Assembly: GCA_965200875.1 (NCBI GenBank)
Contig: OZ241456.1
Location: 992,001 to 1,056,000 of the forward strand
Direction: 5' to 3'
Source: Bdellovibrionales bacterium
Lineage (GTDB): Bacteria; Bdellovibrionota; Bdellovibrionia; Bdellovibrionales; UBA1609
DNA: 64,000 bases
How positions within the stretch are numbered: the stretch's first letter is position 1; each line of letters opens with the position of its first letter. The position numbers were made by a program, and so were the translations under genes. The notes beneath the pieces are model-generated. The model was not told where the DNA came from. It saw nothing but the letters and a program-made list of their open reading frames with translations, and did no database searches. Positions 1 through 64,000 of this stretch are shown here, one piece after another.

Positions 1-441
<441 letters not shown>

Positions 442-595
442 TGAAATTTTTTGAGGTTGATGATATGGCGACATGTACTGTTCTTGTTCTCCTGAATTTG
501 TTGTTTATATATATTCTCCATCCCAAAGTTGGTGATATGCAGATAAGGCAATGGCAACAAACAATACTAATGGCATAGCAGACTTTTTCATAGCA

Positions 596-1819
596 CTAGT
601 GGTCTTGTTCTTTTACTGGCAGGATATAAGTTCGGATGGAAGTGCTTAAAGAGTTAATAGCTTGGTAAAGTTGCTTTGTGTGTCTATCTTCCACATCCAT
701 AATCAAGTAACCTATATCGTCTTTTGTGGATAGATATTGACTTTGAATATTGATTTTCAAATTGGAAACCAACCCATTAATACTACCCAATACCCCTGGT
801 ACATTTTGATGTATGTTAACCAATCTTTTTCCCGACTTTGATGGTTCTAAAACCGGAGGGTTAAGAATCGGAAAATTAATGGCCCCTTCTGTTATTCCAT
901 GAAAAAGATACTTCACTATGGAAGCACTCACTTGTTTGGCAATATTTTTTTGCGCCTCTTCCGTGCTACCTGCGATATGAGGAGTAAGAATCACCTGCTC
1001 CATGCCTTGTAACTCACAGGAAAAAGAACTGGTTTTACTTTGTGGTTCTTTAGGAAACACATCTAAACTTACTCCGGCCAAATGTTTTTCCGATAATGCC
1101 TTCTTCACATCTATCAGGTTAACTACACTTCCCCGGCTGGTGTTAATAAGAAATGAACCTTTTTTCATCCACTTTAATTGTTTTTCTTGGATCATATTTT
1201 TTGTCAAAGCCGTTTGAGGTACATGTAATGTCACAAAATCAGAACACTTCATCAAATCTTTCAAATTTTTTACCGGTTTAGCATTCCCCAATGGCAAAGT
1301 TTCGATAATATCAAAATAAATCACTTTCATTCCCATTGCTTCCGCTAGTATGCTGACTTGTGTGCCAATATGACCATATCCCACAATCCCCAAAGTTTTC
1401 CCTCTTACTTCCCGACTGCCTTGAGCAGTTTTACTCCATTTTTTTTGGTGCAAAAGCTGATTAAACTTATAGGTTTGGCGGGAAAGCGCGATAATATGTG
1501 AGATTACTAATTCTGCTACACTTCTGGTATTGCCATAAGGGGCGTTAAAAACTGGCACACCCATTTTACGGGCTGACTCCAAGGCAATTTGATCAGTGCC
1601 AATACAAAAAGCTCCAATAAGTCTTAACTCTGGGCAAAGTGCTTTTAGAATATCTTTTGTAATGTGGGTTTGGGATCGAACACCTAAAGCTCTACAGTTT
1701 GTTTGCTTAACCAGTTCATCAAAGCTGGGAGCAGATTTTATATGCTCCACTGTAAGGCCCTGTGCACTTAAATATTCATCTGCGGATTTATGGACACCTT
1801 CCAATAATAAACATTTCAT
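596..1819 (-). CDS. serA: D-3-phosphoglycerate dehydrogenase with C-terminal ACT domain
   Basis: FCIGTDQI, NAPYGNTRSVAELV, GIVGYGHIG, TPHIAGSTEEAQ, HQNVPGVL motifs; ATG at 1819 preceded by AAGGAG. Confidence 0.93.
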   Translation of the reverse strand: MKCLLLEGVHKSADEYLSAQGLTVEHIKSAPSFDELVKQTNCRALGVRSQTHITKDILKALCPELRLIGAFCIGTDQIALESARKMGVPVFNAPYGNTRSVAELVISHIIALSRQTYKFNQLLHQKKWSKTAQGSREVRGKTLGIVGYGHIGTQVSILAEAMGMKVIYFDIIETLPLGNAKPVKNLKDLMKCSDFVTLHVPQTALTKNMIQEKQLKWMKKGSFLINTSRGSVVNLIDVKKALSEKHLAGVSLDVFPKEPQSKTSSFSCELQGMEQVILTPHIAGSTEEAQKNIAKQVSASIVKYLFHGITEGAINFPILNPPVLEPSKSGKRLVNIHQNVPGVLGSINGLVSNLKINIQSQYLSTKDDIGYLIMDVEDRHTKQLYQAINSLSTSIRTYILPVKEQDH

Positions 1820-1984
1820 AATAAACTCCTTTGTTTTCAAAATAGCAGAGTTGGTCTGAAAAGTTGATTTTTTTTCACTGATTTGTGCCTGACTTTCAAA
1901 TTTTTATTACCTTTTGAAAACCCAGTAAAATATAGAGATTTGCCAAAAGAATTGCAAAAAGTCAAAGATTTCTGATACTTTCGG

Positions 1985-2081
1985 GTGTTTTCAGTATTTC
2001 TGAATTGTCAAAATATTGTTTAGATTTTTTTCACAATCGGCCTATAGTTTTCAAAGTGTTTTCAGTATTTCTGAATTGTCA
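1985..2081. repeat. 26-bp perfect direct repeat (1985-2010, 2056-2081) in a divergent intergenic region
   Basis: GTGTTTTCAGTATTTCTGAATTGTCA occurs twice. Confidence 0.85.
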
Positions 2082-2175
2082 CAGAAGTATCAATCATGGT
2101 GTAGCCAAAAATAGTAGACACTCCACCTCTTTCCATTTACTTATAAAATAACCTATAAAATATGTAGAGAAAACC

Positions 2176-2943
2176 ATGATACAGGAATTGCAAAAAAATA
2201 CGGAAGAAATGGACATATCCGGCGAGCCTAATATTTGGGATATGTTTGATTATGAAAAGATATCGAGTCGCTTATTCACTAGGGGTATATGGGCACTTTT
2301 TCTGCGATTAGCTTTTAAGTTTTATGTGCGTTTAAGGGTGAAGGGAAACTTTAAAGGCTTTTACAAAAAATATCCAAAACTGATTATCATATCAAATCAT
2401 GCCAGTCACTTGGATGGACCAGCTATTTTAACCTCCATTCCTTTCACTCATTGGATGGATCTTTATATTTTAGCGGCCAGAGATTACTGGTTCAGTAGCA
2501 GGGCTTTACGATTTTTTTCAAAATATTTTTTAGGAGCTATCCCCGTGGATCGAGCCACTAAGAGAACAGATTCTATAAAAAGGTGTGTTAATCTTTTAAA
2601 TGATTTGAAAAGAATCTGGATAGTTATGTTTCCTGAAGGCACTCGCTCCATAGATGGTTCTCTCAAGCCTTTTAAAAATGGAGTGGGTCTTTTTTCTCAA
2701 AAAACCAATACTCCGGTTTTGTTCCTCTACCTGCAAAAAAACCGAAGTTTATGGCCAAAAGGAAAAAGTTTCCCTCTCCCCGGAAAAATGTATTTGCATG
2801 TAGGGCCTGTGCAGGAACCGGGAGATACGAATACCATTTTTAATCATTATAAGAAATGGACAGAGGAAGTGGAGGAAAAAATTAAAAAGAAAAAACGATT
2901 CAGAGGCTTATACAGGAAGAAAGTCCAAGCCAGTTCTAGATGA
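2176..2943 (+). CDS. 1-acyl-sn-glycerol-3-phosphate acyltransferase (PlsC/LPLAT family)
   Basis: NHASHLD (HxxxxD) and FPEGTRS motifs. Confidence 0.88.
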   Translation: MIQELQKNTEEMDISGEPNIWDMFDYEKISSRLFTRGIWALFLRLAFKFYVRLRVKGNFKGFYKKYPKLIIISNHASHLDGPAILTSIPFTHWMDLYILAARDYWFSSRALRFFSKYFLGAIPVDRATKRTDSIKRCVNLLNDLKRIWIVMFPEGTRSIDGSLKPFKNGVGLFSQKTNTPVLFLYLQKNRSLWPKGKSFPLPGKMYLHVGPVQEPGDTNTIFNHYKKWTEEVEEKIKKKKRFRGLYRKKVQASSR

Positions 2944-3016
2944 ATATTCATAAAAAGACATAACTTGCTACTCATGTGAAGTATAAAGTTGTAAAATCCG
3001 AAACAAAAGGACAGTC

Positions 3017-4321
3017 ATGTTAAACACAAATTCAGAAAAAGTGGTGAAGAAACTACTCACTCCTTTTGAAAAATTTTTTTCTTTGGAAGCAAGTTCTGGT
3101 ATTGTTTTACTTTTCTTTGCTTTATTGGCTTTATCTTGGGCCAACTCTCCCTGGTCTGATTTTTATCACAAACTTTTATACTATCCTTTAGGGTTTCATA
3201 TTGGTAAATTCTCTCTTTCTTTTTCCCTTCACCATTGGGTGAATGATGCTTTAATGGTTATTTTCTTTTTTGTCGTAGGTTTGGAAATCAAAAGAGAGTT
3301 GAGTGTAGGGGAGCTTTCCACTCCCAAAAAAGCGGCTTTGCCTATTTTTGCAGCTTTAGGGGGTATGTTGGTCCCGGCTCTTTTTTATCTGAGTTTCAAT
3401 CACACAGGACCTACTCAAGTGGGTTGGGGTATTCCAATGGCGACTGATATTGCTTTTGCGGTTGGTGTTTTAAGTCTTATGTCTAAAAGAGTGCCATTCT
3501 CACTCAAGGTGTTTCTTTTAGCGTTGGCTATCGTAGACGATCTAGGTGCGGTTTTGGTAATAGCGTTTTTCTACTCTCAGGACATTGCAGGGAGGTTTTT
3601 AACTTTTTCTGGGTTAATGGTTTTTATTATTTTTTGTGCTCGTAAAGTAGGCATCCGGCATATAGCGTTTTATGTTTTTTGCGGAGTTGGTCTTTGGTTT
3701 TTTGTATTAAAAAGCGGTGTGCATTCCACAGTGGCTGGGGTAATTTTGGGTTTAATGTGTCCAGCTAAAAAAACTAAAGATAAAACTTCAACCTTGGAAA
3801 ATATTAAAGAATTTTCTGTATCCTCTTACAAGGACACAAAGCGGATTTTACGCTCCATCCGTTCCCTTCATACTCCTGCACATTATTTGATTGAAACTCT
3901 GCACCCTTATGTAACATGGATTATTATGCCGACATTTGCTTTTTTTAATGCGGGAGTGACCTTTCAATCCAGCTTTTCTTTTATGGAGTTCATATCTCAC
4001 CCAGTTTCTTTGGGTATTTTGTGGGGTCTTCTTTTAGGAAAACCCATTGGCATTATTTTGTTTTCCTTTCTTGCTGTTCGGTTAAAACTAGCTGTTTGGC
4101 CTACTGACTTTAACTGGAAAATACTTACAGGTGTAGGTTTTTTGGCAGGTATTGGTTTCACTATGGCACTGTTTATTTCTCACCTCAGTTTTGAGTCTCA
4201 ACCTGATCTGGGCATTTATTCTAAGCTCAGTATTTTACTAGCTTCTTTATTAGCTATGTTGATAGGTTTAGCTTTTATTGCTTCTTCCAAAAAACTAAAC
4301 TCAAAAACCTCTAAAAAATAA
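3017..4321 (+). CDS. nhaA: Na+/H+ antiporter NhaA
   Basis: WVNDALM, GLEIKRE, GWGIPMATDIAFA, LAIVDDLGA, GIGFTMALFI motifs. Confidence 0.96.
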   Translation: MLNTNSEKVVKKLLTPFEKFFSLEASSGIVLLFFALLALSWANSPWSDFYHKLLYYPLGFHIGKFSLSFSLHHWVNDALMVIFFFVVGLEIKRELSVGELSTPKKAALPIFAALGGMLVPALFYLSFNHTGPTQVGWGIPMATDIAFAVGVLSLMSKRVPFSLKVFLLALAIVDDLGAVLVIAFFYSQDIAGRFLTFSGLMVFIIFCARKVGIRHIAFYVFCGVGLWFFVLKSGVHSTVAGVILGLMCPAKKTKDKTSTLENIKEFSVSSYKDTKRILRSIRSLHTPAHYLIETLHPYVTWIIMPTFAFFNAGVTFQSSFSFMEFISHPVSLGILWGLLLGKPIGIILFSFLAVRLKLAVWPTDFNWKILTGVGFLAGIGFTMALFISHLSFESQPDLGIYSKLSILLASLLAMLIGLAFIASSKKLNSKTSKK

Positions 4322-4467
4322 AATGGACCAGTATATTGCAGTATGTGGCGCGTGCAGTATAAGGTCTGGCAGAGTATAGGCTGGGCAGGGGAGGGGTGGG
4401 TTGCTTGGCAGTATGTGTAGTAGCAGTATGGACAAAAGAAGCAAAATTGTATATTGTGGTTTTTATG

Positions 4468-4541
4468 GGTGGCGTAGCTCAGCTGGATAGAGCATGAGCC
4501 TTCTAAGCTCAGGGTCGCAGGTTCGAATCCTGCCGCCATCA
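4468..4541 (+). tRNA. tRNA-Arg(TCT), CCA not encoded
   Basis: Acceptor stem GGTGGCG/CGCCATC, anticodon arm TGAGC-CT-TCT-AA-GCTCA, T-arm GGTTCGAATCC. Confidence 0.96.
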
Positions 4542-4596
4542 CTTAAAAAAGAACCTCCTTTCAGCCTGTTTCTTTTGCCTTTTTGACAGAATTAAA

Positions 4597-5436
4597 TCAG
4601 CCTCTTGCGGGACACAACTGGGGATGTATCTCCCCTAATCCTATTGCTACTACTCCTGCTCCTAATAGCATTGCTACTGCAGTTCCTGCTATTACTCCTG
4701 CCCCTGTTGCTATTGTCAATCCTGTTGTTGCTACAACCAATGTTGTAACTACTCCTCCTATTACTACTAATGGAATTGTGTCGATTTGGGTGAATTTCAT
4801 TTTTTTTGCTATTCCTCCTATTACTATTCCTCCTGCTATTCCTGCTACTACTCCTACTCCAATTACTCCTGCTCCTAATGCTCCTGCTACTCCTGTTCCT
4901 CCTGCTACTATTGCCACTGCATGAGGATTAGAACATACAAAATCTCCCAAGCCCTCCCCCTCTAAATTTAAACCAGCTGTTTGTAAATATCCCCTTGGAA
5001 CAAAAGAAGAATCAACAGGAGCATACGAAGAAAGAGAACTCGCTAAAATCTCTTCTGAATCTCTCACCAAAACTGTATCTTCCTCATCACAAAGAATCAT
5101 CTCTTTGGTCATGTTGTCGTACATAAAACATTTCTTCGCCGTATCCAAAAAAGCCACACGAATCATTCCCTCACTTTCAGACGATTCTGATGATACACTC
5201 TCTTTTCCGGGAAGAATAAACATCCTCTGAATGTCATCTGCACCTAAATGCTCAAGACCTGCTTTCATCTGAGAAGCTTGCTCTTTCATCTCCAAAACCT
5301 CCTGAGGACCAAGAGAAAAATTATTTATCTTGTGGCTATCCGTATGATCACTTGGCTTTGGAGGTACATGGGCATAACCTGAAAGTGGTAACAGTGGAAC
5401 AAAAACCACCATCAAATAATACATTAATTTTTTCAT
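4597..5436 (-). CDS. Secreted/membrane hypothetical protein with Gly/Ala/Val/Ile-rich hydrophobic C-terminal domain
   Basis: Signal-peptide-like N-terminus, AGGAGG RBS upstream, ~100-aa glycine-zipper-like hydrophobic tail. Confidence 0.7.
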   Translation of the reverse strand: MKKLMYYLMVVFVPLLPLSGYAHVPPKPSDHTDSHKINNFSLGPQEVLEMKEQASQMKAGLEHLGADDIQRMFILPGKESVSSESSESEGMIRVAFLDTAKKCFMYDNMTKEMILCDEEDTVLVRDSEEILASSLSSYAPVDSSFVPRGYLQTAGLNLEGEGLGDFVCSNPHAVAIVAGGTGVAGALGAGVIGVGVVAGIAGGIVIGGIAKKMKFTQIDTIPLVVIGGVVTTLVVATTGLTIATGAGVIAGTAVAMLLGAGVVAIGLGEIHPQLCPARG

Positions 5437-5802
5437 AATAATCCTCCTGTTTTTTTGTTAAAATTCCTCTACTTGTCTGTCAATCTTGCACAGGCAGGAA
5501 TCTCCTGACTTTTGAGAAGATGTAACACAAGTGGTTGACTTAACTAAACGGCCTTATTCAAAGCCGACCAACACACAGATACTTAAGACTGATTTGTGAG
5601 CTGTGAAAGTTTATAAATAAAGGACTTTAAGTGTGGTTGCAATAATTTTTTAAAGATAGTGAAAACTTTACACTATTATGAAAAAAAGTACATACTTTGC
5701 ACTATCTCCTATCCTTTCAAAGCCTCATCCAATATAAAAAATTCCTGTCCATCAGGTTTTATCCTACCAGACTCTTCTCTATAATCATACTGGTTTATTG
5801 AT

Positions 5803-5901
5803 ATGGAAAATCTTACAAATCTCAAAGCTATATTGCATTCAAAACGTGCTAATATTTATTATTTGGAAAAATGCCGGATAATGCAAAAAGATGGAAGTTA
5901 A
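5803..5901 (+). pseudogene. Truncated, frameshifted copy of the cas1 5' end
   Basis: 5779-5926 nearly identical to 9407-9566; a 10-nt deletion gives MENLTNLKAILHSKRANIYYLEKCRIMQKDGS*. Confidence 0.92.
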
Positions 5902-5932
5902 CTGAAGATAAACAAAACAAAAAATAATTGAA

Positions 5933-7061
5933 ATGTGGAACTGAACAACGTTTTACGGCAAAATGAAGTATGTAAAAAGCTGTTTGCTCATACACAAAGT
6001 TAAATATTGTATTAAAAAAAAAACACCTTTAAGATATAAGAAATATTATCTTCACTCTGAGGTTTTATATGACAAAAACAACAAAAAAATTGCCTGTCGG
6101 GCATCACGATATATTTTTTAAAGCGTGCTATTCCAACCCCTGCTTTGCCAAGGAGTTGTTTCAGCTAGTTCTTTCTAAAGAGGAGTTAGCCATCTTTGAC
6201 TGGGAGAACCTCAAGGCTGAAAAAGACAGCTTTCAGGATCTAAGGGCAGACTTGGTTTTTTCTGTTCCGCTTAAAAATCAGCCAGGTAAGAAAGCCAAAC
6301 TTTGTTTGCTTTTAGAACATAAGTCTCGTTTCAGTCGCCGAATGTATCATCAGGTTCTTAAATACAAAACCCTTATTATAGGTAAGAGTCTGGAGAAAGT
6401 AGAGGATGATTGCCTTGTTATAGCATCTGTATTTTATCATGGAAAAGAACCTTGGAAGTGGGCAAAATCATTCAAAAAAGGACTTTGGGGGCGTATTTTG
6501 CCGGAAATTCCTTCTTCTTTGGAAAAGGATATGTTAGATTATGGGATAAGGGTTTTAGACACCCATGATCCCAAAGTGGAGAAAGCCATTTGTGACAAAA
6601 ATTTTAAGAGTCGTGGTTTTTTAAGTGCGTTAAAGAAAGTATGGTCTTTCAAAGCAGAAGAGAAGGAATTGAAAGAGATAGTTTCGTTATTTGATAACTG
6701 GACTGGTGACAAAGAAGATTTAGTACTAAGTGTGGGAGATTATTTTTGGTCGTCTGTTTCCGGTATGACAAAGGAATTATGGGAGAAGTTGGAACATGAG
6801 GCTGTTATTAAAGGTATTTTTTCAAAAGGAGGTTATATGAACATAAGAGAGCACATTAAAGAGGAAGGGCGACAAGAAGGTATGCAACAAGGTATGCAAC
6901 AGGGTATGCAACAGGGTATGCAACAGGGTCAAAAAGAGCTGATTTTAAAATTACTTAAAAATGGTGTGGATTTGCAGGTTCTTTGCAAAGGCACGGGACT
7001 TTCCGAAGAAGAAATTAAAAAACTTAATAACAGTGACTAAGAATGCCAAATAATTTTCTTT
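5933..7061 (+). repeat. Left copy of ~1.13 kb direct repeat (post-array sequence + rpn)
   Basis: Matches 20166-21306 apart from a few substitutions and one 12-bp repeat unit. Confidence 0.96.
6069..7040 (+). CDS. Rpn/YhgA-family PD-(D/E)XK nuclease ('transposase_31'-like), copy 1
   Basis: HHDIFFK, RADLVFS, LLLEHKS, VFYHG motifs; (GMQQ)n repeat; C-terminal TGLSEEEIKKL. Confidence 0.92.
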   Translation: MTKTTKKLPVGHHDIFFKACYSNPCFAKELFQLVLSKEELAIFDWENLKAEKDSFQDLRADLVFSVPLKNQPGKKAKLCLLLEHKSRFSRRMYHQVLKYKTLIIGKSLEKVEDDCLVIASVFYHGKEPWKWAKSFKKGLWGRILPEIPSSLEKDMLDYGIRVLDTHDPKVEKAICDKNFKSRGFLSALKKVWSFKAEEKELKEIVSLFDNWTGDKEDLVLSVGDYFWSSVSGMTKELWEKLEHEAVIKGIFSKGGYMNIREHIKEEGRQEGMQQGMQQGMQQGMQQGQKELILKLLKNGVDLQVLCKGTGLSEEEIKKLNNSD

Positions 7062-7134
7062 CAGGCGAGTTCAGTTTTAGGCACATCACGGCTGAAAGAC
7101 GTGCGCATGGCAAAATAAAGCTAGCCTCTCTCTG

Positions 7135-7268
7135 AATGGAAAAGAGTTGAGCAGTTGGCAATAGAAAGAAGTTTATTAAAAAGAGGAGGTTATATGGACA
7201 TAAGAGAAGAGATTAAATTAGTAGGTATACAAGAAGGCATGCAGAAAGGTCTAAGAGAAGGTATGCAA
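7135..7268 (+). pseudogene. 3' fragment of an rpn gene closely matching the copy at 52973-54055; keeps the internal RBS+ATG (ORF 7194-7448)
   Basis: WKRVEQLAIERSLLKRGGYMDIREEIKLVGIQEGMQKGLREG, near-identical DNA to ~53734-53867. Confidence 0.85.
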
Positions 7269-7489
7269 AGTAGATCGCTGACGGGTGAAAATGCCATTTT
7301 AGCAGGTTTATCGCTTAGTATGAAAAAGAATTTTGCTTTAGTCAGACATTGTGCTTTAATTGAGGGACATGAGTGTAAATTTTGTAATCGTGCCATACTT
7401 TTCTTTATTTTTGTCAAGCAGGCGTTGCGTTTTAATTGCGAGGCTTAAGGTTTTGGTTCCCTAGTTTTCTGAAGAGGTTATTTTTTAAT

Positions 7490-8212
7490 ATGTCTCAAAA
7501 ATACGCAAATCCACCTATAAAAGAAGCTGTTTTTGATTTTCAGGTGAGAGGGGGTAACCCTTTTAGCCAAAAATCCTATCAACAGTTTTTAGATAAAAAC
7601 GCTGGGTATGTTGTAGCCGGAAAGATGCGGGATGTAAATGTTTCTACAGAAACCGAGCTTGTAGAAGCAAAAACGGAACTCATCGGATATAGAGCTTCTA
7701 ATAAAAACAACACACAAATTGTGCAGTTCAAAAAAAATGGACTTAGTTTTAGCCAATTGGAACCATATAGTGGCTGGGACAAAAGCTATAAAGAAGCTTT
7801 AAAACTATGGCAAATATATTGTGAGGTTAGAAAGCCACAAACCATTACCAGACTCGCCGTTCGTTTTATCAATCGATTTCAAATTTCCGATATATTTACC
7901 GAACCTTCAGAGTATTTTAGTGGGTACATTAAATATGATAAAAGTATCTCTCCCACTTGGCATCAAATGTCTTATAAGCTCTTATTCTCACATAATCAAG
8001 GTATTAAATCACATATTATAAGTGATGCTTTAGTGAATCAACAGAACTCAAGTGTAAATATTCTTCTTGATATAGATGTTTTTTCGGATGGGCTGGCTTT
8101 GTCTGCGAAAGAAGTGCTTGGAGTGGAAAATGTTTTTAAAGTTCTTCGGCAAATAAAAAATAATATTTTTGAAAAAAGTATAACAGATAAAACAAAAGAT
8201 TTGATAAAATGA
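7490..8212 (+). CDS. TIGR04255-family-like protein
   Basis: N-terminal KYANPPIKEAVFD, PYSGW, ITRLAVRFINRF, ILLDIDVF and C-terminal KNNIFEKSIT motifs; ~240 aa; GAGG upstream of ATG 7490. Confidence 0.78.
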   Translation: MSQKYANPPIKEAVFDFQVRGGNPFSQKSYQQFLDKNAGYVVAGKMRDVNVSTETELVEAKTELIGYRASNKNNTQIVQFKKNGLSFSQLEPYSGWDKSYKEALKLWQIYCEVRKPQTITRLAVRFINRFQISDIFTEPSEYFSGYIKYDKSISPTWHQMSYKLLFSHNQGIKSHIISDALVNQQNSSVNILLDIDVFSDGLALSAKEVLGVENVFKVLRQIKNNIFEKSITDKTKDLIK

Positions 8213-8862
8213 CAACACCCTTGCAAAGCCCTGTTCATAATCAAATCCGCATTAATGTTTTGAATCTACTTCAAAACAAAGAAAATGTTTGGTGCATAAA
8301 TGGCAGATCGATATATCACAATTCAATGGAAAATTCAGTGGTGGGTGCTCCCTCTGAGTATTTAAGTCGCCAGAAGCTTAGAATGCCCGAAGAGGTAGTA
8401 GATACAAAGAAGTTTGTCATCGTAAGTATACCCTCTTATAGGTCACGGGGATATGAAGACACACTTCTTAGTGAAAGACCATTACAGTTTTATGATGAAA
8501 AACCATTACAAGATTTAGAACATAAAATTATACAAGTGCATGATGAGCATCAAACAGAAAATTGGGATGGCTATGGAGCTAAGCCCGTTCAAAATTTGTC
8601 ACAAGCTTTACACTTTGCTAAAGCACTGTTTCAAGAATCCAGGTTGTTTGTTGAAAAAGTGGATATTACTCCTGAAAATGACAGTGCTATTTGTTTTGAG
8701 TGGTTTTTATCTAATGAACAATATGTGGCTATATCAGTAAAAAATGACAAACTTATTTATCATTATCAATCAGGAGAGGGAAAAGGTTGTGGGGAAACAA
8801 ATTTTTTCGGCAAGCAGATGCTTTTTGAAAAGATAAAACAAATGGGTTATGGACTCAGTTAA
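8209..8862 (+). CDS. Hypothetical protein with ENWDGYGAKP motif
   Basis: 217-aa ORF, ATGA overlap with the upstream gene; NWDGYGA and ITPENDSAICFEW motifs. Confidence 0.75.
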   Translation: MTTPLQSPVHNQIRINVLNLLQNKENVWCINGRSIYHNSMENSVVGAPSEYLSRQKLRMPEEVVDTKKFVIVSIPSYRSRGYEDTLLSERPLQFYDEKPLQDLEHKIIQVHDEHQTENWDGYGAKPVQNLSQALHFAKALFQESRLFVEKVDITPENDSAICFEWFLSNEQYVAISVKNDKLIYHYQSGEGKGCGETNFFGKQMLFEKIKQMGYGLS

Positions 8863-8922
8863 TCTGTGGTCTTTTCAAAAAGTGAAATTTTAAGTTATTA
8901 AGTTTCAGATGAAGTTGGTATT

Positions 8923-9369
8923 ATGGTATTCAAAGTATTTAAAAAACAAAATATATTAAGCTCGATCGTGGAAGATGAAGAACCTTTGGCAAGATATATT
9001 TTTTCCAAGAGTCATTTTAGAAGAGCGAATGGCAGTATTAAATTTCAGGCTTTTATGCCTAACCTTAACCTTGTTAAGAAAACAGTTTCCGTAATCAGAC
9101 ATAAAGATTGTTCTGAAACTTGTCTTTTAAAAATAGGAAAAAATATGGCAACAAAAAGAGGTCACAGTTTAAAAGCTGTTTGTTCTCTATCTGCTAAAAA
9201 TGTGCGTTCTATAGATGGTTTGGATGTGGAGTCAGACACCAGCAGAGGACAGCACCGAAGGCATGCCAATATAATGGGCTTTAATAATTGGATTGATGCA
9301 AAAATCAGACAAATAGCCAAGGAGCTGGCTGAAAAAGCCGATTTATTAAATTTGTCTGATGAGCAATAG
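8923..9369 (+). CDS. Hypothetical protein, possibly ADP-ribosyltransferase-like fold
   Basis: 148-aa ORF with E-x-LARY, QAFMP, VSVIR, RHANI pattern; the fold call is inference. Confidence 0.65.
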   Translation: MVFKVFKKQNILSSIVEDEEPLARYIFSKSHFRRANGSIKFQAFMPNLNLVKKTVSVIRHKDCSETCLLKIGKNMATKRGHSLKAVCSLSAKNVRSIDGLDVESDTSRGQHRRHANIMGFNNWIDAKIRQIAKELAEKADLLNLSDEQ

Positions 9370-9432
9370 ATTATATAAGATGAATTGAAGTAATGTGAAC
9401 TAAAGCCTATAATCATATACTGGTTTATTGAT

Positions 9433-10380
9433 ATGGAAAATCTTACAAATCTCAAAGCTATATTGCATTCAAAACGTGCTAATATTTATTATTTGGAAAA
9501 ATGCCGGATAATGCAAAAAGATGGAAGAGTCTTATACTTAACTGAAGACAAACAAAACAAAAAATACTGGAATATTCCTATTGCTAATACCACTGTTATC
9601 CTTCTGGGAACTGGTACTTCCATTACTCAAGCCGCTGTTCGTATGCTGGTCAGTGCTGGAGTCATGATTGGATTTTGTGGAGGAGGAGGAACTCCTTTGC
9701 TGGCGGGCCATGAAATAGAGTGGCTTTCTCCTCAAAGTGAATATCGTCCTACGGAATACATGCAAGGCTGGATGTCTTTTTGGTTTAATGATTCCAAACG
9801 ATTAAATGTCGCTAAAATCATTCAGCTGAGTCGAGTAAAATTTATTAAAAAAGTTTGGGCCAATGATAAAGACTTAAAGGCAGAAGGATTTTATATTGAT
9901 GATATGGATTTCAGCTCAGCACTTAAGAAGTTTGAAACCACTATCTCCAAAGCAGATAGTGTAAGTAATTTACTGTTGATAGAGGGACAGATGGCTAAAG
10001 AGTTATATAAAGCTTCAGCAAAAAGAGTAAAACATAAAGAGTTTACCCGCGACCCTCAATCTGAAGATTTGGCAAATAATTTTTTAAATCATGGTAATTA
10101 TTTAGCCTACGGGTTAGCGGCAACGACTTTATGGGTGTTGGGTATTTCCCATAGTTTTGCGTTGATGCACGGAAAAACCCGGCGTGGTGCTTTGGTTTTT
10201 GATATTGCTGACTTAGTAAAGGATTCTTTGGTTCTTCCTTGGGCTTTCATTTGTGCGAAGGAAAAAATGAGCAATCAGGAATTTCGTCAACAATGTCTTC
10301 AGGCTTTTGCGCAACATAAAGCTCTTGATTATATGTTCAACAAAATTAAAGAAGTAGCTCTTCAGGATCATGGCTTATGA
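9433..10380 (+). CDS. cas1: Type I-F CRISPR-associated endonuclease Cas1
   Basis: ILHSKRANIYYLEKCR, WNIPIANTT, NNFLNHGNYLAYGLAA, HGKTRRGALVFDIADL. Confidence 0.98.
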   Translation: MENLTNLKAILHSKRANIYYLEKCRIMQKDGRVLYLTEDKQNKKYWNIPIANTTVILLGTGTSITQAAVRMLVSAGVMIGFCGGGGTPLLAGHEIEWLSPQSEYRPTEYMQGWMSFWFNDSKRLNVAKIIQLSRVKFIKKVWANDKDLKAEGFYIDDMDFSSALKKFETTISKADSVSNLLLIEGQMAKELYKASAKRVKHKEFTRDPQSEDLANNFLNHGNYLAYGLAATTLWVLGISHSFALMHGKTRRGALVFDIADLVKDSLVLPWAFICAKEKMSNQEFRQQCLQAFAQHKALDYMFNKIKEVALQDHGL

Positions 10381-13300
10381 TGGTTCTCTTTGTCTCTGAA
10401 TGTGAGAAAAATGCCATTAAAAAGACTTGCCGGGTATTGGATGCCTTTGCCAATAGAGTAGGTAGCAGAACATGGCAGACTGTGATTACAATGGAAGGAC
10501 TTTCAGCGGTGAAAACACTATTAAGCAAAACCGCTTCTAGGCATACTGCTGTTTCCTGTCATTGGATACGCCGGCGCAATTATTCTGAATTATTATGGAT
10601 AGTGGGCAATAAAAATAAATTTAATACACAAGGGGAAATTCCTGTAAATTTTACAGAGAAAGACATAATTAAACCAAAATGGGAAAATAACTGGCACTAT
10701 CTGCCTTTAATAAAAGCTCTGACAGCCCTTTCTGCTTTATTTCACGATTGGGGAAAAGCAAATCAGCATTTTCAGAATAAATTAAAAAATCCATCCAAGG
10801 TTGATCCGATACGTCATGAATGGGTTTCTTATATGCTTATAAATGCGTTTGTGCAAACAAGTGGTGATAATAAATCTGATGAAAAGTGGCTGACGGATTT
10901 GGCGAATGGAAAAATTGATGCAAGAAAAATCAAAGATATTTTAAAAAATAATACAGAACACTCCATTAACAAAACCCTACCCGGAGTGGCTGGTTTAATC
11001 AGCTGGGCTGTTATTACGCATCATAAACTGCCATATTTGCCTTTGGATAAAGCTAAAAATCATAGGGAGAATGAGCTAAAAAATATAAATACGCTTTTTG
11101 AAATTATATCAAAAAAATGGGGTTATATAAACCCAGTAGAGCAACAGGAACTTAAGTTTCCCAAAGGTTTTTTGGAAACTTCACCTTATTGGATAAAAAA
11201 ACTACAAAAGTGGGCCTTAAAAACAAAAAACTGTTTACCTTTATTGCAGGAATGTTTATCCAATGGAAGTTGGCCAGTTATTTTGCATTATACACGCTTG
11301 TCTCTAATGTTGGGGGATCACTTTTTTTCATCAAAAGACGCAAACGCAAAATGGCTAGGGAACGCTCAACTATATGCCAATACCAAAAATGTAAAAAATA
11401 AAAACACTAGGGAATATAAACAAAAATTGGATGAGCACCTAACAGGCGTTATGAAAGAAGCTTTAAATATTGCTCATGCGTTACCAAAGGTGGAGTCTCA
11501 ATTACAGAGCTTGCCTGCTCATAAAACCCACATACTAAAAAAGAAAAGTGCCAATAAGTTCAGATGGCAGGACAAAGTTGTGACTACTATAGAGAATTGG
11601 AAAGAAAACACAAATGTATTCAAAACAAATAATCAATATGGTTTTTTTGGCATCAATATAGCCAGCACAGGGACTGGTAAAACTTTTGCCAATGCAAAAA
11701 TTATGTTGTCTCTTTTACAAAATGAAAATGGTTTGCGGTATACTTTAGCACTTGGATTAAGAACACTAACATTGCAGACAGGTGACGAATATAGAAATCG
11801 ATTAAAGCTTGATAAAAATGATATAGCCGTGCAGATAGGCTCAAAAGCGATTATGGAATTACATGAACAAAAAACACAAACAAACATTAAACAAGAACTT
11901 GAAGAGAATATTAACCAAGGTTCAGAGTCCTTGGAAGAACTGTTGCAAGAAGAAATAGATTACGATGATAGCGAATTGGAACAAACAGCTTTTGCCATTG
12001 CTTTAAAAACTGAAAAACAAAAAAAGTTTCTTTATGCACCTGTTCTGGTATGCACTATTGATCTTATAATGTCTGCTACAGAAACCAAAAGAGGTGGGCG
12101 ATATATTCCACCTTGCCTGCGACTTATGTCCTCTGATTTGGTGATCGATGAAATTGATGATTTTAACCAAGGTGATTTAATTGCCATAGGGAGATTAATA
12201 TTCTTAACCGGAATGTTGGGGAGAAAAGTTTTGCTTTCATCTGCCACCATTCCCCCTGCATTGGCAGAAGGATACTTCAATGCTTATCAAAAAGGCTGGT
12301 TGTTGTTTTGTAAAACCAGACCAGCCAGTAAAATAGTGGCCTGCGCATGGGTTGATGAATTTGGAGCTAAGGTTGAAAATATTATTCCACCTTCTGGAAA
12401 TCAAAGTATATCATCTGCTGAAATGTATCGAGCACAACATAAACAATTTGTGGAAAAAAGAGTTAAAAAGCTTAAGACAAAACCTCCAAGAAGAAAAGGT
12501 GAAATCATACGAATTAAAAATATAGAAGTCTCTCAAAATAAGCCTGTTAATAAAGAGAAAAATAACACACCTAAAGAAGAAAAATATTTTCAGTGCATAA
12601 AATCTGCGATTTTAAATATGCATGAAAGACATAAATTCCAAGATAAACAATCACAAAAATCGATAAGCATCGGTTTGGTGCGAATGGCAAATATTAATCC
12701 TTGTATTAAGCTATCAAAGTACTTATTACAAACCAGTTTTTCAACAGACACAGCTATTAAAATAATGACCTACCACAGCCGGCAAATAATGCTGTTACGA
12801 AGTGAACAGGAAAAATATTTGGATGGTATTTTAAAAAACAGAGGTGAAAGTTTAAAAGATCCCGTTATCCGCAAGCACATTGATAACACAAGTGCTGACA
12901 ATATAATATTTGTTGTTTTATCCACTCCGGTCGAAGAGGTGGGGCGCGACCATGATTTTGACTGGGCTGTTGTGGAGCCTTCCTCTCTTAGATCTATTAT
13001 CCAATTAGCAGGACGAGTCAGAAGACACCGAGAAGGTGCTGTTCAATCTGCAAATGTGGCTATTATGCAATATAATCTTAAAGCCATTCAGCAAGGCAAT
13101 ACCCAGCCAGTTTATTGTCGACCAGGTTATGAAAGTGCAAAATTCAAACTGGAAACCCATAATTTAACAAAGCTATTGGATGAAAAAGAAATAGCCAATC
13201 GAATAGATGCTGTTCCACGTATTCAACAACCCGAAAAATTGATTGATTGGAAACAGAGTCTGGCGGAACTGGAACATAAAGTTATTGGTCATTTCCTTAC

Positions 13301-13703
13301 CAACTATACACAAAACGGCCCCGACAGTTTACAAGGTTATATTGAACAGTATTGGCATTTAACAGCTTTGCCTCAAATTCTCAGTCCTTTTAGAAAACAA
13401 CAACCCAGCATCAACCTCTACCTTATACATGAAAATGATGACTTTTATTTTGCCGAGAAAGATAATCGAGGCCACCCAGTAGAAAAAAGTGATATTTATA
13501 AAATAACATATCAGCCTGAAGACACTAATAACCGATTTTGGCTGAACAGAAATTATAAAAAATGCTTAAAAAAACAGGCTGAAAACCAAAACCTTGATCT
13601 AAAAAGTGTTTCATTACGATACGGTGAACTAAGCTTACTGGAAAAAGATGTGTCTCGTGATAAAAAATATCTTGACCAGTTTGGATTGATATATTCAGAT
13701 TAA
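10377..13703 (+). CDS. cas3: Type I-F Cas2-Cas3 fusion (HD nuclease/helicase)
   Basis: Cas2-like N-terminus (MMVLFVSECEK...RTWQTVITMEGL), HDWGK, ASTGTGKT, DEIDDF, IIQLAGRVRRHR. Confidence 0.97.
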   Translation: MMVLFVSECEKNAIKKTCRVLDAFANRVGSRTWQTVITMEGLSAVKTLLSKTASRHTAVSCHWIRRRNYSELLWIVGNKNKFNTQGEIPVNFTEKDIIKPKWENNWHYLPLIKALTALSALFHDWGKANQHFQNKLKNPSKVDPIRHEWVSYMLINAFVQTSGDNKSDEKWLTDLANGKIDARKIKDILKNNTEHSINKTLPGVAGLISWAVITHHKLPYLPLDKAKNHRENELKNINTLFEIISKKWGYINPVEQQELKFPKGFLETSPYWIKKLQKWALKTKNCLPLLQECLSNGSWPVILHYTRLSLMLGDHFFSSKDANAKWLGNAQLYANTKNVKNKNTREYKQKLDEHLTGVMKEALNIAHALPKVESQLQSLPAHKTHILKKKSANKFRWQDKVVTTIENWKENTNVFKTNNQYGFFGINIASTGTGKTFANAKIMLSLLQNENGLRYTLALGLRTLTLQTGDEYRNRLKLDKNDIAVQIGSKAIMELHEQKTQTNIKQELEENINQGSESLEELLQEEIDYDDSELEQTAFAIALKTEKQKKFLYAPVLVCTIDLIMSATETKRGGRYIPPCLRLMSSDLVIDEIDDFNQGDLIAIGRLIFLTGMLGRKVLLSSATIPPALAEGYFNAYQKGWLLFCKTRPASKIVACAWVDEFGAKVENIIPPSGNQSISSAEMYRAQHKQFVEKRVKKLKTKPPRRKGEIIRIKNIEVSQNKPVNKEKNNTPKEEKYFQCIKSAILNMHERHKFQDKQSQKSISIGLVRMANINPCIKLSKYLLQTSFSTDTAIKIMTYHSRQIMLLRSEQEKYLDGILKNRGESLKDPVIRKHIDNTSADNIIFVVLSTPVEEVGRDHDFDWAVVEPSSLRSIIQLAGRVRRHREGAVQSANVAIMQYNLKAIQQGNTQPVYCRPGYESAKFKLETHNLTKLLDEKEIANRIDAVPRIQQPEKLIDWKQSLAELEHKVIGHFLTNYTQNGPDSLQGYIEQYWHLTALPQILSPFRKQQPSINLYLIHENDDFYFAEKDNRGHPVEKSDIYKITYQPEDTNNRFWLNRNYKKCLKKQAENQNLDLKSVSLRYGELSLLEKDVSRDKKYLDQFGLIYSD

Positions 13704-13739
13704 GTTTTCGTTGTATTTGATATCGCTTTGGAGTTTGTT

Positions 13740-15044
13740 TTGGATAAAAATATAATAGATTTTGTCAAAGATTTTAAGGATAAGAACCTTGAAAAGTATT
13801 TAAAAAAAGCTCTTAATGGCGCAAATAAAAAAGTAGAAGGATTTGCAGAGCACTTGGAAGATTTTAAAAAGGCTCTGAATGGCCTCAATAAAAAAGAGGC
13901 AGAAGAGCTTTTTTTCTCTGTTTTAAAATATTGGCTAATGGAAAAAAGTCAACTGGCAAAACATTGTAAAAGAGCCAGCCATATTGGAAAATTTACGCAT
14001 CCGGATGCAGATCAAAAATCAGCTGTATTCTTTACAGGTAACAAAAATGTGGATGGTTTTCTGAGAACTGGAAATATAAACACAAAGCTGGATTTTGTGA
14101 GCAGTGCCACTTATGCGAGACTGACAAAGTTTTTAAGCCTGCCTTTAAAAAATCAACAGAACAACAGTATTCTGGAACATTTGGAAAAAAACAGCGAGTA
14201 CATTCAGAATCAGTTTTCATTCTTGAGCGAAACTGAGTACAAAAATATCAGAGAAAACCTGTTAAAGTCCACAAAAACTGATGATGAAATCACTGGCAGT
14301 GAAATCAAACAGGTATATTTTCCTGTTGATAACAGCTATCATTTACTATCTATCCTTACCCCTTCCGGGATTCTCTTAGCTTTAAAAGAAAAAATAAAGG
14401 ATATGCAAATTTCACCGGAATCGAAAAAAGCTAAAGAAGCTAAAAAGAAAGCAGAACAAAGTGAAACCGGCTTTTCTGATATTTACGATCTTACTCTAAT
14501 ATCTTACGGTGGCAGTAATGCACAAAACATAAGTGCTTTATTAGCTCCAAAGCTTAAAAACTCTTATCTGCTATCAAGTATTCCTCCACAAACACATAAG
14601 AAAAAAATCAGATTACCAAAATATGACTTTTTTAAAGATAGCCTCTACATAAAAGGTTTTAAGGATATTTTTCATAGTTTTCATAAACTGCAACAAGCTG
14701 ACTGGAATAATCAAAAAATACGGACAACTCGTGATAATACGATAAAATTTTTTTTGGATCAAGTAGTGGATAGTATGTGGCTTCTGCGTAAAGAAGAACT
14801 AGGCTGGAGTGCTTCCAGAAATAAGTTACCTCTTTATCAAAAAAAATGGCTTGATAATTATTATAAATCAGAAAGAGAATCATCGGCATTTGATAGCAAC
14901 ATGGATAAAGTGATTGACGATATTGCACGAAACTTCATTTTTTCTTACGAGAAAGCCCTTGGCAAAAACAAAATATCTTTGAGTGACCAAATGTTAAAAC
15001 ACATTAAAAATACAATAGAAACCAACAAAGAATCTTTAAGGTAA
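13740..15044 (+). CDS. csy1: Type I-F Cas8f/Csy1
   Basis: SHIGKFTHPDA, KQVYFPV, YHLLSILTPS, YGGSNAQNIS; probable TTG start at 13740 after GGAG. Confidence 0.93.
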   Translation: MDKNIIDFVKDFKDKNLEKYLKKALNGANKKVEGFAEHLEDFKKALNGLNKKEAEELFFSVLKYWLMEKSQLAKHCKRASHIGKFTHPDADQKSAVFFTGNKNVDGFLRTGNINTKLDFVSSATYARLTKFLSLPLKNQQNNSILEHLEKNSEYIQNQFSFLSETEYKNIRENLLKSTKTDDEITGSEIKQVYFPVDNSYHLLSILTPSGILLALKEKIKDMQISPESKKAKEAKKKAEQSETGFSDIYDLTLISYGGSNAQNISALLAPKLKNSYLLSSIPPQTHKKKIRLPKYDFFKDSLYIKGFKDIFHSFHKLQQADWNNQKIRTTRDNTIKFFLDQVVDSMWLLRKEELGWSASRNKLPLYQKKWLDNYYKSERESSAFDSNMDKVIDDIARNFIFSYEKALGKNKISLSDQMLKHIKNTIETNKESLR

Positions 15045-15050
15045 ATTATT

Positions 15051-15983
15051 ATGCTTAGACATTTCATTCTCATAAAAAATATTAAAGTCCAAAAAGCTAA
15101 TGCGCTTTCCAGCCCTTACACAATTGGGTTTCCGGCTATTACCTCTTGGCTGGGGGCGGTTCATGCTCTTCAAAGATATGTAAAAACCAGCCATGAAAAC
15201 TTATCTGAAGTAAAGTTTAAAGCTGTAGGAATCACATGCCATAAATTTCACTTAAACATCTTTAAGGAAAATTATGATAATAATATTATTTTATCAAAAA
15301 ATCCTCCAGCTACGAGAAAAGATGAAAAGTTTGTTAAGAACGAAAAGTCTCAAAACAAAGCTTTCATACCATTAGCCACTTGTGACTTAGATTGTTCTCT
15401 TCTGATTGAACATAACATACAAAATAATAACTGGCCTTTCCTGCGTGAGGCTGTGAATAAAAGCTTGCACGCTAAAATAAAGATAGCTGGAGGTGATATT
15501 CTATCTTTCGAAAAAGTGAATGAAGATGAAATGTTTTTAATAGATGAGCATGACGAATCGGAATTGCGAAAGTTAACCCGAAAGCTTATGCCAAGCTATC
15601 TCATTAAAGAGCGCAGGGACTTAATGATTGATTCCATGAAAGAAAATAATTCTGTTGATGCTATTGACGCTTTGTTAGATCATCTCAAAGTTACGCACTC
15701 TTCCGAGAAAGACAACGAAGGGAATATATACTGGGAGCAAAATCGAAAAGAGCTAGGGTGGATTGTACCTATTGCAACTGGTTTTCAAGGTATTACTGAA
15801 ATTAAAAAAGTAAAGGGACAAAGAGATTTTAATGTTCCTCATCGCTTTGCGGAATCTATTGTCACACTGGGTGAGTTTATCATGCCATATCGCATTCAAC
15901 ATCTGGATGAAATGCTATGGCATTACTGTGTTAACCCGGATAGTAATTTATATATTTGTCAACAAAAAAATAATAACAATTAA
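15051..15983 (+). CDS. csy2: Type I-F Cas5f/Csy2
   Basis: ANALSSPYTIGFPAITSWLGAVHALQR, IAGG, GWIVPIATGFQ, HRFAES. Confidence 0.95.
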   Translation: MLRHFILIKNIKVQKANALSSPYTIGFPAITSWLGAVHALQRYVKTSHENLSEVKFKAVGITCHKFHLNIFKENYDNNIILSKNPPATRKDEKFVKNEKSQNKAFIPLATCDLDCSLLIEHNIQNNNWPFLREAVNKSLHAKIKIAGGDILSFEKVNEDEMFLIDEHDESELRKLTRKLMPSYLIKERRDLMIDSMKENNSVDAIDALLDHLKVTHSSEKDNEGNIYWEQNRKELGWIVPIATGFQGITEIKKVKGQRDFNVPHRFAESIVTLGEFIMPYRIQHLDEMLWHYCVNPDSNLYICQQKNNNN

Positions 15984-15994
15984 GGAGGAACAAA

Positions 15995-17080
15995 ATGAAA
16001 AAAATGAAAAAAAATGGACCACCATCTGTATTGGCATTTGAAAAAAACCTAGTGCCTTCAGATGGATTTTTTTATGGAGTAAGTTGGGACAACAGGCATA
16101 ATACGGAAAAATCCAAACCTTTAAAAGTAACAGAGAAAGCTGTAAGAGGCACTATCTCACACAGAATAAATAGCACAAAACAAGAAAAATTGTCTGCTGA
16201 TATTCAAAATCCCAACCTTCAAACAGTTGATGTTTGTCACTTGGGTTTGGAGCAGGACACTTTAAAGTTGGCATTTACCCTTAAAGTGTTGGGAGGCATA
16301 GAAAAACCCTCTGCTTGCAACAACCCTGACTTTGCTCAAAAATGTACTAAAGCCCTTAAAAAATATACTGGAGAATACGGCTTTTTAAAATTAGCTAATC
16401 GCTATGCGCATAATTTAACTTGTGGCAGGTTTTTATGGAGAAATCGAGTTGGTGCTGAAAAAATTGAAGTTCGTATAAAAGTGCTTGGTTCATCCGAAGC
16501 TGAAAGTGATAACATCTCTGAAGAATGGATTGTATTTTCTGCACAGGAAATGGATATGAATGATTTTGATTCAAGCGCGCAAGATGAAAACTTAAAAAAA
16601 ATATCTGAAAAAATTGCCAAAGCCTTTTCCGGTGACAGAAATTTTCTGTTGTTGGAAGTGGAAGCTTATGTGCTATTAGGTAGTAAACAGGAAGTATACC
16701 CAAGTGAAGAATTGGTATTGGAGGACAAAAAAATCTCTAAAAGCTCAAAAAGCAAAGTATTATATTCTGTTGATGAGATTGCCGCCATGCACTCACAAAA
16801 AATTGGAAATGCTTTGCGAACCATTGATACATGGTATCCTGAATTTAATGAACATCAAGTTGGACCTATTGCTATAGAACCGTATGGAGCGGTGACTAAC
16901 TTGGGTAAAGCTTACCGGAATCCCAAAGAAAAATGTGATTTCTACAGCCTGTTTGATAAATGGATATTAACAGATGATAATCTATCAGAAGAAGAGCAAC
17001 ACTATGTGATTGCCGTGCTAATACGAGGTGGTGTTTTCGGAAAAGCATCTGATGACAAAAAATCAAAAGGAGAAGAATAA
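15995..17080 (+). CDS. csy3: Type I-F Cas7f/Csy3
   Basis: SVLAFEK, EKAVRGTIS, PNLQTVD, FLWRNR, QEVYPSEE, HSQKIGNALRTIDTWY, LIRGGVFG. Confidence 0.97.
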   Translation: MKKMKKNGPPSVLAFEKNLVPSDGFFYGVSWDNRHNTEKSKPLKVTEKAVRGTISHRINSTKQEKLSADIQNPNLQTVDVCHLGLEQDTLKLAFTLKVLGGIEKPSACNNPDFAQKCTKALKKYTGEYGFLKLANRYAHNLTCGRFLWRNRVGAEKIEVRIKVLGSSEAESDNISEEWIVFSAQEMDMNDFDSSAQDENLKKISEKIAKAFSGDRNFLLLEVEAYVLLGSKQEVYPSEELVLEDKKISKSSKSKVLYSVDEIAAMHSQKIGNALRTIDTWYPEFNEHQVGPIAIEPYGAVTNLGKAYRNPKEKCDFYSLFDKWILTDDNLSEEEQHYVIAVLIRGGVFGKASDDKKSKGEE

Positions 17081-17661
17081 TGAAGAACTATCAGGAAATC
17101 ACCTTACGCCCGGATACTGAGATTAACAAATATTTCTTGTGGCAAAAGGTATTCAAAAAAGTGCATTTAAGATTTGTGGACTTAAAAGATGATAATGGGA
17201 TGATCAGCATTGGTATTGGTTTTCCAGAATACCAATATAATGATCAAGTAGTGTGCCTTGGGGAAAAATTAAGATTATTTGCCTTGGATGAAGACACATT
17301 AAACAATTGCAATATACAAAAAATCTTGAGTCATTTTTCTGATTATATTCATTGGACAGGCACTCGTGAAGTGCCTGAAAAATGTAGCCATGCCATATAC
17401 TTGAGACAACAGCCTCAGTCCAGCATGCTCAGAACAGCTCGGCGAAAAGCCAAACGAGAGGGCCTTTCGTATGATGAAGCTTTAAAGAAACTAAAAGGTT
17501 TTAATGAGCAAAAAATAAAAGCACCATATATTAATATTAAAAGCCACAGTTCAGGACATCAATTTCGATTGTTTATTGTTAAAAAAACAGTGTCGCAAGC
17601 TGTAACAGGACTATTTAATTGCTATGGGCTGAGTACTCAATCAACAGTTCCTGAGTTTTGA
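17080..17661 (+). CDS. cas6f: Type I-F Cas6f/Csy4 endoribonuclease
   Basis: YQEITL, VH, FPEY, LGEKLRLFA, FRLFI, FNCYGLS...TVPEF. Confidence 0.95.
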   Translation: MKNYQEITLRPDTEINKYFLWQKVFKKVHLRFVDLKDDNGMISIGIGFPEYQYNDQVVCLGEKLRLFALDEDTLNNCNIQKILSHFSDYIHWTGTREVPEKCSHAIYLRQQPQSSMLRTARRKAKREGLSYDEALKKLKGFNEQKIKAPYINIKSHSSGHQFRLFIVKKTVSQAVTGLFNCYGLSTQSTVPEF

Positions 17662-17734
17662 CCTTTATTCAACCGGATTCCCGTCCAGATCATCTTTACG
17701 GATCAACAGTTTCTGAGTTTTGACCTTTATTCAA
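17640..17734 (+). repeat. 33-bp direct repeat (17640-17672, 17702-17734; 1 mismatch) around a 29-bp insert at the cas6f end/leader
   Basis: ATCAACAGTT(C/T)CTGAGTTTTGACCTTTATTCAA occurs twice. Confidence 0.9.
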
Positions 17735-17855
17735 TCTCTCTATTTTTTAGATCAATAAAATCAAGCACTTACAAAAGTTTATAAAACACAAGGTTATTTT
17801 AAGAATAATTAATGTAAATTACTGTTATCTTTGATAAAATGTATTATCAAGGTCT
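17662..17855 (+). promoter_or_regulatory. CRISPR leader with IHF consensus site (AATCAAGCACTTA, 17759-17771) and a second IHF-like element (TAAATTACTGTTAT, ~17815-17828)
   Basis: AT-rich stretch between cas6f and repeat 1; WATCAANNNNTTR match flanked by ACCTT...AAGGT inverted motifs, as known for I-F leaders. Confidence 0.8.
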
Positions 17856-20162
17856 GTTTACTGCCGCACAGGCAGCTTAGAAAATACAATACGAGTCGGT
17901 ATTGTTCTAACAGCGGTTTACTGCCGCACAGGCAGCTTAGAAAAGTTATATCTTTGTGAAGTTCCGTAAGCAAACGTTTACTGCCGCACAGGCAGCTTAG
18001 AAAACCATATCTTCCCTGAATAACCGGACCTATAAGTTTACTGCCGCACAGGCAGCTTAGAAAAGCTTATGAGTCTTTGTTTTCCGCCGTAATAAGTTTA
18101 CTGCCGCACAGGCAGCTTAGAAATCCAACATGGTTTATAAAAAGAGTGTACTTGTGTTTACTGCCGCACAGGCAGCTTAGAAAAACAAAGCCAGCCGGAC
18201 AGCTTAAGGAGGAACGTTTACTGCCGCACAGGCAGCTTAGAAATAACAGCCATTTTTGAAACATCCTCTTTTGACGTTTACTGCCGCACAGGCAGCTTAG
18301 AAATCTATCTGCACACCGGCTCTGGGTGTGTATAAGTTTACTGCCGCACAGGCAGCTTAGAAATTCCGCCTGGAGGGTCTGGTGGATAAAGGTGGGTTTA
18401 CTGCCGCACAGGCAGCTTAGAAATGAATATAAACGCCGATAAAATTAAGCCTTGTGTTTACTGCCGCACAGGCAGCTTAGAAAACTTGTTTGGTGCTGGT
18501 GTGAGTGAGGAATTTGTTTACTGCCGCACAGGCAGCTTAGAAAACCAACATATTTATCATTTTAATTCTCCTTTTGTTTACTGCCGCACAGGCAGCTTAG
18601 AAAAGGACATTTTTTCAAGAACCGCGGATTATAATGTTTACTGCCGCACAGGCAGCTTAGAAAAGTTGACCAATTTGATGCTGTACTTCCTGATAGTTTA
18701 CTGCCGCACAGGCAGCTTAGAAAAAACCCTTACTCTGAGCTAAAAATATCAAAAAGTTTACTGCCGCACAGGCAGCTTAGAAAGGCTGTATTAAGCGATG
18801 TTGAAATTGATTAAAGTTTACTGCCGCACAGGCAGCTTAGAAATTTAAAGTTAAGCTATACCTTGGTTTTCTATTGTTTACTGCCGCACAGGCAGCTTAG
18901 AAAAGAGTACGGCAGGTTTTAATATGCTTATACGCGTTTACTGCCGCACAGGCAGCTTAGAAAAGATTATTCCACTCAGCAAAGCTCCACTACATGTTTA
19001 CTGCCGCACAGGCAGCTTAGAAATGCAAAGGGTTCAACATAATGTAGTTTTTTATGTTTACTGCCGCACAGGCAGCTTAGAAATGTATATGTGGGCTCGG
19101 AATCATCAAGATTGTGTTTACTGCCGCACAGGCAGCTTAGAAATAAAAGATTTTGTTGCCTAAAAGCTCCAGTTAGTTTACTGCCGCACAGGCAGCTTAG
19201 AAATTTTAATGTGGCCTTTATAGCTCCTGTTTCAGGTTTACTGCCGCACAGGCAGCTTAGAAAAGTTTAAGGAAATGAGTAAAAAAGATCAATTTGTTTA
19301 CTGCCGCACAGGCAGCTTAGAAATATTCAATGGAGTGGGCAAAAAAAATAAAAAAGTTTACTGCCGCACAGGCAGCTTAGAAATTAAAAACCACCTGGCA
19401 AAAGCTGTTTGAATGGTTTACTGCCGCACAGGCAGCTTAGAAATTGATACACGCGCAACCGGTACAATCACTTTTGTTTACTGCCGCACAGGCAGCTTAG
19501 AAATAAAAAGAAGTCTCCCCCGAAAAGCCTCTGTGTTTACTGCCGCACAGGCAGCTTAGAAAAAACCCAGGCCACATAGGCCGTTTTAAAAAATGTTTAC
19601 TGCCGCACAGGCAGCTTAGAAACATATCCGGGAAGGTGGACTTGGTAAATCAGTGTTTACTGCCGCACAGGCAGCTTAGAAATTTAGTGGCTCTGTTATT
19701 GATTCTGTTTTCATGTTTACTGCCGCACAGGCAGCTTAGAAATCAAGTTATTTATCCAGAATCCGATCAGTATTGTTTACTGCCGCACAGGCAGCTTAGA
19801 AAAAAACACCATTGATAATCAAACAAATCTTTAAGTTTACTGCCGCACAGGCAGCTTAGAAATCAACAGCCAGAGGTACAAGCACTTTACAGACGTTTAC
19901 TGCCGCACAGGCAGCTTAGAAATTGACATGCCATTTGCACACACTCAACTTCGTGTTTACTGCCGCACAGGCAGCTTAGAAATTCCTGTCATACGAACAG
20001 GAGTACATTTATACGTTTACTGCCGCACAGGCAGCTTAGAAATTTGTTAAGGTTAAAAAAAAAGAGGACAGTCTGTTTACTGCCGCACAGGCAGCTTAGA
20101 AAAATATCAGCAGCACTCTTACCCTTAAGTGTGTGTTTACTGCCGCACAGGCAGCTTAGAAA
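17856..20162 (+). CRISPR. Type I-F CRISPR array: 39 identical 28-bp repeats GTTTACTGCCGCACAGGCAGCTTAGAAA, 38 spacers (32 nt; one of 31 nt at 19504-19534)
   Basis: 60-bp periodicity read directly; CTGCC-GCACA-GGCAG hairpin typical of Cas6f substrates. Confidence 0.99.
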
Positions 20163-20165
20163 GTG

Positions 20166-21306
20166 ATGTGGGGCTGAACAACGTTTTACGGCAAAATGAA
20201 GTATGTAAAAAGCTGTTTGCTCATACACAAAGTTAAATATTGTATTAAAAAAAAAACACCTTTAAGATATAAGAAATATTATCTTCACTCTGAGGTTTTA
20301 TATGACAAAAACAACAAAAAAATTGCCTGTCGGGCATCACGATATATTTTTTAAAGCGTGCTATTCCAACCCCTGCTTTGCCAAGGAGTTGTTTCAGCTA
20401 GTTCTTTCTAAAGAGGAGTTAGCCATCTTTGACTGGGAGAACCTCAAGGCTGAAAAAGATAGCTTTCAGGATTTAAGGGCAGACTTGGTTTTTTCTGTTC
20501 CGCTTAAAAATCAGCCAGGTAAGAAAGCCAAACTTTGTTTGCTTTTAGAACATAAGTCTCGTTTCAGTCGCCGAATGTATCATCAGGTTCTTAAATACAA
20601 AACCCTTATTATAGGTAAGAGTCTGGAGAAAGTAGAGGATGATTGCCTTGTTATAGCATCTGTATTTTATCATGGAAAAGAACCTTGGAAGTGGGCAAAA
20701 TCATTCAAAAAAGGACTTTGGGGGCGTATTTTGCCGGAAATTCCTTCTTCTTTGGAAAAGGATATGTTAGATTATGGGATAAGGGTTTTAGACACCCATG
20801 ATCCCAAAGTGGAGAAAGCCATTTGTGACAAAAATTTTAAGAGTCGTGGTTTTTTAAGTGCGTTAAAGAAAGTATGGTCTTTCAAAGCAGAAGAGAAGGA
20901 ATTGAAAGAGATAGTTTCGTTATTTGATAACTGGACTGGTGACAAAGAAGATTTAGTACTAAGTGTGGGAGATTATTTTTGGTCGTCTGTTTCCGGTATG
21001 ACAAAGGAATTATGGGAGAAGTTGGAACATGAGGCTGTTATTAAAGGTATTTTTTCAAAAGGAGGTTATATGAACATAAGAGAGCACATTAAAGAGGAAG
21101 GTCGACAAGAAGGTATGCAACAGGGTATGCAACAAGGTATGCAACAGGGTATGCAACAGGGTATGCAACAGGGTCAAAAAGAGCTGATTTTAAAATTACT
21201 TAAAAATGGTGTGGATTTGCAGGTTCTTTGCAAAGGCACGGGACTTTCCGAAGAAGAAATTAAAAAACTTAATAACAGTGACTAAGAATGCCAATTAATT
21301 TTCTTT
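20166..21306 (+). repeat. Right copy of ~1.13 kb direct repeat (post-array sequence + rpn)
   Basis: Matches 5933-7061 (start offset 14233). Confidence 0.96.
20302..21285 (+). CDS. Rpn/YhgA-family PD-(D/E)XK nuclease, copy 2
   Basis: Protein identical to 6069-7040 except for one extra GMQQ unit. Confidence 0.92.
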   Translation: MTKTTKKLPVGHHDIFFKACYSNPCFAKELFQLVLSKEELAIFDWENLKAEKDSFQDLRADLVFSVPLKNQPGKKAKLCLLLEHKSRFSRRMYHQVLKYKTLIIGKSLEKVEDDCLVIASVFYHGKEPWKWAKSFKKGLWGRILPEIPSSLEKDMLDYGIRVLDTHDPKVEKAICDKNFKSRGFLSALKKVWSFKAEEKELKEIVSLFDNWTGDKEDLVLSVGDYFWSSVSGMTKELWEKLEHEAVIKGIFSKGGYMNIREHIKEEGRQEGMQQGMQQGMQQGMQQGMQQGQKELILKLLKNGVDLQVLCKGTGLSEEEIKKLNNSD

Positions 21307-21312
21307 TGTTGT

Positions 21313-21349
21313 AAGTATGTCGCAAGTATGTCGCAAGTATGTCGCAAGT
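21313..21349. repeat. 11-bp tandem repeat (AAGTATGTCGC)x3 plus partial unit
   Basis: Read directly between the convergent rpn and fic stop codons. Confidence 0.85.
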
Positions 21350-21355
21350 TTAGCA

Positions 21356-22552
21356 CTATTTTAAAAGACGATAAAATTGTTGGTTGGTTTTTCCTTCTGT
21401 CTCAATGATGTTTTTATCGACCATATCTTTTAAATCTCTTTGCAAGGTTCTTTTAGTGATTGTAGATACTGTTTTTCCAACTTTTTGTATTTTCTTTTTT
21501 AATTCTTCAAAATCTTTTGGAAGGAGTTTTCCATTTTCCAGAATATGCTCAATGATTAACCCTTGTCTTTGTGATAAATTATGATTTTGTACCAAAGCAT
21601 CTTTAAAGATAACTTTTTTTCCAATATCCATAACTTCATTCATTTGAAATAAAAAACCTTTCACAAAATACTCCAACCAACCTGTCATATCCATATTATT
21701 GTTTCTGACAGACTGAATGGCTTGGTAAAAATTTTGTCTGTCTTTATCGTAATACTCACTGATAGAAAAGAGCTTTTTAAAATCATAATCTTTTTGATAA
21801 AGAAAAGCTGTGCAGAGAAGTCGCGATGTGCGCCCATTACCATCTACAAAAGGGTGAATATGCACAAACTGAAACTGAATAATACCACTTTTTAAAACAG
21901 GATGAATATCCGATTCTGTATTTATCCAATCCACAAAATCTTTCATAAGAGCCGGTACTTCCTTCGGCTTAGGAGGTATATAAATAATTTCTTTGGTGAC
22001 AGCATTACCAATATAATTTTGTATATTTCTATATCTTCCTGGCCGAGCACTCCCTCCCCGCACCCCTTTAACCAGTTCTTTGTGAATTTTCTTAATAAGA
22101 GATTCTGTAATTATTTTTTGCAAAGCTTGTTTTGAATTACTTTTTTCTTTATTAAATTTACTTATACTGATCTTTTTTGAGTGTTCATGTTTCACATTTT
22201 CCTTTGAAGGTAGAAAAACCTTGGAAGTAGCAGACTTTTCAAAACCTATGTAGTTTAAAACCAAGTTAAAAGCGTCTCTGTAGTTTTGAACTTCTTTTAT
22301 ATCCTCTTTATTGGCCGTGGGGACTTTTTTTCCTTTCAGTATTTGTTTTGATTGTTCAAAAGTTAACTGTGTTCCTTCTATATGAGTAGTGTGATGAGCT
22401 TCCAACAAAAAGCTTTTTTGACTCATCTTTTTTATCCATTGATTTGATAAATTAGTAGCTTTTAAAAAACCTCTGGCTTGCTCAATTTTCATAAGATGAT
22501 TAAGCATGGGCTGGGTGACAGTAAACTGTGGAGAAAATAATTTTCTGCTCAT
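21356..22552 (-). CDS. Fic-domain protein with C-terminal HTH
   Basis: HPFVDGNGRTSR catalytic motif; N-terminal HTTHIEG inhibitory-type motif; RTLQRDLKDMV winged-HTH-like end. Confidence 0.93.
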   Translation of the reverse strand: MSRKLFSPQFTVTQPMLNHLMKIEQARGFLKATNLSNQWIKKMSQKSFLLEAHHTTHIEGTQLTFEQSKQILKGKKVPTANKEDIKEVQNYRDAFNLVLNYIGFEKSATSKVFLPSKENVKHEHSKKISISKFNKEKSNSKQALQKIITESLIKKIHKELVKGVRGGSARPGRYRNIQNYIGNAVTKEIIYIPPKPKEVPALMKDFVDWINTESDIHPVLKSGIIQFQFVHIHPFVDGNGRTSRLLCTAFLYQKDYDFKKLFSISEYYDKDRQNFYQAIQSVRNNNMDMTGWLEYFVKGFLFQMNEVMDIGKKVIFKDALVQNHNLSQRQGLIIEHILENGKLLPKDFEELKKKIQKVGKTVSTITKRTLQRDLKDMVDKNIIETEGKTNQQFYRLLK

Positions 22553-22593
22553 TTCTTTTTGTTTTTATTTAACTTTTTTTCTGTTCATTTTAT

Positions 22594-22932
22594 CTATAAA
22601 TCATCACTTGCCAGAGAGAACAAAACACTTTCCAGTTTTTCCATGCGTGCTTGATTATACTCTTTTGTATCATCAAATCTATTGTTAAACTTATCAAGTT
22701 TATTGTCAAAAACATAAGCAAAAACAATACAAAAAATAGTAACGGCTCCTATTCCCCAATATTTAAGATTTGATAGGTGTTTATCAATGTGTAATAGCTG
22801 TTTATCAAACTGTTCTTGTAGTTCTTGTTTTATATCAAGTTTAAAAGATCTAAAATCAAGATATAAATTTTTAATATTATTTTTCTCTTTTTCTTTTGTT
22901 TCTTTATAATTTTCCGACATTTTATAACTCAT
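22594..22932 (-). CDS. Hypothetical coiled-coil protein with one TM segment
   Basis: 112-aa ATG ORF; hydrophobic YWGIGAVTIFCIVFAYVF segment. Confidence 0.55.
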   Translation of the reverse strand: MSYKMSENYKETKEKEKNNIKNLYLDFRSFKLDIKQELQEQFDKQLLHIDKHLSNLKYWGIGAVTIFCIVFAYVFDNKLDKFNNRFDDTKEYNQARMEKLESVLFSLASDDL

Positions 22933-23104
22933 AGGTTTTAATTATATCATACAAAAAACAGTAGTTTACAATACAAAATCAAAAAAACTGGAAAATAAAG
23001 GTAAGGAGAACACTGCTCTTTTGTAACATTATCAGTCTAAAAGTCAAATAGATGTAAAAAATGGGATACTATCGCTTGATAAAGCCAGCTAAACAAATTC
23101 CTGA

Positions 23105-23192
23105 TTGATCCATTCGACACAATCTTTCATAAGAGCCGGTACTTCCTTCGGCTTAGGAGGTATATAAATAATTTCTTTGGTGACAGCATTAC
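23105..23192 (-). pseudogene. Internal fragment of a fic gene
   Basis: 23121-23192 is identical to 21937-22008; the adjacent bases encode a diverged DCVEWIN versus DFVDWIN. Confidence 0.85.
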
Positions 23193-23460
23193 TAAGATAT
23201 ACGATTCCATGTGAGGTTTTTAGAGAATTTTTGTCAGAGTATCTCATGTTCCTGAAAAAAAGTTAATTATTTTAATAACTTAGAGTAAAAAATCACAAAA
23301 TCCCAGAAAAATGGTCATCCATTCTTAGCGATGTATTGTGCTCTCTTTTTCTTTATGATTTCCACTTTTTTCTCTGTGATAAGTGGTCAGAAGTCAGTTT
23401 GTAGGGTGGATATTTGTAATTATTTTTAATGGTTTTATTGTTATTACCGATAAGTGGATT

Positions 23461-23823
23461 ATGAAAATAATAATCCTGTTATTATCTGTGTTTCTTTTTG
23501 TTATAGGTTGTAACATGAATCTATTTAGCCAATTCTCCACAAGTGGAGAATCCCTTGGTGGAAAATCCCCTAGTGGAGAACCCCCTAGTTGTAAGCAACA
23601 GTTTGATAGTTTTAGAAATTGCAGTATAAAACAGTATGATCTCGTGGATTGTTTCGGTAATTCTGACCAAGGCAGAAAGTTTTCTGATGAGGTAAATTTA
23701 TACTGTGGTGGTTTATACTTTTCTCCTGATTCTCAGGAAAAATGCCCAGAAGAGTCAAAGCAAATACCGGATATTTTGGAAGCACTACTTCAATCAGTTC
23801 TTGAAAGGTGTAAAGTAGAATAG
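23461..23823 (+). CDS. Putative Cys-rich lipoprotein
   Basis: MKIIILLLSVFLFVIGC lipobox-like signal. Confidence 0.6.
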   Translation: MKIIILLLSVFLFVIGCNMNLFSQFSTSGESLGGKSPSGEPPSCKQQFDSFRNCSIKQYDLVDCFGNSDQGRKFSDEVNLYCGGLYFSPDSQEKCPEESKQIPDILEALLQSVLERCKVE

Positions 23824-23861
23824 TCGCAATCATGTTTTCAAAAAAGAACAGACTATATCTG

Positions 23862-24542
23862 TTAAATATTTAATTTCATTTTCTGAAAATGAGAAATTAA
23901 AACTTCAGAAGATAATGTTTCTAAGAAAGGGAGTTCCAGTAAAACAGGTGCTTTAGCTGAAATATCTTTTTTGTTCATGGGATGAAAAGCACCTACCATA
24001 ATCACCCCTAAGATTGAAATTTTTTTGGACTTTAAAACAGTTAAAGTCAGAAAGGTATGATTAAGGGTGCCTAACCCACTTCTTGCAACAATAATAACAG
24101 GGCAATCCCATTTTTTCATAAGAGCAGTCATATCTTCTTTATCGTTAAAAGGAACCAGTGCTCCGCCTGCTCCTTCTATTATAAGGTTGGAGGAAGAGCA
24201 AATCGGCAGATGAATACTTTGACTTTTAATATAAATATCTTCCAGTTTTCCCGCTTGGTTAGGAGAAAGAGGATTTTTTAAAGTATAAGAGGAAGGATGA
24301 ATGTTCTTTGCCGGTATAAACCAGCTCAGGATTTCATTATCTGTTTTTGGAAGGATATGATTGTTTGAAATGTTTTTCAGTTTGGTGGTTTTGTGGGTGT
24401 TTTCATTTGCTGTTAGAGTTGGGCATTCATAACCCGCTTGAATGGGTTTCCAGTAATGGGCAGGCCAAGTCAGACACAAGCCGGCTGACACAATGGTTTT
24501 TCCCACATCAGTATCTGTTCCTGTTACGAATATTTTTTTCAT
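23862..24542 (-). CDS. bioD: Dethiobiotin synthase
   Basis: FVTGTDTDVGKT, WKPIQAG, IEGAGG, LGTLNHT. Confidence 0.93.
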   Translation of the reverse strand: MKKIFVTGTDTDVGKTIVSAGLCLTWPAHYWKPIQAGYECPTLTANENTHKTTKLKNISNNHILPKTDNEILSWFIPAKNIHPSSYTLKNPLSPNQAGKLEDIYIKSQSIHLPICSSSNLIIEGAGGALVPFNDKEDMTALMKKWDCPVIIVARSGLGTLNHTFLTLTVLKSKKISILGVIMVGAFHPMNKKDISAKAPVLLELPFLETLSSEVLISHFQKMKLNI

Positions 24543-24663
24543 GGTTTTTCAACTCTATAGTATATTGTACAGGAGAAATTTGTTAAAAGCCATTGAAAAT
24601 ATTTATTTCTTTGTTTTGCATGTTCAGCTTTTGATTTGTATCTTGGCTGATTGTTTTAAATTT

Positions 24664-24858
24664 TTAGTTTTCATTGGGGAAACAATCGAATTTTGCTAAT
24701 GTTCTATTAGTTGTTTCATTTTTTAGTTTGTTACATTCTTCTTTACTGATCCCTTCAGGACAACTTCCTATTAGATCAATTTGTATCAGCTGTTCACAGG
24801 GGATACTGTGGCAATTTGATAGAAAGATCAGAGTAAGCAGGAACAAGGTAGTTTTCAT
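24664..24858 (-). CDS. Small putative lipoprotein
   Basis: MKTTLFLLTLIFLSNC signal with Cys. Confidence 0.45.
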   Translation of the reverse strand: MKTTLFLLTLIFLSNCHSIPCEQLIQIDLIGSCPEGISKEECNKLKNETTNRTLAKFDCFPNEN

Positions 24859-24864
24859 GGTGTG

Positions 24865-25311
24865 CTACCTGTGATTGTAATAGTTGGGTTGTAAATTTGC
24901 AAAAAATGTACTATGTCTATTTTCTGTTGTTTCAGCACTCAGATCTTTCATATCCACCCGGACATGAGGGCCTGATCTGAAGTAGTAATCAGAAAGCGCG
25001 AATAATTTTTCAGAAGGAAGCAACATAGTGTGATTATCCGGCAACTGCTTGACAACTTGAGCACGAAAATCCGCATATCTTGACATCCAGCGATTAAAAG
25101 AGTAATATACATGCTCTTTGACAGTCTCGGACAATTCCGGTGAAACACAAACTTTTATGGGAAATTCATCCATACTCCAAGTATATAAGTATTTTGTTGT
25201 TTTTTCACCTTTTTCATCAAAGGATTCATGGTTATCAAAATACCCGGCCTTAATACCGGGAGACTTTAAAAGGAGACAGAACAGTATCGTAGTCAAAAAT
25301 ATGTATTTCAT
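24865..25311 (-). CDS. Secreted hypothetical protein (possibly truncated)
   Basis: Signal-peptide-like N-terminus; 148 aa. Confidence 0.5.
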   Translation of the reverse strand: MKYIFLTTILFCLLLKSPGIKAGYFDNHESFDEKGEKTTKYLYTWSMDEFPIKVCVSPELSETVKEHVYYSFNRWMSRYADFRAQVVKQLPDNHTMLLPSEKLFALSDYYFRSGPHVRVDMKDLSAETTENRHSTFFANLQPNYYNHR

Positions 25312-25461
25312 CGGTTGTGATTTTTGTTTTTATTCAGACAAATAGTCAATATTTTACTGGGAAGAAGTGTAAATTGTGTTTTACTTTGTGAAATTATTTC
25401 ACTAATATAAGTTGTGTTTATAGATTTATAGAGTTTATATTTAATTGAAGGAAAAAAGGCA

Positions 25462-26430
25462 ATGTATACTTCTGAATCGGTGCAAACAGACAGGCTGAAA
25501 ACAGCAATGGCGGAAGTGCGAAAAGTTATTGTGGGTCAGCAGGAAATGCTAGATAGTATTTTTATTGGCTTGTTGACAGGAGGACATATTCTTATTGAAG
25601 GGGTCCCGGGTTTGGCTAAAACCCTAGCTATTTCTTCTGTGGCTCAGGTCACTTCTTTGGAGTTCAAACGAGTTCAGTTTACACCAGATCTTCTGCCAAC
25701 GGATATTATAGGAACTATGATTTTCAACTCCATGAGCCAGGCTTTTTCCATAAAAAAAGGGCCTGTTTTTACCAATATTTTGTTGGCCGATGAAATTAAC
25801 CGAGCACCTGCTAAGGTGCAAAGCGCACTTTTGGAGGCTATGGCCGAAAAACAGGTTACCATCGGAGAAAACAGCTTTGGCCTAGAAGAGCCTTTTTTAG
25901 TGTTGGCCACTCAGAATCCTATCGAGCAGGAAGGGACTTATAATCTCCCGGAAGCGCAACTGGATCGTTTTTTGTTCAAGGTGAAAGTTGATTATTCCAC
26001 GCGCAGTCAGGAAATGGAGATTTTAAATCGTATGTCCTCTTTGGATGAACCCTCTGTTCAGCCTGTCCTGTCCGCAGTGGATATTGTGGCTTTTCGAAAA
26101 AAAGTGGATGAGGTGTATTTGGATGATAAACTGAAAAACTATATTGTGGACTTGGTTATGGCCACTAGGAAACCAAAAGACTATGGTCTGATGGATATGG
26201 TGCCTTTTGTTTCTCTGGGGGCTTCTCCTAGGGCTACGGTAAATTTTCCAAAAGCGGCCAAAGCCTGTGCATTTATCAAAGAAAGAAATTATGTTTCTGC
26301 TGATGATATAAAAGCAGTGGCTTATCCTATATTACGGCACAGGCTGGTGTTATCTTATGAAGCGCAGGCGGAAGAGATGGACTCAGATCAGATTATTGAT
26401 CAAATTATCAGAAGGGTTAGAGTGTCTTGA
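25462..26430 (+). CDS. MoxR-family AAA+ ATPase
   Basis: GHILIEGVPGLAKT, RVQFTPDLLP, LADEINRAPAKVQSALLEAM, ATQNPIEQEGTY. Confidence 0.95.
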   Translation: MYTSESVQTDRLKTAMAEVRKVIVGQQEMLDSIFIGLLTGGHILIEGVPGLAKTLAISSVAQVTSLEFKRVQFTPDLLPTDIIGTMIFNSMSQAFSIKKGPVFTNILLADEINRAPAKVQSALLEAMAEKQVTIGENSFGLEEPFLVLATQNPIEQEGTYNLPEAQLDRFLFKVKVDYSTRSQEMEILNRMSSLDEPSVQPVLSAVDIVAFRKKVDEVYLDDKLKNYIVDLVMATRKPKDYGLMDMVPFVSLGASPRATVNFPKAAKACAFIKERNYVSADDIKAVAYPILRHRLVLSYEAQAEEMDSDQIIDQIIRRVRVS

Positions 26431-27302
26431 CGGCTCCAAATTCTGTTCTTAAAAAAGTAAGGTTGGTTGAATTAAAACTGCGAAAGCGGGTAAAAGACCT
26501 TTTTGCGGGAGGTTATCGATCTGCTTTTAAAGGGCAGGGTATGATTTTTTCTGATTACCGCAAATATGTGCCAGGAGATGACACCCGTGCTATCAACTGG
26601 CCTTTGACAGCCAAGTTGGGAGAACCCTATATAAAAATTTTTGAGGAGGAAAAAGGAGCTACTTTTATGGTGGTGATGGATGTAAGTGGTTCTTTTGATA
26701 TGGGAACAACAGGTTTTAAAGGAGAGTCTGCTTGCGAATTGGCTTCTTTAATCACGCTGAGTGCCCAGAGAAATCAGGATGCTGTGGGCTTGTTGCTCTT
26801 TTCTGATCGTGTGGAACATTATGTACCACCTTTTCGTGGTTCCAAGCACAGTTTAAGAATTGTGAGAGACCTTTATTCTTTCAAAAGAAAGTCAGCCAAA
26901 ACGGATATCCTTCCTGCATTGGATTTTTTAAATAGTGTCTTAAAAAAACGTTGCCATATTTTTTTATTCAGTGATTTTTTTGTATCCTCTTCTTTTGCGA
27001 AACAACTGAAAATAACCGCCCGGCGACATGATGTGGTTGCGGGCATTGTTTGCGATCCGTTTGAAACTCAAATCCCCGCATTGGGTTTAATGGAAATGGA
27101 AGATTCAGAAACGGGACAAAGAAGGGTTGTAGACACTTCCTCTTTTGTATTTGCAGAAGAATATAAAACAGGAATAAAAAACAGAAGACAAGAAGTGGAA
27201 AAAAGTTTAAATCAATCCGGTGTGGATCATTTTCTTGTGTATACAGATCAGGATATTTTTAAGCAATTTATAATGTTTATCAAAAAAAAGAGGGAAAGGT
27301 AA
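26427..27302 (+). CDS. DUF58 domain protein
   Basis: SAFKGQGMIFSDYRKYVPGDDTRAINW; position after MoxR. Confidence 0.9.
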   Translation: MTAPNSVLKKVRLVELKLRKRVKDLFAGGYRSAFKGQGMIFSDYRKYVPGDDTRAINWPLTAKLGEPYIKIFEEEKGATFMVVMDVSGSFDMGTTGFKGESACELASLITLSAQRNQDAVGLLLFSDRVEHYVPPFRGSKHSLRIVRDLYSFKRKSAKTDILPALDFLNSVLKKRCHIFLFSDFFVSSSFAKQLKITARRHDVVAGIVCDPFETQIPALGLMEMEDSETGQRRVVDTSSFVFAEEYKTGIKNRRQEVEKSLNQSGVDHFLVYTDQDIFKQFIMFIKKKRER

Positions 27303-27351
27303 CTAGTTTGAAAATGGAATCTGAGGATACATATTTGAGGATATATGTTAT

Positions 27352-28251
27352 ATGGAAAATTTGAATATTTCTGATGAAAAAATCGTATGCCGATTTAAAA
27401 AAAAGAAAAAACCACTTACAGTTGGAGATGTATTTGAACTGCATTGTGAGTGGCCACTTTCCATTTTATTGTCTTCCCCGGTTCATATTGAGTTTAATCA
27501 AACATCAGCCGAGGAAAATCAAAATGTAGGAGGTCACACAAAGGAACAAAGTTTACCAGGGCCTTATTCTCTCGTTATATTGGAGACCACTAATATCTAT
27601 CCAGGAAAAGGAGCATTTAAGGTTACAAGCTATAAGCCGGGTGATTATAATACGGAATTTACTCTTGTCAGTGATCAGGGAATAGCTAGGGTAAAACAGC
27701 TTTCTTGGAAAGTGGAGTCGGTTATTCCCCCGGAAAGAAAAGAAACTATAAAACCATATCCTCCTTATGGTCCCTGGAAAGAGGTTTTACCTTTTTGGCA
27801 TTGGCCTTTAAGTGTAGCTGTTTTATTGAGTTTGTTGGTATTTATTTTCTTTAAAACACGATTGTATATTAAACGAAAAAAAAAGATACAGGAAGTGAAT
27901 AACAGATTAAAAAACAAAACTTCTTTTCGGGAGTTTGTCAGTCAGCTGAATTTATTGGTTAGACATGTAAACAGTGAGGAAAACAAAGGCATTATACAAG
28001 AGTTGGATACACATTTTCGTTTGTTTTTGGAAAATGAGTTTTTTATTTTTGCTTTAAACACAGAACCAAAAATAATTGTCGCACAGTTAAAAAAGTATTA
28101 CCCATCTATTTGTGATAAGTGTGACATTTTAGGTTTTTTTAAAGAAATGGAAAAACTTGCCGGGGAAAAAACAGGCAGTAAGGAATATGAACAAATTTTG
28201 GATATGGCCCGGGAGTTGGCTATCTCCTGCGTAGAGCAGGTGCAACAGTAA
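27352..28251 (+). CDS. Membrane protein of the Bat operon (hypothetical)
   Basis: Single TM segment; lies between DUF58 and BatA. Confidence 0.65.
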   Translation: MENLNISDEKIVCRFKKKKKPLTVGDVFELHCEWPLSILLSSPVHIEFNQTSAEENQNVGGHTKEQSLPGPYSLVILETTNIYPGKGAFKVTSYKPGDYNTEFTLVSDQGIARVKQLSWKVESVIPPERKETIKPYPPYGPWKEVLPFWHWPLSVAVLLSLLVFIFFKTRLYIKRKKKIQEVNNRLKNKTSFREFVSQLNLLVRHVNSEENKGIIQELDTHFRLFLENEFFIFALNTEPKIIVAQLKKYYPSICDKCDILGFFKEMEKLAGEKTGSKEYEQILDMARELAISCVEQVQQ

Positions 28252-28262
28252 AGGTTTTTTTA

Positions 28263-29276
28263 ATGTATTGGAGTTTTCCTGAAGCTTTTTGGTTGTTTAT
28301 TCCTTATTCCATATTGTTTTTGCATTATTTTTTCGGTGGTAGAAAAAGAACAAGAGCTTTTCGTGTAAGTATTTTAAGTGAATTAAAACTCAGTAAAACT
28401 CTGAGAGCACAACTCAGTAAACTGCCAGCCCTCTTTCAATTTTTAAGTTTGTTTGTATTGATTTTGGCTTTGGCTCGCCCTCAAACAATAGACACTCATG
28501 TCAACCGTAGCGCAGAGGGGATAGATATTGTTATTGTATTGGACACTTCAGACTCCATGCTGATAGAGGATATGTCTCCAGGAAATAGAATTAATTCAGC
28601 CAAAACAGTAATTAAGAATTTTATCAAGGAGCTTGTATATGATCGTGTTGGTTTAGTTGTTTTTTCAGGAGAATCTTACACGAAGATTCCTTTAACTTTG
28701 GACTATGGGGTATTGCTGAAAGGATTGGATGAAGTACGGGTGAGTCATTACAACCCCTATATTAAATCTGGAACGGCTATAGGAGTAGCTTTGGCTAATG
28801 CTGTGGTCAGATTAAGGGAGTCGTCGGCCAAGAGTAAAGTGATTATTTTTTTGACCGATGGAGAAGATAATGTGGGAATAATCAGTCCGCAAACAGCTTT
28901 AGGTATAGTCAAGCAATATGCCATTACGGTTTATACAATTGGTGTGGGAGGACAGGCTGGAAAGGCTTTAATCCCCCGGGAAATTAAGGATCACAGAGGA
29001 AGAAAGAAAACTGTTTATCAGAGGATTAAAACGCAGATAAATGAAAAGTTGTTGAAAAAAATTGCTATAGAAACCGGAGGACAGTATTTTAGAGCCAATA
29101 ATTCATCAGCGTTGGAAGTTATTTTTTCGGAAATAAGTAAATTGGAAAAAAGCACCGTGGAAATGGTGGAGTGGAAAAAATATGAAGATCTGTTTTCGGG
29201 TTTTCTGGAGAAAGCCCTGATATTGTATTTTTTATCTCTCTTGCTTTCTTTATTTGTTTTTTGGAAAGTGGTTTAA
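28263..29276 (+). CDS. BatA-like VWA-domain protein
   Basis: LALARPQ, DTSDSM (MIDAS), DRVGLVVF, GTAIG, LTDGEDN. Confidence 0.9.
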   Translation: MYWSFPEAFWLFIPYSILFLHYFFGGRKRTRAFRVSILSELKLSKTLRAQLSKLPALFQFLSLFVLILALARPQTIDTHVNRSAEGIDIVIVLDTSDSMLIEDMSPGNRINSAKTVIKNFIKELVYDRVGLVVFSGESYTKIPLTLDYGVLLKGLDEVRVSHYNPYIKSGTAIGVALANAVVRLRESSAKSKVIIFLTDGEDNVGIISPQTALGIVKQYAITVYTIGVGGQAGKALIPREIKDHRGRKKTVYQRIKTQINEKLLKKIAIETGGQYFRANNSSALEVIFSEISKLEKSTVEMVEWKKYEDLFSGFLEKALILYFLSLLLSLFVFWKVV

Positions 29277-29312
29277 TAAACAATATTGTTACTAAAGAAG
29301 GATTATTTAAAA

Positions 29313-30371
29313 ATGATGTTTGCTCATCCTGAATACTTATATTTGCTGATTTTTATACCAATACTATTTATTTTTTTTAGTTTACGTTTAAAAAGCAGTG
29401 AAAGACTATTGCGAGCTTATATTGAAGATTCTTGTTTAAAAGCCACAGTTGGTTCTGGTTTTTATAGCAAGCGCGTTTTTAGGTACTTTTTCACATTGAT
29501 AGCTCTTTCGTTTTTAATTTTGGCTTTAGCTCGTCCTCAATCTCAGCAGAAAAAACAGGATGTGAGGATAAAGGGAGCGGAAATTATGATTTTGACTGAT
29601 GTTTCAAACAGTATGTTGGCAAGAGATATGGGTGGTTTTAGCCGGCTTGATGTGATGAAAAAAGAACTGGACAAACTTATTGTAATGCTTTCGGGACAGA
29701 GGGTAGGGTTAATCTCCTTTTCTGGTACGGCAACTTTGGTGTCTCCTTTGACTTTGGACCATTCCGCTTTAAAACTGTTTTTGAAATCTCTATCCCCTCA
29801 GTCACATATTATTCAAGGAACAGATTTTGTTAGCGCGTTTCGATCAGCCGAACAGGCGTTTCAAAGAGGGAGTGCTTTGGAACCGGATTCTTCCTCCAGA
29901 ATCATTATTTTGGCTTCCGATGGAGAGGATAATCAAAAGAAAACTCTCGAAATGGTAAAACATTTGGCCGATCGAAAAATTCGTGTATTTACTTTGGGTT
30001 TTGGAACCCAAAAAGGAGACATGATACCGGTTTATGATAAGAAGAGAAACAAAATAGGTTATAAAAAAGATCGAAAAGGGGATGTTGTTATTTCTCGGTT
30101 TGATGAGAAAAGTTTGAAAAAAATTTCTCATATAACTGATGGAGCATTTTATTCCATGTCTCTTGGGAGGGGTACTATAAAAAAAGTGTACTCTGATATT
30201 CAAAAAATAGGAGAAGGTACTATTTCCACTTATTCTCAAAATGTATATAAAGAATGGTACCAATACTTCGCTTTATCAGCTTTCTTTTTTGGCATTTTGT
30301 ATTTTCTCATTGAGGAAAAAAGAAAAAGCCCTTTGAAAGAATGGCACAGTTATCTGGAGAAAAAACCATGA
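29313..30371 (+). CDS. BatB-like VWA-domain protein
   Basis: LALARPQ, DVSNSMLARD, PLTLD, SDGED. Confidence 0.88.
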   Translation: MMFAHPEYLYLLIFIPILFIFFSLRLKSSERLLRAYIEDSCLKATVGSGFYSKRVFRYFFTLIALSFLILALARPQSQQKKQDVRIKGAEIMILTDVSNSMLARDMGGFSRLDVMKKELDKLIVMLSGQRVGLISFSGTATLVSPLTLDHSALKLFLKSLSPQSHIIQGTDFVSAFRSAEQAFQRGSALEPDSSSRIIILASDGEDNQKKTLEMVKHLADRKIRVFTLGFGTQKGDMIPVYDKKRNKIGYKKDRKGDVVISRFDEKSLKKISHITDGAFYSMSLGRGTIKKVYSDIQKIGEGTISTYSQNVYKEWYQYFALSAFFFGILYFLIEEKRKSPLKEWHSYLEKKP

Positions 30372-31423
30372 GACCAAAAATAAGGCTATTTTCCCGTGTT
30401 GATTGGTTCTTTGTGATTAGCATTGTCATTATGCTTACGGTTTTATTTTCTGTTCCTTTTTGGAATATAAATAATAGAGCACTTTTCCAGATGACTCAAA
30501 AAAAATATGAAAAAGCAGAAAATAGCTGGCGCAAAGCCTTGGGGAAACAACCATTTTCTCCTTTATACCGCATGAATTTAGCTTTTAATTATATGTTGTG
30601 GGAAAACCCGGAAAAGGCTATTCAGGAATATACTTTTACAAGAAAGTTAATGAGTACTAAAAACTTCTCCTACAGGATAAAGGAGGATGAGAAGAGTAAA
30701 CAGAAGAGAATATTTTTGTCCGGTAATGGCTTTTCTAATTCCAATTTAAAAGAAAAAACTTTTTTTAATTCTGCCATAAGTGCTGTTACAACCGGAAACA
30801 TTGACAAAGCTTTGAATTTTTATCAACAGGCTTTATATTTGAATCCAGAATCCCTGAAAACAAAAACAAATATCGAGCTTTTAATAACATCCAACCTTTC
30901 GAAGAATGAAAACGCAGATAGGAAGGAAGAGAAAAAAGACAAATCAGAAGGTGCAGAACAAAAGCCGGAGAATCAGGATAACCAAAACGAAAAAGGGGAG
31001 TCAGAAGAGAATAATAACAAACAAAAGGAGAGTAAAGAGAGCGAACAGCAGGAACAAAATCAAGATCATCAGGGAGAGAGAGAAGAAGAGCAAAAGAAAC
31101 GAAACCAAAGCCAGCAGGAACAGCAGGAGCAAAACCAAGGTCATCAGGGAGAAAGAGAAGAAGAGCAAAAGAAACGAAACCAAAGCTCGCAGAATGGGGG
31201 AGAGCAAGGGAATCAGGAAAAAGCGGAACATAAAGGAAATCCCTTCAATAAAAATTCAAAAAGAGAGTATGGAAACTTTAAGGCTGGCAATCGAAGTAAC
31301 CAGAAATTGAATCAAAAGCAAACGGAAGTTATTTTAAAAGCTATTTTGGAGCAGGAAAAAAATATAAGAGAGCGTCAGCAACGGGAAAGAAAACGGCATC
31401 CAGTGGTTGAAAAAGATTGGTAG
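30368..31423 (+). CDS. BatC-like TPR protein with Q/E/K-rich linker
   Basis: TPR-like helices (KALNFYQQALYLNP), low-complexity linker with an internal duplication, C-terminal EKDW. Confidence 0.82.
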   Translation: MRPKIRLFSRVDWFFVISIVIMLTVLFSVPFWNINNRALFQMTQKKYEKAENSWRKALGKQPFSPLYRMNLAFNYMLWENPEKAIQEYTFTRKLMSTKNFSYRIKEDEKSKQKRIFLSGNGFSNSNLKEKTFFNSAISAVTTGNIDKALNFYQQALYLNPESLKTKTNIELLITSNLSKNENADRKEEKKDKSEGAEQKPENQDNQNEKGESEENNNKQKESKESEQQEQNQDHQGEREEEQKKRNQSQQEQQEQNQGHQGEREEEQKKRNQSSQNGGEQGNQEKAEHKGNPFNKNSKREYGNFKAGNRSNQKLNQKQTEVILKAILEQEKNIRERQQRERKRHPVVEKDW

Positions 31424-31430
31424 TGCTTAT

Positions 31431-33347
31431 ATGTCTTGGAGATATCTGTTGAAAAATATAAGATTCGTATTAGTTCTTTTTTTTATGAGTTCGCTTTCTG
31501 TATCCTCTTTGGCAGAGACAAAGGTAAGAGCTTATATTAAACCTCGTGTAGTAGCTCCTCAGTCTTCTTTCACTTTAACTTTAGAAATAGAATATGAATC
31601 CGCTCAAAATATACAGCCTCCTCGTTTACCTCGATTGAACAATTTTTATTTGATCCACCAAACCAGTGGCAGTAGTCTTTCAATTATAGATGGAGATATT
31701 ACAAGAAAAAAATTTTATTATTACACATTAAAATCTGGTAAAGAGGGAAAATTTAAAATTGGTTCTATAGAGGTTATAGTGGATGGAAAAGTATTCACAA
31801 CCCCTCCCTTGGAGGTGGAAGTTTCTTCTAAAGTGAAACCTCGCGGACATTCCAGCCCGTTTTCGTCACCTTTTGGCAATATGAAACGTTTTATACATCC
31901 CGGCTTATTTGGTGATGAGGATATACAGGGTGTGCCCCCTTCTCAAGGGGTTGTTAGAGAAGAGGATGTTATTTTTCAGCTGGAAGTGAAGAAAGATACT
32001 GTATATTTGGGAGAAATGGTTATCGCTGAATGGTTTATTTATGTACCTGGTGATCATACCAAAAATATAAACATTACCAAATTGGACTACGCGAAATTGA
32101 ATGATTTTTTGGTGGAGTCCATTACCGCTCCAGGAGAACCTCCTTCTGTTTCTCCTCAGTCAGTGGATATGAATGGAAAAAGATATTGGAAAAAACTAGT
32201 TATTTCTTCTGCTTTGTTTCCCATTCGGGAAGGCACTTTGATTATAGATCCTGTGAAAATAAGCAGTGTTATTATTGGTGGTTTCTTTTTTGGACGACTT
32301 TCAAAAACCCTGTCTCATATTAAACCCATGTCTCACATTAGTGATGAAAAACAAATAAAAGTTTTGCCTTTGCCAAAGGATGGAAAGGGGGATTTGTTCA
32401 CGGAAGCTGTTGGGGACTTCAGTGTTTCAGCCAATATAAACAAGAAAGTGGTTTCTGTTCGGGAGCCAGTAATCTATAAAGTGAATTTTAAAGGTACGGG
32501 TCACCCCGGATTGATTCGTTTGCCGGATTTAAGTTTTGGAGACTCATTTGAAATTTATGATACAACAGAATCCCAAAAGTTTTCATTTTCGGAAAGCGTG
32601 AAAAACTTTGAAGTGATTTTGATTCCCAAAAAAACAGGTGATCTTGTCATTCCTGCATTTGAATTAAGCTCTTTTGATCCTCATTTGGGAATTTATAAAA
32701 CACATATTTTGCCTTCTTTTAAGTTGAAAGTTGCAGGGGTGGATGTGCCTGGTAGTTCTGTGGATAATAGTGCCATTTACTTTGATTCCAAAACAAAAAA
32801 GAGGTTTGAAAAAACAGAACAAAATTTTGACGAAAGCAAGAGTAAAAATAATATACAAATAGCTCCGTTGGCTTTGGAGCAAAACTCCCAATTTTTAAAG
32901 TACAGGAAAGTATTTTGGCAGTTTGTTTACGGGTTGCTTTTTTTGTTTTTTGTTTTAAGTTTGGTAAAGTTTTTTTTCTTTCAAGAAGATAAAACCTCTT
33001 TAAAAAAACGATTAACAGCAAATTTAAAAAAAGTGGAACAGGCTATAAAAGAGGCAAACTGGAAAAAGTCGGGAATAGAGTTGAACCAATTAATGTATTT
33101 TTTCTTCTCTGAATTGTCCGGGCAGGAAAAAACCGCTAAAAACTGGGATATACTGCTGAAAAACATCAATCCCAGTATCAGAGTTAAGTATGAACTGAAA
33201 ATAAAAGCTTTGGTGTCTCGTGCGGAACAGCTGAGCTTTGCCTCTTTTGAAACTGCTAAAACTCTCAGAAACAGGAAAAATGTGGAAGATTTAAAAAAAG
33301 AAATTATGGATTTGATTCAGGAAATATCCACAGAATATGTTTTATAG
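31431..33347 (+). CDS. BatD-family protein
   Basis: Signal peptide, Ig-like beta-rich domains (VLPLP, AVGDF, SFDP), C-terminal TM; operon position. Confidence 0.85.
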   Translation: MSWRYLLKNIRFVLVLFFMSSLSVSSLAETKVRAYIKPRVVAPQSSFTLTLEIEYESAQNIQPPRLPRLNNFYLIHQTSGSSLSIIDGDITRKKFYYYTLKSGKEGKFKIGSIEVIVDGKVFTTPPLEVEVSSKVKPRGHSSPFSSPFGNMKRFIHPGLFGDEDIQGVPPSQGVVREEDVIFQLEVKKDTVYLGEMVIAEWFIYVPGDHTKNINITKLDYAKLNDFLVESITAPGEPPSVSPQSVDMNGKRYWKKLVISSALFPIREGTLIIDPVKISSVIIGGFFFGRLSKTLSHIKPMSHISDEKQIKVLPLPKDGKGDLFTEAVGDFSVSANINKKVVSVREPVIYKVNFKGTGHPGLIRLPDLSFGDSFEIYDTTESQKFSFSESVKNFEVILIPKKTGDLVIPAFELSSFDPHLGIYKTHILPSFKLKVAGVDVPGSSVDNSAIYFDSKTKKRFEKTEQNFDESKSKNNIQIAPLALEQNSQFLKYRKVFWQFVYGLLFLFFVLSLVKFFFFQEDKTSLKKRLTANLKKVEQAIKEANWKKSGIELNQLMYFFFSELSGQEKTAKNWDILLKNINPSIRVKYELKIKALVSRAEQLSFASFETAKTLRNRKNVEDLKKEIMDLIQEISTEYVL

Positions 33348-33654
33348 CTTTTTTGCACAGTATCAAGACTTATATCTGTTAAGATATAAAAAAATGTGCA
33401 TTTGGTGGGTAATATTGTGTGTAAGCTCATAATATAGAAGATTTTTTTATTTTTTTTGTTCACAGGATTTTATTTTTTTTGTTAGGCTTTATATAGTAGC
33501 CTCTGAAACAGTATGTTCAATTACAGATGTCACTTTGTGCCTTGGGCAAACACACTTAAGGAAATTGAGTTTGAAATTTGTTGAATTTTAAATAAAAGTG
33601 TTATGAAAATAAAGAATAATTTGAAAAAGGCTTAAATTTGGGAAGGTGTTTATT

Positions 33655-35148
33655 ATGAAAATAAGTATTATTTTGTCTGTTTTTTTTATTTTGGTATCTT
33701 GTCAGTCTTTTAAAAGATCTGCTTTTAATCCACCTGTGCAGGAAAATTTGCCTGTGCATCATATTTCAAAAAAAGAGGAATCTTCTCAAAAGGTTAAAGA
33801 GCACTTAAGCAAGCCTTATGTGAGTTCTCATGGTGAAATTGAAATGCCTGATCATTCACAAGTGGATAAGTGGATTCATTATTTCCAGACAAGAGGGCGG
33901 GAGCGGATGGAGATTTATTTAAGCAGGTCTTCCCGTTATGTGTCCATGATGAAAAATGTATTAAGAGAATACAATCTGCCTGAAGATCTTGTGTATGTGG
34001 CGATGATTGAGTCAGGCTTTAGTCCTAAAGCACACAGTTTCGCTAATGCTGTAGGGTATTGGCAGTTTATTGAAGATACAGGAAGAAGGTACGGGTTGAA
34101 GGTGAATAGCTATGTGGATGAGAGGCGTGATCCAGTACTTTCTACGCGCGCCGCGGCAGAGTATTTTAAGGATTTGTATAACGCTTTTGAATCCTGGCAC
34201 TTGGCTTTGGCTTCTTATAATGCGGGTGAATATAGAATAAGTCGCGTGGTGATTCAAAATTATACAAGAGATTTTTGGAAATTAAGCGAGCAAAGAGTTT
34301 TACCAAGGGAAACTGCGAATTATGTTCCAAAATTTATCGCAGCTGTTCGCATAAGCAAAGAACCCACAAAATATGGTTTTGGCAATGTGGAATATCAAGC
34401 GCCTCTCGAATATGATACAATCAAACTACACTATCCGGTAAGTCTGAAAAAAATGGCTTTAAAGTTGGGAGTTTCTTATGAGGAAATTCAAGGTCTGAAC
34501 CCTCGTTACCGTGGTGAATATGTGCCTATTGAAGAAGAAACTGTAGTGCGTATTCCTGTTGGCAAACAGCCATTTACTCTCTCTGTTTTGGAACAGTGTC
34601 GCATGAATAAACCTGCGTTTGTCTATTCCAATCATTATTGGTACCGTGTTCGTCGGGGAGATACCCTTTATCGTTTGGCGCGCCGAAACAGAACCACTGT
34701 CTCCACTATCAGGAGATTAAATAGAATGAGACCTCGCACAATTTTGCGTGCAGGGCGAAAAATTAAATTGCCTTATTACAGTAGAACAAAAAAAAGAAGA
34801 AGAGTGTACAACTTAGCTAGTGTTCATGTAGTAAAAAAGGGGGAAAACCTCAACTCTATCTCTAAAAGATACAGGCTCAAATTGAGTAAGCTAAAAGAAA
34901 TAAATAGTCTACGTTCCTCTTCTGTCATTCATCCAGGACAAGTGTTAAAATTGATAGACAGTCAGGAGCGAAAACCAGCGAGTTCTTCTAATAAGACTTC
35001 ACAAAAAATTCATATGGTCAAAAAAGGGGAAACACTGATTGGAATAGCTAGGAAATATAATGTCTCTCTTCCGCTATTAATGGAAAAAAATGAGCTTAAT
35101 TTTAAATCCATTCTTATTGCAGGAAGAAGAATCGTTATTCCGAATTAG
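33655..35148 (+). CDS. mltD: Membrane-bound lytic murein transglycosylase D-like lipoprotein with 3 LysM domains
   Basis: LVSC lipobox, AMIESGF, AVGYWQFI, VDERRDP, ASYNAGE, ETANYVPKF; LysM repeats. Confidence 0.88.
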   Translation: MKISIILSVFFILVSCQSFKRSAFNPPVQENLPVHHISKKEESSQKVKEHLSKPYVSSHGEIEMPDHSQVDKWIHYFQTRGRERMEIYLSRSSRYVSMMKNVLREYNLPEDLVYVAMIESGFSPKAHSFANAVGYWQFIEDTGRRYGLKVNSYVDERRDPVLSTRAAAEYFKDLYNAFESWHLALASYNAGEYRISRVVIQNYTRDFWKLSEQRVLPRETANYVPKFIAAVRISKEPTKYGFGNVEYQAPLEYDTIKLHYPVSLKKMALKLGVSYEEIQGLNPRYRGEYVPIEEETVVRIPVGKQPFTLSVLEQCRMNKPAFVYSNHYWYRVRRGDTLYRLARRNRTTVSTIRRLNRMRPRTILRAGRKIKLPYYSRTKKRRRVYNLASVHVVKKGENLNSISKRYRLKLSKLKEINSLRSSSVIHPGQVLKLIDSQERKPASSSNKTSQKIHMVKKGETLIGIARKYNVSLPLLMEKNELNFKSILIAGRRIVIPN

Positions 35149-35228
35149 CTGATTCTCTGAATAAATGTCTTGTTTCCACTGTCGTCTGAAACTTCAAATT
35201 TGAAGTTTTAATTTTTAATGAGGCCATA

Positions 35229-35777
35229 ATGAAGGTTTTTTATCTGTTTTTTCTGGTGTTTTTTTTGATAAACTGTAGTCCTCCTACAGGTTTGATAGGG
35301 GTATGGGAGGTGGAGCATCAGGAATGCTTGTTTAAGGACAATGCTGGTATATTTAAGAATATTTTTAAGGAAGAAGAAAAGTATATTTTGGACTTTAACA
35401 GTGACAACCAAGTTAAATTAACTTACCCGGATTTAGATATTTCTGCAAAATTTGTTTCGAGTGGTGAAAAACAGACGGAAGAAAATAAAAAATTAAAATG
35501 TGATGTGGTTATTGAAGGCTCCTATACTTATCTATTGAGTTCTCTTCGATTCAATTTTATTGATGACGAAACAGGGTCTTATCGGATTCAAAAAGGCGAA
35601 AATTGTGACACGGATTTGACAATGCAGTTCAAATCTCTTCCTTCAGGGTCATTTTATGCTGGAGATGATCCCAAGGCTGTTATAAAAAAATTGGAGACAG
35701 AGCAATTATATCTTGATTTTGATGAATTTCCTAAATGTGAAAATAATAAAATGACGGTAGTTTTTCATAGAAAATAG
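35229..35777 (+). CDS. Putative lipoprotein
   Basis: FFLINC lipobox; GLIGVWE lipocalin-like start. Confidence 0.65.
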   Translation: MKVFYLFFLVFFLINCSPPTGLIGVWEVEHQECLFKDNAGIFKNIFKEEEKYILDFNSDNQVKLTYPDLDISAKFVSSGEKQTEENKKLKCDVVIEGSYTYLLSSLRFNFIDDETGSYRIQKGENCDTDLTMQFKSLPSGSFYAGDDPKAVIKKLETEQLYLDFDEFPKCENNKMTVVFHRK

Positions 35778-35874
35778 GTTTTTATAAAACAAAAAAAGCA
35801 TTTTTGTTTATAAAAATTTTTAAGTTCCACTTGACAAATATGAAAACTACATACACTTTTACTCATTATATGTC

Positions 35875-36017
35875 AGTCGTCCATGAAAAAGCTTGTTTAT
35901 AAAACTGAAAAACTAAGTTGTTGGCTTTTCAGTTCCGTGAAAACGGGAATCTTGCTGAGTTTTAGGGAGATGTTTCATCCTTTTTCCTTAAGCAAATATA
36001 CTTTTTCACGAGCCAAT
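35875..36017. repeat. Degenerate MITE/REP-like element with imperfect terminal inverted repeats
   Basis: Ends TGAAAAAG...CTTTTTCA; internal AAACTGAAA, AAGTTGTTGGCTT and TGAAAACGGGAATC shared with 63508-63653. Confidence 0.65.
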
Positions 36018-36035
36018 AATTAAATGGAGTAATAG

Positions 36036-36989
36036 ATGATATCTGTTGATAAAGTTACTAAAAAATATGGTTCCCGCTCTGCGGTGGAAAATTTAAGTTT
36101 TACGGTTGAAAAAGGGGAAGTAGTGGGCTTTTTAGGACCAAATGGTGCGGGTAAAACCACTACGATGAAAATGATAACCGGCTATATGGTGCCCACTTCA
36201 GGGGAGGTAAAAATTGCCGGGGAAGATATTTTTGAAGATCCTGTTGGAATCAAGAAAAAAATAGGCTATTTGCCAGAAGTTCCTCCTATATATAATGATA
36301 TGTATGTGGAAAAATACCTTTATTATGTGGCTTATCTGAAAGGTTGTTTAAAGCAATCAGTTAAAGAGCAGGTTAACTCCGCTATTGAGAAAGTGGGATT
36401 AACGGAAGTGCGACATCGTCTTATTCACAATCTTTCAAAAGGTTTTAAACAAAGGACTGGCTTGGCACAGGCTTTGATTGGTTCGCCGGAAATATTGATT
36501 TTAGATGAGCCTACTGTGGGTTTGGATCCGAATCAGATTATGGAAATAAGATCTTTAATCACTCAATTAAAAGGAAAACACACTATTATCTTATCCACTC
36601 ATATTTTGTCTGAAGTGCAGGCCACTTGTGATCGTGTTATCATTATTAAAGAGGGAAAAATTATTGCTCAAGAATCTTTGGCTTCTCTAAGGGATAAACA
36701 ATCACAGAGTCGCAGGAAAATAGCTGTGACTGTAAAAAAAGCTTCAGAGGAGCTTGTCGATGAATTGAAAAATCTGAAAGGTATTGAAAATGTAAACTCA
36801 TCTCAAGGTTCTAAGCTTACTTTAATGGTGAGTGCTGGTGCGGGAAGTGACTTAAATGAACAAGTGGCCAAAAAAATCATTGAAAAAAAAGCAGGTTTAA
36901 TTGAAATCAGTGAATCCTTCAGTTTGGAGGATGTATTTTTTGAACTTACTTCGGATAAAAAAAACAACACTGCACAGAAAGAACTATAA
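36036..36989 (+). CDS. ABC transporter ATP-binding protein (GldA-like)
   Basis: GPNGAGKTT, LSKGFKQR, ILDEPTVGLDP, STHIL. Confidence 0.93.
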   Translation: MISVDKVTKKYGSRSAVENLSFTVEKGEVVGFLGPNGAGKTTTMKMITGYMVPTSGEVKIAGEDIFEDPVGIKKKIGYLPEVPPIYNDMYVEKYLYYVAYLKGCLKQSVKEQVNSAIEKVGLTEVRHRLIHNLSKGFKQRTGLAQALIGSPEILILDEPTVGLDPNQIMEIRSLITQLKGKHTIILSTHILSEVQATCDRVIIIKEGKIIAQESLASLRDKQSQSRRKIAVTVKKASEELVDELKNLKGIENVNSSQGSKLTLMVSAGAGSDLNEQVAKKIIEKKAGLIEISESFSLEDVFFELTSDKKNNTAQKEL

Positions 36990-37003
36990 AAGGGAATAAA
37001 AGA

Positions 37004-37792
37004 ATGAGACAATTTATCAATCAATTTAACAAGGATTTTAAACAAATTTTTTTCAGTCCGGTTTTTTTTCTTATGACTGGATTTTGTTGCGTAATATGGA
37101 GTTTTAAGTTTATCAGGGAGTTATTTGAATTTGCAAGTAAAGCTGGTGGAGTGCAATACTTTGATCCATCTGTTATGGCACAAAGAGGTGTCAACATTTA
37201 TGAAACCGTGTTTATGAACCATTTATCTTCAACACATTTATTATTGCTGTTCATTATTCCTGTAATTACTATGAGGTTGATTGCTGAAGAAAAAAAATTA
37301 CGAACTTTTGATCTCCTCTTAACGGCTCCTATTACTTCCACAAAAATTGTTCTTGGCAAATTTTTTGCGGCTTATGCTGTTGCGCTTATCTTGGTTTTTT
37401 TATCTTTTCTGTATCCTTTTGGCACTAGCTGGTTTGCCGAGTTTAATGTTAAGTTATTAATAGGTGGTGGCTATCTTGCCATTGCATTGTTGGCAGGTCT
37501 TTATACAGCTATCGGTTTGTTTAGCTCCGCGCTTACCTCCTCTGTTATGTTAAGTGTTTCTTTAGGTGTTATTTTTATTATTGCTTTGCATTTTCTGGGT
37601 ATAGGTGGATTGCTTTTTGATAACCCGGTTTATTCCGCTATCGCAAATTATCTTTCTGTATTTGAACATTTGAACCCTTTATTTCGTGGAAATATAGTGA
37701 GTAGTAGTATCGTATTCTTTTTTATCGCAATGGCTTTCTTTATATTTATGACACAAAGAGTGGTTGAATCTTATCGATGGAGAGTGAAATGA
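37004..37792 (+). CDS. ABC-2 transporter permease (GldF-like)
   Basis: IPVITMRLIAEEKK..TFDLLLTAP..IVLGKF; multiple TMs. Confidence 0.88.
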   Translation: MRQFINQFNKDFKQIFFSPVFFLMTGFCCVIWSFKFIRELFEFASKAGGVQYFDPSVMAQRGVNIYETVFMNHLSSTHLLLLFIIPVITMRLIAEEKKLRTFDLLLTAPITSTKIVLGKFFAAYAVALILVFLSFLYPFGTSWFAEFNVKLLIGGGYLAIALLAGLYTAIGLFSSALTSSVMLSVSLGVIFIIALHFLGIGGLLFDNPVYSAIANYLSVFEHLNPLFRGNIVSSSIVFFFIAMAFFIFMTQRVVESYRWRVK

Positions 37793-39363
37793 GCTTGCTT
37801 GGCAAAATATCATTGGGCTTAAGTGTTGTCAGTTTTATTATTATAACAACTGTTATGTTTGTTTTAGGGGGCTGGTTGCCGGTTCTGAGTATTTTTTTTG
37901 TTTTATTTATCCTGGGGATTGCGCTTTCTCTGATTATTGATCATAAATTTTATTTAAGTCTTTTGCTTATGAGAACCGCTAAAAATGGGATGTCTATGGG
38001 GATTTCCCTTTTAATTGGTTTGGTGTTTTTTGCTTCTTTGGCGTATTTAAGCCAGCGATTCGAAAAGTCAGTGGATATTACTGAAGAAAAAATCAACTCT
38101 TTGTCACCACAAACAACTCAAATATTGGACAACTTAAAAGACAACATGCGTATTACTGTATTTTATAAAGGCTCTGTGGGAAAACAAAAAAAAGAAGTTA
38201 TAAAAAAGAATCTTTTTTTATTTAAAAAAAGAAGTCGCAAGATAAAAGATTATTATTATGATGTTCATCTGAAAAACAAACTGGCTCAGGAATATTTAAA
38301 TGAACTATCTAATAAAGAAAAAGAGGATATTTTTGTTTTTACAGAATATAAAGGTAAAAAAGTACTGGTTGCAGTGCCTTTTGATGAAGAGAAAATAACT
38401 ACCGCCATAATTAAAGCGACTCGGCGTGAAGAAAACACAATTTATTTTCTTTCTGGACACGGTGAGCGGGAATTATCGGAACAAACAAACGCAGGCATTA
38501 GTGAGCTTGGTTCAGCATTGGCAGGTTCATCTTTCAAAGTGAAAACATGGAATTTTGTTACAGATGGGTTACTTCCTGAAGATGTGTCTGTTTTGATAAT
38601 AGCCGGTCCTGATATTCCTTTTTTGGAAAAGGAACTGCATTGGTTGGAGCAGTATTTGAACAAAGGTGGTAAGATGATAGTGGCTTTGGATCCGGATAAA
38701 AAACATAATTTAAAAGATTTTCTTAAGAAGTTTGGGGTTGATTATCGTTCTCGCTATATAATGGATGGTGTTGCAGGCAGTTTGGGCTTGGGTGTTTTAT
38801 CCACGATAGGTATCCATTATGACAGTTCAAGTCCTGTGACAAAATCTTTCCAACAACGACTTATGTCTGTTTTTTATATAGCCAGTGACTTAAAGACAAT
38901 TTCTGATAGTGGAGCTTTTTCATTTACAGAACTGGTTAGAACAAATGTAAGAACTGTGTCTGTTGCTGATCTAAAGCAAAACCCGGAAGAAGGTGAAGCT
39001 TCTTCTCATACTGTGGCTTTGCTTGTCGAAAAAAATAAAGAGCTTGAGAAAAAAGACGAAGTTGAAAAATCAGATAAAGAGAAGAAAGCACCTTCCATGA
39101 AATTAGCTGTTTTTGGAGATAGCGATTTTTTATCAAATGAGCTTATAAATACAAGAGGTGTAAACAGAGATTTAATATTAAATACAGTTTCTTATCTTGT
39201 GGATGAATTGGATTTGGTGAGTATTCGCCCCAAAAGGCTTAAGGCAACGAAATTGCTTTTAAAAACTTTTGATAAAAAAGCAACGCTCGCTTATGCTGTT
39301 GCTATGCCTGTAATTTTTTTTATTTTTAGTTTTATTATTTGGCTTCGCAGAAGTGGGTCTTAA
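37789..39363 (+). CDS. GldG-like ABC auxiliary protein
   Basis: DITEEKINSLSPQT, YFLSGHGERE, IIAGP, VFGDSDF. Confidence 0.85.
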   Translation: MSLLGKISLGLSVVSFIIITTVMFVLGGWLPVLSIFFVLFILGIALSLIIDHKFYLSLLLMRTAKNGMSMGISLLIGLVFFASLAYLSQRFEKSVDITEEKINSLSPQTTQILDNLKDNMRITVFYKGSVGKQKKEVIKKNLFLFKKRSRKIKDYYYDVHLKNKLAQEYLNELSNKEKEDIFVFTEYKGKKVLVAVPFDEEKITTAIIKATRREENTIYFLSGHGERELSEQTNAGISELGSALAGSSFKVKTWNFVTDGLLPEDVSVLIIAGPDIPFLEKELHWLEQYLNKGGKMIVALDPDKKHNLKDFLKKFGVDYRSRYIMDGVAGSLGLGVLSTIGIHYDSSSPVTKSFQQRLMSVFYIASDLKTISDSGAFSFTELVRTNVRTVSVADLKQNPEEGEASSHTVALLVEKNKELEKKDEVEKSDKEKKAPSMKLAVFGDSDFLSNELINTRGVNRDLILNTVSYLVDELDLVSIRPKRLKATKLLLKTFDKKATLAYAVAMPVIFFIFSFIIWLRRSGS

Positions 39364-39389
39364 AAAAATATCAAAAACGAGTTAATACA

Positions 39390-40880
39390 ATGAGGAAAGT
39401 TACTCCAAATAAAAAAAAGTGGCTGAAAAGGATTATTTACTTTGTTGTCGTGGCTGTTACGGCAGGGTTTGCGTTTTATCAGTATAAGCAATCGCAAAAA
39501 GAAATATTGCTGGCTGAAAAAAAAGATCTTGTTTTTCCCTCTTTGGAGCTTTCTCAAATAGAGAGCTTTTCCCTTGAAAAAAAAGGCACAAAAATTCATG
39601 TATTTCGAAAAGCTGACGACTGGTATCTTGATTCTCCGGTGGAAGATATAGCAGATGCAGATCTGACAAAAGATTGGCTGGAAAATTTGCTAACGGAAAA
39701 AATCAGAATACTTCAGGAAAAAGATGTGGATTGGAAAGAATATGATTTGGCTGAGCGTGTAAAATCCATAGAAATAACAAAGAAATCAAAGGAAAAATTG
39801 GAATTGCATATTAGTAATTATAGCGCATTTGATGGTCAGCTTTATATTAAAAAAGGGGAAAAGCTTTTACTGGGGAATGTATCCTGGGCCAATTTGACAA
39901 ACAGGGATGAAGATTATTTTCGCAGTTATAAACTTTTGAATAAAAAGGTGCATCCTACGGGTATGGTTTATACTTCCAACTTGTTTAAAGCTTGGTTAAA
40001 TTTTGATCACTACAAATGGCAATGGGATGAGAAATCGAGTTCTTTATTTCCTCTGTCACAATCTGATTTAGAATCTTATTGGTCTGATCTTTTAAAAGTG
40101 ACTCTGATGAAGGAAAGCTATCCTGATACCAAAAAAAACCGAAAAAAATATAAACTCAATACCCCAGCCATAGAGCTAAAATTGAAATTCAAGGAAAACG
40201 AAAGTTGGTTCGTTAAAATCAGTCCTGAAATCAAAAGTAAATTTTATGCTTTCATATCCAACAGAAAGTATATTTTTGCTTTAAATAAGGAACAAAGAGA
40301 AAAAATTCTTTTGACAGAGAAAATTATAAGAGATCATCGTCAGCCATTTCAATTTAAGAAAGATCAGGTGTATTTTATGGAGTTGAAAGGTTATGGTCTG
40401 GATGTTCAGTTAAAAAAGGAAGAAGAAAAATGGGTTTTGCTTTCAAGGCGCAAAACCGAAACCAGTAAGAAGGAAGGTATGGAGCAGGAAAATGGTTTAT
40501 TGGCATCTGCTTTGGATGATGGTGCAAAAAAAAATATTAATGAGAAAGTCACTGATAAATTAGAAGTGACAGAATTAAACCCCGAAGAGTTGGAAAAGAT
40601 TTTTAACAGGATACCTGTTCTTTCCGCAAAAGAATATTTCCGCCAAAAAAAATTCAAAAAAACAGCTTATCTGATCTTAAAGAACAAGAAGCAGGAGACT
40701 CTCTTAAAGCTGGAATTGAGTGAACCCTTTGAAAAAAACCGTGGAGATAAAAATAAACAATTTGTATATGTTGTAAGCAGTATTGGTAAAGAGGTAATGA
40801 CTTTGGATTTTTCTGCTGTAAAGTTTATATTTTCCAAGGATTTGTTGCATTCTGTATCTCAGCAAAAAAAAGGTAACTGA
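39390..40880 (+). CDS. DUF4340-like protein
   Basis: N-terminal TM, WYLDSPVEDIAD motif, position after the GldG-like gene. Confidence 0.7.
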   Translation: MRKVTPNKKKWLKRIIYFVVVAVTAGFAFYQYKQSQKEILLAEKKDLVFPSLELSQIESFSLEKKGTKIHVFRKADDWYLDSPVEDIADADLTKDWLENLLTEKIRILQEKDVDWKEYDLAERVKSIEITKKSKEKLELHISNYSAFDGQLYIKKGEKLLLGNVSWANLTNRDEDYFRSYKLLNKKVHPTGMVYTSNLFKAWLNFDHYKWQWDEKSSSLFPLSQSDLESYWSDLLKVTLMKESYPDTKKNRKKYKLNTPAIELKLKFKENESWFVKISPEIKSKFYAFISNRKYIFALNKEQREKILLTEKIIRDHRQPFQFKKDQVYFMELKGYGLDVQLKKEEEKWVLLSRRKTETSKKEGMEQENGLLASALDDGAKKNINEKVTDKLEVTELNPEELEKIFNRIPVLSAKEYFRQKKFKKTAYLILKNKKQETLLKLELSEPFEKNRGDKNKQFVYVVSSIGKEVMTLDFSAVKFIFSKDLLHSVSQQKKGN

Positions 40881-41006
40881 ATAGTCGCTTGTGAAAGAGC
40901 TTGTTATTTTTTTCTGATTAATCACAGCCATAGCACATTAACGATTTTTTCAGAGAGAATTGAATAATTGAGTATGGTGTATTGCCCATTTTGGAGAATC
41001 TAATTT

Positions 41007-42056
41007 ATGAACGATTATAAGGAAAGAAAGTATTTATCCTCAATAGAGGTGGCAAAGTACTTGGGGATTACTGTTCAAAATTTACATGGTTTGGTTAAGC
41101 AAAAGAAACTTAAAAAAGTTATGACTGCCAGTGGCCAAAAACGATTTAAATTGCAAGACTTACAAAGTTATGAAAAAGAAAAGCTTAAAACAAAAAAAGA
41201 AAGAATCAAAACCAAGACAATAAAAAAAGCTATATTACGGATCCACAATACTTCACATAAAATTTATATAAAAAACGCCATGAATATGAGTGAATTGGCA
41301 GATGATTCCATTCATTTAATGGTGACTTCCCCACCGTATTTTAACGCTAAAATGTATACCAAACAGCCCATTAAGGGAGATTTAGGAAATGTGCATGATC
41401 TTAATCAATGGTTTGAAAAAATCGGAATGGTGTGGAAAGAGGTTTTTAGAACACTCCAACCTGGCCGGAAAGCTTTTGTAAATATTATGAACTTGCCTAT
41501 TAGAACAGAAAAAGGCTTTAGAACTTTAAATTTGGTGGGTCGAACAATAGAGGTTATGGAAGACATAGGATTTATTTTTAAAAGAGATATTATATGGCAT
41601 AAGACAAACGGAGTAAAAGCTCATTTTGGCACTTATCCCTATCCGGGAGGCATTTTAATTAATAATATGCACGAGTTTATTTTGGAGTTTAACAAGCCGG
41701 ACAAAAAAGGGTTTAGTAAATATGGTCATTTAACAAAAATACAAAAAGAAATGTCAAAATTGGATAAAGATTTTTGGTTAAGTATTAAGAATACGGATGT
41801 TTGGAAAATGAAGCCGGAAAAAAGTGGAGACCATCGTTCCCATGTAGCCCCTTTTCCTTATGAACTACCTTATAAAATTATTAAAGCTTTTAGTTATATA
41901 GGGGAAACTGTGTTGGATCCTTTTGCAGGAAGTGGAACGACTTGCAAAGTTTCAGCAGATTTAAAAAGAAACAGTGTGGGTTATGAAATTGCTCCTGAAA
42001 TTGCTTCATCAGCTATCATTAGTTTAAAGAATCATCAAACCCGATTATTTGAGTAA
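41007..42056 (+). CDS. Beta-class N4-C/N6-A DNA methyltransferase with N-terminal excisionase/MerR-like HTH
   Basis: VTSPPY precedes VLDPFAGSGTT; N-terminal YLSSIEVAKYLGIT...TASGQKRF. Confidence 0.9.
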   Translation: MNDYKERKYLSSIEVAKYLGITVQNLHGLVKQKKLKKVMTASGQKRFKLQDLQSYEKEKLKTKKERIKTKTIKKAILRIHNTSHKIYIKNAMNMSELADDSIHLMVTSPPYFNAKMYTKQPIKGDLGNVHDLNQWFEKIGMVWKEVFRTLQPGRKAFVNIMNLPIRTEKGFRTLNLVGRTIEVMEDIGFIFKRDIIWHKTNGVKAHFGTYPYPGGILINNMHEFILEFNKPDKKGFSKYGHLTKIQKEMSKLDKDFWLSIKNTDVWKMKPEKSGDHRSHVAPFPYELPYKIIKAFSYIGETVLDPFAGSGTTCKVSADLKRNSVGYEIAPEIASSAIISLKNHQTRLFE

Positions 42057-42209
42057 TGGATTTTTCCTGTCTGATTATTTATCGAGCGTGTAATTTTTTC
42101 ATCAATCTTTTTGATTTTCACTGAATATTAAAGAATATTATAAGTTTTTATATTTTTTTCGAGGTTTTTATATTATATATTTCTTTATTTTGCTATAGAG
42201 GAATATTTT

Positions 42210-44063
42210 GTGAAAAAACGAATATATTTTAAATTTTGGTTATGGAAATTCAATATCAATTCCACTATTTATACAAAGTCAGTTTGTAGTTTTTTTAATC
42301 AATTTGTTTTAAGGTGCAAATCCACTAACACCTCTTTTATTATCCAGGTTCTTTTTTTATCGGTATTTTTAATAGCTGTTGGTTGTACGCGAAGTCCCTC
42401 TGATTCCCTTAGTGATAAACCTGATGTTTTAGATGAGACAAAGCCACCAGCTCCGGCGACAGTAGCACCACCAGCTCCGGCGACAGCACCACCAGCTCCG
42501 GCGACAGCACCACCAGCTCCGGCGACAGTAGCACCACCAGCTCCGGCGACAGTAGCACCACCAGCTCCGGCGACAGTAGCACCACCAGCTCCGGCGACAG
42601 CACCACCAGCTCCGGCGACAGCACCACCACCAACTCCGGCGACAGTAGCACCACCAGCTCCGGCGACAGCACCACCAGTCCCAGAAGAGACTACTGGTGA
42701 AAAGATTGTATGTGCTTTTCCAGATATTCTTAAAACAGCTATTGAATCTCGTCTGAACAAAAATTGTTCTCTTGTTACTACTGATGAAATATCTCAAATT
42801 AAAACTCTGAGAGTGGAAAATATCAAACAGGAATCTGTGGAGGAAATCCTCGGTGAAGAATCTGGTGTTCTTTTCTCATCTCTTGAGGAATTAGATATAT
42901 CTAATAATCCTGAGATGACTTCTCTTCCGCGCTTTGTTTTTGAATTTCCTAGATTAAAAAAATTAAATGTTTCCAATACAGGGATCAGTAATTTTGGTCC
43001 TGAGCTTTGTCACCACTTACAAGAGCTGACAGCATTAAACGCCTCCTATAACAGTTATGAAGGAAATGAAATACCTCTGGCAATTGTCTGTTTAAGTAAT
43101 TTGACGAAGCTGGATTTATCTTACAGCTCTATTCAATATATTGACGAATATATTTGGTACCTTAAAAAATTGGAGAAGCTTTATTTAAGAGGCAATAATC
43201 TAATGAACCTTCCAGTTATGCTCCATCTTATGCCGTCCTTATTGATGCTGGATTTGAGAGACAACCAGTTTGAATATGAACCGATTAACTCTTTTAAGGA
43301 TTGCTCGCAGTTGGAAAAAGATTCTGATGATCAAAAAGAATGTCAGGAAGAACTGTTGGAAACAGTGGACTGTGAATATTGGTATGAACTCCCTTTTGAA
43401 AGAGGAGCAATGGGGAATCGATCTTTTCAGGCAAGATACACGGAAATGACAGGAGCAGAATATAAAGACAGATCAGAGTGTATTGAGTGTGCAACATGTT
43501 ATAACTCATGGATTAACGACTATGTTTTTTATGGCAATCCCGATGATCCTAAAGAGGATCCAGAGCAGGATCCATTAGCTTTAAAGCAAAAACGTGCATA
43601 TCTTTTGGATTTGACTATCAATGGCAAGACAATGCGGGAATGGCGTCTGGCTATGGATGGTTTAGCCAGAGTGGCTAATGAACACTGGTTTAAATGGTCC
43701 TGCCAATTCCATATCAAAGGTATTTCCCTTAGGAATGGTATTTTAAGTAGTATGTATCACTGGTTTTTTCCAAGAAATACGGATTACGGCCCTAGCAGTC
43801 ATGAAGCCCATCCTGAAAGATACCGCTCGCCAGATTGGTCGCGACCACAAACTTGTGAACCTATTAATTATAATACTCCTTTCCCGTCTCAAAAAATGGG
43901 GCCTTGGTCTAAGGCTCTTCCGGCTGTTCAATCTTTTATTGAAGATAAGTATTTGGAACCGGGTTGGGATCATTGTGAGAACTGGCCCACTTCTGCATGC
44001 CCTGATTGGAAGGAGAGAATGGAAAGAGGGGAAGACTATGGAGGTGCTTTTAACAGAAAGTGA
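42210..44063 (+). CDS. Leucine-rich-repeat lipoprotein with Pro/Ala/Thr repeat linker (start uncertain)
   Basis: LIAVGC lipobox; LEELDISNN, LKKLNVSNT, LTKLDLSYS, LEKLYLRGNNL repeats. Confidence 0.85.
   Translation: MKKRIYFKFWLWKFNINSTIYTKSVCSFFNQFVLRCKSTNTSFIIQVLFLSVFLIAVGCTRSPSDSLSDKPDVLDETKPPAPATVAPPAPATAPPAPATAPPAPATVAPPAPATVAPPAPATVAPPAPATAPPAPATAPPPTPATVAPPAPATAPPVPEETTGEKIVCAFPDILKTAIESRLNKNCSLVTTDEISQIKTLRVENIKQESVEEILGEESGVLFSSLEELDISNNPEMTSLPRFVFEFPRLKKLNVSNTGISNFGPELCHHLQELTALNASYNSYEGNEIPLAIVCLSNLTKLDLSYSSIQYIDEYIWYLKKLEKLYLRGNNLMNLPVMLHLMPSLLMLDLRDNQFEYEPINSFKDCSQLEKDSDDQKECQEELLETVDCEYWYELPFERGAMGNRSFQARYTEMTGAEYKDRSECIECATCYNSWINDYVFYGNPDDPKEDPEQDPLALKQKRAYLLDLTINGKTMREWRLAMDGLARVANEHWFKWSCQFHIKGISLRNGILSSMYHWFFPRNTDYGPSSHEAHPERYRSPDWSRPQTCEPINYNTPFPSQKMGPWSKALPAVQSFIEDKYLEPGWDHCENWPTSACPDWKERMERGEDYGGAFNRK
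42444..42677 (+). repeat. Coding tandem repeat, ~10 units of 21/24 bp (PPAPATA / PPAPATVA)
   Basis: CCACCAGCTCCGGCGACA(GTA)GCA units read directly. Confidence 0.95.
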
Positions 44064-44139
44064 AAATAAATCCTGATGTTTTTTGAGCTTTGGTGTACTG
44101 GCGTCAGGTGGAAAACTTTAAGTAACGAAGGATACGGAG

Positions 44140-47100
44140 ATGAAACAATTTTTTAAAATATTTTTAAATATAATTCTTAGCATACAATTTTGCTTTATGC
44201 CTTCTTTAGGTTATTCAGCTGGGGAGGAGAACAAAAGCATTGATGAATCTGTATCCACTTCTTCAGAAGAAAATAGCAATAGAAAACCTATTGAGGATAA
44301 CCCCATTCAAAATATATTAGAGGAACTTCGAAAAAATGTAAGTATAGGAAACCCTGAAACAGTCAAAAGCTTTCAGGATATTATAGACTTGGCTGTGGCG
44401 ATTGAGTCCGGAGATGAAAGGGAATACTTAAGGAACAATCCACAGGTTAAACAGGAAAGAGATAATTTTCTTTTGGCAGATCAAAAAGCGGAAATCATAG
44501 AGTATCATTTTTCTGCTGAGGAGGGAAAAGTTGTTGAGAGGGTGGAGCAGGTTATTAATTTGAACGATTATTCCAGTCGGCCCATACATACTGTGTTCAA
44601 AGATGTGCGTGTTAAATATGATAGCGAGAGCAGGATACTGACTTTTGAAGGTATTTCAGAGGAAACCGTAATGCTTCGCCAGCATATTCCTGATATGGAT
44701 ATAATAGGTTATGTGAATGATAAAGAAGTGCTTGCTATTTTGGATAAAAAAAGAGGTTTAATGTTAGTTGATATGTTTTTTGCTAGGGCTTATTTGGGTT
44801 TAGCCCCTGTGCCTGTTTCCAGAATAATACCTATGGACAAATTAAATACATCAGTTATTTCTGATGATCGTTCAATTTCTTTGGAATTTATCAACCGCGG
44901 TATTCGTCCACCTGATATTGTGCCTAATTATATAAATAATATCGGCAAAAACTTTCAAGAGAACTCTTTGTTTACAGCCGGGGATCTTATGATTTCTGCT
45001 TTGGATAAAGATGGCAAAAAACATTTAGTGCAATTTTTAAAACGAACGGAAATTGCAGGCTGGATGAAGTTGAATTATGAAGTGTTGGATATTATGACAA
45101 AAGTAGTGGCACCCCACTTAATGGGGGCAGAGGATTTGAAAGCTTTTGAGGAGGAGACAAACAATCTGAGGGCAAAAGATCCTAAAACCATGTTGGATCG
45201 CATATTATCCGCTCTTTTTACCAAGCCAGCTCTCCAGAAATTTATGCAGGCTAGTGAAGGGGTTAAAGCCAGAGTGCAACAGCTGGATGATATGTCTCCC
45301 AGAGACACTATGCTTTTTCAGGAATGGCATGAGTCTTTTCAAAAAATAACCGCCCGCCTGCAAGAGCAAAATGTGGAAGGTCAGCCGTCTGAGGACACAT
45401 TGCTTTCCACCAAGGAAATTGCTGATTATTATAAAAAAGATGAAGAAAAATTTGAGAGAGAAAAGGATGTACGAGCTACAGCATTGAGAATTATGGCAGG
45501 AATCACCAGTTCTTTTAAAAAAGGTGTGGCCTTTGCTTACCAGCATAAAATATCTTCCGTTATGGCTGTGGGTATTGCCAGTGGTTTTGTGTTTCCTGAA
45601 ACCTTTATCAAGTTGGTTAACGAATTGTTTCCTATGATTCGTAATCTAATTTACAGTGGAAGTTTTACTCATTATGAAGTAACCTCTCTTCCTAATTTAA
45701 TAACAATGATGGTATTTTTACCAGGTGCTATTATAGCCCTTTCCGCTGTATCCATCCCTTTTATGAAAAAAATAAAAAATATATTTCCACAAAATATTTC
45801 CTTGATCAGAAAGGTATACCATCCAGCAGGTTGGATGGAAGATGTTATAAATAAGTGGGGTCATACGGATATTTCGCAAAAAATTGTTGGTATGGGAATG
45901 AAGATAGTGGCATATACCATTTACCCTTTTTGGAACTACTTGGCTTGGCTTCTCGGAGAGCCTCACTTTTTTTCTGCGATTCAAAAAGGGCTTAATCCTC
46001 TTCAAAAAGTGGATCCAAAATCAGATATTGGGGAGATCGCCAAACTTGAAGAACCTGTGCGTTTTGGAATACAAAAACCACACTGGAGGTATAATGGATC
46101 TTTTAACAGACAAAGGCAATTACAAAATGTGGCACAGGCAAAAAATCAGAGGATACAAAGTATAGCTTGGCTTATGGCCAGTTTATCTGTAGCAGGAAAA
46201 ACAGGAGTAAGCCCTGAACAAATTATTATATACGGAACTTCTTCTCTTAATCTTCAGGATTTAGAGACAGTTCATAATGATGTAAAATTAAAAATGGAAA
46301 TGATTTGGGTGATGAAGAATTTGATGAAAGAAATTCAGGATCTAGGTGAAATGGACATAAGAAAAGAGATTTCAGAATTGGAACCAGAGATGATAATTCG
46401 TTATTATGAAAAAGCTAAAGAATTAGCAGAGGAGGCTCGATCTCATTCTGATTTTAGAAAAAAAGTGCGAAACCTTAGAAATACGGGACTGATTCATGCT
46501 TTGAGGAGAAATCTGAGTTGGCGGTCTGTGGCTGGTTTGAATAGAGCTCAACATGAATTATTAAAAAATGTTCCTTCTGACTTTGTGACAAACAGGGTGA
46601 TAACAGAATTTGCAACAGATCATTTATTGGTGTCTCTTATCCCTCTTCTTACGACAGAACGAGCTGAATTTGGTTTGGAGCATTTTAGCCAGTTGGCCGT
46701 AAATGACGCCAACTTTTCTTGGTCAAGCAAACCTCATCTTAATGAAGTGTGGTTAAATGTGATTGCTCACTTTTTTATATCGGGTGGACAAAGAACTATG
46801 ACTTTTACCAAAAAAACAACAGCTATACAAGATGCACACAAGGTTCATGAACCTTTTTATGAGCCTTTTGAAAGGCATACTCATAAGATAAGACCAAACC
46901 CCCAAGGTGAGGCCACTTACTATGGAAGGCAATTTGCTTATCTGGGTAGTGGAGGCAAAGGGGACAATTTGGGTGGAGTGATGTCTCGAAACTATGTCTC
47001 CAGACTTAGATCTATACAAATGACTCTTGCCCTGATGGTGTCTTTGCGGATGGTTCTTGGAGGGCAGGGGCTTACAGATGCTGTTCTTGCTTTTTTTCTT

Positions 47101-47895
47101 TACCATTTTGCTGGACAGTGGATGTTTGGCTGGCCTTGGGATATTATTACAGGAGGTGCTAGGTTAAATGGACACGAACTAGCTGAGAATCAGAAAAAGA
47201 TGGATGATTTGAGCTTAAGGTTGTCTAGGGTTTCAAGAGCTGTTCATACAGAACAAGAGAGTCTTCAAGAGGAATACAGATCAGCTGTAAATGAGATAAT
47301 AGAGCTCTATAGCAAAAATTCCCAGAAGAGAAATCTGTTGCGTCAATATCTTACAAGTGGTGTGAACCATGATTTGCAGAGACATACGGAAATAATGACA
47401 GATTATAAAAGTTATAATTTTCCAGAAATTCAAAAAGGGGATATACAGACTATGCAACGTACATCTGAAAAATTGATGAATTTGTTGACAGAACACCCTC
47501 CTTTGCCAAATCAACCTAATAAAGTGGGCAACTATCTTTTTACTGCTACATTTGGAGCTCTTCTTACCACTTATTTGTTTGTAACTCTTTCTGTATGGAC
47601 TTTTTCTCCTGAGTATCTGAACCTGAAGACTATTGGTATGTGGGCTGTTATTAATTACTCTCTTTATGGTCTATTCTATCTTGCTTATAAAAAAGGTTTG
47701 AGAGAGCATATAAAAGACATAAGAAACTGGAGAGAGTATGTAAACAGACAAAAAAACAGTTTGAATGAATGGAAAGAAGCCTTTAAAAACTTAAAAGCTC
47801 CTGAAGAAAGCTGGCGCAGTTATTTTTACGATCGGTTTTTGGATATCAGTCGATCCGCAAGTGCTCGTTGCCAAGGGGTTTTTATGAGAAGATAG
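44140..47895 (+). CDS. Large hypothetical membrane protein (1251 aa)
   Basis: Long ORF, signal peptide, several hydrophobic segments; no recognised motif. Confidence 0.8.
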   Translation: MKQFFKIFLNIILSIQFCFMPSLGYSAGEENKSIDESVSTSSEENSNRKPIEDNPIQNILEELRKNVSIGNPETVKSFQDIIDLAVAIESGDEREYLRNNPQVKQERDNFLLADQKAEIIEYHFSAEEGKVVERVEQVINLNDYSSRPIHTVFKDVRVKYDSESRILTFEGISEETVMLRQHIPDMDIIGYVNDKEVLAILDKKRGLMLVDMFFARAYLGLAPVPVSRIIPMDKLNTSVISDDRSISLEFINRGIRPPDIVPNYINNIGKNFQENSLFTAGDLMISALDKDGKKHLVQFLKRTEIAGWMKLNYEVLDIMTKVVAPHLMGAEDLKAFEEETNNLRAKDPKTMLDRILSALFTKPALQKFMQASEGVKARVQQLDDMSPRDTMLFQEWHESFQKITARLQEQNVEGQPSEDTLLSTKEIADYYKKDEEKFEREKDVRATALRIMAGITSSFKKGVAFAYQHKISSVMAVGIASGFVFPETFIKLVNELFPMIRNLIYSGSFTHYEVTSLPNLITMMVFLPGAIIALSAVSIPFMKKIKNIFPQNISLIRKVYHPAGWMEDVINKWGHTDISQKIVGMGMKIVAYTIYPFWNYLAWLLGEPHFFSAIQKGLNPLQKVDPKSDIGEIAKLEEPVRFGIQKPHWRYNGSFNRQRQLQNVAQAKNQRIQSIAWLMASLSVAGKTGVSPEQIIIYGTSSLNLQDLETVHNDVKLKMEMIWVMKNLMKEIQDLGEMDIRKEISELEPEMIIRYYEKAKELAEEARSHSDFRKKVRNLRNTGLIHALRRNLSWRSVAGLNRAQHELLKNVPSDFVTNRVITEFATDHLLVSLIPLLTTERAEFGLEHFSQLAVNDANFSWSSKPHLNEVWLNVIAHFFISGGQRTMTFTKKTTAIQDAHKVHEPFYEPFERHTHKIRPNPQGEATYYGRQFAYLGSGGKGDNLGGVMSRNYVSRLRSIQMTLALMVSLRMVLGGQGLTDAVLAFFLYHFAGQWMFGWPWDIITGGARLNGHELAENQKKMDDLSLRLSRVSRAVHTEQESLQEEYRSAVNEIIELYSKNSQKRNLLRQYLTSGVNHDLQRHTEIMTDYKSYNFPEIQKGDIQTMQRTSEKLMNLLTEHPPLPNQPNKVGNYLFTATFGALLTTYLFVTLSVWTFSPEYLNLKTIGMWAVINYSLYGLFYLAYKKGLREHIKDIRNWREYVNRQKNSLNEWKEAFKNLKAPEESWRSYFYDRFLDISRSASARCQGVFMRR

Positions 47896-47908
47896 ACTCA
47901 TCTATCTT

Positions 47909-48745
47909 TTAGAAAAACTGATCTCCTGAAAGTCCCATTCTGGCTTTTATAATCCTGATAACTTCTCCAGCAGTTTCCTCTAAAGCTCTGTCCGTGACAT
48001 TAACTACTGGCCAGCGGTGTTTTTCAAAAATTTCTCTAGAATAATTCATTTCTTTCAGGATATGAGCCTTGTCAGCGTATTCACGATTAAAATTCCAGCC
48101 AAATTTTTTCAATCTATTTTTTCTAATTTTTATTAGATTGTCTATATCGATGGTCAGTCCAATGATTTTTCTGTAATCCACTTCTGTCAGATCTGGCGGA
48201 AGGGGGATGCCTAACACTAAAGGTACATTAGCCACTTTCCAGCCTTTAAAACTAAGATAAATGGACAAAGGGGTTTTACTGGTTCGGCTGACTCCTATTA
48301 GTACAATGTCTGCGTCTTTCAGTCGCTTGACGGCTTTTCCGTCGTCATGACGAAGAGAAAATTCAGTAGCTTCAATTCTTTTAAAATAATCTTCATCTAC
48401 ACTTCTGAGCAGTCCCGGTTTTTTTTCTTCATTGCTTTTTAATACTCCGTCAAAACTTTTAAAGAGAGAACCAAGGAGATCAATAGCCTTTATGTTTTTT
48501 TTCAAACAAATTTCCTGAATAACTTTTCGTATTTCAGGAAGAACCATTGTGTAAATCAGCAAGCTTTTCCCTTCGGTTTGTATTTTTTCCATAACGGACA
48601 AGGCTTGTTCTTTTGTGCGAATATTTTGATGACGAATAATATTCACTTGGTCTTGTTTGTATTGAACCAGAACAGCTTGTGCGACAGCAGAAGCAGTTTC
48701 TCCTGTTCCGTCTGACATAATATGTAAAGTAAAAAAGGGGTTCAT
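47909..48745 (-). CDS. PEP synthase/PPDK regulatory kinase-pyrophosphorylase (PSRP, DUF299)
   Basis: SDGTGETA, YFKRIEA, HDDG, ADIVLIGVSRTSKTPLS; ATG at 48745. Confidence 0.93.
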   Translation of the reverse strand: MNPFFTLHIMSDGTGETASAVAQAVLVQYKQDQVNIIRHQNIRTKEQALSVMEKIQTEGKSLLIYTMVLPEIRKVIQEICLKKNIKAIDLLGSLFKSFDGVLKSNEEKKPGLLRSVDEDYFKRIEATEFSLRHDDGKAVKRLKDADIVLIGVSRTSKTPLSIYLSFKGWKVANVPLVLGIPLPPDLTEVDYRKIIGLTIDIDNLIKIRKNRLKKFGWNFNREYADKAHILKEMNYSREIFEKHRWPVVNVTDRALEETAGEVIRIIKARMGLSGDQFF

Positions 48746-48747
48746 TT

Positions 48748-49302
48748 TCAACTCGGTGGTTTTCCAATCACATATTGAATGGTAATATTTTTTGCAGGGC
48801 TTGACCATTTTTTTTCCATGTCTTCCGCTTTTATGGGTTGAGGTGTAAAAATGCGTAAAGTGGGGCAATTTAAAGAGTGCCATATCCGGTAAGCCGTATT
48901 TAACCACTTGAGAGTATAAGGCAACTCCAAAATCCATAAATTGGGAAAATAAAATGAACTTTCTATCAGTATTGGGCAAGGTTGCGGTAGTTCCTTTTGA
49001 AAATCTGGTAATAAGGGTTTTATGATATTTCTCCAGTTTGAAATATTTGGTTCTGTTTGTTTTTTCTGTGTGGGTAGTTTTTTTAAATGTTCAGTTAACT
49101 CTTTATGGGTACTCTCTAGGCTGGACTGTGCTTTAGAGGAAATGGTTTTTATTTTTTGTGACTTGATTTTTTGCAGGAGAAAACCTGTATGCCAGTTTAT
49201 CTTATGGTTCCAGAAGCTATGCTTTGGATCGCTTAAGATCCACAGGTCAGCTCCACTTTTAAAGGCTTGAGAAGGGGAAATAATTTGTAAATTTTGGTTC
49301 AT
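48748..49302 (-). CDS. Hypothetical protein
   Basis: 184-aa ORF packed between nusB and PSRP. Confidence 0.65.
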   Translation of the reverse strand: MNQNLQIISPSQAFKSGADLWILSDPKHSFWNHKINWHTGFLLQKIKSQKIKTISSKAQSSLESTHKELTEHLKKLPTQKKQTEPNISNWRNIIKPLLPDFQKELPQPCPILIESSFYFPNLWILELPYTLKWLNTAYRIWHSLNCPTLRIFTPQPIKAEDMEKKWSSPAKNITIQYVIGKPPS

Positions 49303-49379
49303 TTTTTCTCTTTGTTGCTTTTTTGAACAAGTAATTCGTTATAGCTTTACTGGTAACCGGAGTGTTGTATTTACTTCTT

Positions 49380-49790
49380 TTAGCCAAGCTCCTTTGTGTT
49401 TTTAGATATTGTGTCCAAGTTTCCATTTATAAATTTTGAAGAATTTTCTGTGCCGTAAGTTTTAGCCATTTTCAAAGCTTCGTCAATACATACTTTAAAC
49501 GGGACGGGGTGAGTAGAGTAGAGCATTTCATAAACAGCTATTCTCATAATGTTTAAATCTATCAGGGAAATTCTTTCCATTGTCCAGAATTGACTGGTTT
49601 CCCTGATGAGGCTATCGATTTTTTTTTGATGCGTCTTTATTCCCTTCAATAAGCTTTGGGCGTAATTTTGTGCGGTTTCATTTATGTCAGAAGGATTGAG
49701 GCTCTCTGTATTTAAGTTTTTGTTGAACTCCTGCTCAAAAAGTATTTTTAGTGCCAGCTCTCGTGCTTTGCTTCTTTCTTTTTGTTTCAT
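49380..49790 (-). CDS. nusB: Transcription antitermination factor NusB
   Basis: RSKARELALKILF, WTMERISLIDLNIMRIAVYEM, FINGNLD. Confidence 0.93.
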   Translation of the reverse strand: MKQKERSKARELALKILFEQEFNKNLNTESLNPSDINETAQNYAQSLLKGIKTHQKKIDSLIRETSQFWTMERISLIDLNIMRIAVYEMLYSTHPVPFKVCIDEALKMAKTYGTENSSKFINGNLDTISKNTKELG

Positions 49791-49851
49791 TTTACATGTC
49801 CTGCTTTTCAACATATTCAGAGGTTAGTGTATCCTTTTTGGTTTGGAGGTT

Positions 49852-50526
49852 TTAAAGATGATTATCCAGACCCAGATGTACTACAAGGCCAGATCGAAAT
49901 TGTTGTTTTAAATGCGCTTTGGCACCCCATTGAAGATAAAGTCGGTGAGCACCGGCTTTAGGACCAATAATATGTGTAAATAAAAGTCGCATTTCCAAGG
50001 CTAATTTTTCTGCTTTAAAGGAAAAATTAAAAGGAAAAGATATCCCAGCTAAAAATTCAACATGAAAGAGGCTTAAGTCGTGACTTGTGGGGTATCTGAC
50101 TCCTGCCAAAGTATGTATCCTAGTCCTATAGTGTTGTTTAAAAATGGATTCATAGTGCAGGGAAAAAATAATCGGAATTTTTGTGTTGCCCCATTTTTCT
50201 TTTCGGTAATTTATGTAAGCGGTAAAAGGGTAGGCGGTTGTTTCAAAAGGATAAAAAGATTCAATCAGAGTCACGGCTATTCCCAAATCCAAATAGTGAC
50301 GAAGGGGTCTTTGTCGCTCTGTAAAATATTTTTGAGCGGATTTGTAATAATTTGTTTTAGCCAACAAAATGTTGTTTCCATTTTGATTAGCCTTGGCAGA
50401 AAGATTTTGGTAATAATTTGTTTTGTGGATTTGTGGAAAGGACTGGCTTTCCGCGCCAGTGCTGTAAAAACTGAGCACCAAGCTCAGTGAAACAAATAAA
50501 AATAAAGAATATTTTATGTGAATCAT
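49852..50526 (-). CDS. Secreted/outer-membrane hypothetical protein
   Basis: Signal peptide; beta-strand-like C-terminal half. Confidence 0.6.
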   Translation of the reverse strand: MIHIKYSLFLFVSLSLVLSFYSTGAESQSFPQIHKTNYYQNLSAKANQNGNNILLAKTNYYKSAQKYFTERQRPLRHYLDLGIAVTLIESFYPFETTAYPFTAYINYRKEKWGNTKIPIIFSLHYESIFKQHYRTRIHTLAGVRYPTSHDLSLFHVEFLAGISFPFNFSFKAEKLALEMRLLFTHIIGPKAGAHRLYLQWGAKAHLKQQFRSGLVVHLGLDNHL

Positions 50527-50750
50527 TTTTTATTTTTATACTGCTTTTAAAACATAAGCAACCAATATCAATAAATTGATTGGCTGAATTGGTAGCTCGT
50601 GATAAAGGTGTTTTGTATGGAAAAACTGAAAGACCTGTACTGGGGACTTCAAGTGCAATTATTTTCTAAACTTTTTATGAAAAAATTAAGTAATAACAGT
50701 ATGTTAACAGATTTTTCCTGCCCGACTGACTGCTGTTAAGGATTGTCATT

Positions 50751-52022
50751 TTGGAAACAAAAAAATATGAATCTTTTTATACAATGTATGGAAAAAAACT
50801 GTATGAGCAATACCCCTCTGTTGCCCAGTTCAATCTCCAGAGAAATGTATTTGAATGTTCCGGGGTTTCAAAATATTCATCTTCTGAAAAAAATAAGAAA
50901 ACATCCGTGTTTTTGGAAAAAACGGGCATAAATCTCCCGCCCATTTCACCTTTTTTGATAGCTCTTTCACAAAATACAGTGAATCAAATAAGTGACTTGG
51001 TAAAGATACTTTATAAAATTTCACATCTCAAAAGCTATGCGCGAAATATTCAGACAGAAAATAGTTTTTATTTAAAAGAACCAGATTTAGATTCCTCTCT
51101 TTTAATGTCTTATGATTTTCATTTGGATCAGACAAGACAATTAAAGCTGATAGAAGTCAATACTCACTCTTCAGGTTATCTGGTGTCTGATTTAGTTGAT
51201 CAGGTGCAGGGAGTAGGTTATCTGACCACGCTGTTGCGTTTAAGAAAGTCTTTTGAAAACGAGTGGAGACTTTTTTCAAATCAGAAAATTCCTCCTTCGG
51301 AAATTTTAATCGTGGATCATCAGATCACAACTCAAAAAATGTATATTGAATTTTTAATGTACAAAGATCTTTTGAATAGCTGGGGTTGGCCCTGTCGCTT
51401 GCAGGAAATAGAAAGTTTGAATATCAACTCTAAAGGTGAATTGGTGGACTCTCACCAAAAACCTGTGAAAATGCTTTATAACCGCTCTACAGATTTTTAT
51501 TTTGAAAACCTGCCTTGTTTAAAACAAGCTTTTTTAAATCAAATATGTTGTATTTCCCCTCACCCTAAAGAGTATCTTTTATTGGCGGATAAAGCGCGTC
51601 TTTGTGAATGGTCGTCTGAGGAGTTTTTAAACCAGTTAAATCTCAGTTCTGAGGAAAAAACGCGAATACAAAGTGCAGTTCCTTTTACGGCTCTTATCAA
51701 TTCTGTTCCTGTAGAAGAACTGTGGAAAAAAAGAAAAAAATTATTTTTTAAGCCTTTGCGAGGGTATGGGGGAAAATCTGTGTATAGGGGAAAAAGCATT
51801 TCACGGAAAGTGTTTGATCGTGTGACAAAAGAACCGGGAGTGTTTCAGGAAATAGTACCTCCGGCGGTTTTCATTGATCCTTCTGGTGAGGAATGGAAGT
51901 ATGACATTCGGGCATACGTTTATAAGGATCAGGTTCAGAAATTATCAGCCAGAGTGTATAAAGGTCAGCTTACTCAGTTTCAAACACCTTTTTCCGGGTT
52001 CGCCTCGGTTGTTGTTTCATAA
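50751..52022 (+). CDS. ATP-grasp-like amide ligase (glutathione synthetase/GSP-synthase-like); start uncertain
   Basis: YDFHL...KLIEVNT, LYNRSTDF, FFKPLRGYGGK, QEIVPP, KYDIRAYVY. Confidence 0.7.
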   Translation: METKKYESFYTMYGKKLYEQYPSVAQFNLQRNVFECSGVSKYSSSEKNKKTSVFLEKTGINLPPISPFLIALSQNTVNQISDLVKILYKISHLKSYARNIQTENSFYLKEPDLDSSLLMSYDFHLDQTRQLKLIEVNTHSSGYLVSDLVDQVQGVGYLTTLLRLRKSFENEWRLFSNQKIPPSEILIVDHQITTQKMYIEFLMYKDLLNSWGWPCRLQEIESLNINSKGELVDSHQKPVKMLYNRSTDFYFENLPCLKQAFLNQICCISPHPKEYLLLADKARLCEWSSEEFLNQLNLSSEEKTRIQSAVPFTALINSVPVEELWKKRKKLFFKPLRGYGGKSVYRGKSISRKVFDRVTKEPGVFQEIVPPAVFIDPSGEEWKYDIRAYVYKDQVQKLSARVYKGQLTQFQTPFSGFASVVVS

Positions 52023-52202
52023 GAAAATACTATCCAAACAAAAAATAATGTTTCTAACCTAAGGTGAACTATCAGTGGCTTTTAGTATCTTTTGTAAAAT
52101 GTGTACATTTTCTGGTCAGCATTCTTCATTTTGTAATATCTATTTGACTTTTAAACTCATAGTGTTATATTCATTTTTTAATTCAAACAAAGTAGATAAA
52201 TA

Positions 52203-52427
52203 ATGGTAAAGCGAGTTGGTATAACCCATGATGTTGAGGAAAGGAAAGCATATTGGAAGTTAAAATATCCATACATGACAGATTGGAAAATTAGATACAG
52301 TGGCTTAACTTATGAAAAGGCTCAAGAGATTGAAAAATATTATATTGACAAAAAGAGATATAAAGGCGGTTTAGGTGGAGAAAAAAAGTATGGCGAGAAG
52401 TATAGTGTTTATATATTCTCTTATTAA
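52203..52427 (+). CDS. Small hypothetical protein, GIY-YIG-like
   Basis: RVGITHDVEERK...EKAQEIEK resembles the GIY-YIG core. Confidence 0.55.
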   Translation: MVKRVGITHDVEERKAYWKLKYPYMTDWKIRYSGLTYEKAQEIEKYYIDKKRYKGGLGGEKKYGEKYSVYIFSY

Positions 52428-52493
52428 AGATTAAAATCCTTGGTGGTGGTTACTCCTATAGCCATCTCCTTTAATCAAGAAAGAAAGTGAGTT

Positions 52494-52748
52494 ATGGATA
52501 AATATTATAAGTATTTTTTTGATTTTACTGCATCTTCTGAATCCAAAGCAGATGATATTAGGAAAAAATATGACCCTTACATTCCTATCCATAATATGGG
52601 AAGGATAGTGTCTTTTGAAATAAAAGAAAAAGATACAAAAATAGCTCGAAATCGCACAAGTGATATAAAAAACCAGTTAAAAGCTCTTGATAAAGCTGGT
52701 GTTATTGATGCTCCGGTTACAAATGTTACAGAGGAATATGAGGATTAG
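52494..52748 (+). CDS. Hypothetical protein
   Basis: 84-aa ATG ORF co-oriented with its neighbours. Confidence 0.5.
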   Translation: MDKYYKYFFDFTASSESKADDIRKKYDPYIPIHNMGRIVSFEIKEKDTKIARNRTSDIKNQLKALDKAGVIDAPVTNVTEEYED

Positions 52749-52972
52749 TATCCTTTTCAAATATGCGCGTTTTCACTGCGTGTGTCTTTCAGTTGCGTGG
52801 CGTGCTCAAAGTCGCCTCTCGTGTCAGGTGCTACCTCGTCGCGTGGTGGGTATGAGCAATAAGACTTTTACATTCTTCATTTAAAACCTTGCAATTATAA
52901 AAATCCCTGTTCATTATTCAGAAACTATGGTGTAAAAATGTGAAACAACATAACAAAGAGGAGGGTAACTTT

Positions 52973-54055
52973 ATGACGAAACAACCAGTCAAAGTTCAAA
53001 AAAAATTATTGAAAAAATCAAAGGCGAAAAAAATAATAGCAGTGTCGGCAGGCAAGACTTTGGATAATCTGCACGATAGATTCTTTAAAAGATTTTTTTC
53101 AGAAATTGCATTTGCCAAAGAGATCTTTAAACTGGTCTTATCTCCAGAAGAATTTTCAGCCTGCGACTGGGATACTTTAAAAGTGGAAAAAGACAGTTTA
53201 AAAGATAAAAGGGCAGACTTGGTTTTTACAGTCGCTCTTAAAGACAACCCTTCTGCCAAGTTTCAGTTCTGTATCCTTCTGGAACACAAGTCCTCTTACA
53301 ATAAAAACCTCTTCCGGCAGGTTTTATCCTATCAGACTCTTCTCTATGAACGGAAGTCAGACAACATTATAGCTGTTATTCCCATTGTGTTTTATCATGG
53401 AAAAAAGCCTTGGAGCTGGCCTATTTCTTTTCAGGAAGCAATTTTTGGACCGTTTTTTAATAAAATTCCTGTTTCCTTTCGTAAAAGTATGTTAGATTAC
53501 AAGTTGAAATTGCTGGACACCCATGATCCACAAGTTCAAAAAGCTTTAAAGGATCCAAACATTCAAAGCCGTGGAGCATTAGCATTGTTAAGCAAGATAT
53601 GGTTTTTAAAGAAGAGTGTGCCGGAGTTATTGGAGTTTGTGTCTGCGTTTTCAGGTTTTTCGGGAAAGCGAGAGGATTTGATATTAAGTGCAGTGGATTA
53701 TTTGAAGTCAGCGGGTGGAGTGAGTGTTGAATTATGGAAAAGAGTTGAGCATTTGGCAATAGAAAGAAGTTTATTAAAAAGAGGAGGTTATATGGACATA
53801 AGAGAAGAGATTAAATTAGTGGGCATACAAGAAGGCATGCAAAAAGGTCTAAGAGAAGGTATACAAAAAGGTATACAAGAAGGTATGCAAAAAGGTCGTC
53901 AGGAAGGTCGTCAGGAAGGCCGTCAGGAAGGTCGTCAGGAAGGTCGTCAGGAAGTGGTACTTAATATGCTAAAAAACAAATTAAAGCTTTCTTTTATTTC
54001 TGAGATGACAGGTCTTTCTGAAGAGGAGATCAAAAAACTGAAAAACAGTTCTTGA
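52973..54055 (+). CDS. Rpn/YhgA-family PD-(D/E)XK nuclease, copy 3 (diverged paralog)
   Basis: LHDRFFK, RADLVF, ILLEHKS, VFYHG, (GRQE)n, TGLSEEEIKKL; GAGGAGG before ATG 52973. Confidence 0.92.
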   Translation: MTKQPVKVQKKLLKKSKAKKIIAVSAGKTLDNLHDRFFKRFFSEIAFAKEIFKLVLSPEEFSACDWDTLKVEKDSLKDKRADLVFTVALKDNPSAKFQFCILLEHKSSYNKNLFRQVLSYQTLLYERKSDNIIAVIPIVFYHGKKPWSWPISFQEAIFGPFFNKIPVSFRKSMLDYKLKLLDTHDPQVQKALKDPNIQSRGALALLSKIWFLKKSVPELLEFVSAFSGFSGKREDLILSAVDYLKSAGGVSVELWKRVEHLAIERSLLKRGGYMDIREEIKLVGIQEGMQKGLREGIQKGIQEGMQKGRQEGRQEGRQEGRQEGRQEVVLNMLKNKLKLSFISEMTGLSEEEIKKLKNSS

Positions 54056-54226
54056 TTTTGATATTTCATTTTCTTTTTGAAAAAAAAAGAGTTGTTGGAG
54101 TTTGTGTCTGCGTTTTCAGCTTTTGCTCCTTACAATTATTTTCCAGGGAAATTATAAAAAAATTAAGTAATAGCAGGTACATTAACAGATTTTTCACGGG
54201 GGATTATATAATATATATTTGAGCTT

Positions 54227-54889
54227 ATGTCAGAATCTTCTTACCAGCTAGTGGCAAAATTTTTTATTTATTATATCCCCTTGCTTTTTTCGCTTTGTGT
54301 GCATGAGTGGGCACATGCTTGGGTGGCTACCCTCAAAGGGGACAACTTGGCTCGGGATCAAGGCCGACTGAGTTTAAATCCTTTGGTGCATGCAGATATT
54401 TTAGGCACTGTTATTTTACCGCTTATGTCCATTTTTACCGGTTTACCGGTTTTTGGTTGGGCCAAGCCTGTGCCTGTTGATCCTTCTGTTCTTAAACATC
54501 CAAAAAATGATATGTTTTGGATTGCGCTTGCAGGGCCTTTATCCAATTTTTGTTTATCTTTGGCAGGGACGATTCTTTTGGCAGTGTTATATTTGTTTGT
54601 TGGCATTTTATCCAATTTCTACATGACAGTATTAGGCACTACATTAGAAGCCTTTATTTATATCAATCTTTTACTGTGTTTTTTTAATTTAATACCTCTT
54701 CATCCTTTGGATGGAGGAAAAGTGCTGGCCCGGTTTTTACCAGTAGAATGGAATTGGCGACTGGAACAGTGGGAAACTTACACTTTTTTTATTTTAATTG
54801 CCCTTTTTGTTACGGGTGTGTTCAGCTACTTGGTATTTCCAGCGCATTGGCTTTCTGCTCAGTTAATTTTCCTAGCAAAAAATATTTAG
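54227..54889 (+). CDS. Site-2 protease (peptidase M50)
   Basis: HEWAH, LSLNPL, GWAKPVP, AGPLSN, FNLIPLHPLDGG. Confidence 0.93.
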   Translation: MSESSYQLVAKFFIYYIPLLFSLCVHEWAHAWVATLKGDNLARDQGRLSLNPLVHADILGTVILPLMSIFTGLPVFGWAKPVPVDPSVLKHPKNDMFWIALAGPLSNFCLSLAGTILLAVLYLFVGILSNFYMTVLGTTLEAFIYINLLLCFFNLIPLHPLDGGKVLARFLPVEWNWRLEQWETYTFFILIALFVTGVFSYLVFPAHWLSAQLIFLAKNI

Positions 54890-54971
54890 ATTAAAGATGA
54901 TACCCAATGAAAAATATATTCTACAGCCGTATTTGTGTTTCGCAGTCGAAAAGCTTCAACCTTAACAGGGA

Positions 54972-56072
54972 TTATGTGATCTTTATTTGCTGAAGAAAAG
55001 AAATGGCTTTTTCATTTTCAGAGGGTAATCCCACACTAATCCTTAAAAAATTTTCTAGGCCAGGTTCTTTTATCGGGCGTAAAATAAGCCCTTTTTCTAG
55101 AAGATCTGAAAAAACAGATGATAATCCTGTTGAAAATAACAAAAAATTAGCTTGGGAAGGATAAAACTCCAACCCCATCTTCTCAAATTCATGATAAAAA
55201 TAATCCAAACCTTTCCATACCAAGTGCTTTGAGTCCGATATGTATTGCTTAAAGTCAGAATGAGACAGACAATAAGACACTGCTTGTAAAGCCAAAGCAT
55301 TTATATTAAATGGGCAAATGACTTTTTTCATAATTTCTGTTATTGAAGGTCGTGCCAACATAACCCCCGCTCTCAAACCCGCAATACCCATAACTTTACT
55401 CATGGATCTTAGCAGAACCAAATGCGGAAATTTGTGCAATAAAGAAACTCCATTTGGAAAATCTTTGGCACGGATGTATTCTAAATAAGCTTCATCCAAA
55501 ATAACAAGTACTTTTTGATTCTCTGTTTCAGAAAGCAAAGTTTCCAATTCTGAGTGAGTTATATACGAACCAGTTGGATTATTTGGATTGCTGATAAATA
55601 TCAGTCGAATATCTTGATTCTTTTGTAATATGGACAGTATATTTTTGACACTGACTTTGAGGTTTTTTTCCATCTTTGCTTTATGTACACGCAAACGATG
55701 TGTTTGAGCACATAAAGCATAAAGGGGGAAAGAATGTTTCGAAATTAAAATAGAAGTATCAGGTTCTCCATAAATTTGCATAAGTTTATCAATTAATTCA
55801 CTGGAACCGTTGCCTAAAATGACATAATCCGGCTCCACTTGATAATATTGGCTGGCGGACTTAACAGCAGGGCGAAGATATGTCGGATAGCGGTTAATGG
55901 TTTTTAACTTCTCCCGTAAAACATTTAAAAGACTTTCAGGAGGAGGCAAAGGATTTTCATTACTGGCCATTTTATACACAGTCTTTAGAGAGTATTTTTT
56001 TTTGATTTCTTCAACAGATAAACCAGGTTTATAAGTGGTTGCTGTCTTAAACCAGTGAGAAGTGTTTATCAT
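54972..56072 (-). CDS. hisC: Histidinol-phosphate aminotransferase (class II PLP)
   Basis: KMASNENP, GNGSSELI, SNPNNPTG, LDEAY, RSMSKVMGIAGLRAG. Confidence 0.88.
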   Translation of the reverse strand: MINTSHWFKTATTYKPGLSVEEIKKKYSLKTVYKMASNENPLPPPESLLNVLREKLKTINRYPTYLRPAVKSASQYYQVEPDYVILGNGSSELIDKLMQIYGEPDTSILISKHSFPLYALCAQTHRLRVHKAKMEKNLKVSVKNILSILQKNQDIRLIFISNPNNPTGSYITHSELETLLSETENQKVLVILDEAYLEYIRAKDFPNGVSLLHKFPHLVLLRSMSKVMGIAGLRAGVMLARPSITEIMKKVICPFNINALALQAVSYCLSHSDFKQYISDSKHLVWKGLDYFYHEFEKMGLEFYPSQANFLLFSTGLSSVFSDLLEKGLILRPIKEPGLENFLRISVGLPSENEKAISFLQQIKIT

Positions 56073-56134
56073 TATTTTCAAGTTCCTTTATTACACAGAT
56101 AACACCAAAAATCTGCCCACCAGAAGAGAAAAAG

Positions 56135-56209
56135 TGGATGGGGTGGTAGGATTCGAACCTACGCATGACAGGACCAAAACCTGTTGGCTTACCACTTGCC
56201 GACACCCCA
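56135..56209 (-). tRNA. tRNA-Gln(TTG) with encoded CCA
   Basis: Reverse complement TGGGGTGTCGGCAAGTGGTAAGCCAACAGG-TT-TTG-GT-CCTGT...GGTTCGAATCC...CACCCCATCCA. Confidence 0.95.
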
Positions 56210-56283
56210 TCAAAAATTGCAAACACCATGAATGGACATTAAAATTGATTTAGCTTAAGAATATCTGTGATTTTTAAAAAAAA

Positions 56284-56592
56284 TCAAGTGTTTTTCAGAA
56301 CTGTGCCCACTTCTGATTTGAACTGATCGGATTTGTACGGATTTAATTTTTCCTTATATTTGTCAAAAACAGCTTTTTGGATCATAAGTCTGGTCTTTTG
56401 GTCTAAAGGATGGGCAATATCACGAAATGTATCTTTATGTTTCTTGCTTGGCATGGCAATAAACAACTTATCATCTGTACGTATGATTTTTAAGTCATTT
56501 ATTATAAAGCAATTATCAAAGATAATGCTGGCGTATGCCTTCAGCCGTTCTTCATTAGGAACAATAATGATTTTTACCTCTGTGATTTTCAT
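56284..56592 (-). CDS. spoVG: SpoVG-family regulator
   Basis: MKITEVKI, LKAYASIIFDNCFII, LFIAMPS, FRDIAHP. Confidence 0.92.
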   Translation of the reverse strand: MKITEVKIIIVPNEERLKAYASIIFDNCFIINDLKIIRTDDKLFIAMPSKKHKDTFRDIAHPLDQKTRLMIQKAVFDKYKEKLNPYKSDQFKSEVGTVLKNT

Positions 56593-56792
56593 TTTTGCGT
56601 TCCTTGATGATAATTTCATTTATTAAGACATTTTTAACCTTCATTTTAACTTATCGGAAAAAAAATTGCAAAGTTTTAGTTTTTTTTATGCAGTTAATCT
56701 TCGGTGAGAGAAGCTCTCTTACCGATACTTAACCTTAAGGCGAGGCAGAACCTGCCCTGAGGTTCAGTTTTTCAGGGAGGAAGGCAAAAACC

Positions 56793-58154
56793 TCATATAT
56801 GGCTTGTACGGGTTTGTTGAAAAGAATAAATATTGTCCAGGTTTAATAACCCACTAAGTTCATCTAAGGCTGTTTGGCTTTCTGTTATCAGGAGAGGATC
56901 CATAAGATCGTTTGGTTCAAGGTGATCACGATAATGTTTTTCAATCCAGGTTTTAATCTGTTCATACAAATTCTGATTTAAACAAATCCCTTTGTGGATA
57001 GCTTCTTCCTCTTCAGAGTTGAGCGTAACTCTCAGTCTCAGACAGGCAGGCCCGCCTCCATTTTGCATACTTTGCCGAATAGGAATAAAATATACTTCAT
57101 AAATCCCTGTATTGTTAATCAGAGACTCCAGATATTCCTTAACAACAGGGTTCTTTTCGCACTCCTTGGGTGCCAATAACATCCATTTGTTTTTTCCTGT
57201 TGGAAGTAGCTGGGAATTAAATAAATAAGAAGACACACATTCATTTAAAGAAATATCCTTATTTTGAACAGGAATTTCCATTAAAGGTGTAGGGGATAAC
57301 TTGTCTTTTATTTCTTCCAGAACTTTTTTTGTGTTCGTAAAAGCCAGTTCATGGTAAAAAATAAGATTTTGATCTGCAACACAAATAACATCATTATGAA
57401 ACACTCCAGTATCAATGGCAGAAGGGTTTTGCTCAGCTATAATGGTTTTCTGAGGTTTTAATTTATGTTGAAAAATGATTATTTCTGAAGCAAATCGGCT
57501 TTGCCTGGGATAAAACTTTTTAGGAGTGTGTTGTTGGGTGGTGGAAAAACCGTTATGGCCATACACAAACACCTCTACCCCTTCTGTACCATAATCTGCG
57601 CAAAGACGATTGTGGTTTGCCGCCCCTTCATCTGATAAAGCAGGGGAAGGGGGCAAAGGAGGATGATGTACAAAATAAGCGGAATTGAAAAATATTTTTT
57701 TGAGTATATGACCAGTTTGTTTTGACTCCAAAGCGCGATGGAGAAAAGATTGCAGGTTAGCAGGAGTAAAATGCACTTTATTATCCTGTGTATCAGCACT
57801 AGGTGAAACTGTAGCACTGTTAGCACTCCACATGCTGGAGGAGGAATAACAGCTGGCCAGCAAAACCGGAGATATTTTTTCAGCAGATTGAATGAGGTTT
57901 TTTTCCGGCCCGGTGAACCCCAAACTTCTTAAAAAATGTAGAGCAGGTCGCTCTTGGGGAGGCAAAAGAGCTTGTTTGAAGCCTTTATCCATGAGAAATT
58001 TCATTTTTTCCAGACCTTCCAGAGCGGCTTGCTTTGGATGAGATATTTTATATTTGTTTTTCATGGAGGCTCTGTTGCCAACAGAAAGCCCTGCGTAGTT
58101 GTGAGTAGGGCCTATTAGCCCATCAAAGTTATATTCCTGTGTTTTTAGTTTCAT
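56793..58154 (-). CDS. astB: N-succinylarginine dihydrolase
   Basis: EYNFDGLIGPTHNYAGLS, SSSMWSANSATVSPS, DEGAANH, GVFHNDVI, SMQNGGGPACLRLRV. Confidence 0.96.
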   Translation of the reverse strand: MKLKTQEYNFDGLIGPTHNYAGLSVGNRASMKNKYKISHPKQAALEGLEKMKFLMDKGFKQALLPPQERPALHFLRSLGFTGPEKNLIQSAEKISPVLLASCYSSSSMWSANSATVSPSADTQDNKVHFTPANLQSFLHRALESKQTGHILKKIFFNSAYFVHHPPLPPSPALSDEGAANHNRLCADYGTEGVEVFVYGHNGFSTTQQHTPKKFYPRQSRFASEIIIFQHKLKPQKTIIAEQNPSAIDTGVFHNDVICVADQNLIFYHELAFTNTKKVLEEIKDKLSPTPLMEIPVQNKDISLNECVSSYLFNSQLLPTGKNKWMLLAPKECEKNPVVKEYLESLINNTGIYEVYFIPIRQSMQNGGGPACLRLRVTLNSEEEEAIHKGICLNQNLYEQIKTWIEKHYRDHLEPNDLMDPLLITESQTALDELSGLLNLDNIYSFQQTRTSHI

Positions 58155-58159
58155 ACAGC

Positions 58160-58906
58160 TTAATAACAGGGTAGGTTTTGCAGATTTTCAAGAGGTTTTG
58201 GATCAAACACTCCATACTTTCCAGCAGGATGTCTGATCTCCTCAGCGACAATCCATATTATTATGTGAGGTTCTTTAACTTGATAGCCACTAGCGGAATT
58301 GTAACATAATTGTTGCCGTTTCTTCGGCAATTTATTGCAATAATTAATTTTTTCATTGTATTCTTTTATTCCCATTTCCTTGTTTTTAAAGACCTGTGTG
58401 CGTAAGATATTCAGCTCTTCCAAAAAATATTTTATGTCTCTTTGCCTTATGGGCAATGTTTTCCCATCATTCATAAACTTCCCTGTATAAATAATTTTTT
58501 TGTATCCTTTTCTCGAAGGAGGAAAATTTCCTGTCACCATTCTGACTATGGCCTGCCATTCTTTTACAAAATCCGGTTGACCATGATCTGTCAAATAAAT
58601 ATTCATCTGGTTTTTTTTATCACAGACGAAGCGAATTGTCATCTGAGTTTCAAAGCTTTCTGTTTTAAAAGCGGTCCATATAAACTCTCTTTGTATTGTT
58701 TGGGCGATTTTTTTTGTTGTGTTTGTGTTGCTTTTTGAATCAGCAGATGTTTTGTTTTCATAGGATATTCCTCGTGTCGTCAGGTTAAAAGTCATATATG
58801 GGGTAAATATTCTGGAAGTATATTGATCTGTGTGTTGTGGTGAAAAGCCGAGGGTTTGGTATGTGATAAATAGTATCAATACTAAAAAAAAATAACGAAT
58901 TTTCAT
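58160..58906 (-). CDS. Secreted hypothetical protein
   Basis: Signal-peptide-like start; 248 aa. Confidence 0.6.
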   Translation of the reverse strand: MKIRYFFLVLILFITYQTLGFSPQHTDQYTSRIFTPYMTFNLTTRGISYENKTSADSKSNTNTTKKIAQTIQREFIWTAFKTESFETQMTIRFVCDKKNQMNIYLTDHGQPDFVKEWQAIVRMVTGNFPPSRKGYKKIIYTGKFMNDGKTLPIRQRDIKYFLEELNILRTQVFKNKEMGIKEYNEKINYCNKLPKKRQQLCYNSASGYQVKEPHIIIWIVAEEIRHPAGKYGVFDPKPLENLQNLPCY

Positions 58907-59114
58907 ATTTTAACAGGGTGAATTGTTAATTCATTCTTTTTGACTTTTTTGTCGATTTTTATTACGGTCTTCTATCTTCTAAAATATACAAAAGAAGATG
59001 TGTTGTCAAAGATGAGACTATGTAAATTTTACATTATATTTGTTGTTTTTAATGAAAATATCTTTTTTAAAGGTCTCTGGTTGTTTGGAATCATAACTAC
59101 ATATATAATACATT

Positions 59115-62100
59115 ATGCGTTTTCAAAATTTTGAAAGTTATCATTTTCTACTGGCTTTTCTGCTGTTTTTTTTTCAATCAATGTCTTACGCAATGTCTTG
59201 TGAGGAGGCGTTTTCTGATTCTGGAGAGATGTTTTCCAATCCAAGCTCCTTTGCAGAGGCCATGACTAGGGGGCTGGTTCTCAGAGAAGGACAAGATGAT
59301 CTCTTTAAGTTTTATCTTAAAAACTGGACTCCTTATCCTGAAAATGGCAGAATCGTAGGTCTGCAATCTGTGTTTGAGATTTTGACGGACTATCCGTCTC
59401 TTTCCAAAATTCCTTTAAGAGACTATATTTTTGAGTTTGCCACAGTAAGAAAAGAAAGACCCCAAAGCCTTATAAATTTTATTACATCTTTCAAGAGCAA
59501 AAGCAATCGGATACAGAACAATTTATTTCATATAGAGGAGAACCTGGGTTTTTGGATCAAAATGTTCCGTGGGAAGGAAGACCATAAAGCAGAAAAGAAA
59601 GCTCTAAGAGAAAAAAGAAAACAGGAAAGGCAAGATTTTATAGCTTGGCTCGATACCACATCCTTAAATAAAGAACTGAGGGATTTTATAAAAGACCCCC
59701 AACAGCCTTACAGAGAACGAGTTATTGCTCTGTACAAAGCTTTAGCGAAGCTCCGATCTGATTTTTTGAATGCAGAACAAAAAGCCAATGAAACTTCACC
59801 AGAGGGGTCTTATGAAAAAACCATACAAAGAATTTCTCAAGCAATGGTGGATTTAATTTATACATCAGGTTTTGGCAATAAAGTGTGGATGGAAGCACTT
59901 AAGGATGCCAATCCACAAGAAAACTTGAATGCTTTACGAAATATTTTAATTGAAAGAGACAATATTGCTTTTGAGTTGGGTTTTATGGGTCATTTTGCAG
60001 AGCTTGTAGAAAGCTTAAAGGCCAAAGTTCCAAATGATGTAGAGCTGTTATCGAAAATCACGGAGGATGTTCGCAGTCAACCTCATACTATTGAGGGGAC
60101 AGAAGTTTTAAGGCTAAGGAGGCTTTCTCTTCAGGAATCGCCTTTCAGGTCCTGTATGGGAGGAGATTGTGCCACTGATACATATTTTGAAAGAGCTTTG
60201 GACCCTAATTTTCTTTACTTTACTTTGACAGATAGTCGAAATAGGTCTTCAGGTCATATTACTGTGGTCTTGGGAGAGTCTTTTAACCATGAAAGTCAAA
60301 GAGTCAAAACAGCTTTTGTGGATAAGATTCAGAATATGGATATTCAAAGACTTAAAGCTTTATTGGAGGGGGTACGATTAAGTATGCAGGAACAGGGTTA
60401 TGTGTTGGCTCTGCCAAAGGTGATAGGAGGTGAAAATGGTTTGTCGAATGAGTATTTGATAAATAATTATGTGGAATCGAGTGTTCTTCCTGAGTTGCAA
60501 AGAAGTCTTATAGGTTTTAATCCTCATGATCATGGTTTGTCTTTCGAATCTGCTGGTTATTCCAGAGCATACAGTAATTTGGAGCTTTTGGAGTTTGAAG
60601 GGGCAACCAGATTGGAATTAGTGAAGATACGACCTGGGGATTTTCCCACGCAAAGGTTTGCCAGTTCGGGTTTAAATGTTCGATCTTTATATCAACGGAT
60701 ATCGTCTTTTAAGGAATCCAACAAAGATGCGAAGCAATTGGAATTTTTAAGTAATTTTTTAATTTTAAGTGATGTTTTTAGTTTTTCCACTTCATTTTCT
60801 AGGGAACATTTATATTTTGTAATGAGGAGTAAGCACTTTTCTTTTCAAGTGAGAAAGCGAGCTTTTTACACTTTGATAGAGCTAGAGCCGAGGTTACAGG
60901 AAGAGGAGAAGGGTCAGACTGTTTTGAAAAGATGGAATTTTTCTTTTTTTAAAAGGGTTATTTCGAATGAGGAAGGTTTATTTTTTTCAGAAAGCGAAAG
61001 GCAAGCTTTATTGGGAGAGATGAGTAATTGGAAGAACACCACAGACTACAGAAAAGAATTTATAAGGAGATTCAGTGATTCTGAACTTGTTGATAGTGTT
61101 TATGAGCTTTCTCAGGCTTTGGATGGTTCTTTTTGGGGTAGGGTTTTGGATAAAAATTATATGTTACAGCAGAGTTTGCAAAATTCAATAACACTCCAGA
61201 AACCTGAAAATAAATTGTATGTTGAGATTTTGGAACAAAACGATGGATTCAACAAAGAAATATATAGGGATATAATGTTGTTGCTCTTGGAAAAGGGAGC
61301 AGATCCGAATGTTCGTGATGCTGATGGGGAGACAGCTTTGATGTTGGCTATACGAGCTGGCAGTACAGAATTGGTGCGACTATTACTGGATAATGGAGCG
61401 GATCTAAACACTCGTGATAATCACCGTGGGAATACAGCTTTGATATTGGCTGTACGAGCTGGCAGTACAGAAGTAATGCGACTATTATTGGAAAAGGGAG
61501 TGGATCCGAATATTCGTAATAATCGCGAGGAGACAGCTTTGATGGGGGCTGTAGAAGAGAGAAGTACAGAAGTAACGCGACTATTACTGGACAATGGAGC
61601 GGATCCGAATTTGCGTAATAATACCGGGGAGACAGCTTTGATATTGGCTGTACGAGCTGGCAGTACAGAAGTAACGCGACTATTACTGGACAATGGAGCG
61701 GATCCGAATATTCGTGATGCTGATGGGAATACAGCTTTGATAGTAGTTGTACGAAAGAAAAATACAGAAATAATGCAACTATTACTGGATAATGGAGCAG
61801 ATCCGAATGTCCATAATAATGGCGGGAAGACAGCTTTAATGGTGGCTGTACAAGCGAAAAGTACAAAAAAAATACAACTATTGTTGGATAAAGGTGCAGA
61901 TCCAAATATTCGTGATGCTGATGGGGAGACAGCTTTGATGGGGGCTATACGAGCTGGCAGTACAGAATTGGTGCGACTATTACTGGATAATGGAGCAGAT
62001 CCGAATGTTCGTAATAATCACGGAGAGGTAGCTTTGATGGTGGCTGTAGAAGTGAGAAGTACAAAAAAAACGCAACTATTGTTGGATAAAGGTGCAGATC

Positions 62101-62342
62101 CAAATATTCGTGATGTTAATGGGTCTACAGTTTTGATGAAAGCTATAAGAAGAAACTATATTGCTATAGAATTAGTGCGACTATTACTGGAAAATGGAAT
62201 GGCAGATCCGAATGTTCGTAATAATCGTGGAGAGACAGCTTTGATGTTGGCTGTACAAGCGAGAAGTACAAAAAAAATGCAACTATTGTTGGATAAAGGT
62301 GCAAATCCGAATGCCCGTGATATAATATCGGAGTTACGGTAG
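59115..62342 (+). CDS. Secreted protein with ~700-aa unknown domain and ~10 C-terminal ankyrin repeats
   Basis: Signal peptide; repeats of G-x-TALM..A...LLLDNGADPN with ~33-aa period (~61280-62320). Confidence 0.92.
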   Translation: MRFQNFESYHFLLAFLLFFFQSMSYAMSCEEAFSDSGEMFSNPSSFAEAMTRGLVLREGQDDLFKFYLKNWTPYPENGRIVGLQSVFEILTDYPSLSKIPLRDYIFEFATVRKERPQSLINFITSFKSKSNRIQNNLFHIEENLGFWIKMFRGKEDHKAEKKALREKRKQERQDFIAWLDTTSLNKELRDFIKDPQQPYRERVIALYKALAKLRSDFLNAEQKANETSPEGSYEKTIQRISQAMVDLIYTSGFGNKVWMEALKDANPQENLNALRNILIERDNIAFELGFMGHFAELVESLKAKVPNDVELLSKITEDVRSQPHTIEGTEVLRLRRLSLQESPFRSCMGGDCATDTYFERALDPNFLYFTLTDSRNRSSGHITVVLGESFNHESQRVKTAFVDKIQNMDIQRLKALLEGVRLSMQEQGYVLALPKVIGGENGLSNEYLINNYVESSVLPELQRSLIGFNPHDHGLSFESAGYSRAYSNLELLEFEGATRLELVKIRPGDFPTQRFASSGLNVRSLYQRISSFKESNKDAKQLEFLSNFLILSDVFSFSTSFSREHLYFVMRSKHFSFQVRKRAFYTLIELEPRLQEEEKGQTVLKRWNFSFFKRVISNEEGLFFSESERQALLGEMSNWKNTTDYRKEFIRRFSDSELVDSVYELSQALDGSFWGRVLDKNYMLQQSLQNSITLQKPENKLYVEILEQNDGFNKEIYRDIMLLLLEKGADPNVRDADGETALMLAIRAGSTELVRLLLDNGADLNTRDNHRGNTALILAVRAGSTEVMRLLLEKGVDPNIRNNREETALMGAVEERSTEVTRLLLDNGADPNLRNNTGETALILAVRAGSTEVTRLLLDNGADPNIRDADGNTALIVVVRKKNTEIMQLLLDNGADPNVHNNGGKTALMVAVQAKSTKKIQLLLDKGADPNIRDADGETALMGAIRAGSTELVRLLLDNGADPNVRNNHGEVALMVAVEVRSTKKTQLLLDKGADPNIRDVNGSTVLMKAIRRNYIAIELVRLLLENGMADPNVRNNRGETALMLAVQARSTKKMQLLLDKGANPNARDIISELR

Positions 62343-62360
62343 TAGGTTATTTTCCAGGAA

Positions 62361-63503
62361 TTAGGAAAGATAAGATTTTGAAAGCTGTTTTAAGAGGCTG
62401 GATAAATTTTCTAGCTGTTTATAAGTATGATTATAATGAATACAGACTCTAAGTCTTGCTTTTCCTAGCGGCACAGTGGGATAGCGGATAGCTCTTATGT
62501 CGTAACCTTTTTTTTGCAAAGCTTTTTCCATTTGCAAGGCACTGGTTGAACTGCCAGTGATAAAAGGCACAATAGCACTTTCAGATTCTTTTATATCCGT
62601 GAAACCTTTTAATTTTTTTCTAAAAAAAATAGCTTTTTTTTTCAATGATTTTAAGCGGTTAGGCTCTTTTTTTAAAGTATTTAATACACATTGTATATGG
62701 AAAAGCAAAACAGGGGATGGAGCGGTTGTGTAGATAAAAGGGCGACATTTGTTGATAAAATATTTTTTTAAAACTTTCGGGCCAGCTATAAAAGCACCAC
62801 TACTGGTGAGAGCTTTGCCACAAGGGTGAACACTGATAATATGTTCCCTTTGTTTTAAAGAGTTACAAAGGCCAGTTCCTTTTGGTCCATAAATACCTGT
62901 GGTGTGAGCTTCATCCAAAATAAGCAGAGCCTGATATTTTAAGGCTAAATCAGATATTTCCTCCAAAGGAACAAAGTCTCCGTCCATACTGAAAAGACTT
63001 TCTGTAATAATCATTTTTCTTTTGTGTTTGTGTTTTTTTAACATTTTTTCCAGTTCATTTGTGTTTTTATGAGGGTAAATGTGACAAATATTTCCACTGA
63101 ACCGGCAGGCGTCGATCAAACTGGCGTGATTAAGTTGATCGGAAAATAAAATGGAATCTTTGCAGACAGTATTAATAAGGCTGATATTGGCCATATAACC
63201 TGAACTGAAAAACAAAGCTGAAGGACGATTGATCCACTTTTGAAACAATTTTTCTGTTTTTTCATGCCAGATGGTGTTTCCTCTGAGCAATCTTGAAGCT
63301 CCAGAACTTAAGGGTAGATTTTTTTTCAGAGCTTGAATAAGTGATTTTCGTATGCCGGGGTGATTAGATAAAGAAAGATAATCGTTAGAACTGAAGTCCA
63401 TTCCAGAATTAAGCTTTAATTTTCTCGTTAAATTCTGTTTTTCCAACTCTTTTAATTCTGTGTTCCACTTTGAAAAGAAATAATTTTGCATATTTGTTTT
63501 CAT
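62361..63503 (-). CDS. bioF: 8-amino-7-oxononanoate synthase
   Basis: DFSSNDYLSL, SGASRLL, SGYMAN, DQLNHASLID, ESLFSMDGD, DEAH, IRYPTVP. Confidence 0.93.
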   Translation of the reverse strand: MKTNMQNYFFSKWNTELKELEKQNLTRKLKLNSGMDFSSNDYLSLSNHPGIRKSLIQALKKNLPLSSGASRLLRGNTIWHEKTEKLFQKWINRPSALFFSSGYMANISLINTVCKDSILFSDQLNHASLIDACRFSGNICHIYPHKNTNELEKMLKKHKHKRKMIITESLFSMDGDFVPLEEISDLALKYQALLILDEAHTTGIYGPKGTGLCNSLKQREHIISVHPCGKALTSSGAFIAGPKVLKKYFINKCRPFIYTTAPSPVLLFHIQCVLNTLKKEPNRLKSLKKKAIFFRKKLKGFTDIKESESAIVPFITGSSTSALQMEKALQKKGYDIRAIRYPTVPLGKARLRVCIHYNHTYKQLENLSSLLKQLSKSYLS

Positions 63504-63507
63504 AAAT

Positions 63508-63653
63508 AGTCCTCTGTGAAAAACCTCTGTTTAAGTGAGTGATTTATCTATTTATGTGAAAGTTCCCTCTTGGAAACTGAAAGCCAAGTTGTTGGCTTAC
63601 GGTCCCTTGAAAACGGGAATCAAGGAAAATAACATACTTTTTCACAGCCGACA
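63508..63653. repeat. Second copy of the MITE/REP-like element
   Basis: GTC...CTGTGAAAAA / TTTTTCACAG...GAC inverted ends; internal blocks shared with 35875-36017. Confidence 0.65.
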
Positions 63654-63662
63654 ATTAATCAA

Positions 63663-63953
63663 TTATATCTGAATGTTATCGCAATACTTTAATTTTTCTG
63701 GTTCATCGTCTACACATTGCGATTTATGTATGTCTTCACTTTTACAGTTTTCTTTTATGGTATCTTTGGTATATTCTATGTCTGTGCCTTTTATTCTACA
63801 ATAAATCGTACATCCGTCTGTCCATGCGGAACAATGTCCTGGGATAATTTCCTCACCCCAACCAGTCTTCACAGTAATGGCACTATTCAAACCGCATCCT
63901 ATAAAGAAGGTGAAAATGAATAAAAACACCAGAATGGTGGTAACTTTTTGCAC
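63663..63953 (-). CDS. Small Cys-rich putative lipoprotein
   Basis: FFIGC lipobox; CSAWTDGCTIYC motif. Confidence 0.6.
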   Translation of the reverse strand: MQKVTTILVFLFIFTFFIGCGLNSAITVKTGWGEEIIPGHCSAWTDGCTIYCRIKGTDIEYTKDTIKENCKSEDIHKSQCVDDEPEKLKYCDNIQI

Positions 63954-64000
63954 AATAAAAAAACTTTATGGATTTTTTACATAATTGTCAAGTTTGTGGT

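What the first reader, a model, noticed from the sequence alone, without database searches (positions are those of the whole stretch)
5933..21306. Whole type I-F CRISPR-Cas locus bracketed by ~1.13 kb direct repeats that each carry an Rpn nuclease gene
Seen: 5933-7061 and 20166-21306 are near-identical, starting 14,233 bp apart. They differ by synonymous SNPs (GAC/GAT, CTA/TTA, GGG/GGT) and 4 versus 5 GMQQ units, which argues against an assembly artefact. Known: Rpn/YhgA proteins were described as recombination-promoting nucleases and later as anti-phage toxins. Inference: recombination between the repeats would excise or amplify a ~14.2 kb unit carrying the triad, cas genes, array and one rpn. 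This would be a composite-transposon-like defence cassette without IS ends, near a tRNA-Arg integration hotspot.
Basis: partly seen in the sequence, partly recalled or inferred. Interest (0 to 1): 0.8.

Follow-up and report, generated by a model that had tools for sequence, protein, structure and literature searches.

The report
Duplication scar beside a CRISPR locus
The two matching nuclease genes on either side of this CRISPR-Cas locus are real, but the left one is most likely what is left of a collapsed second copy of the locus, in a genome littered with such genes, rather than one end of a mobile cassette.

Summary
The repeats are real: 5933-7061 and 20166-21306 are 98.4% identical, and each carries an intact rpn gene. 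The mobile-cassette reading is not supported. The left repeat is directly preceded by a copy of the first ~45 codons of cas1 (5779-5932 = 9407-9572). So the left side reads 'cas1 start, gap, post-array rpn', the intact locus with ~10.6 kb missing. This piece sits inside a shattered rpn of another subfamily. A third near-identical rpn lies 300 kb away behind a three-repeat CRISPR stub. The genome has 41 rpn matches, and congeners have up to 75, with ragged ends. I found no terminal inverted repeat, target duplication, att site or nearby integrase. None of 13 cas1 regions from congeners has direct rpn brackets, and the triad occurs without the I-F system. The best reading is a local duplication of cas1-to-rpn followed by collapse, in a defence island built by accretion. 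The repeats remain a passive substrate for RecA deletion. The genes fit known Rpn toxin-antitoxins, with an internal antitoxin start and 4 versus 5 GMQQ units. A speculative twist is that deletion would orphan the 4-unit toxin and so protect the CRISPR locus from loss.

The parts
4468..4542 (+). tRNA-Arg(TCT); left edge of the variable region
   Evidence: found beside nhaA in 13 of 14 congeners; no att-like duplicate in the window
4597..5436 (-). Multi-copy gene for a small Gly/Ala-rich protein; paralogues at C1:1484k (next to an rpnB gene), 707k, 456k and 1429k
5600..5782 (+). Serially deleted 5' relic of an rpnB-subfamily locus: intergenic piece 5600-5732, rpnB upstream piece 5717-5748, rpnB coding piece ~5750-5782
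   Evidence: matches to C1:1484220-1484088, 1483822-1483793, 1483421-1483361
5779..5932 (+). cas1 5' stub, a copy of 9407-9572 with 2-nt and 10-nt deletions; stops after 32 codons; joined to the rpnB piece at a 4-nt microhomology
   Evidence: (D11)
5933..7061 (+). Left repeat: copy of the post-array segment
6069..7040 (+). rpnA copy 1 (323 aa, 4 GMQQ); internal AGGAGG + ATG at 6837 gives a predicted 67-aa RpnS
7063..7115 (+). Degenerate stump of a dispersed hairpin-forming repeat (33 hits in the genome)
7136..7269 (+). 3' piece of the rpnB gene (95.5-98.5% to six rpnB paralogues), cut off by the triad module
7288..9375 (+). Three-gene module (TIGR04255 protein 7436-8212, ORFs 8209-8862 and 8923-9369), also found in 3 of 14 congeners that lack the I-F cas1
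9433..17661 (+). Complete type I-F operon: cas1, cas2-3, csy1, csy2, csy3, cas6f; Cas3 HD, Walker A and Walker B motifs present
17856..20163 (+). CRISPR array, 39 repeats of 28 nt and 38 distinct spacers; last repeat perfect and directly abutting the rpn upstream region; no self-targeting spacer found
20166..21306 (+). Right repeat (the inferred source copy)
20302..21285 (+). rpnA copy 2 (327 aa, 5 GMQQ); internal start at 21070 gives a predicted 71-aa RpnS
21356..22552 (-). Fic-domain gene (PADLOC SoFic), outside the right repeat; part of the same defence island

Best explanation
The repeats are the by-product of a recent local duplication in a defence island, not the ends of a mobile element. 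Inferred earlier order: tRNA-Arg, Gly-rich gene, rpnB, triad, cas1...array, rpnA, fic. The block from the cas1 -10 box to just past rpnA (9407-21306) was copied into the rpnB gene about 3.6 kb upstream. The copy then lost ~10.6 kb between cas1 codon ~45 and the array end, either by later microhomology deletion or during a template-switching copy; these two cannot be told apart. The rpnA gene survived intact, plausibly because an Rpn toxin-antitoxin gene is selected or hard to lose. Each rpn is predicted to make a long nuclease toxin and, from an internal start, a short antitoxin. The repeats have no dedicated recombinase; RecA could delete (more likely) or amplify the 14.2 kb between them. Shown: the sequence mosaic, the collinearity and the missing end signals. 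Inferred: the order of events, selection on rpnA, Rpn activity and any actual deletion.
For: The cas1 stub and the left repeat are adjacent and collinear with the two ends of the intact locus, and similarly little diverged apart from their junctions. rpnB pieces flank them in gene order and orientation, and match the paralogous 'Gly-rich gene + rpnB' locus at C1:1484k. All of 5600-7061 has a second copy elsewhere in the genome. A third rpnA copy keeps a CRISPR stub upstream, so rpnA copies drag array-side DNA along. Congener G009 holds an I-F locus collapsed by serial deletions, with the cas1 start kept and broken near the same codon. rpn is expanded: 41 matches in this genome, and 13 of 14 congeners have matches, up to 75. 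Paralogue pairs share ragged ends, as Zhong et al. 2023 (PMC10400941) report. Of 13 cas1 regions from congeners, none has a direct repeat of >=200 bp and >=85% bracketing the cas genes. The intact I-F locus of G011 has no rpn within 40 kb. None of 70 loci of related cas1/cas6 has an rpn hit.
Against: No strain of the same species was available, so neither the intermediate nor the starting state was seen. Random scatter alone would rarely put rpn pieces at both ends (about 0.002 by a crude estimate), so the local-copy step is needed. In G009 the collapsed I-F relic is also followed, 187 bp after its last repeat, by an rpn piece of another subfamily on the opposite strand. rpn pieces occur in 6 of the 13 cas1 regions, so some real attraction between rpn and CRISPR loci is possible. 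The junction at 5932/5933 has only imperfect microhomology. No listed contig bridges the left junctions, though the table was cut.
Confidence: 0.7

Rival explanations
1. Piecemeal copying: the cas1 stub and the left rpnA arrived in separate small ectopic copying or gene-conversion events, and no full second locus ever existed.
For: The region is full of short copied pieces (fic 21920-22015 at 23104-23199; 17640-17672 at 17702-17734). The repeat's extent, gene plus ~136 bp upstream and ~21 bp downstream, is typical of dispersed rpn paralogue pairs.
Against: Two independent pieces would have to land adjacent, in the order and orientation of the two ends of one locus. G009 shows that whole I-F loci do collapse this way.
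Confidence: 0.12
2. Mobile or amplifiable defence cassette: the 14.2-kb unit excises as a circle through the rpn repeats and re-enters at another rpnA, by RecA or helped by Rpn.
For: There are 1.1 kb of 98.4% direct homology and recA is present. A third rpnA target exists. E. coli Rpn overproduction promotes RecA-independent recombination (PMC5350276, passages). I-F cas1 is patchy in the genus (3 genomes of 15 with close matches, each at a different site).
Against: No end signals, att site or recombinase. The cargo parts travel separately. No second bracketed locus among 13 cas1 regions, and no empty site in 14 congeners. The cas1 stub outside the 'unit' is left unexplained. Zhong et al. found no evidence that Rpn proteins transpose.
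Confidence: 0.1
3. Misassembly: the left side is a chimera of reads from co-occurring strains or from the 701-kb paralogous locus.
For: This is a metagenome-type genome with many near-identical paralogues. No listed contig spans the stretch.
Against: The copies carry private differences. X5 contigs break exactly at the duplicated cas1 start and support the right exit. The stub has its own deletions, which no assembler would invent.
Confidence: 0.05
4. Rpn-associated CRISPR transposon of the kind proposed by Rybarski et al. 2021, with Cascade guiding Rpn-mediated transfer.
For: An Rpn gene directly follows a CRISPR array, and a mini-array with variant repeats precedes the third copy.
Against: Cas3 and Cas1/2 are present with intact motifs. 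The array is long. No self-targeting match was found for 38 spacers, the mini-array spacer or the trailer.
Confidence: 0.02

Closest known systems
Rpn/YhgA (PF04754, COG5464) toxin-antitoxin genes with intragenic antitoxin RpnS (Zhong et al. 2023, PMC10400941; Kingston et al. 2017, PMC5350276)
   Same: Same family; internal ribosome site and start; variable 4-aa repeats beginning 14 residues after the internal Met (paper: 8-20); orphan C-terminal copies; ragged ends without inverted repeats or target duplication; clustering with defence genes; spread by direct duplication.
   Different: Copy number is higher (up to 75 matches, pieces included, vs 26 copies cited for one Bacillus strain). Lys stands where E. 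coli RpnA has Gln84, and Q84K was inactive in RpnA. One pair happens to bracket a complete I-F system.
Type I-F CRISPR-Cas (cas1, cas2-3, csy1-3, cas6f)
   Same: Gene order, family hits, 28-nt repeat and 32-nt spacers.
   Different: The trailer end has no degenerate repeat and abuts rpn. Csy1 scores below the NCBIfam cut-off but passes Pfam.
Composite or pseudo-compound transposons and repeat-mediated amplification units (recalled, not from a call)
   Same: Cargo between two long direct repeats, open to homologous recombination.
   Different: The repeats are not IS elements: no transposase of a known IS family, no terminal inverted repeats, no target duplication and no fixed ends.
Putative Rpn-associated non-Tn7 CASTs (Rybarski et al., bioRxiv 10.1101/2021.08.16.456562)
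   Same: An rpn gene next to a CRISPR-Cas locus.
   Different: Those have nuclease-dead Cas12a or Cas3-less I-E Cascade, and some have self-targeting spacers. This locus has Cas3, Cas1/2 and no self-targeting spacer.

Membership tests
Rpn/YhgA toxin-antitoxin | Transposase_31 / TIGR01784 domain | tested here: met
   PF04754 76.6 bits (cut-off 21); TIGR01784 52.3 (cut-off 52.1)
Rpn/YhgA toxin-antitoxin | PD-(D/E)XK catalytic residues | tested here: inconclusive
   D14, D61, E83 and K85 are invariant in 5 aligned copies. They match RpnA D11, D63, E82, Q84 by motif spacing only; no direct alignment to RpnA was made, and Q84K inactivated RpnA
Rpn/YhgA toxin-antitoxin | Internal ribosome-binding site and start for a small C-terminal protein | tested here: met
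   AGGAGG + ATG at 6837 and 21070; a similar signal in 12 of 12 long paralogues of this genome; translation itself not shown
Rpn/YhgA toxin-antitoxin | Variable 4-aa repeats in the first RpnS helix | tested here: met
   4, 5, 5 and 11 GMQQ units in the four closest copies
Rpn/YhgA toxin-antitoxin | RpnL toxicity, neutralisation by RpnS, phage defence | not testable with these tools
   needs expression tests
Type I-F CRISPR-Cas | cas1f, cas2-3 fusion, csy1-3, cas6f and an I-F array | tested here: met
Composite transposon | Flanking modules with terminal inverted repeats and fixed ends | tested here: not met
   no inverted ends at six candidate boundary pairs, by inspection; paralogue ends vary from -56 to -471 relative to the N-terminal HD motif and up to +693 past the stop
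Composite transposon | Target-site duplication | tested here: not met
   outer flanks share no direct repeat
Composite transposon | Same unit at different sites, or an empty site in relatives | tested here: inconclusive
   not found in 14 congeneric species, but no conspecific strain genome was available
tRNA-targeted integrative island | Integrase and duplicated tRNA end (att) | tested here: not met
   PF00589 hits only at C1:439,785 and 1,733,526; the longest tRNA-Arg duplicate in the window is a 13-nt match inside tRNA-Gln
Rpn-associated putative CAST | Interference-dead effector (no Cas3 or dead nuclease) | tested here: not met
   full-length Cas2-3 with HD, Walker A and Walker B motifs
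Rpn-associated putative CAST | Self-targeting spacer near the locus | tested here: not met
   40 candidate guides scanned against the genome; best matches 25 of 32 or short seeds, apart from the trailer matching its own copy

The most novel reading that the evidence does not exclude
The mismatched pair acts as an accidental addiction lock on a CRISPR-Cas locus. In E. coli RpnC, an antitoxin with one 4-aa unit more or fewer does not neutralise the toxin (PMC10400941, Fig. 4D text). About 84% of the shared homology lies upstream of the GMQQ tract. Most deletions would therefore keep the 5-unit gene and remove the only 4-unit antitoxin found in the genome (1 of 14 internal-start motifs), leaving 4-unit toxin unopposed. 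Repeat-number divergence between duplicated rpn genes would then guard the DNA between them, and the rpn expansions of this genus could stabilise accessory DNA in the same way.
Probability: 0.07. Interest if true: 0.7.

Novelty: new member of a known kind. Interest (0 to 1): 0.27.

Why it matters
As read here it is ordinary: known parts and a duplication scar. It is a clean caution that long direct repeats around cargo need not be element ends. It also shows CRISPR loci being copied and collapsed in a small-genome, probably sponge-associated Bdellovibrio-like genus. Two things could matter more. The first is the size of the rpn expansion in this genus, whose mode of spread is unexplained. The second is the testable idea that 4- versus 5-unit copies punish deletion of the DNA between them, which would give the variable Rpn repeats a role beyond phage defence.

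Tried and rejected
Contig depth as a sign of cells lacking the segment: in X5 the three listed inner contigs have depth 12.1-13.7, against 16.7-18.1 to the left and 14.5-17 to the right. X6, the same sample, does not show this, and the tool states that depth is no share of cells, so it is inconclusive. The joint 7269 to 21105 has only 22 letters on one side and is explained by rpnB paralogues; contigs cannot show a crossover inside a repeat anyway. Self-targeting or regulatory mini-array: no convincing target; the mini-array spacer has no exact match in the viral contigs. Fixed ends of a mobile rpn module: rpnB copies in this genome mostly end 17-18 nt past the stop, but ends vary across 52 loci from four genomes. 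Promoter and terminator scan: at chance level. PDB search with rpn: nothing. Atlas searches for the two unnamed triad genes: only unnamed clusters. The scan's earlier notes by place, words and sequence held nothing on this locus. Limit of the cas1 survey: the profile came from 26 sequences of this lineage and only 28 of 70 loci include array repeats, so distant rpn genes or far array ends may be missed.
Full report
Observation. The two segments are as described: 5933-7061 and 20166-21306, direct, 98.4% identical, 14,233 bp apart. They differ at six single positions and by one 12-nt GMQQ unit, and the three coding changes are synonymous. Both ORFs are Rpn/YhgA genes. Between them lie a TIGR04255-headed three-gene module, a complete type I-F operon with intact Cas3 motifs and a 39-repeat array. 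The window lies on a 1.83-Mb contig of a two-contig genome. Runs holding the DNA include four labelled sponge metagenome. The only cas6 relative in the genome collection is titled Bdellovibrionales. Contigs of run X5, perhaps the source sample, agree letter for letter and break where the cas1 start is duplicated. Misassembly is therefore unlikely but not excluded.

The duplication does not begin at 5933. The 154 bp before it (5779-5932) are a copy of 9407-9572, the -10 region and first ~45 codons of cas1, with two small deletions. The left side thus reads cas1 start, then the sequence that follows the last CRISPR repeat, then rpnA: the intact locus minus about 10.6 kb. Further left, 5600-5782 is a serially shortened copy of a locus at C1:1484k, where the same Gly-rich gene faces an rpn of a second subfamily (rpnB). 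The last piece is rpnB coding sequence, joined to the cas1 stub at a 4-nt microhomology. To the right of the left rpnA come a stump of a dispersed repeat and then the 3' part of rpnB (7136-7269, 98.5% to the same C1:1483k gene). The stub and left rpnA therefore sit inside a broken rpnB. The triad is a separate module (7288-9375 matches G003 at 75-78%). A third rpnA at C1:701.6k has the identical upstream segment and three CRISPR repeats in front of it.

Background rate. This genome has 41 rpn matches, or 33 merged pieces by a stricter search, and rpn pieces account for many of its long repeats. Of 14 congeners, 13 have matches, up to 75. Across 52 loci from four genomes, paralogue pairs share ragged ends, and the extent of our pair is typical. 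Random scatter alone would rarely bracket this locus so closely (about 0.002 by a crude estimate), which is why a local copy is needed.

Relatives. A close I-F cas1 is found in 2 of 14 congeners, each far from nhaA. G011 has an intact locus with no rpn in 40 kb. G009 has a relic collapsed by serial deletions that keeps the cas1 start. Of 13 cas1 regions from congeners, none has a direct repeat of >=200 bp and >=85% around the cas genes. Six contain rpn pieces. One (G009, 800-834 kb) has an inverted 498-bp fragment pair around cas and array, and the G009 relic has an rpn piece 187 bp after its last repeat. These last points leave room for a real tendency of rpn to cluster with CRISPR loci, which Zhong et al. 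report for defence genes generally. None of 70 loci of related cas1/cas6 (830 kb; 28 with array repeats; one may repeat a congener locus) has an rpn or triad hit. The triad occurs in three congeners without the I-F cas1. tRNA-Arg lies beside nhaA in 13 of 14 congeners, but in none is nhaA near bioD. The block usually found there lies 200 kb away in this genome, so the site is a rearrangement breakpoint with no visible empty allele. There is no att duplicate, inverted end or target duplication, and no integrase or resolvase nearby. recA is present.

Mechanism. Most likely (0.70) the block 9407-21306 was copied into the neighbouring rpnB and collapsed, afterwards or during copying, and rpnA was the only part kept whole. 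The mosaic and the collinearity are shown; the sequence of events and selection on rpnA are inferred. The resulting repeats can be used by RecA, so loss of triad, cas and array is a real risk, but nothing suggests a dedicated or recurrent mobility. The rivals are piecemeal copying (0.12), a mobile or amplifiable cassette (0.10), misassembly (0.05) and an Rpn-CAST (0.02).

The genes. Each rpn has a strong internal ribosome site and ATG (6837, 21070) ahead of the GMQQ tract, predicting 67- and 71-aa RpnS proteins. This is the anatomy of the Rpn toxin-antitoxins of Zhong et al. 2023 (PMC10400941; parts 1-3 of 5 of the text and further passages read). That paper also reports no inverted repeats or target duplications, variable ends, arrays formed by direct duplication, and repeat-number-specific neutralisation. 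I did not view its supplement, whose Fig. S1B on duplication types may bear on this case. Candidate catalytic residues match E. coli RpnA by spacing (PMC5350276, passages), but activity is untested. The locus fails the defining features of the putative Rpn-CASTs of Rybarski et al. (bioRxiv 10.1101/2021.08.16.456562, passages).

Novelty. Eight paper searches (listings and abstract starts only, apart from the three papers above) showed no report of an rpn-bracketed CRISPR locus or of rpn expansion in this lineage. The library lacks most subscription papers. The arrangement may be unreported, but it is explained by known processes acting on known parts. The boldest reading not excluded (0.07) is that the 4- versus 5-unit mismatch makes most deletions lethal by orphaning the 4-unit toxin. 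That needs an antitoxin shorter-lived than the toxin, which has not been shown for Rpn; the words 'addict' and 'post-segregational' do not occur in the Zhong text. Verdict: observation confirmed, interpretation partly supported, new member of a known kind, interest 0.27.

Noticed in passing
G000:C1:701586-701733 (L001), minus strand: Mini CRISPR array of three variant repeats and two identical spacers directly upstream of a third rpnA (11 GMQQ), followed by an orphan rpnA C-terminal copy with 5 GMQQ; no cas genes nearby.
   Followed up: partly
Genus-wide; order-wide: Large rpn expansion: 13 of 14 congeners have matches, up to 75. PF04754 is found in only 13 of 201 genomes of the order, most of them with many matches.
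   Followed up: partly
G009:C1:1031145-1033110 (L027): Type I-F locus collapsed to about 1.2 kb (cas1 and cas2-3 pieces, two repeats), with an rpn piece 187 bp beyond on the opposite strand.
   Followed up: partly
window 7288-9375; G003, G005, G008 (L046-L048): Conserved three-gene module headed by TIGR04255, patchily present, sits near type I-F cas here and near another cas1 in G008; no paper in the library names TIGR04255. Possibly an undescribed defence module.
   Followed up: partly
G000:C1:1782279-1797717: Two direct copies of a 1256-bp transposase-bearing element 14,186 bp apart (about seven near-identical copies in the genome): a more conventional composite-transposon candidate.
   Followed up: no
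   Followed up: partly
window 4542 onward vs L031-L044: The gene block that lies downstream of tRNA-Arg in 7 of 14 congeners is at C1:790-796 kb here, so this site is a rearrangement breakpoint.
   Followed up: partly
window 5787-5897 and 9417-9527: A second, nested direct repeat (111 nt, identical, 3,630 bp apart); recombination here would remove the left rpnA and the triad but keep the cas operon.
   Followed up: no
window 52940-54055: Intact rpnB-subfamily gene (371 aa) with a 36-nt echo of its own coding sequence just downstream.
   Followed up: partly
window 59115-62342 and 42210-44063: A 1075-aa protein ending in about ten 33-aa ankyrin-like repeats, and a protein with a PPAPAT repeat plus leucine-rich repeats (labels by eye, not from a call).
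   Followed up: no
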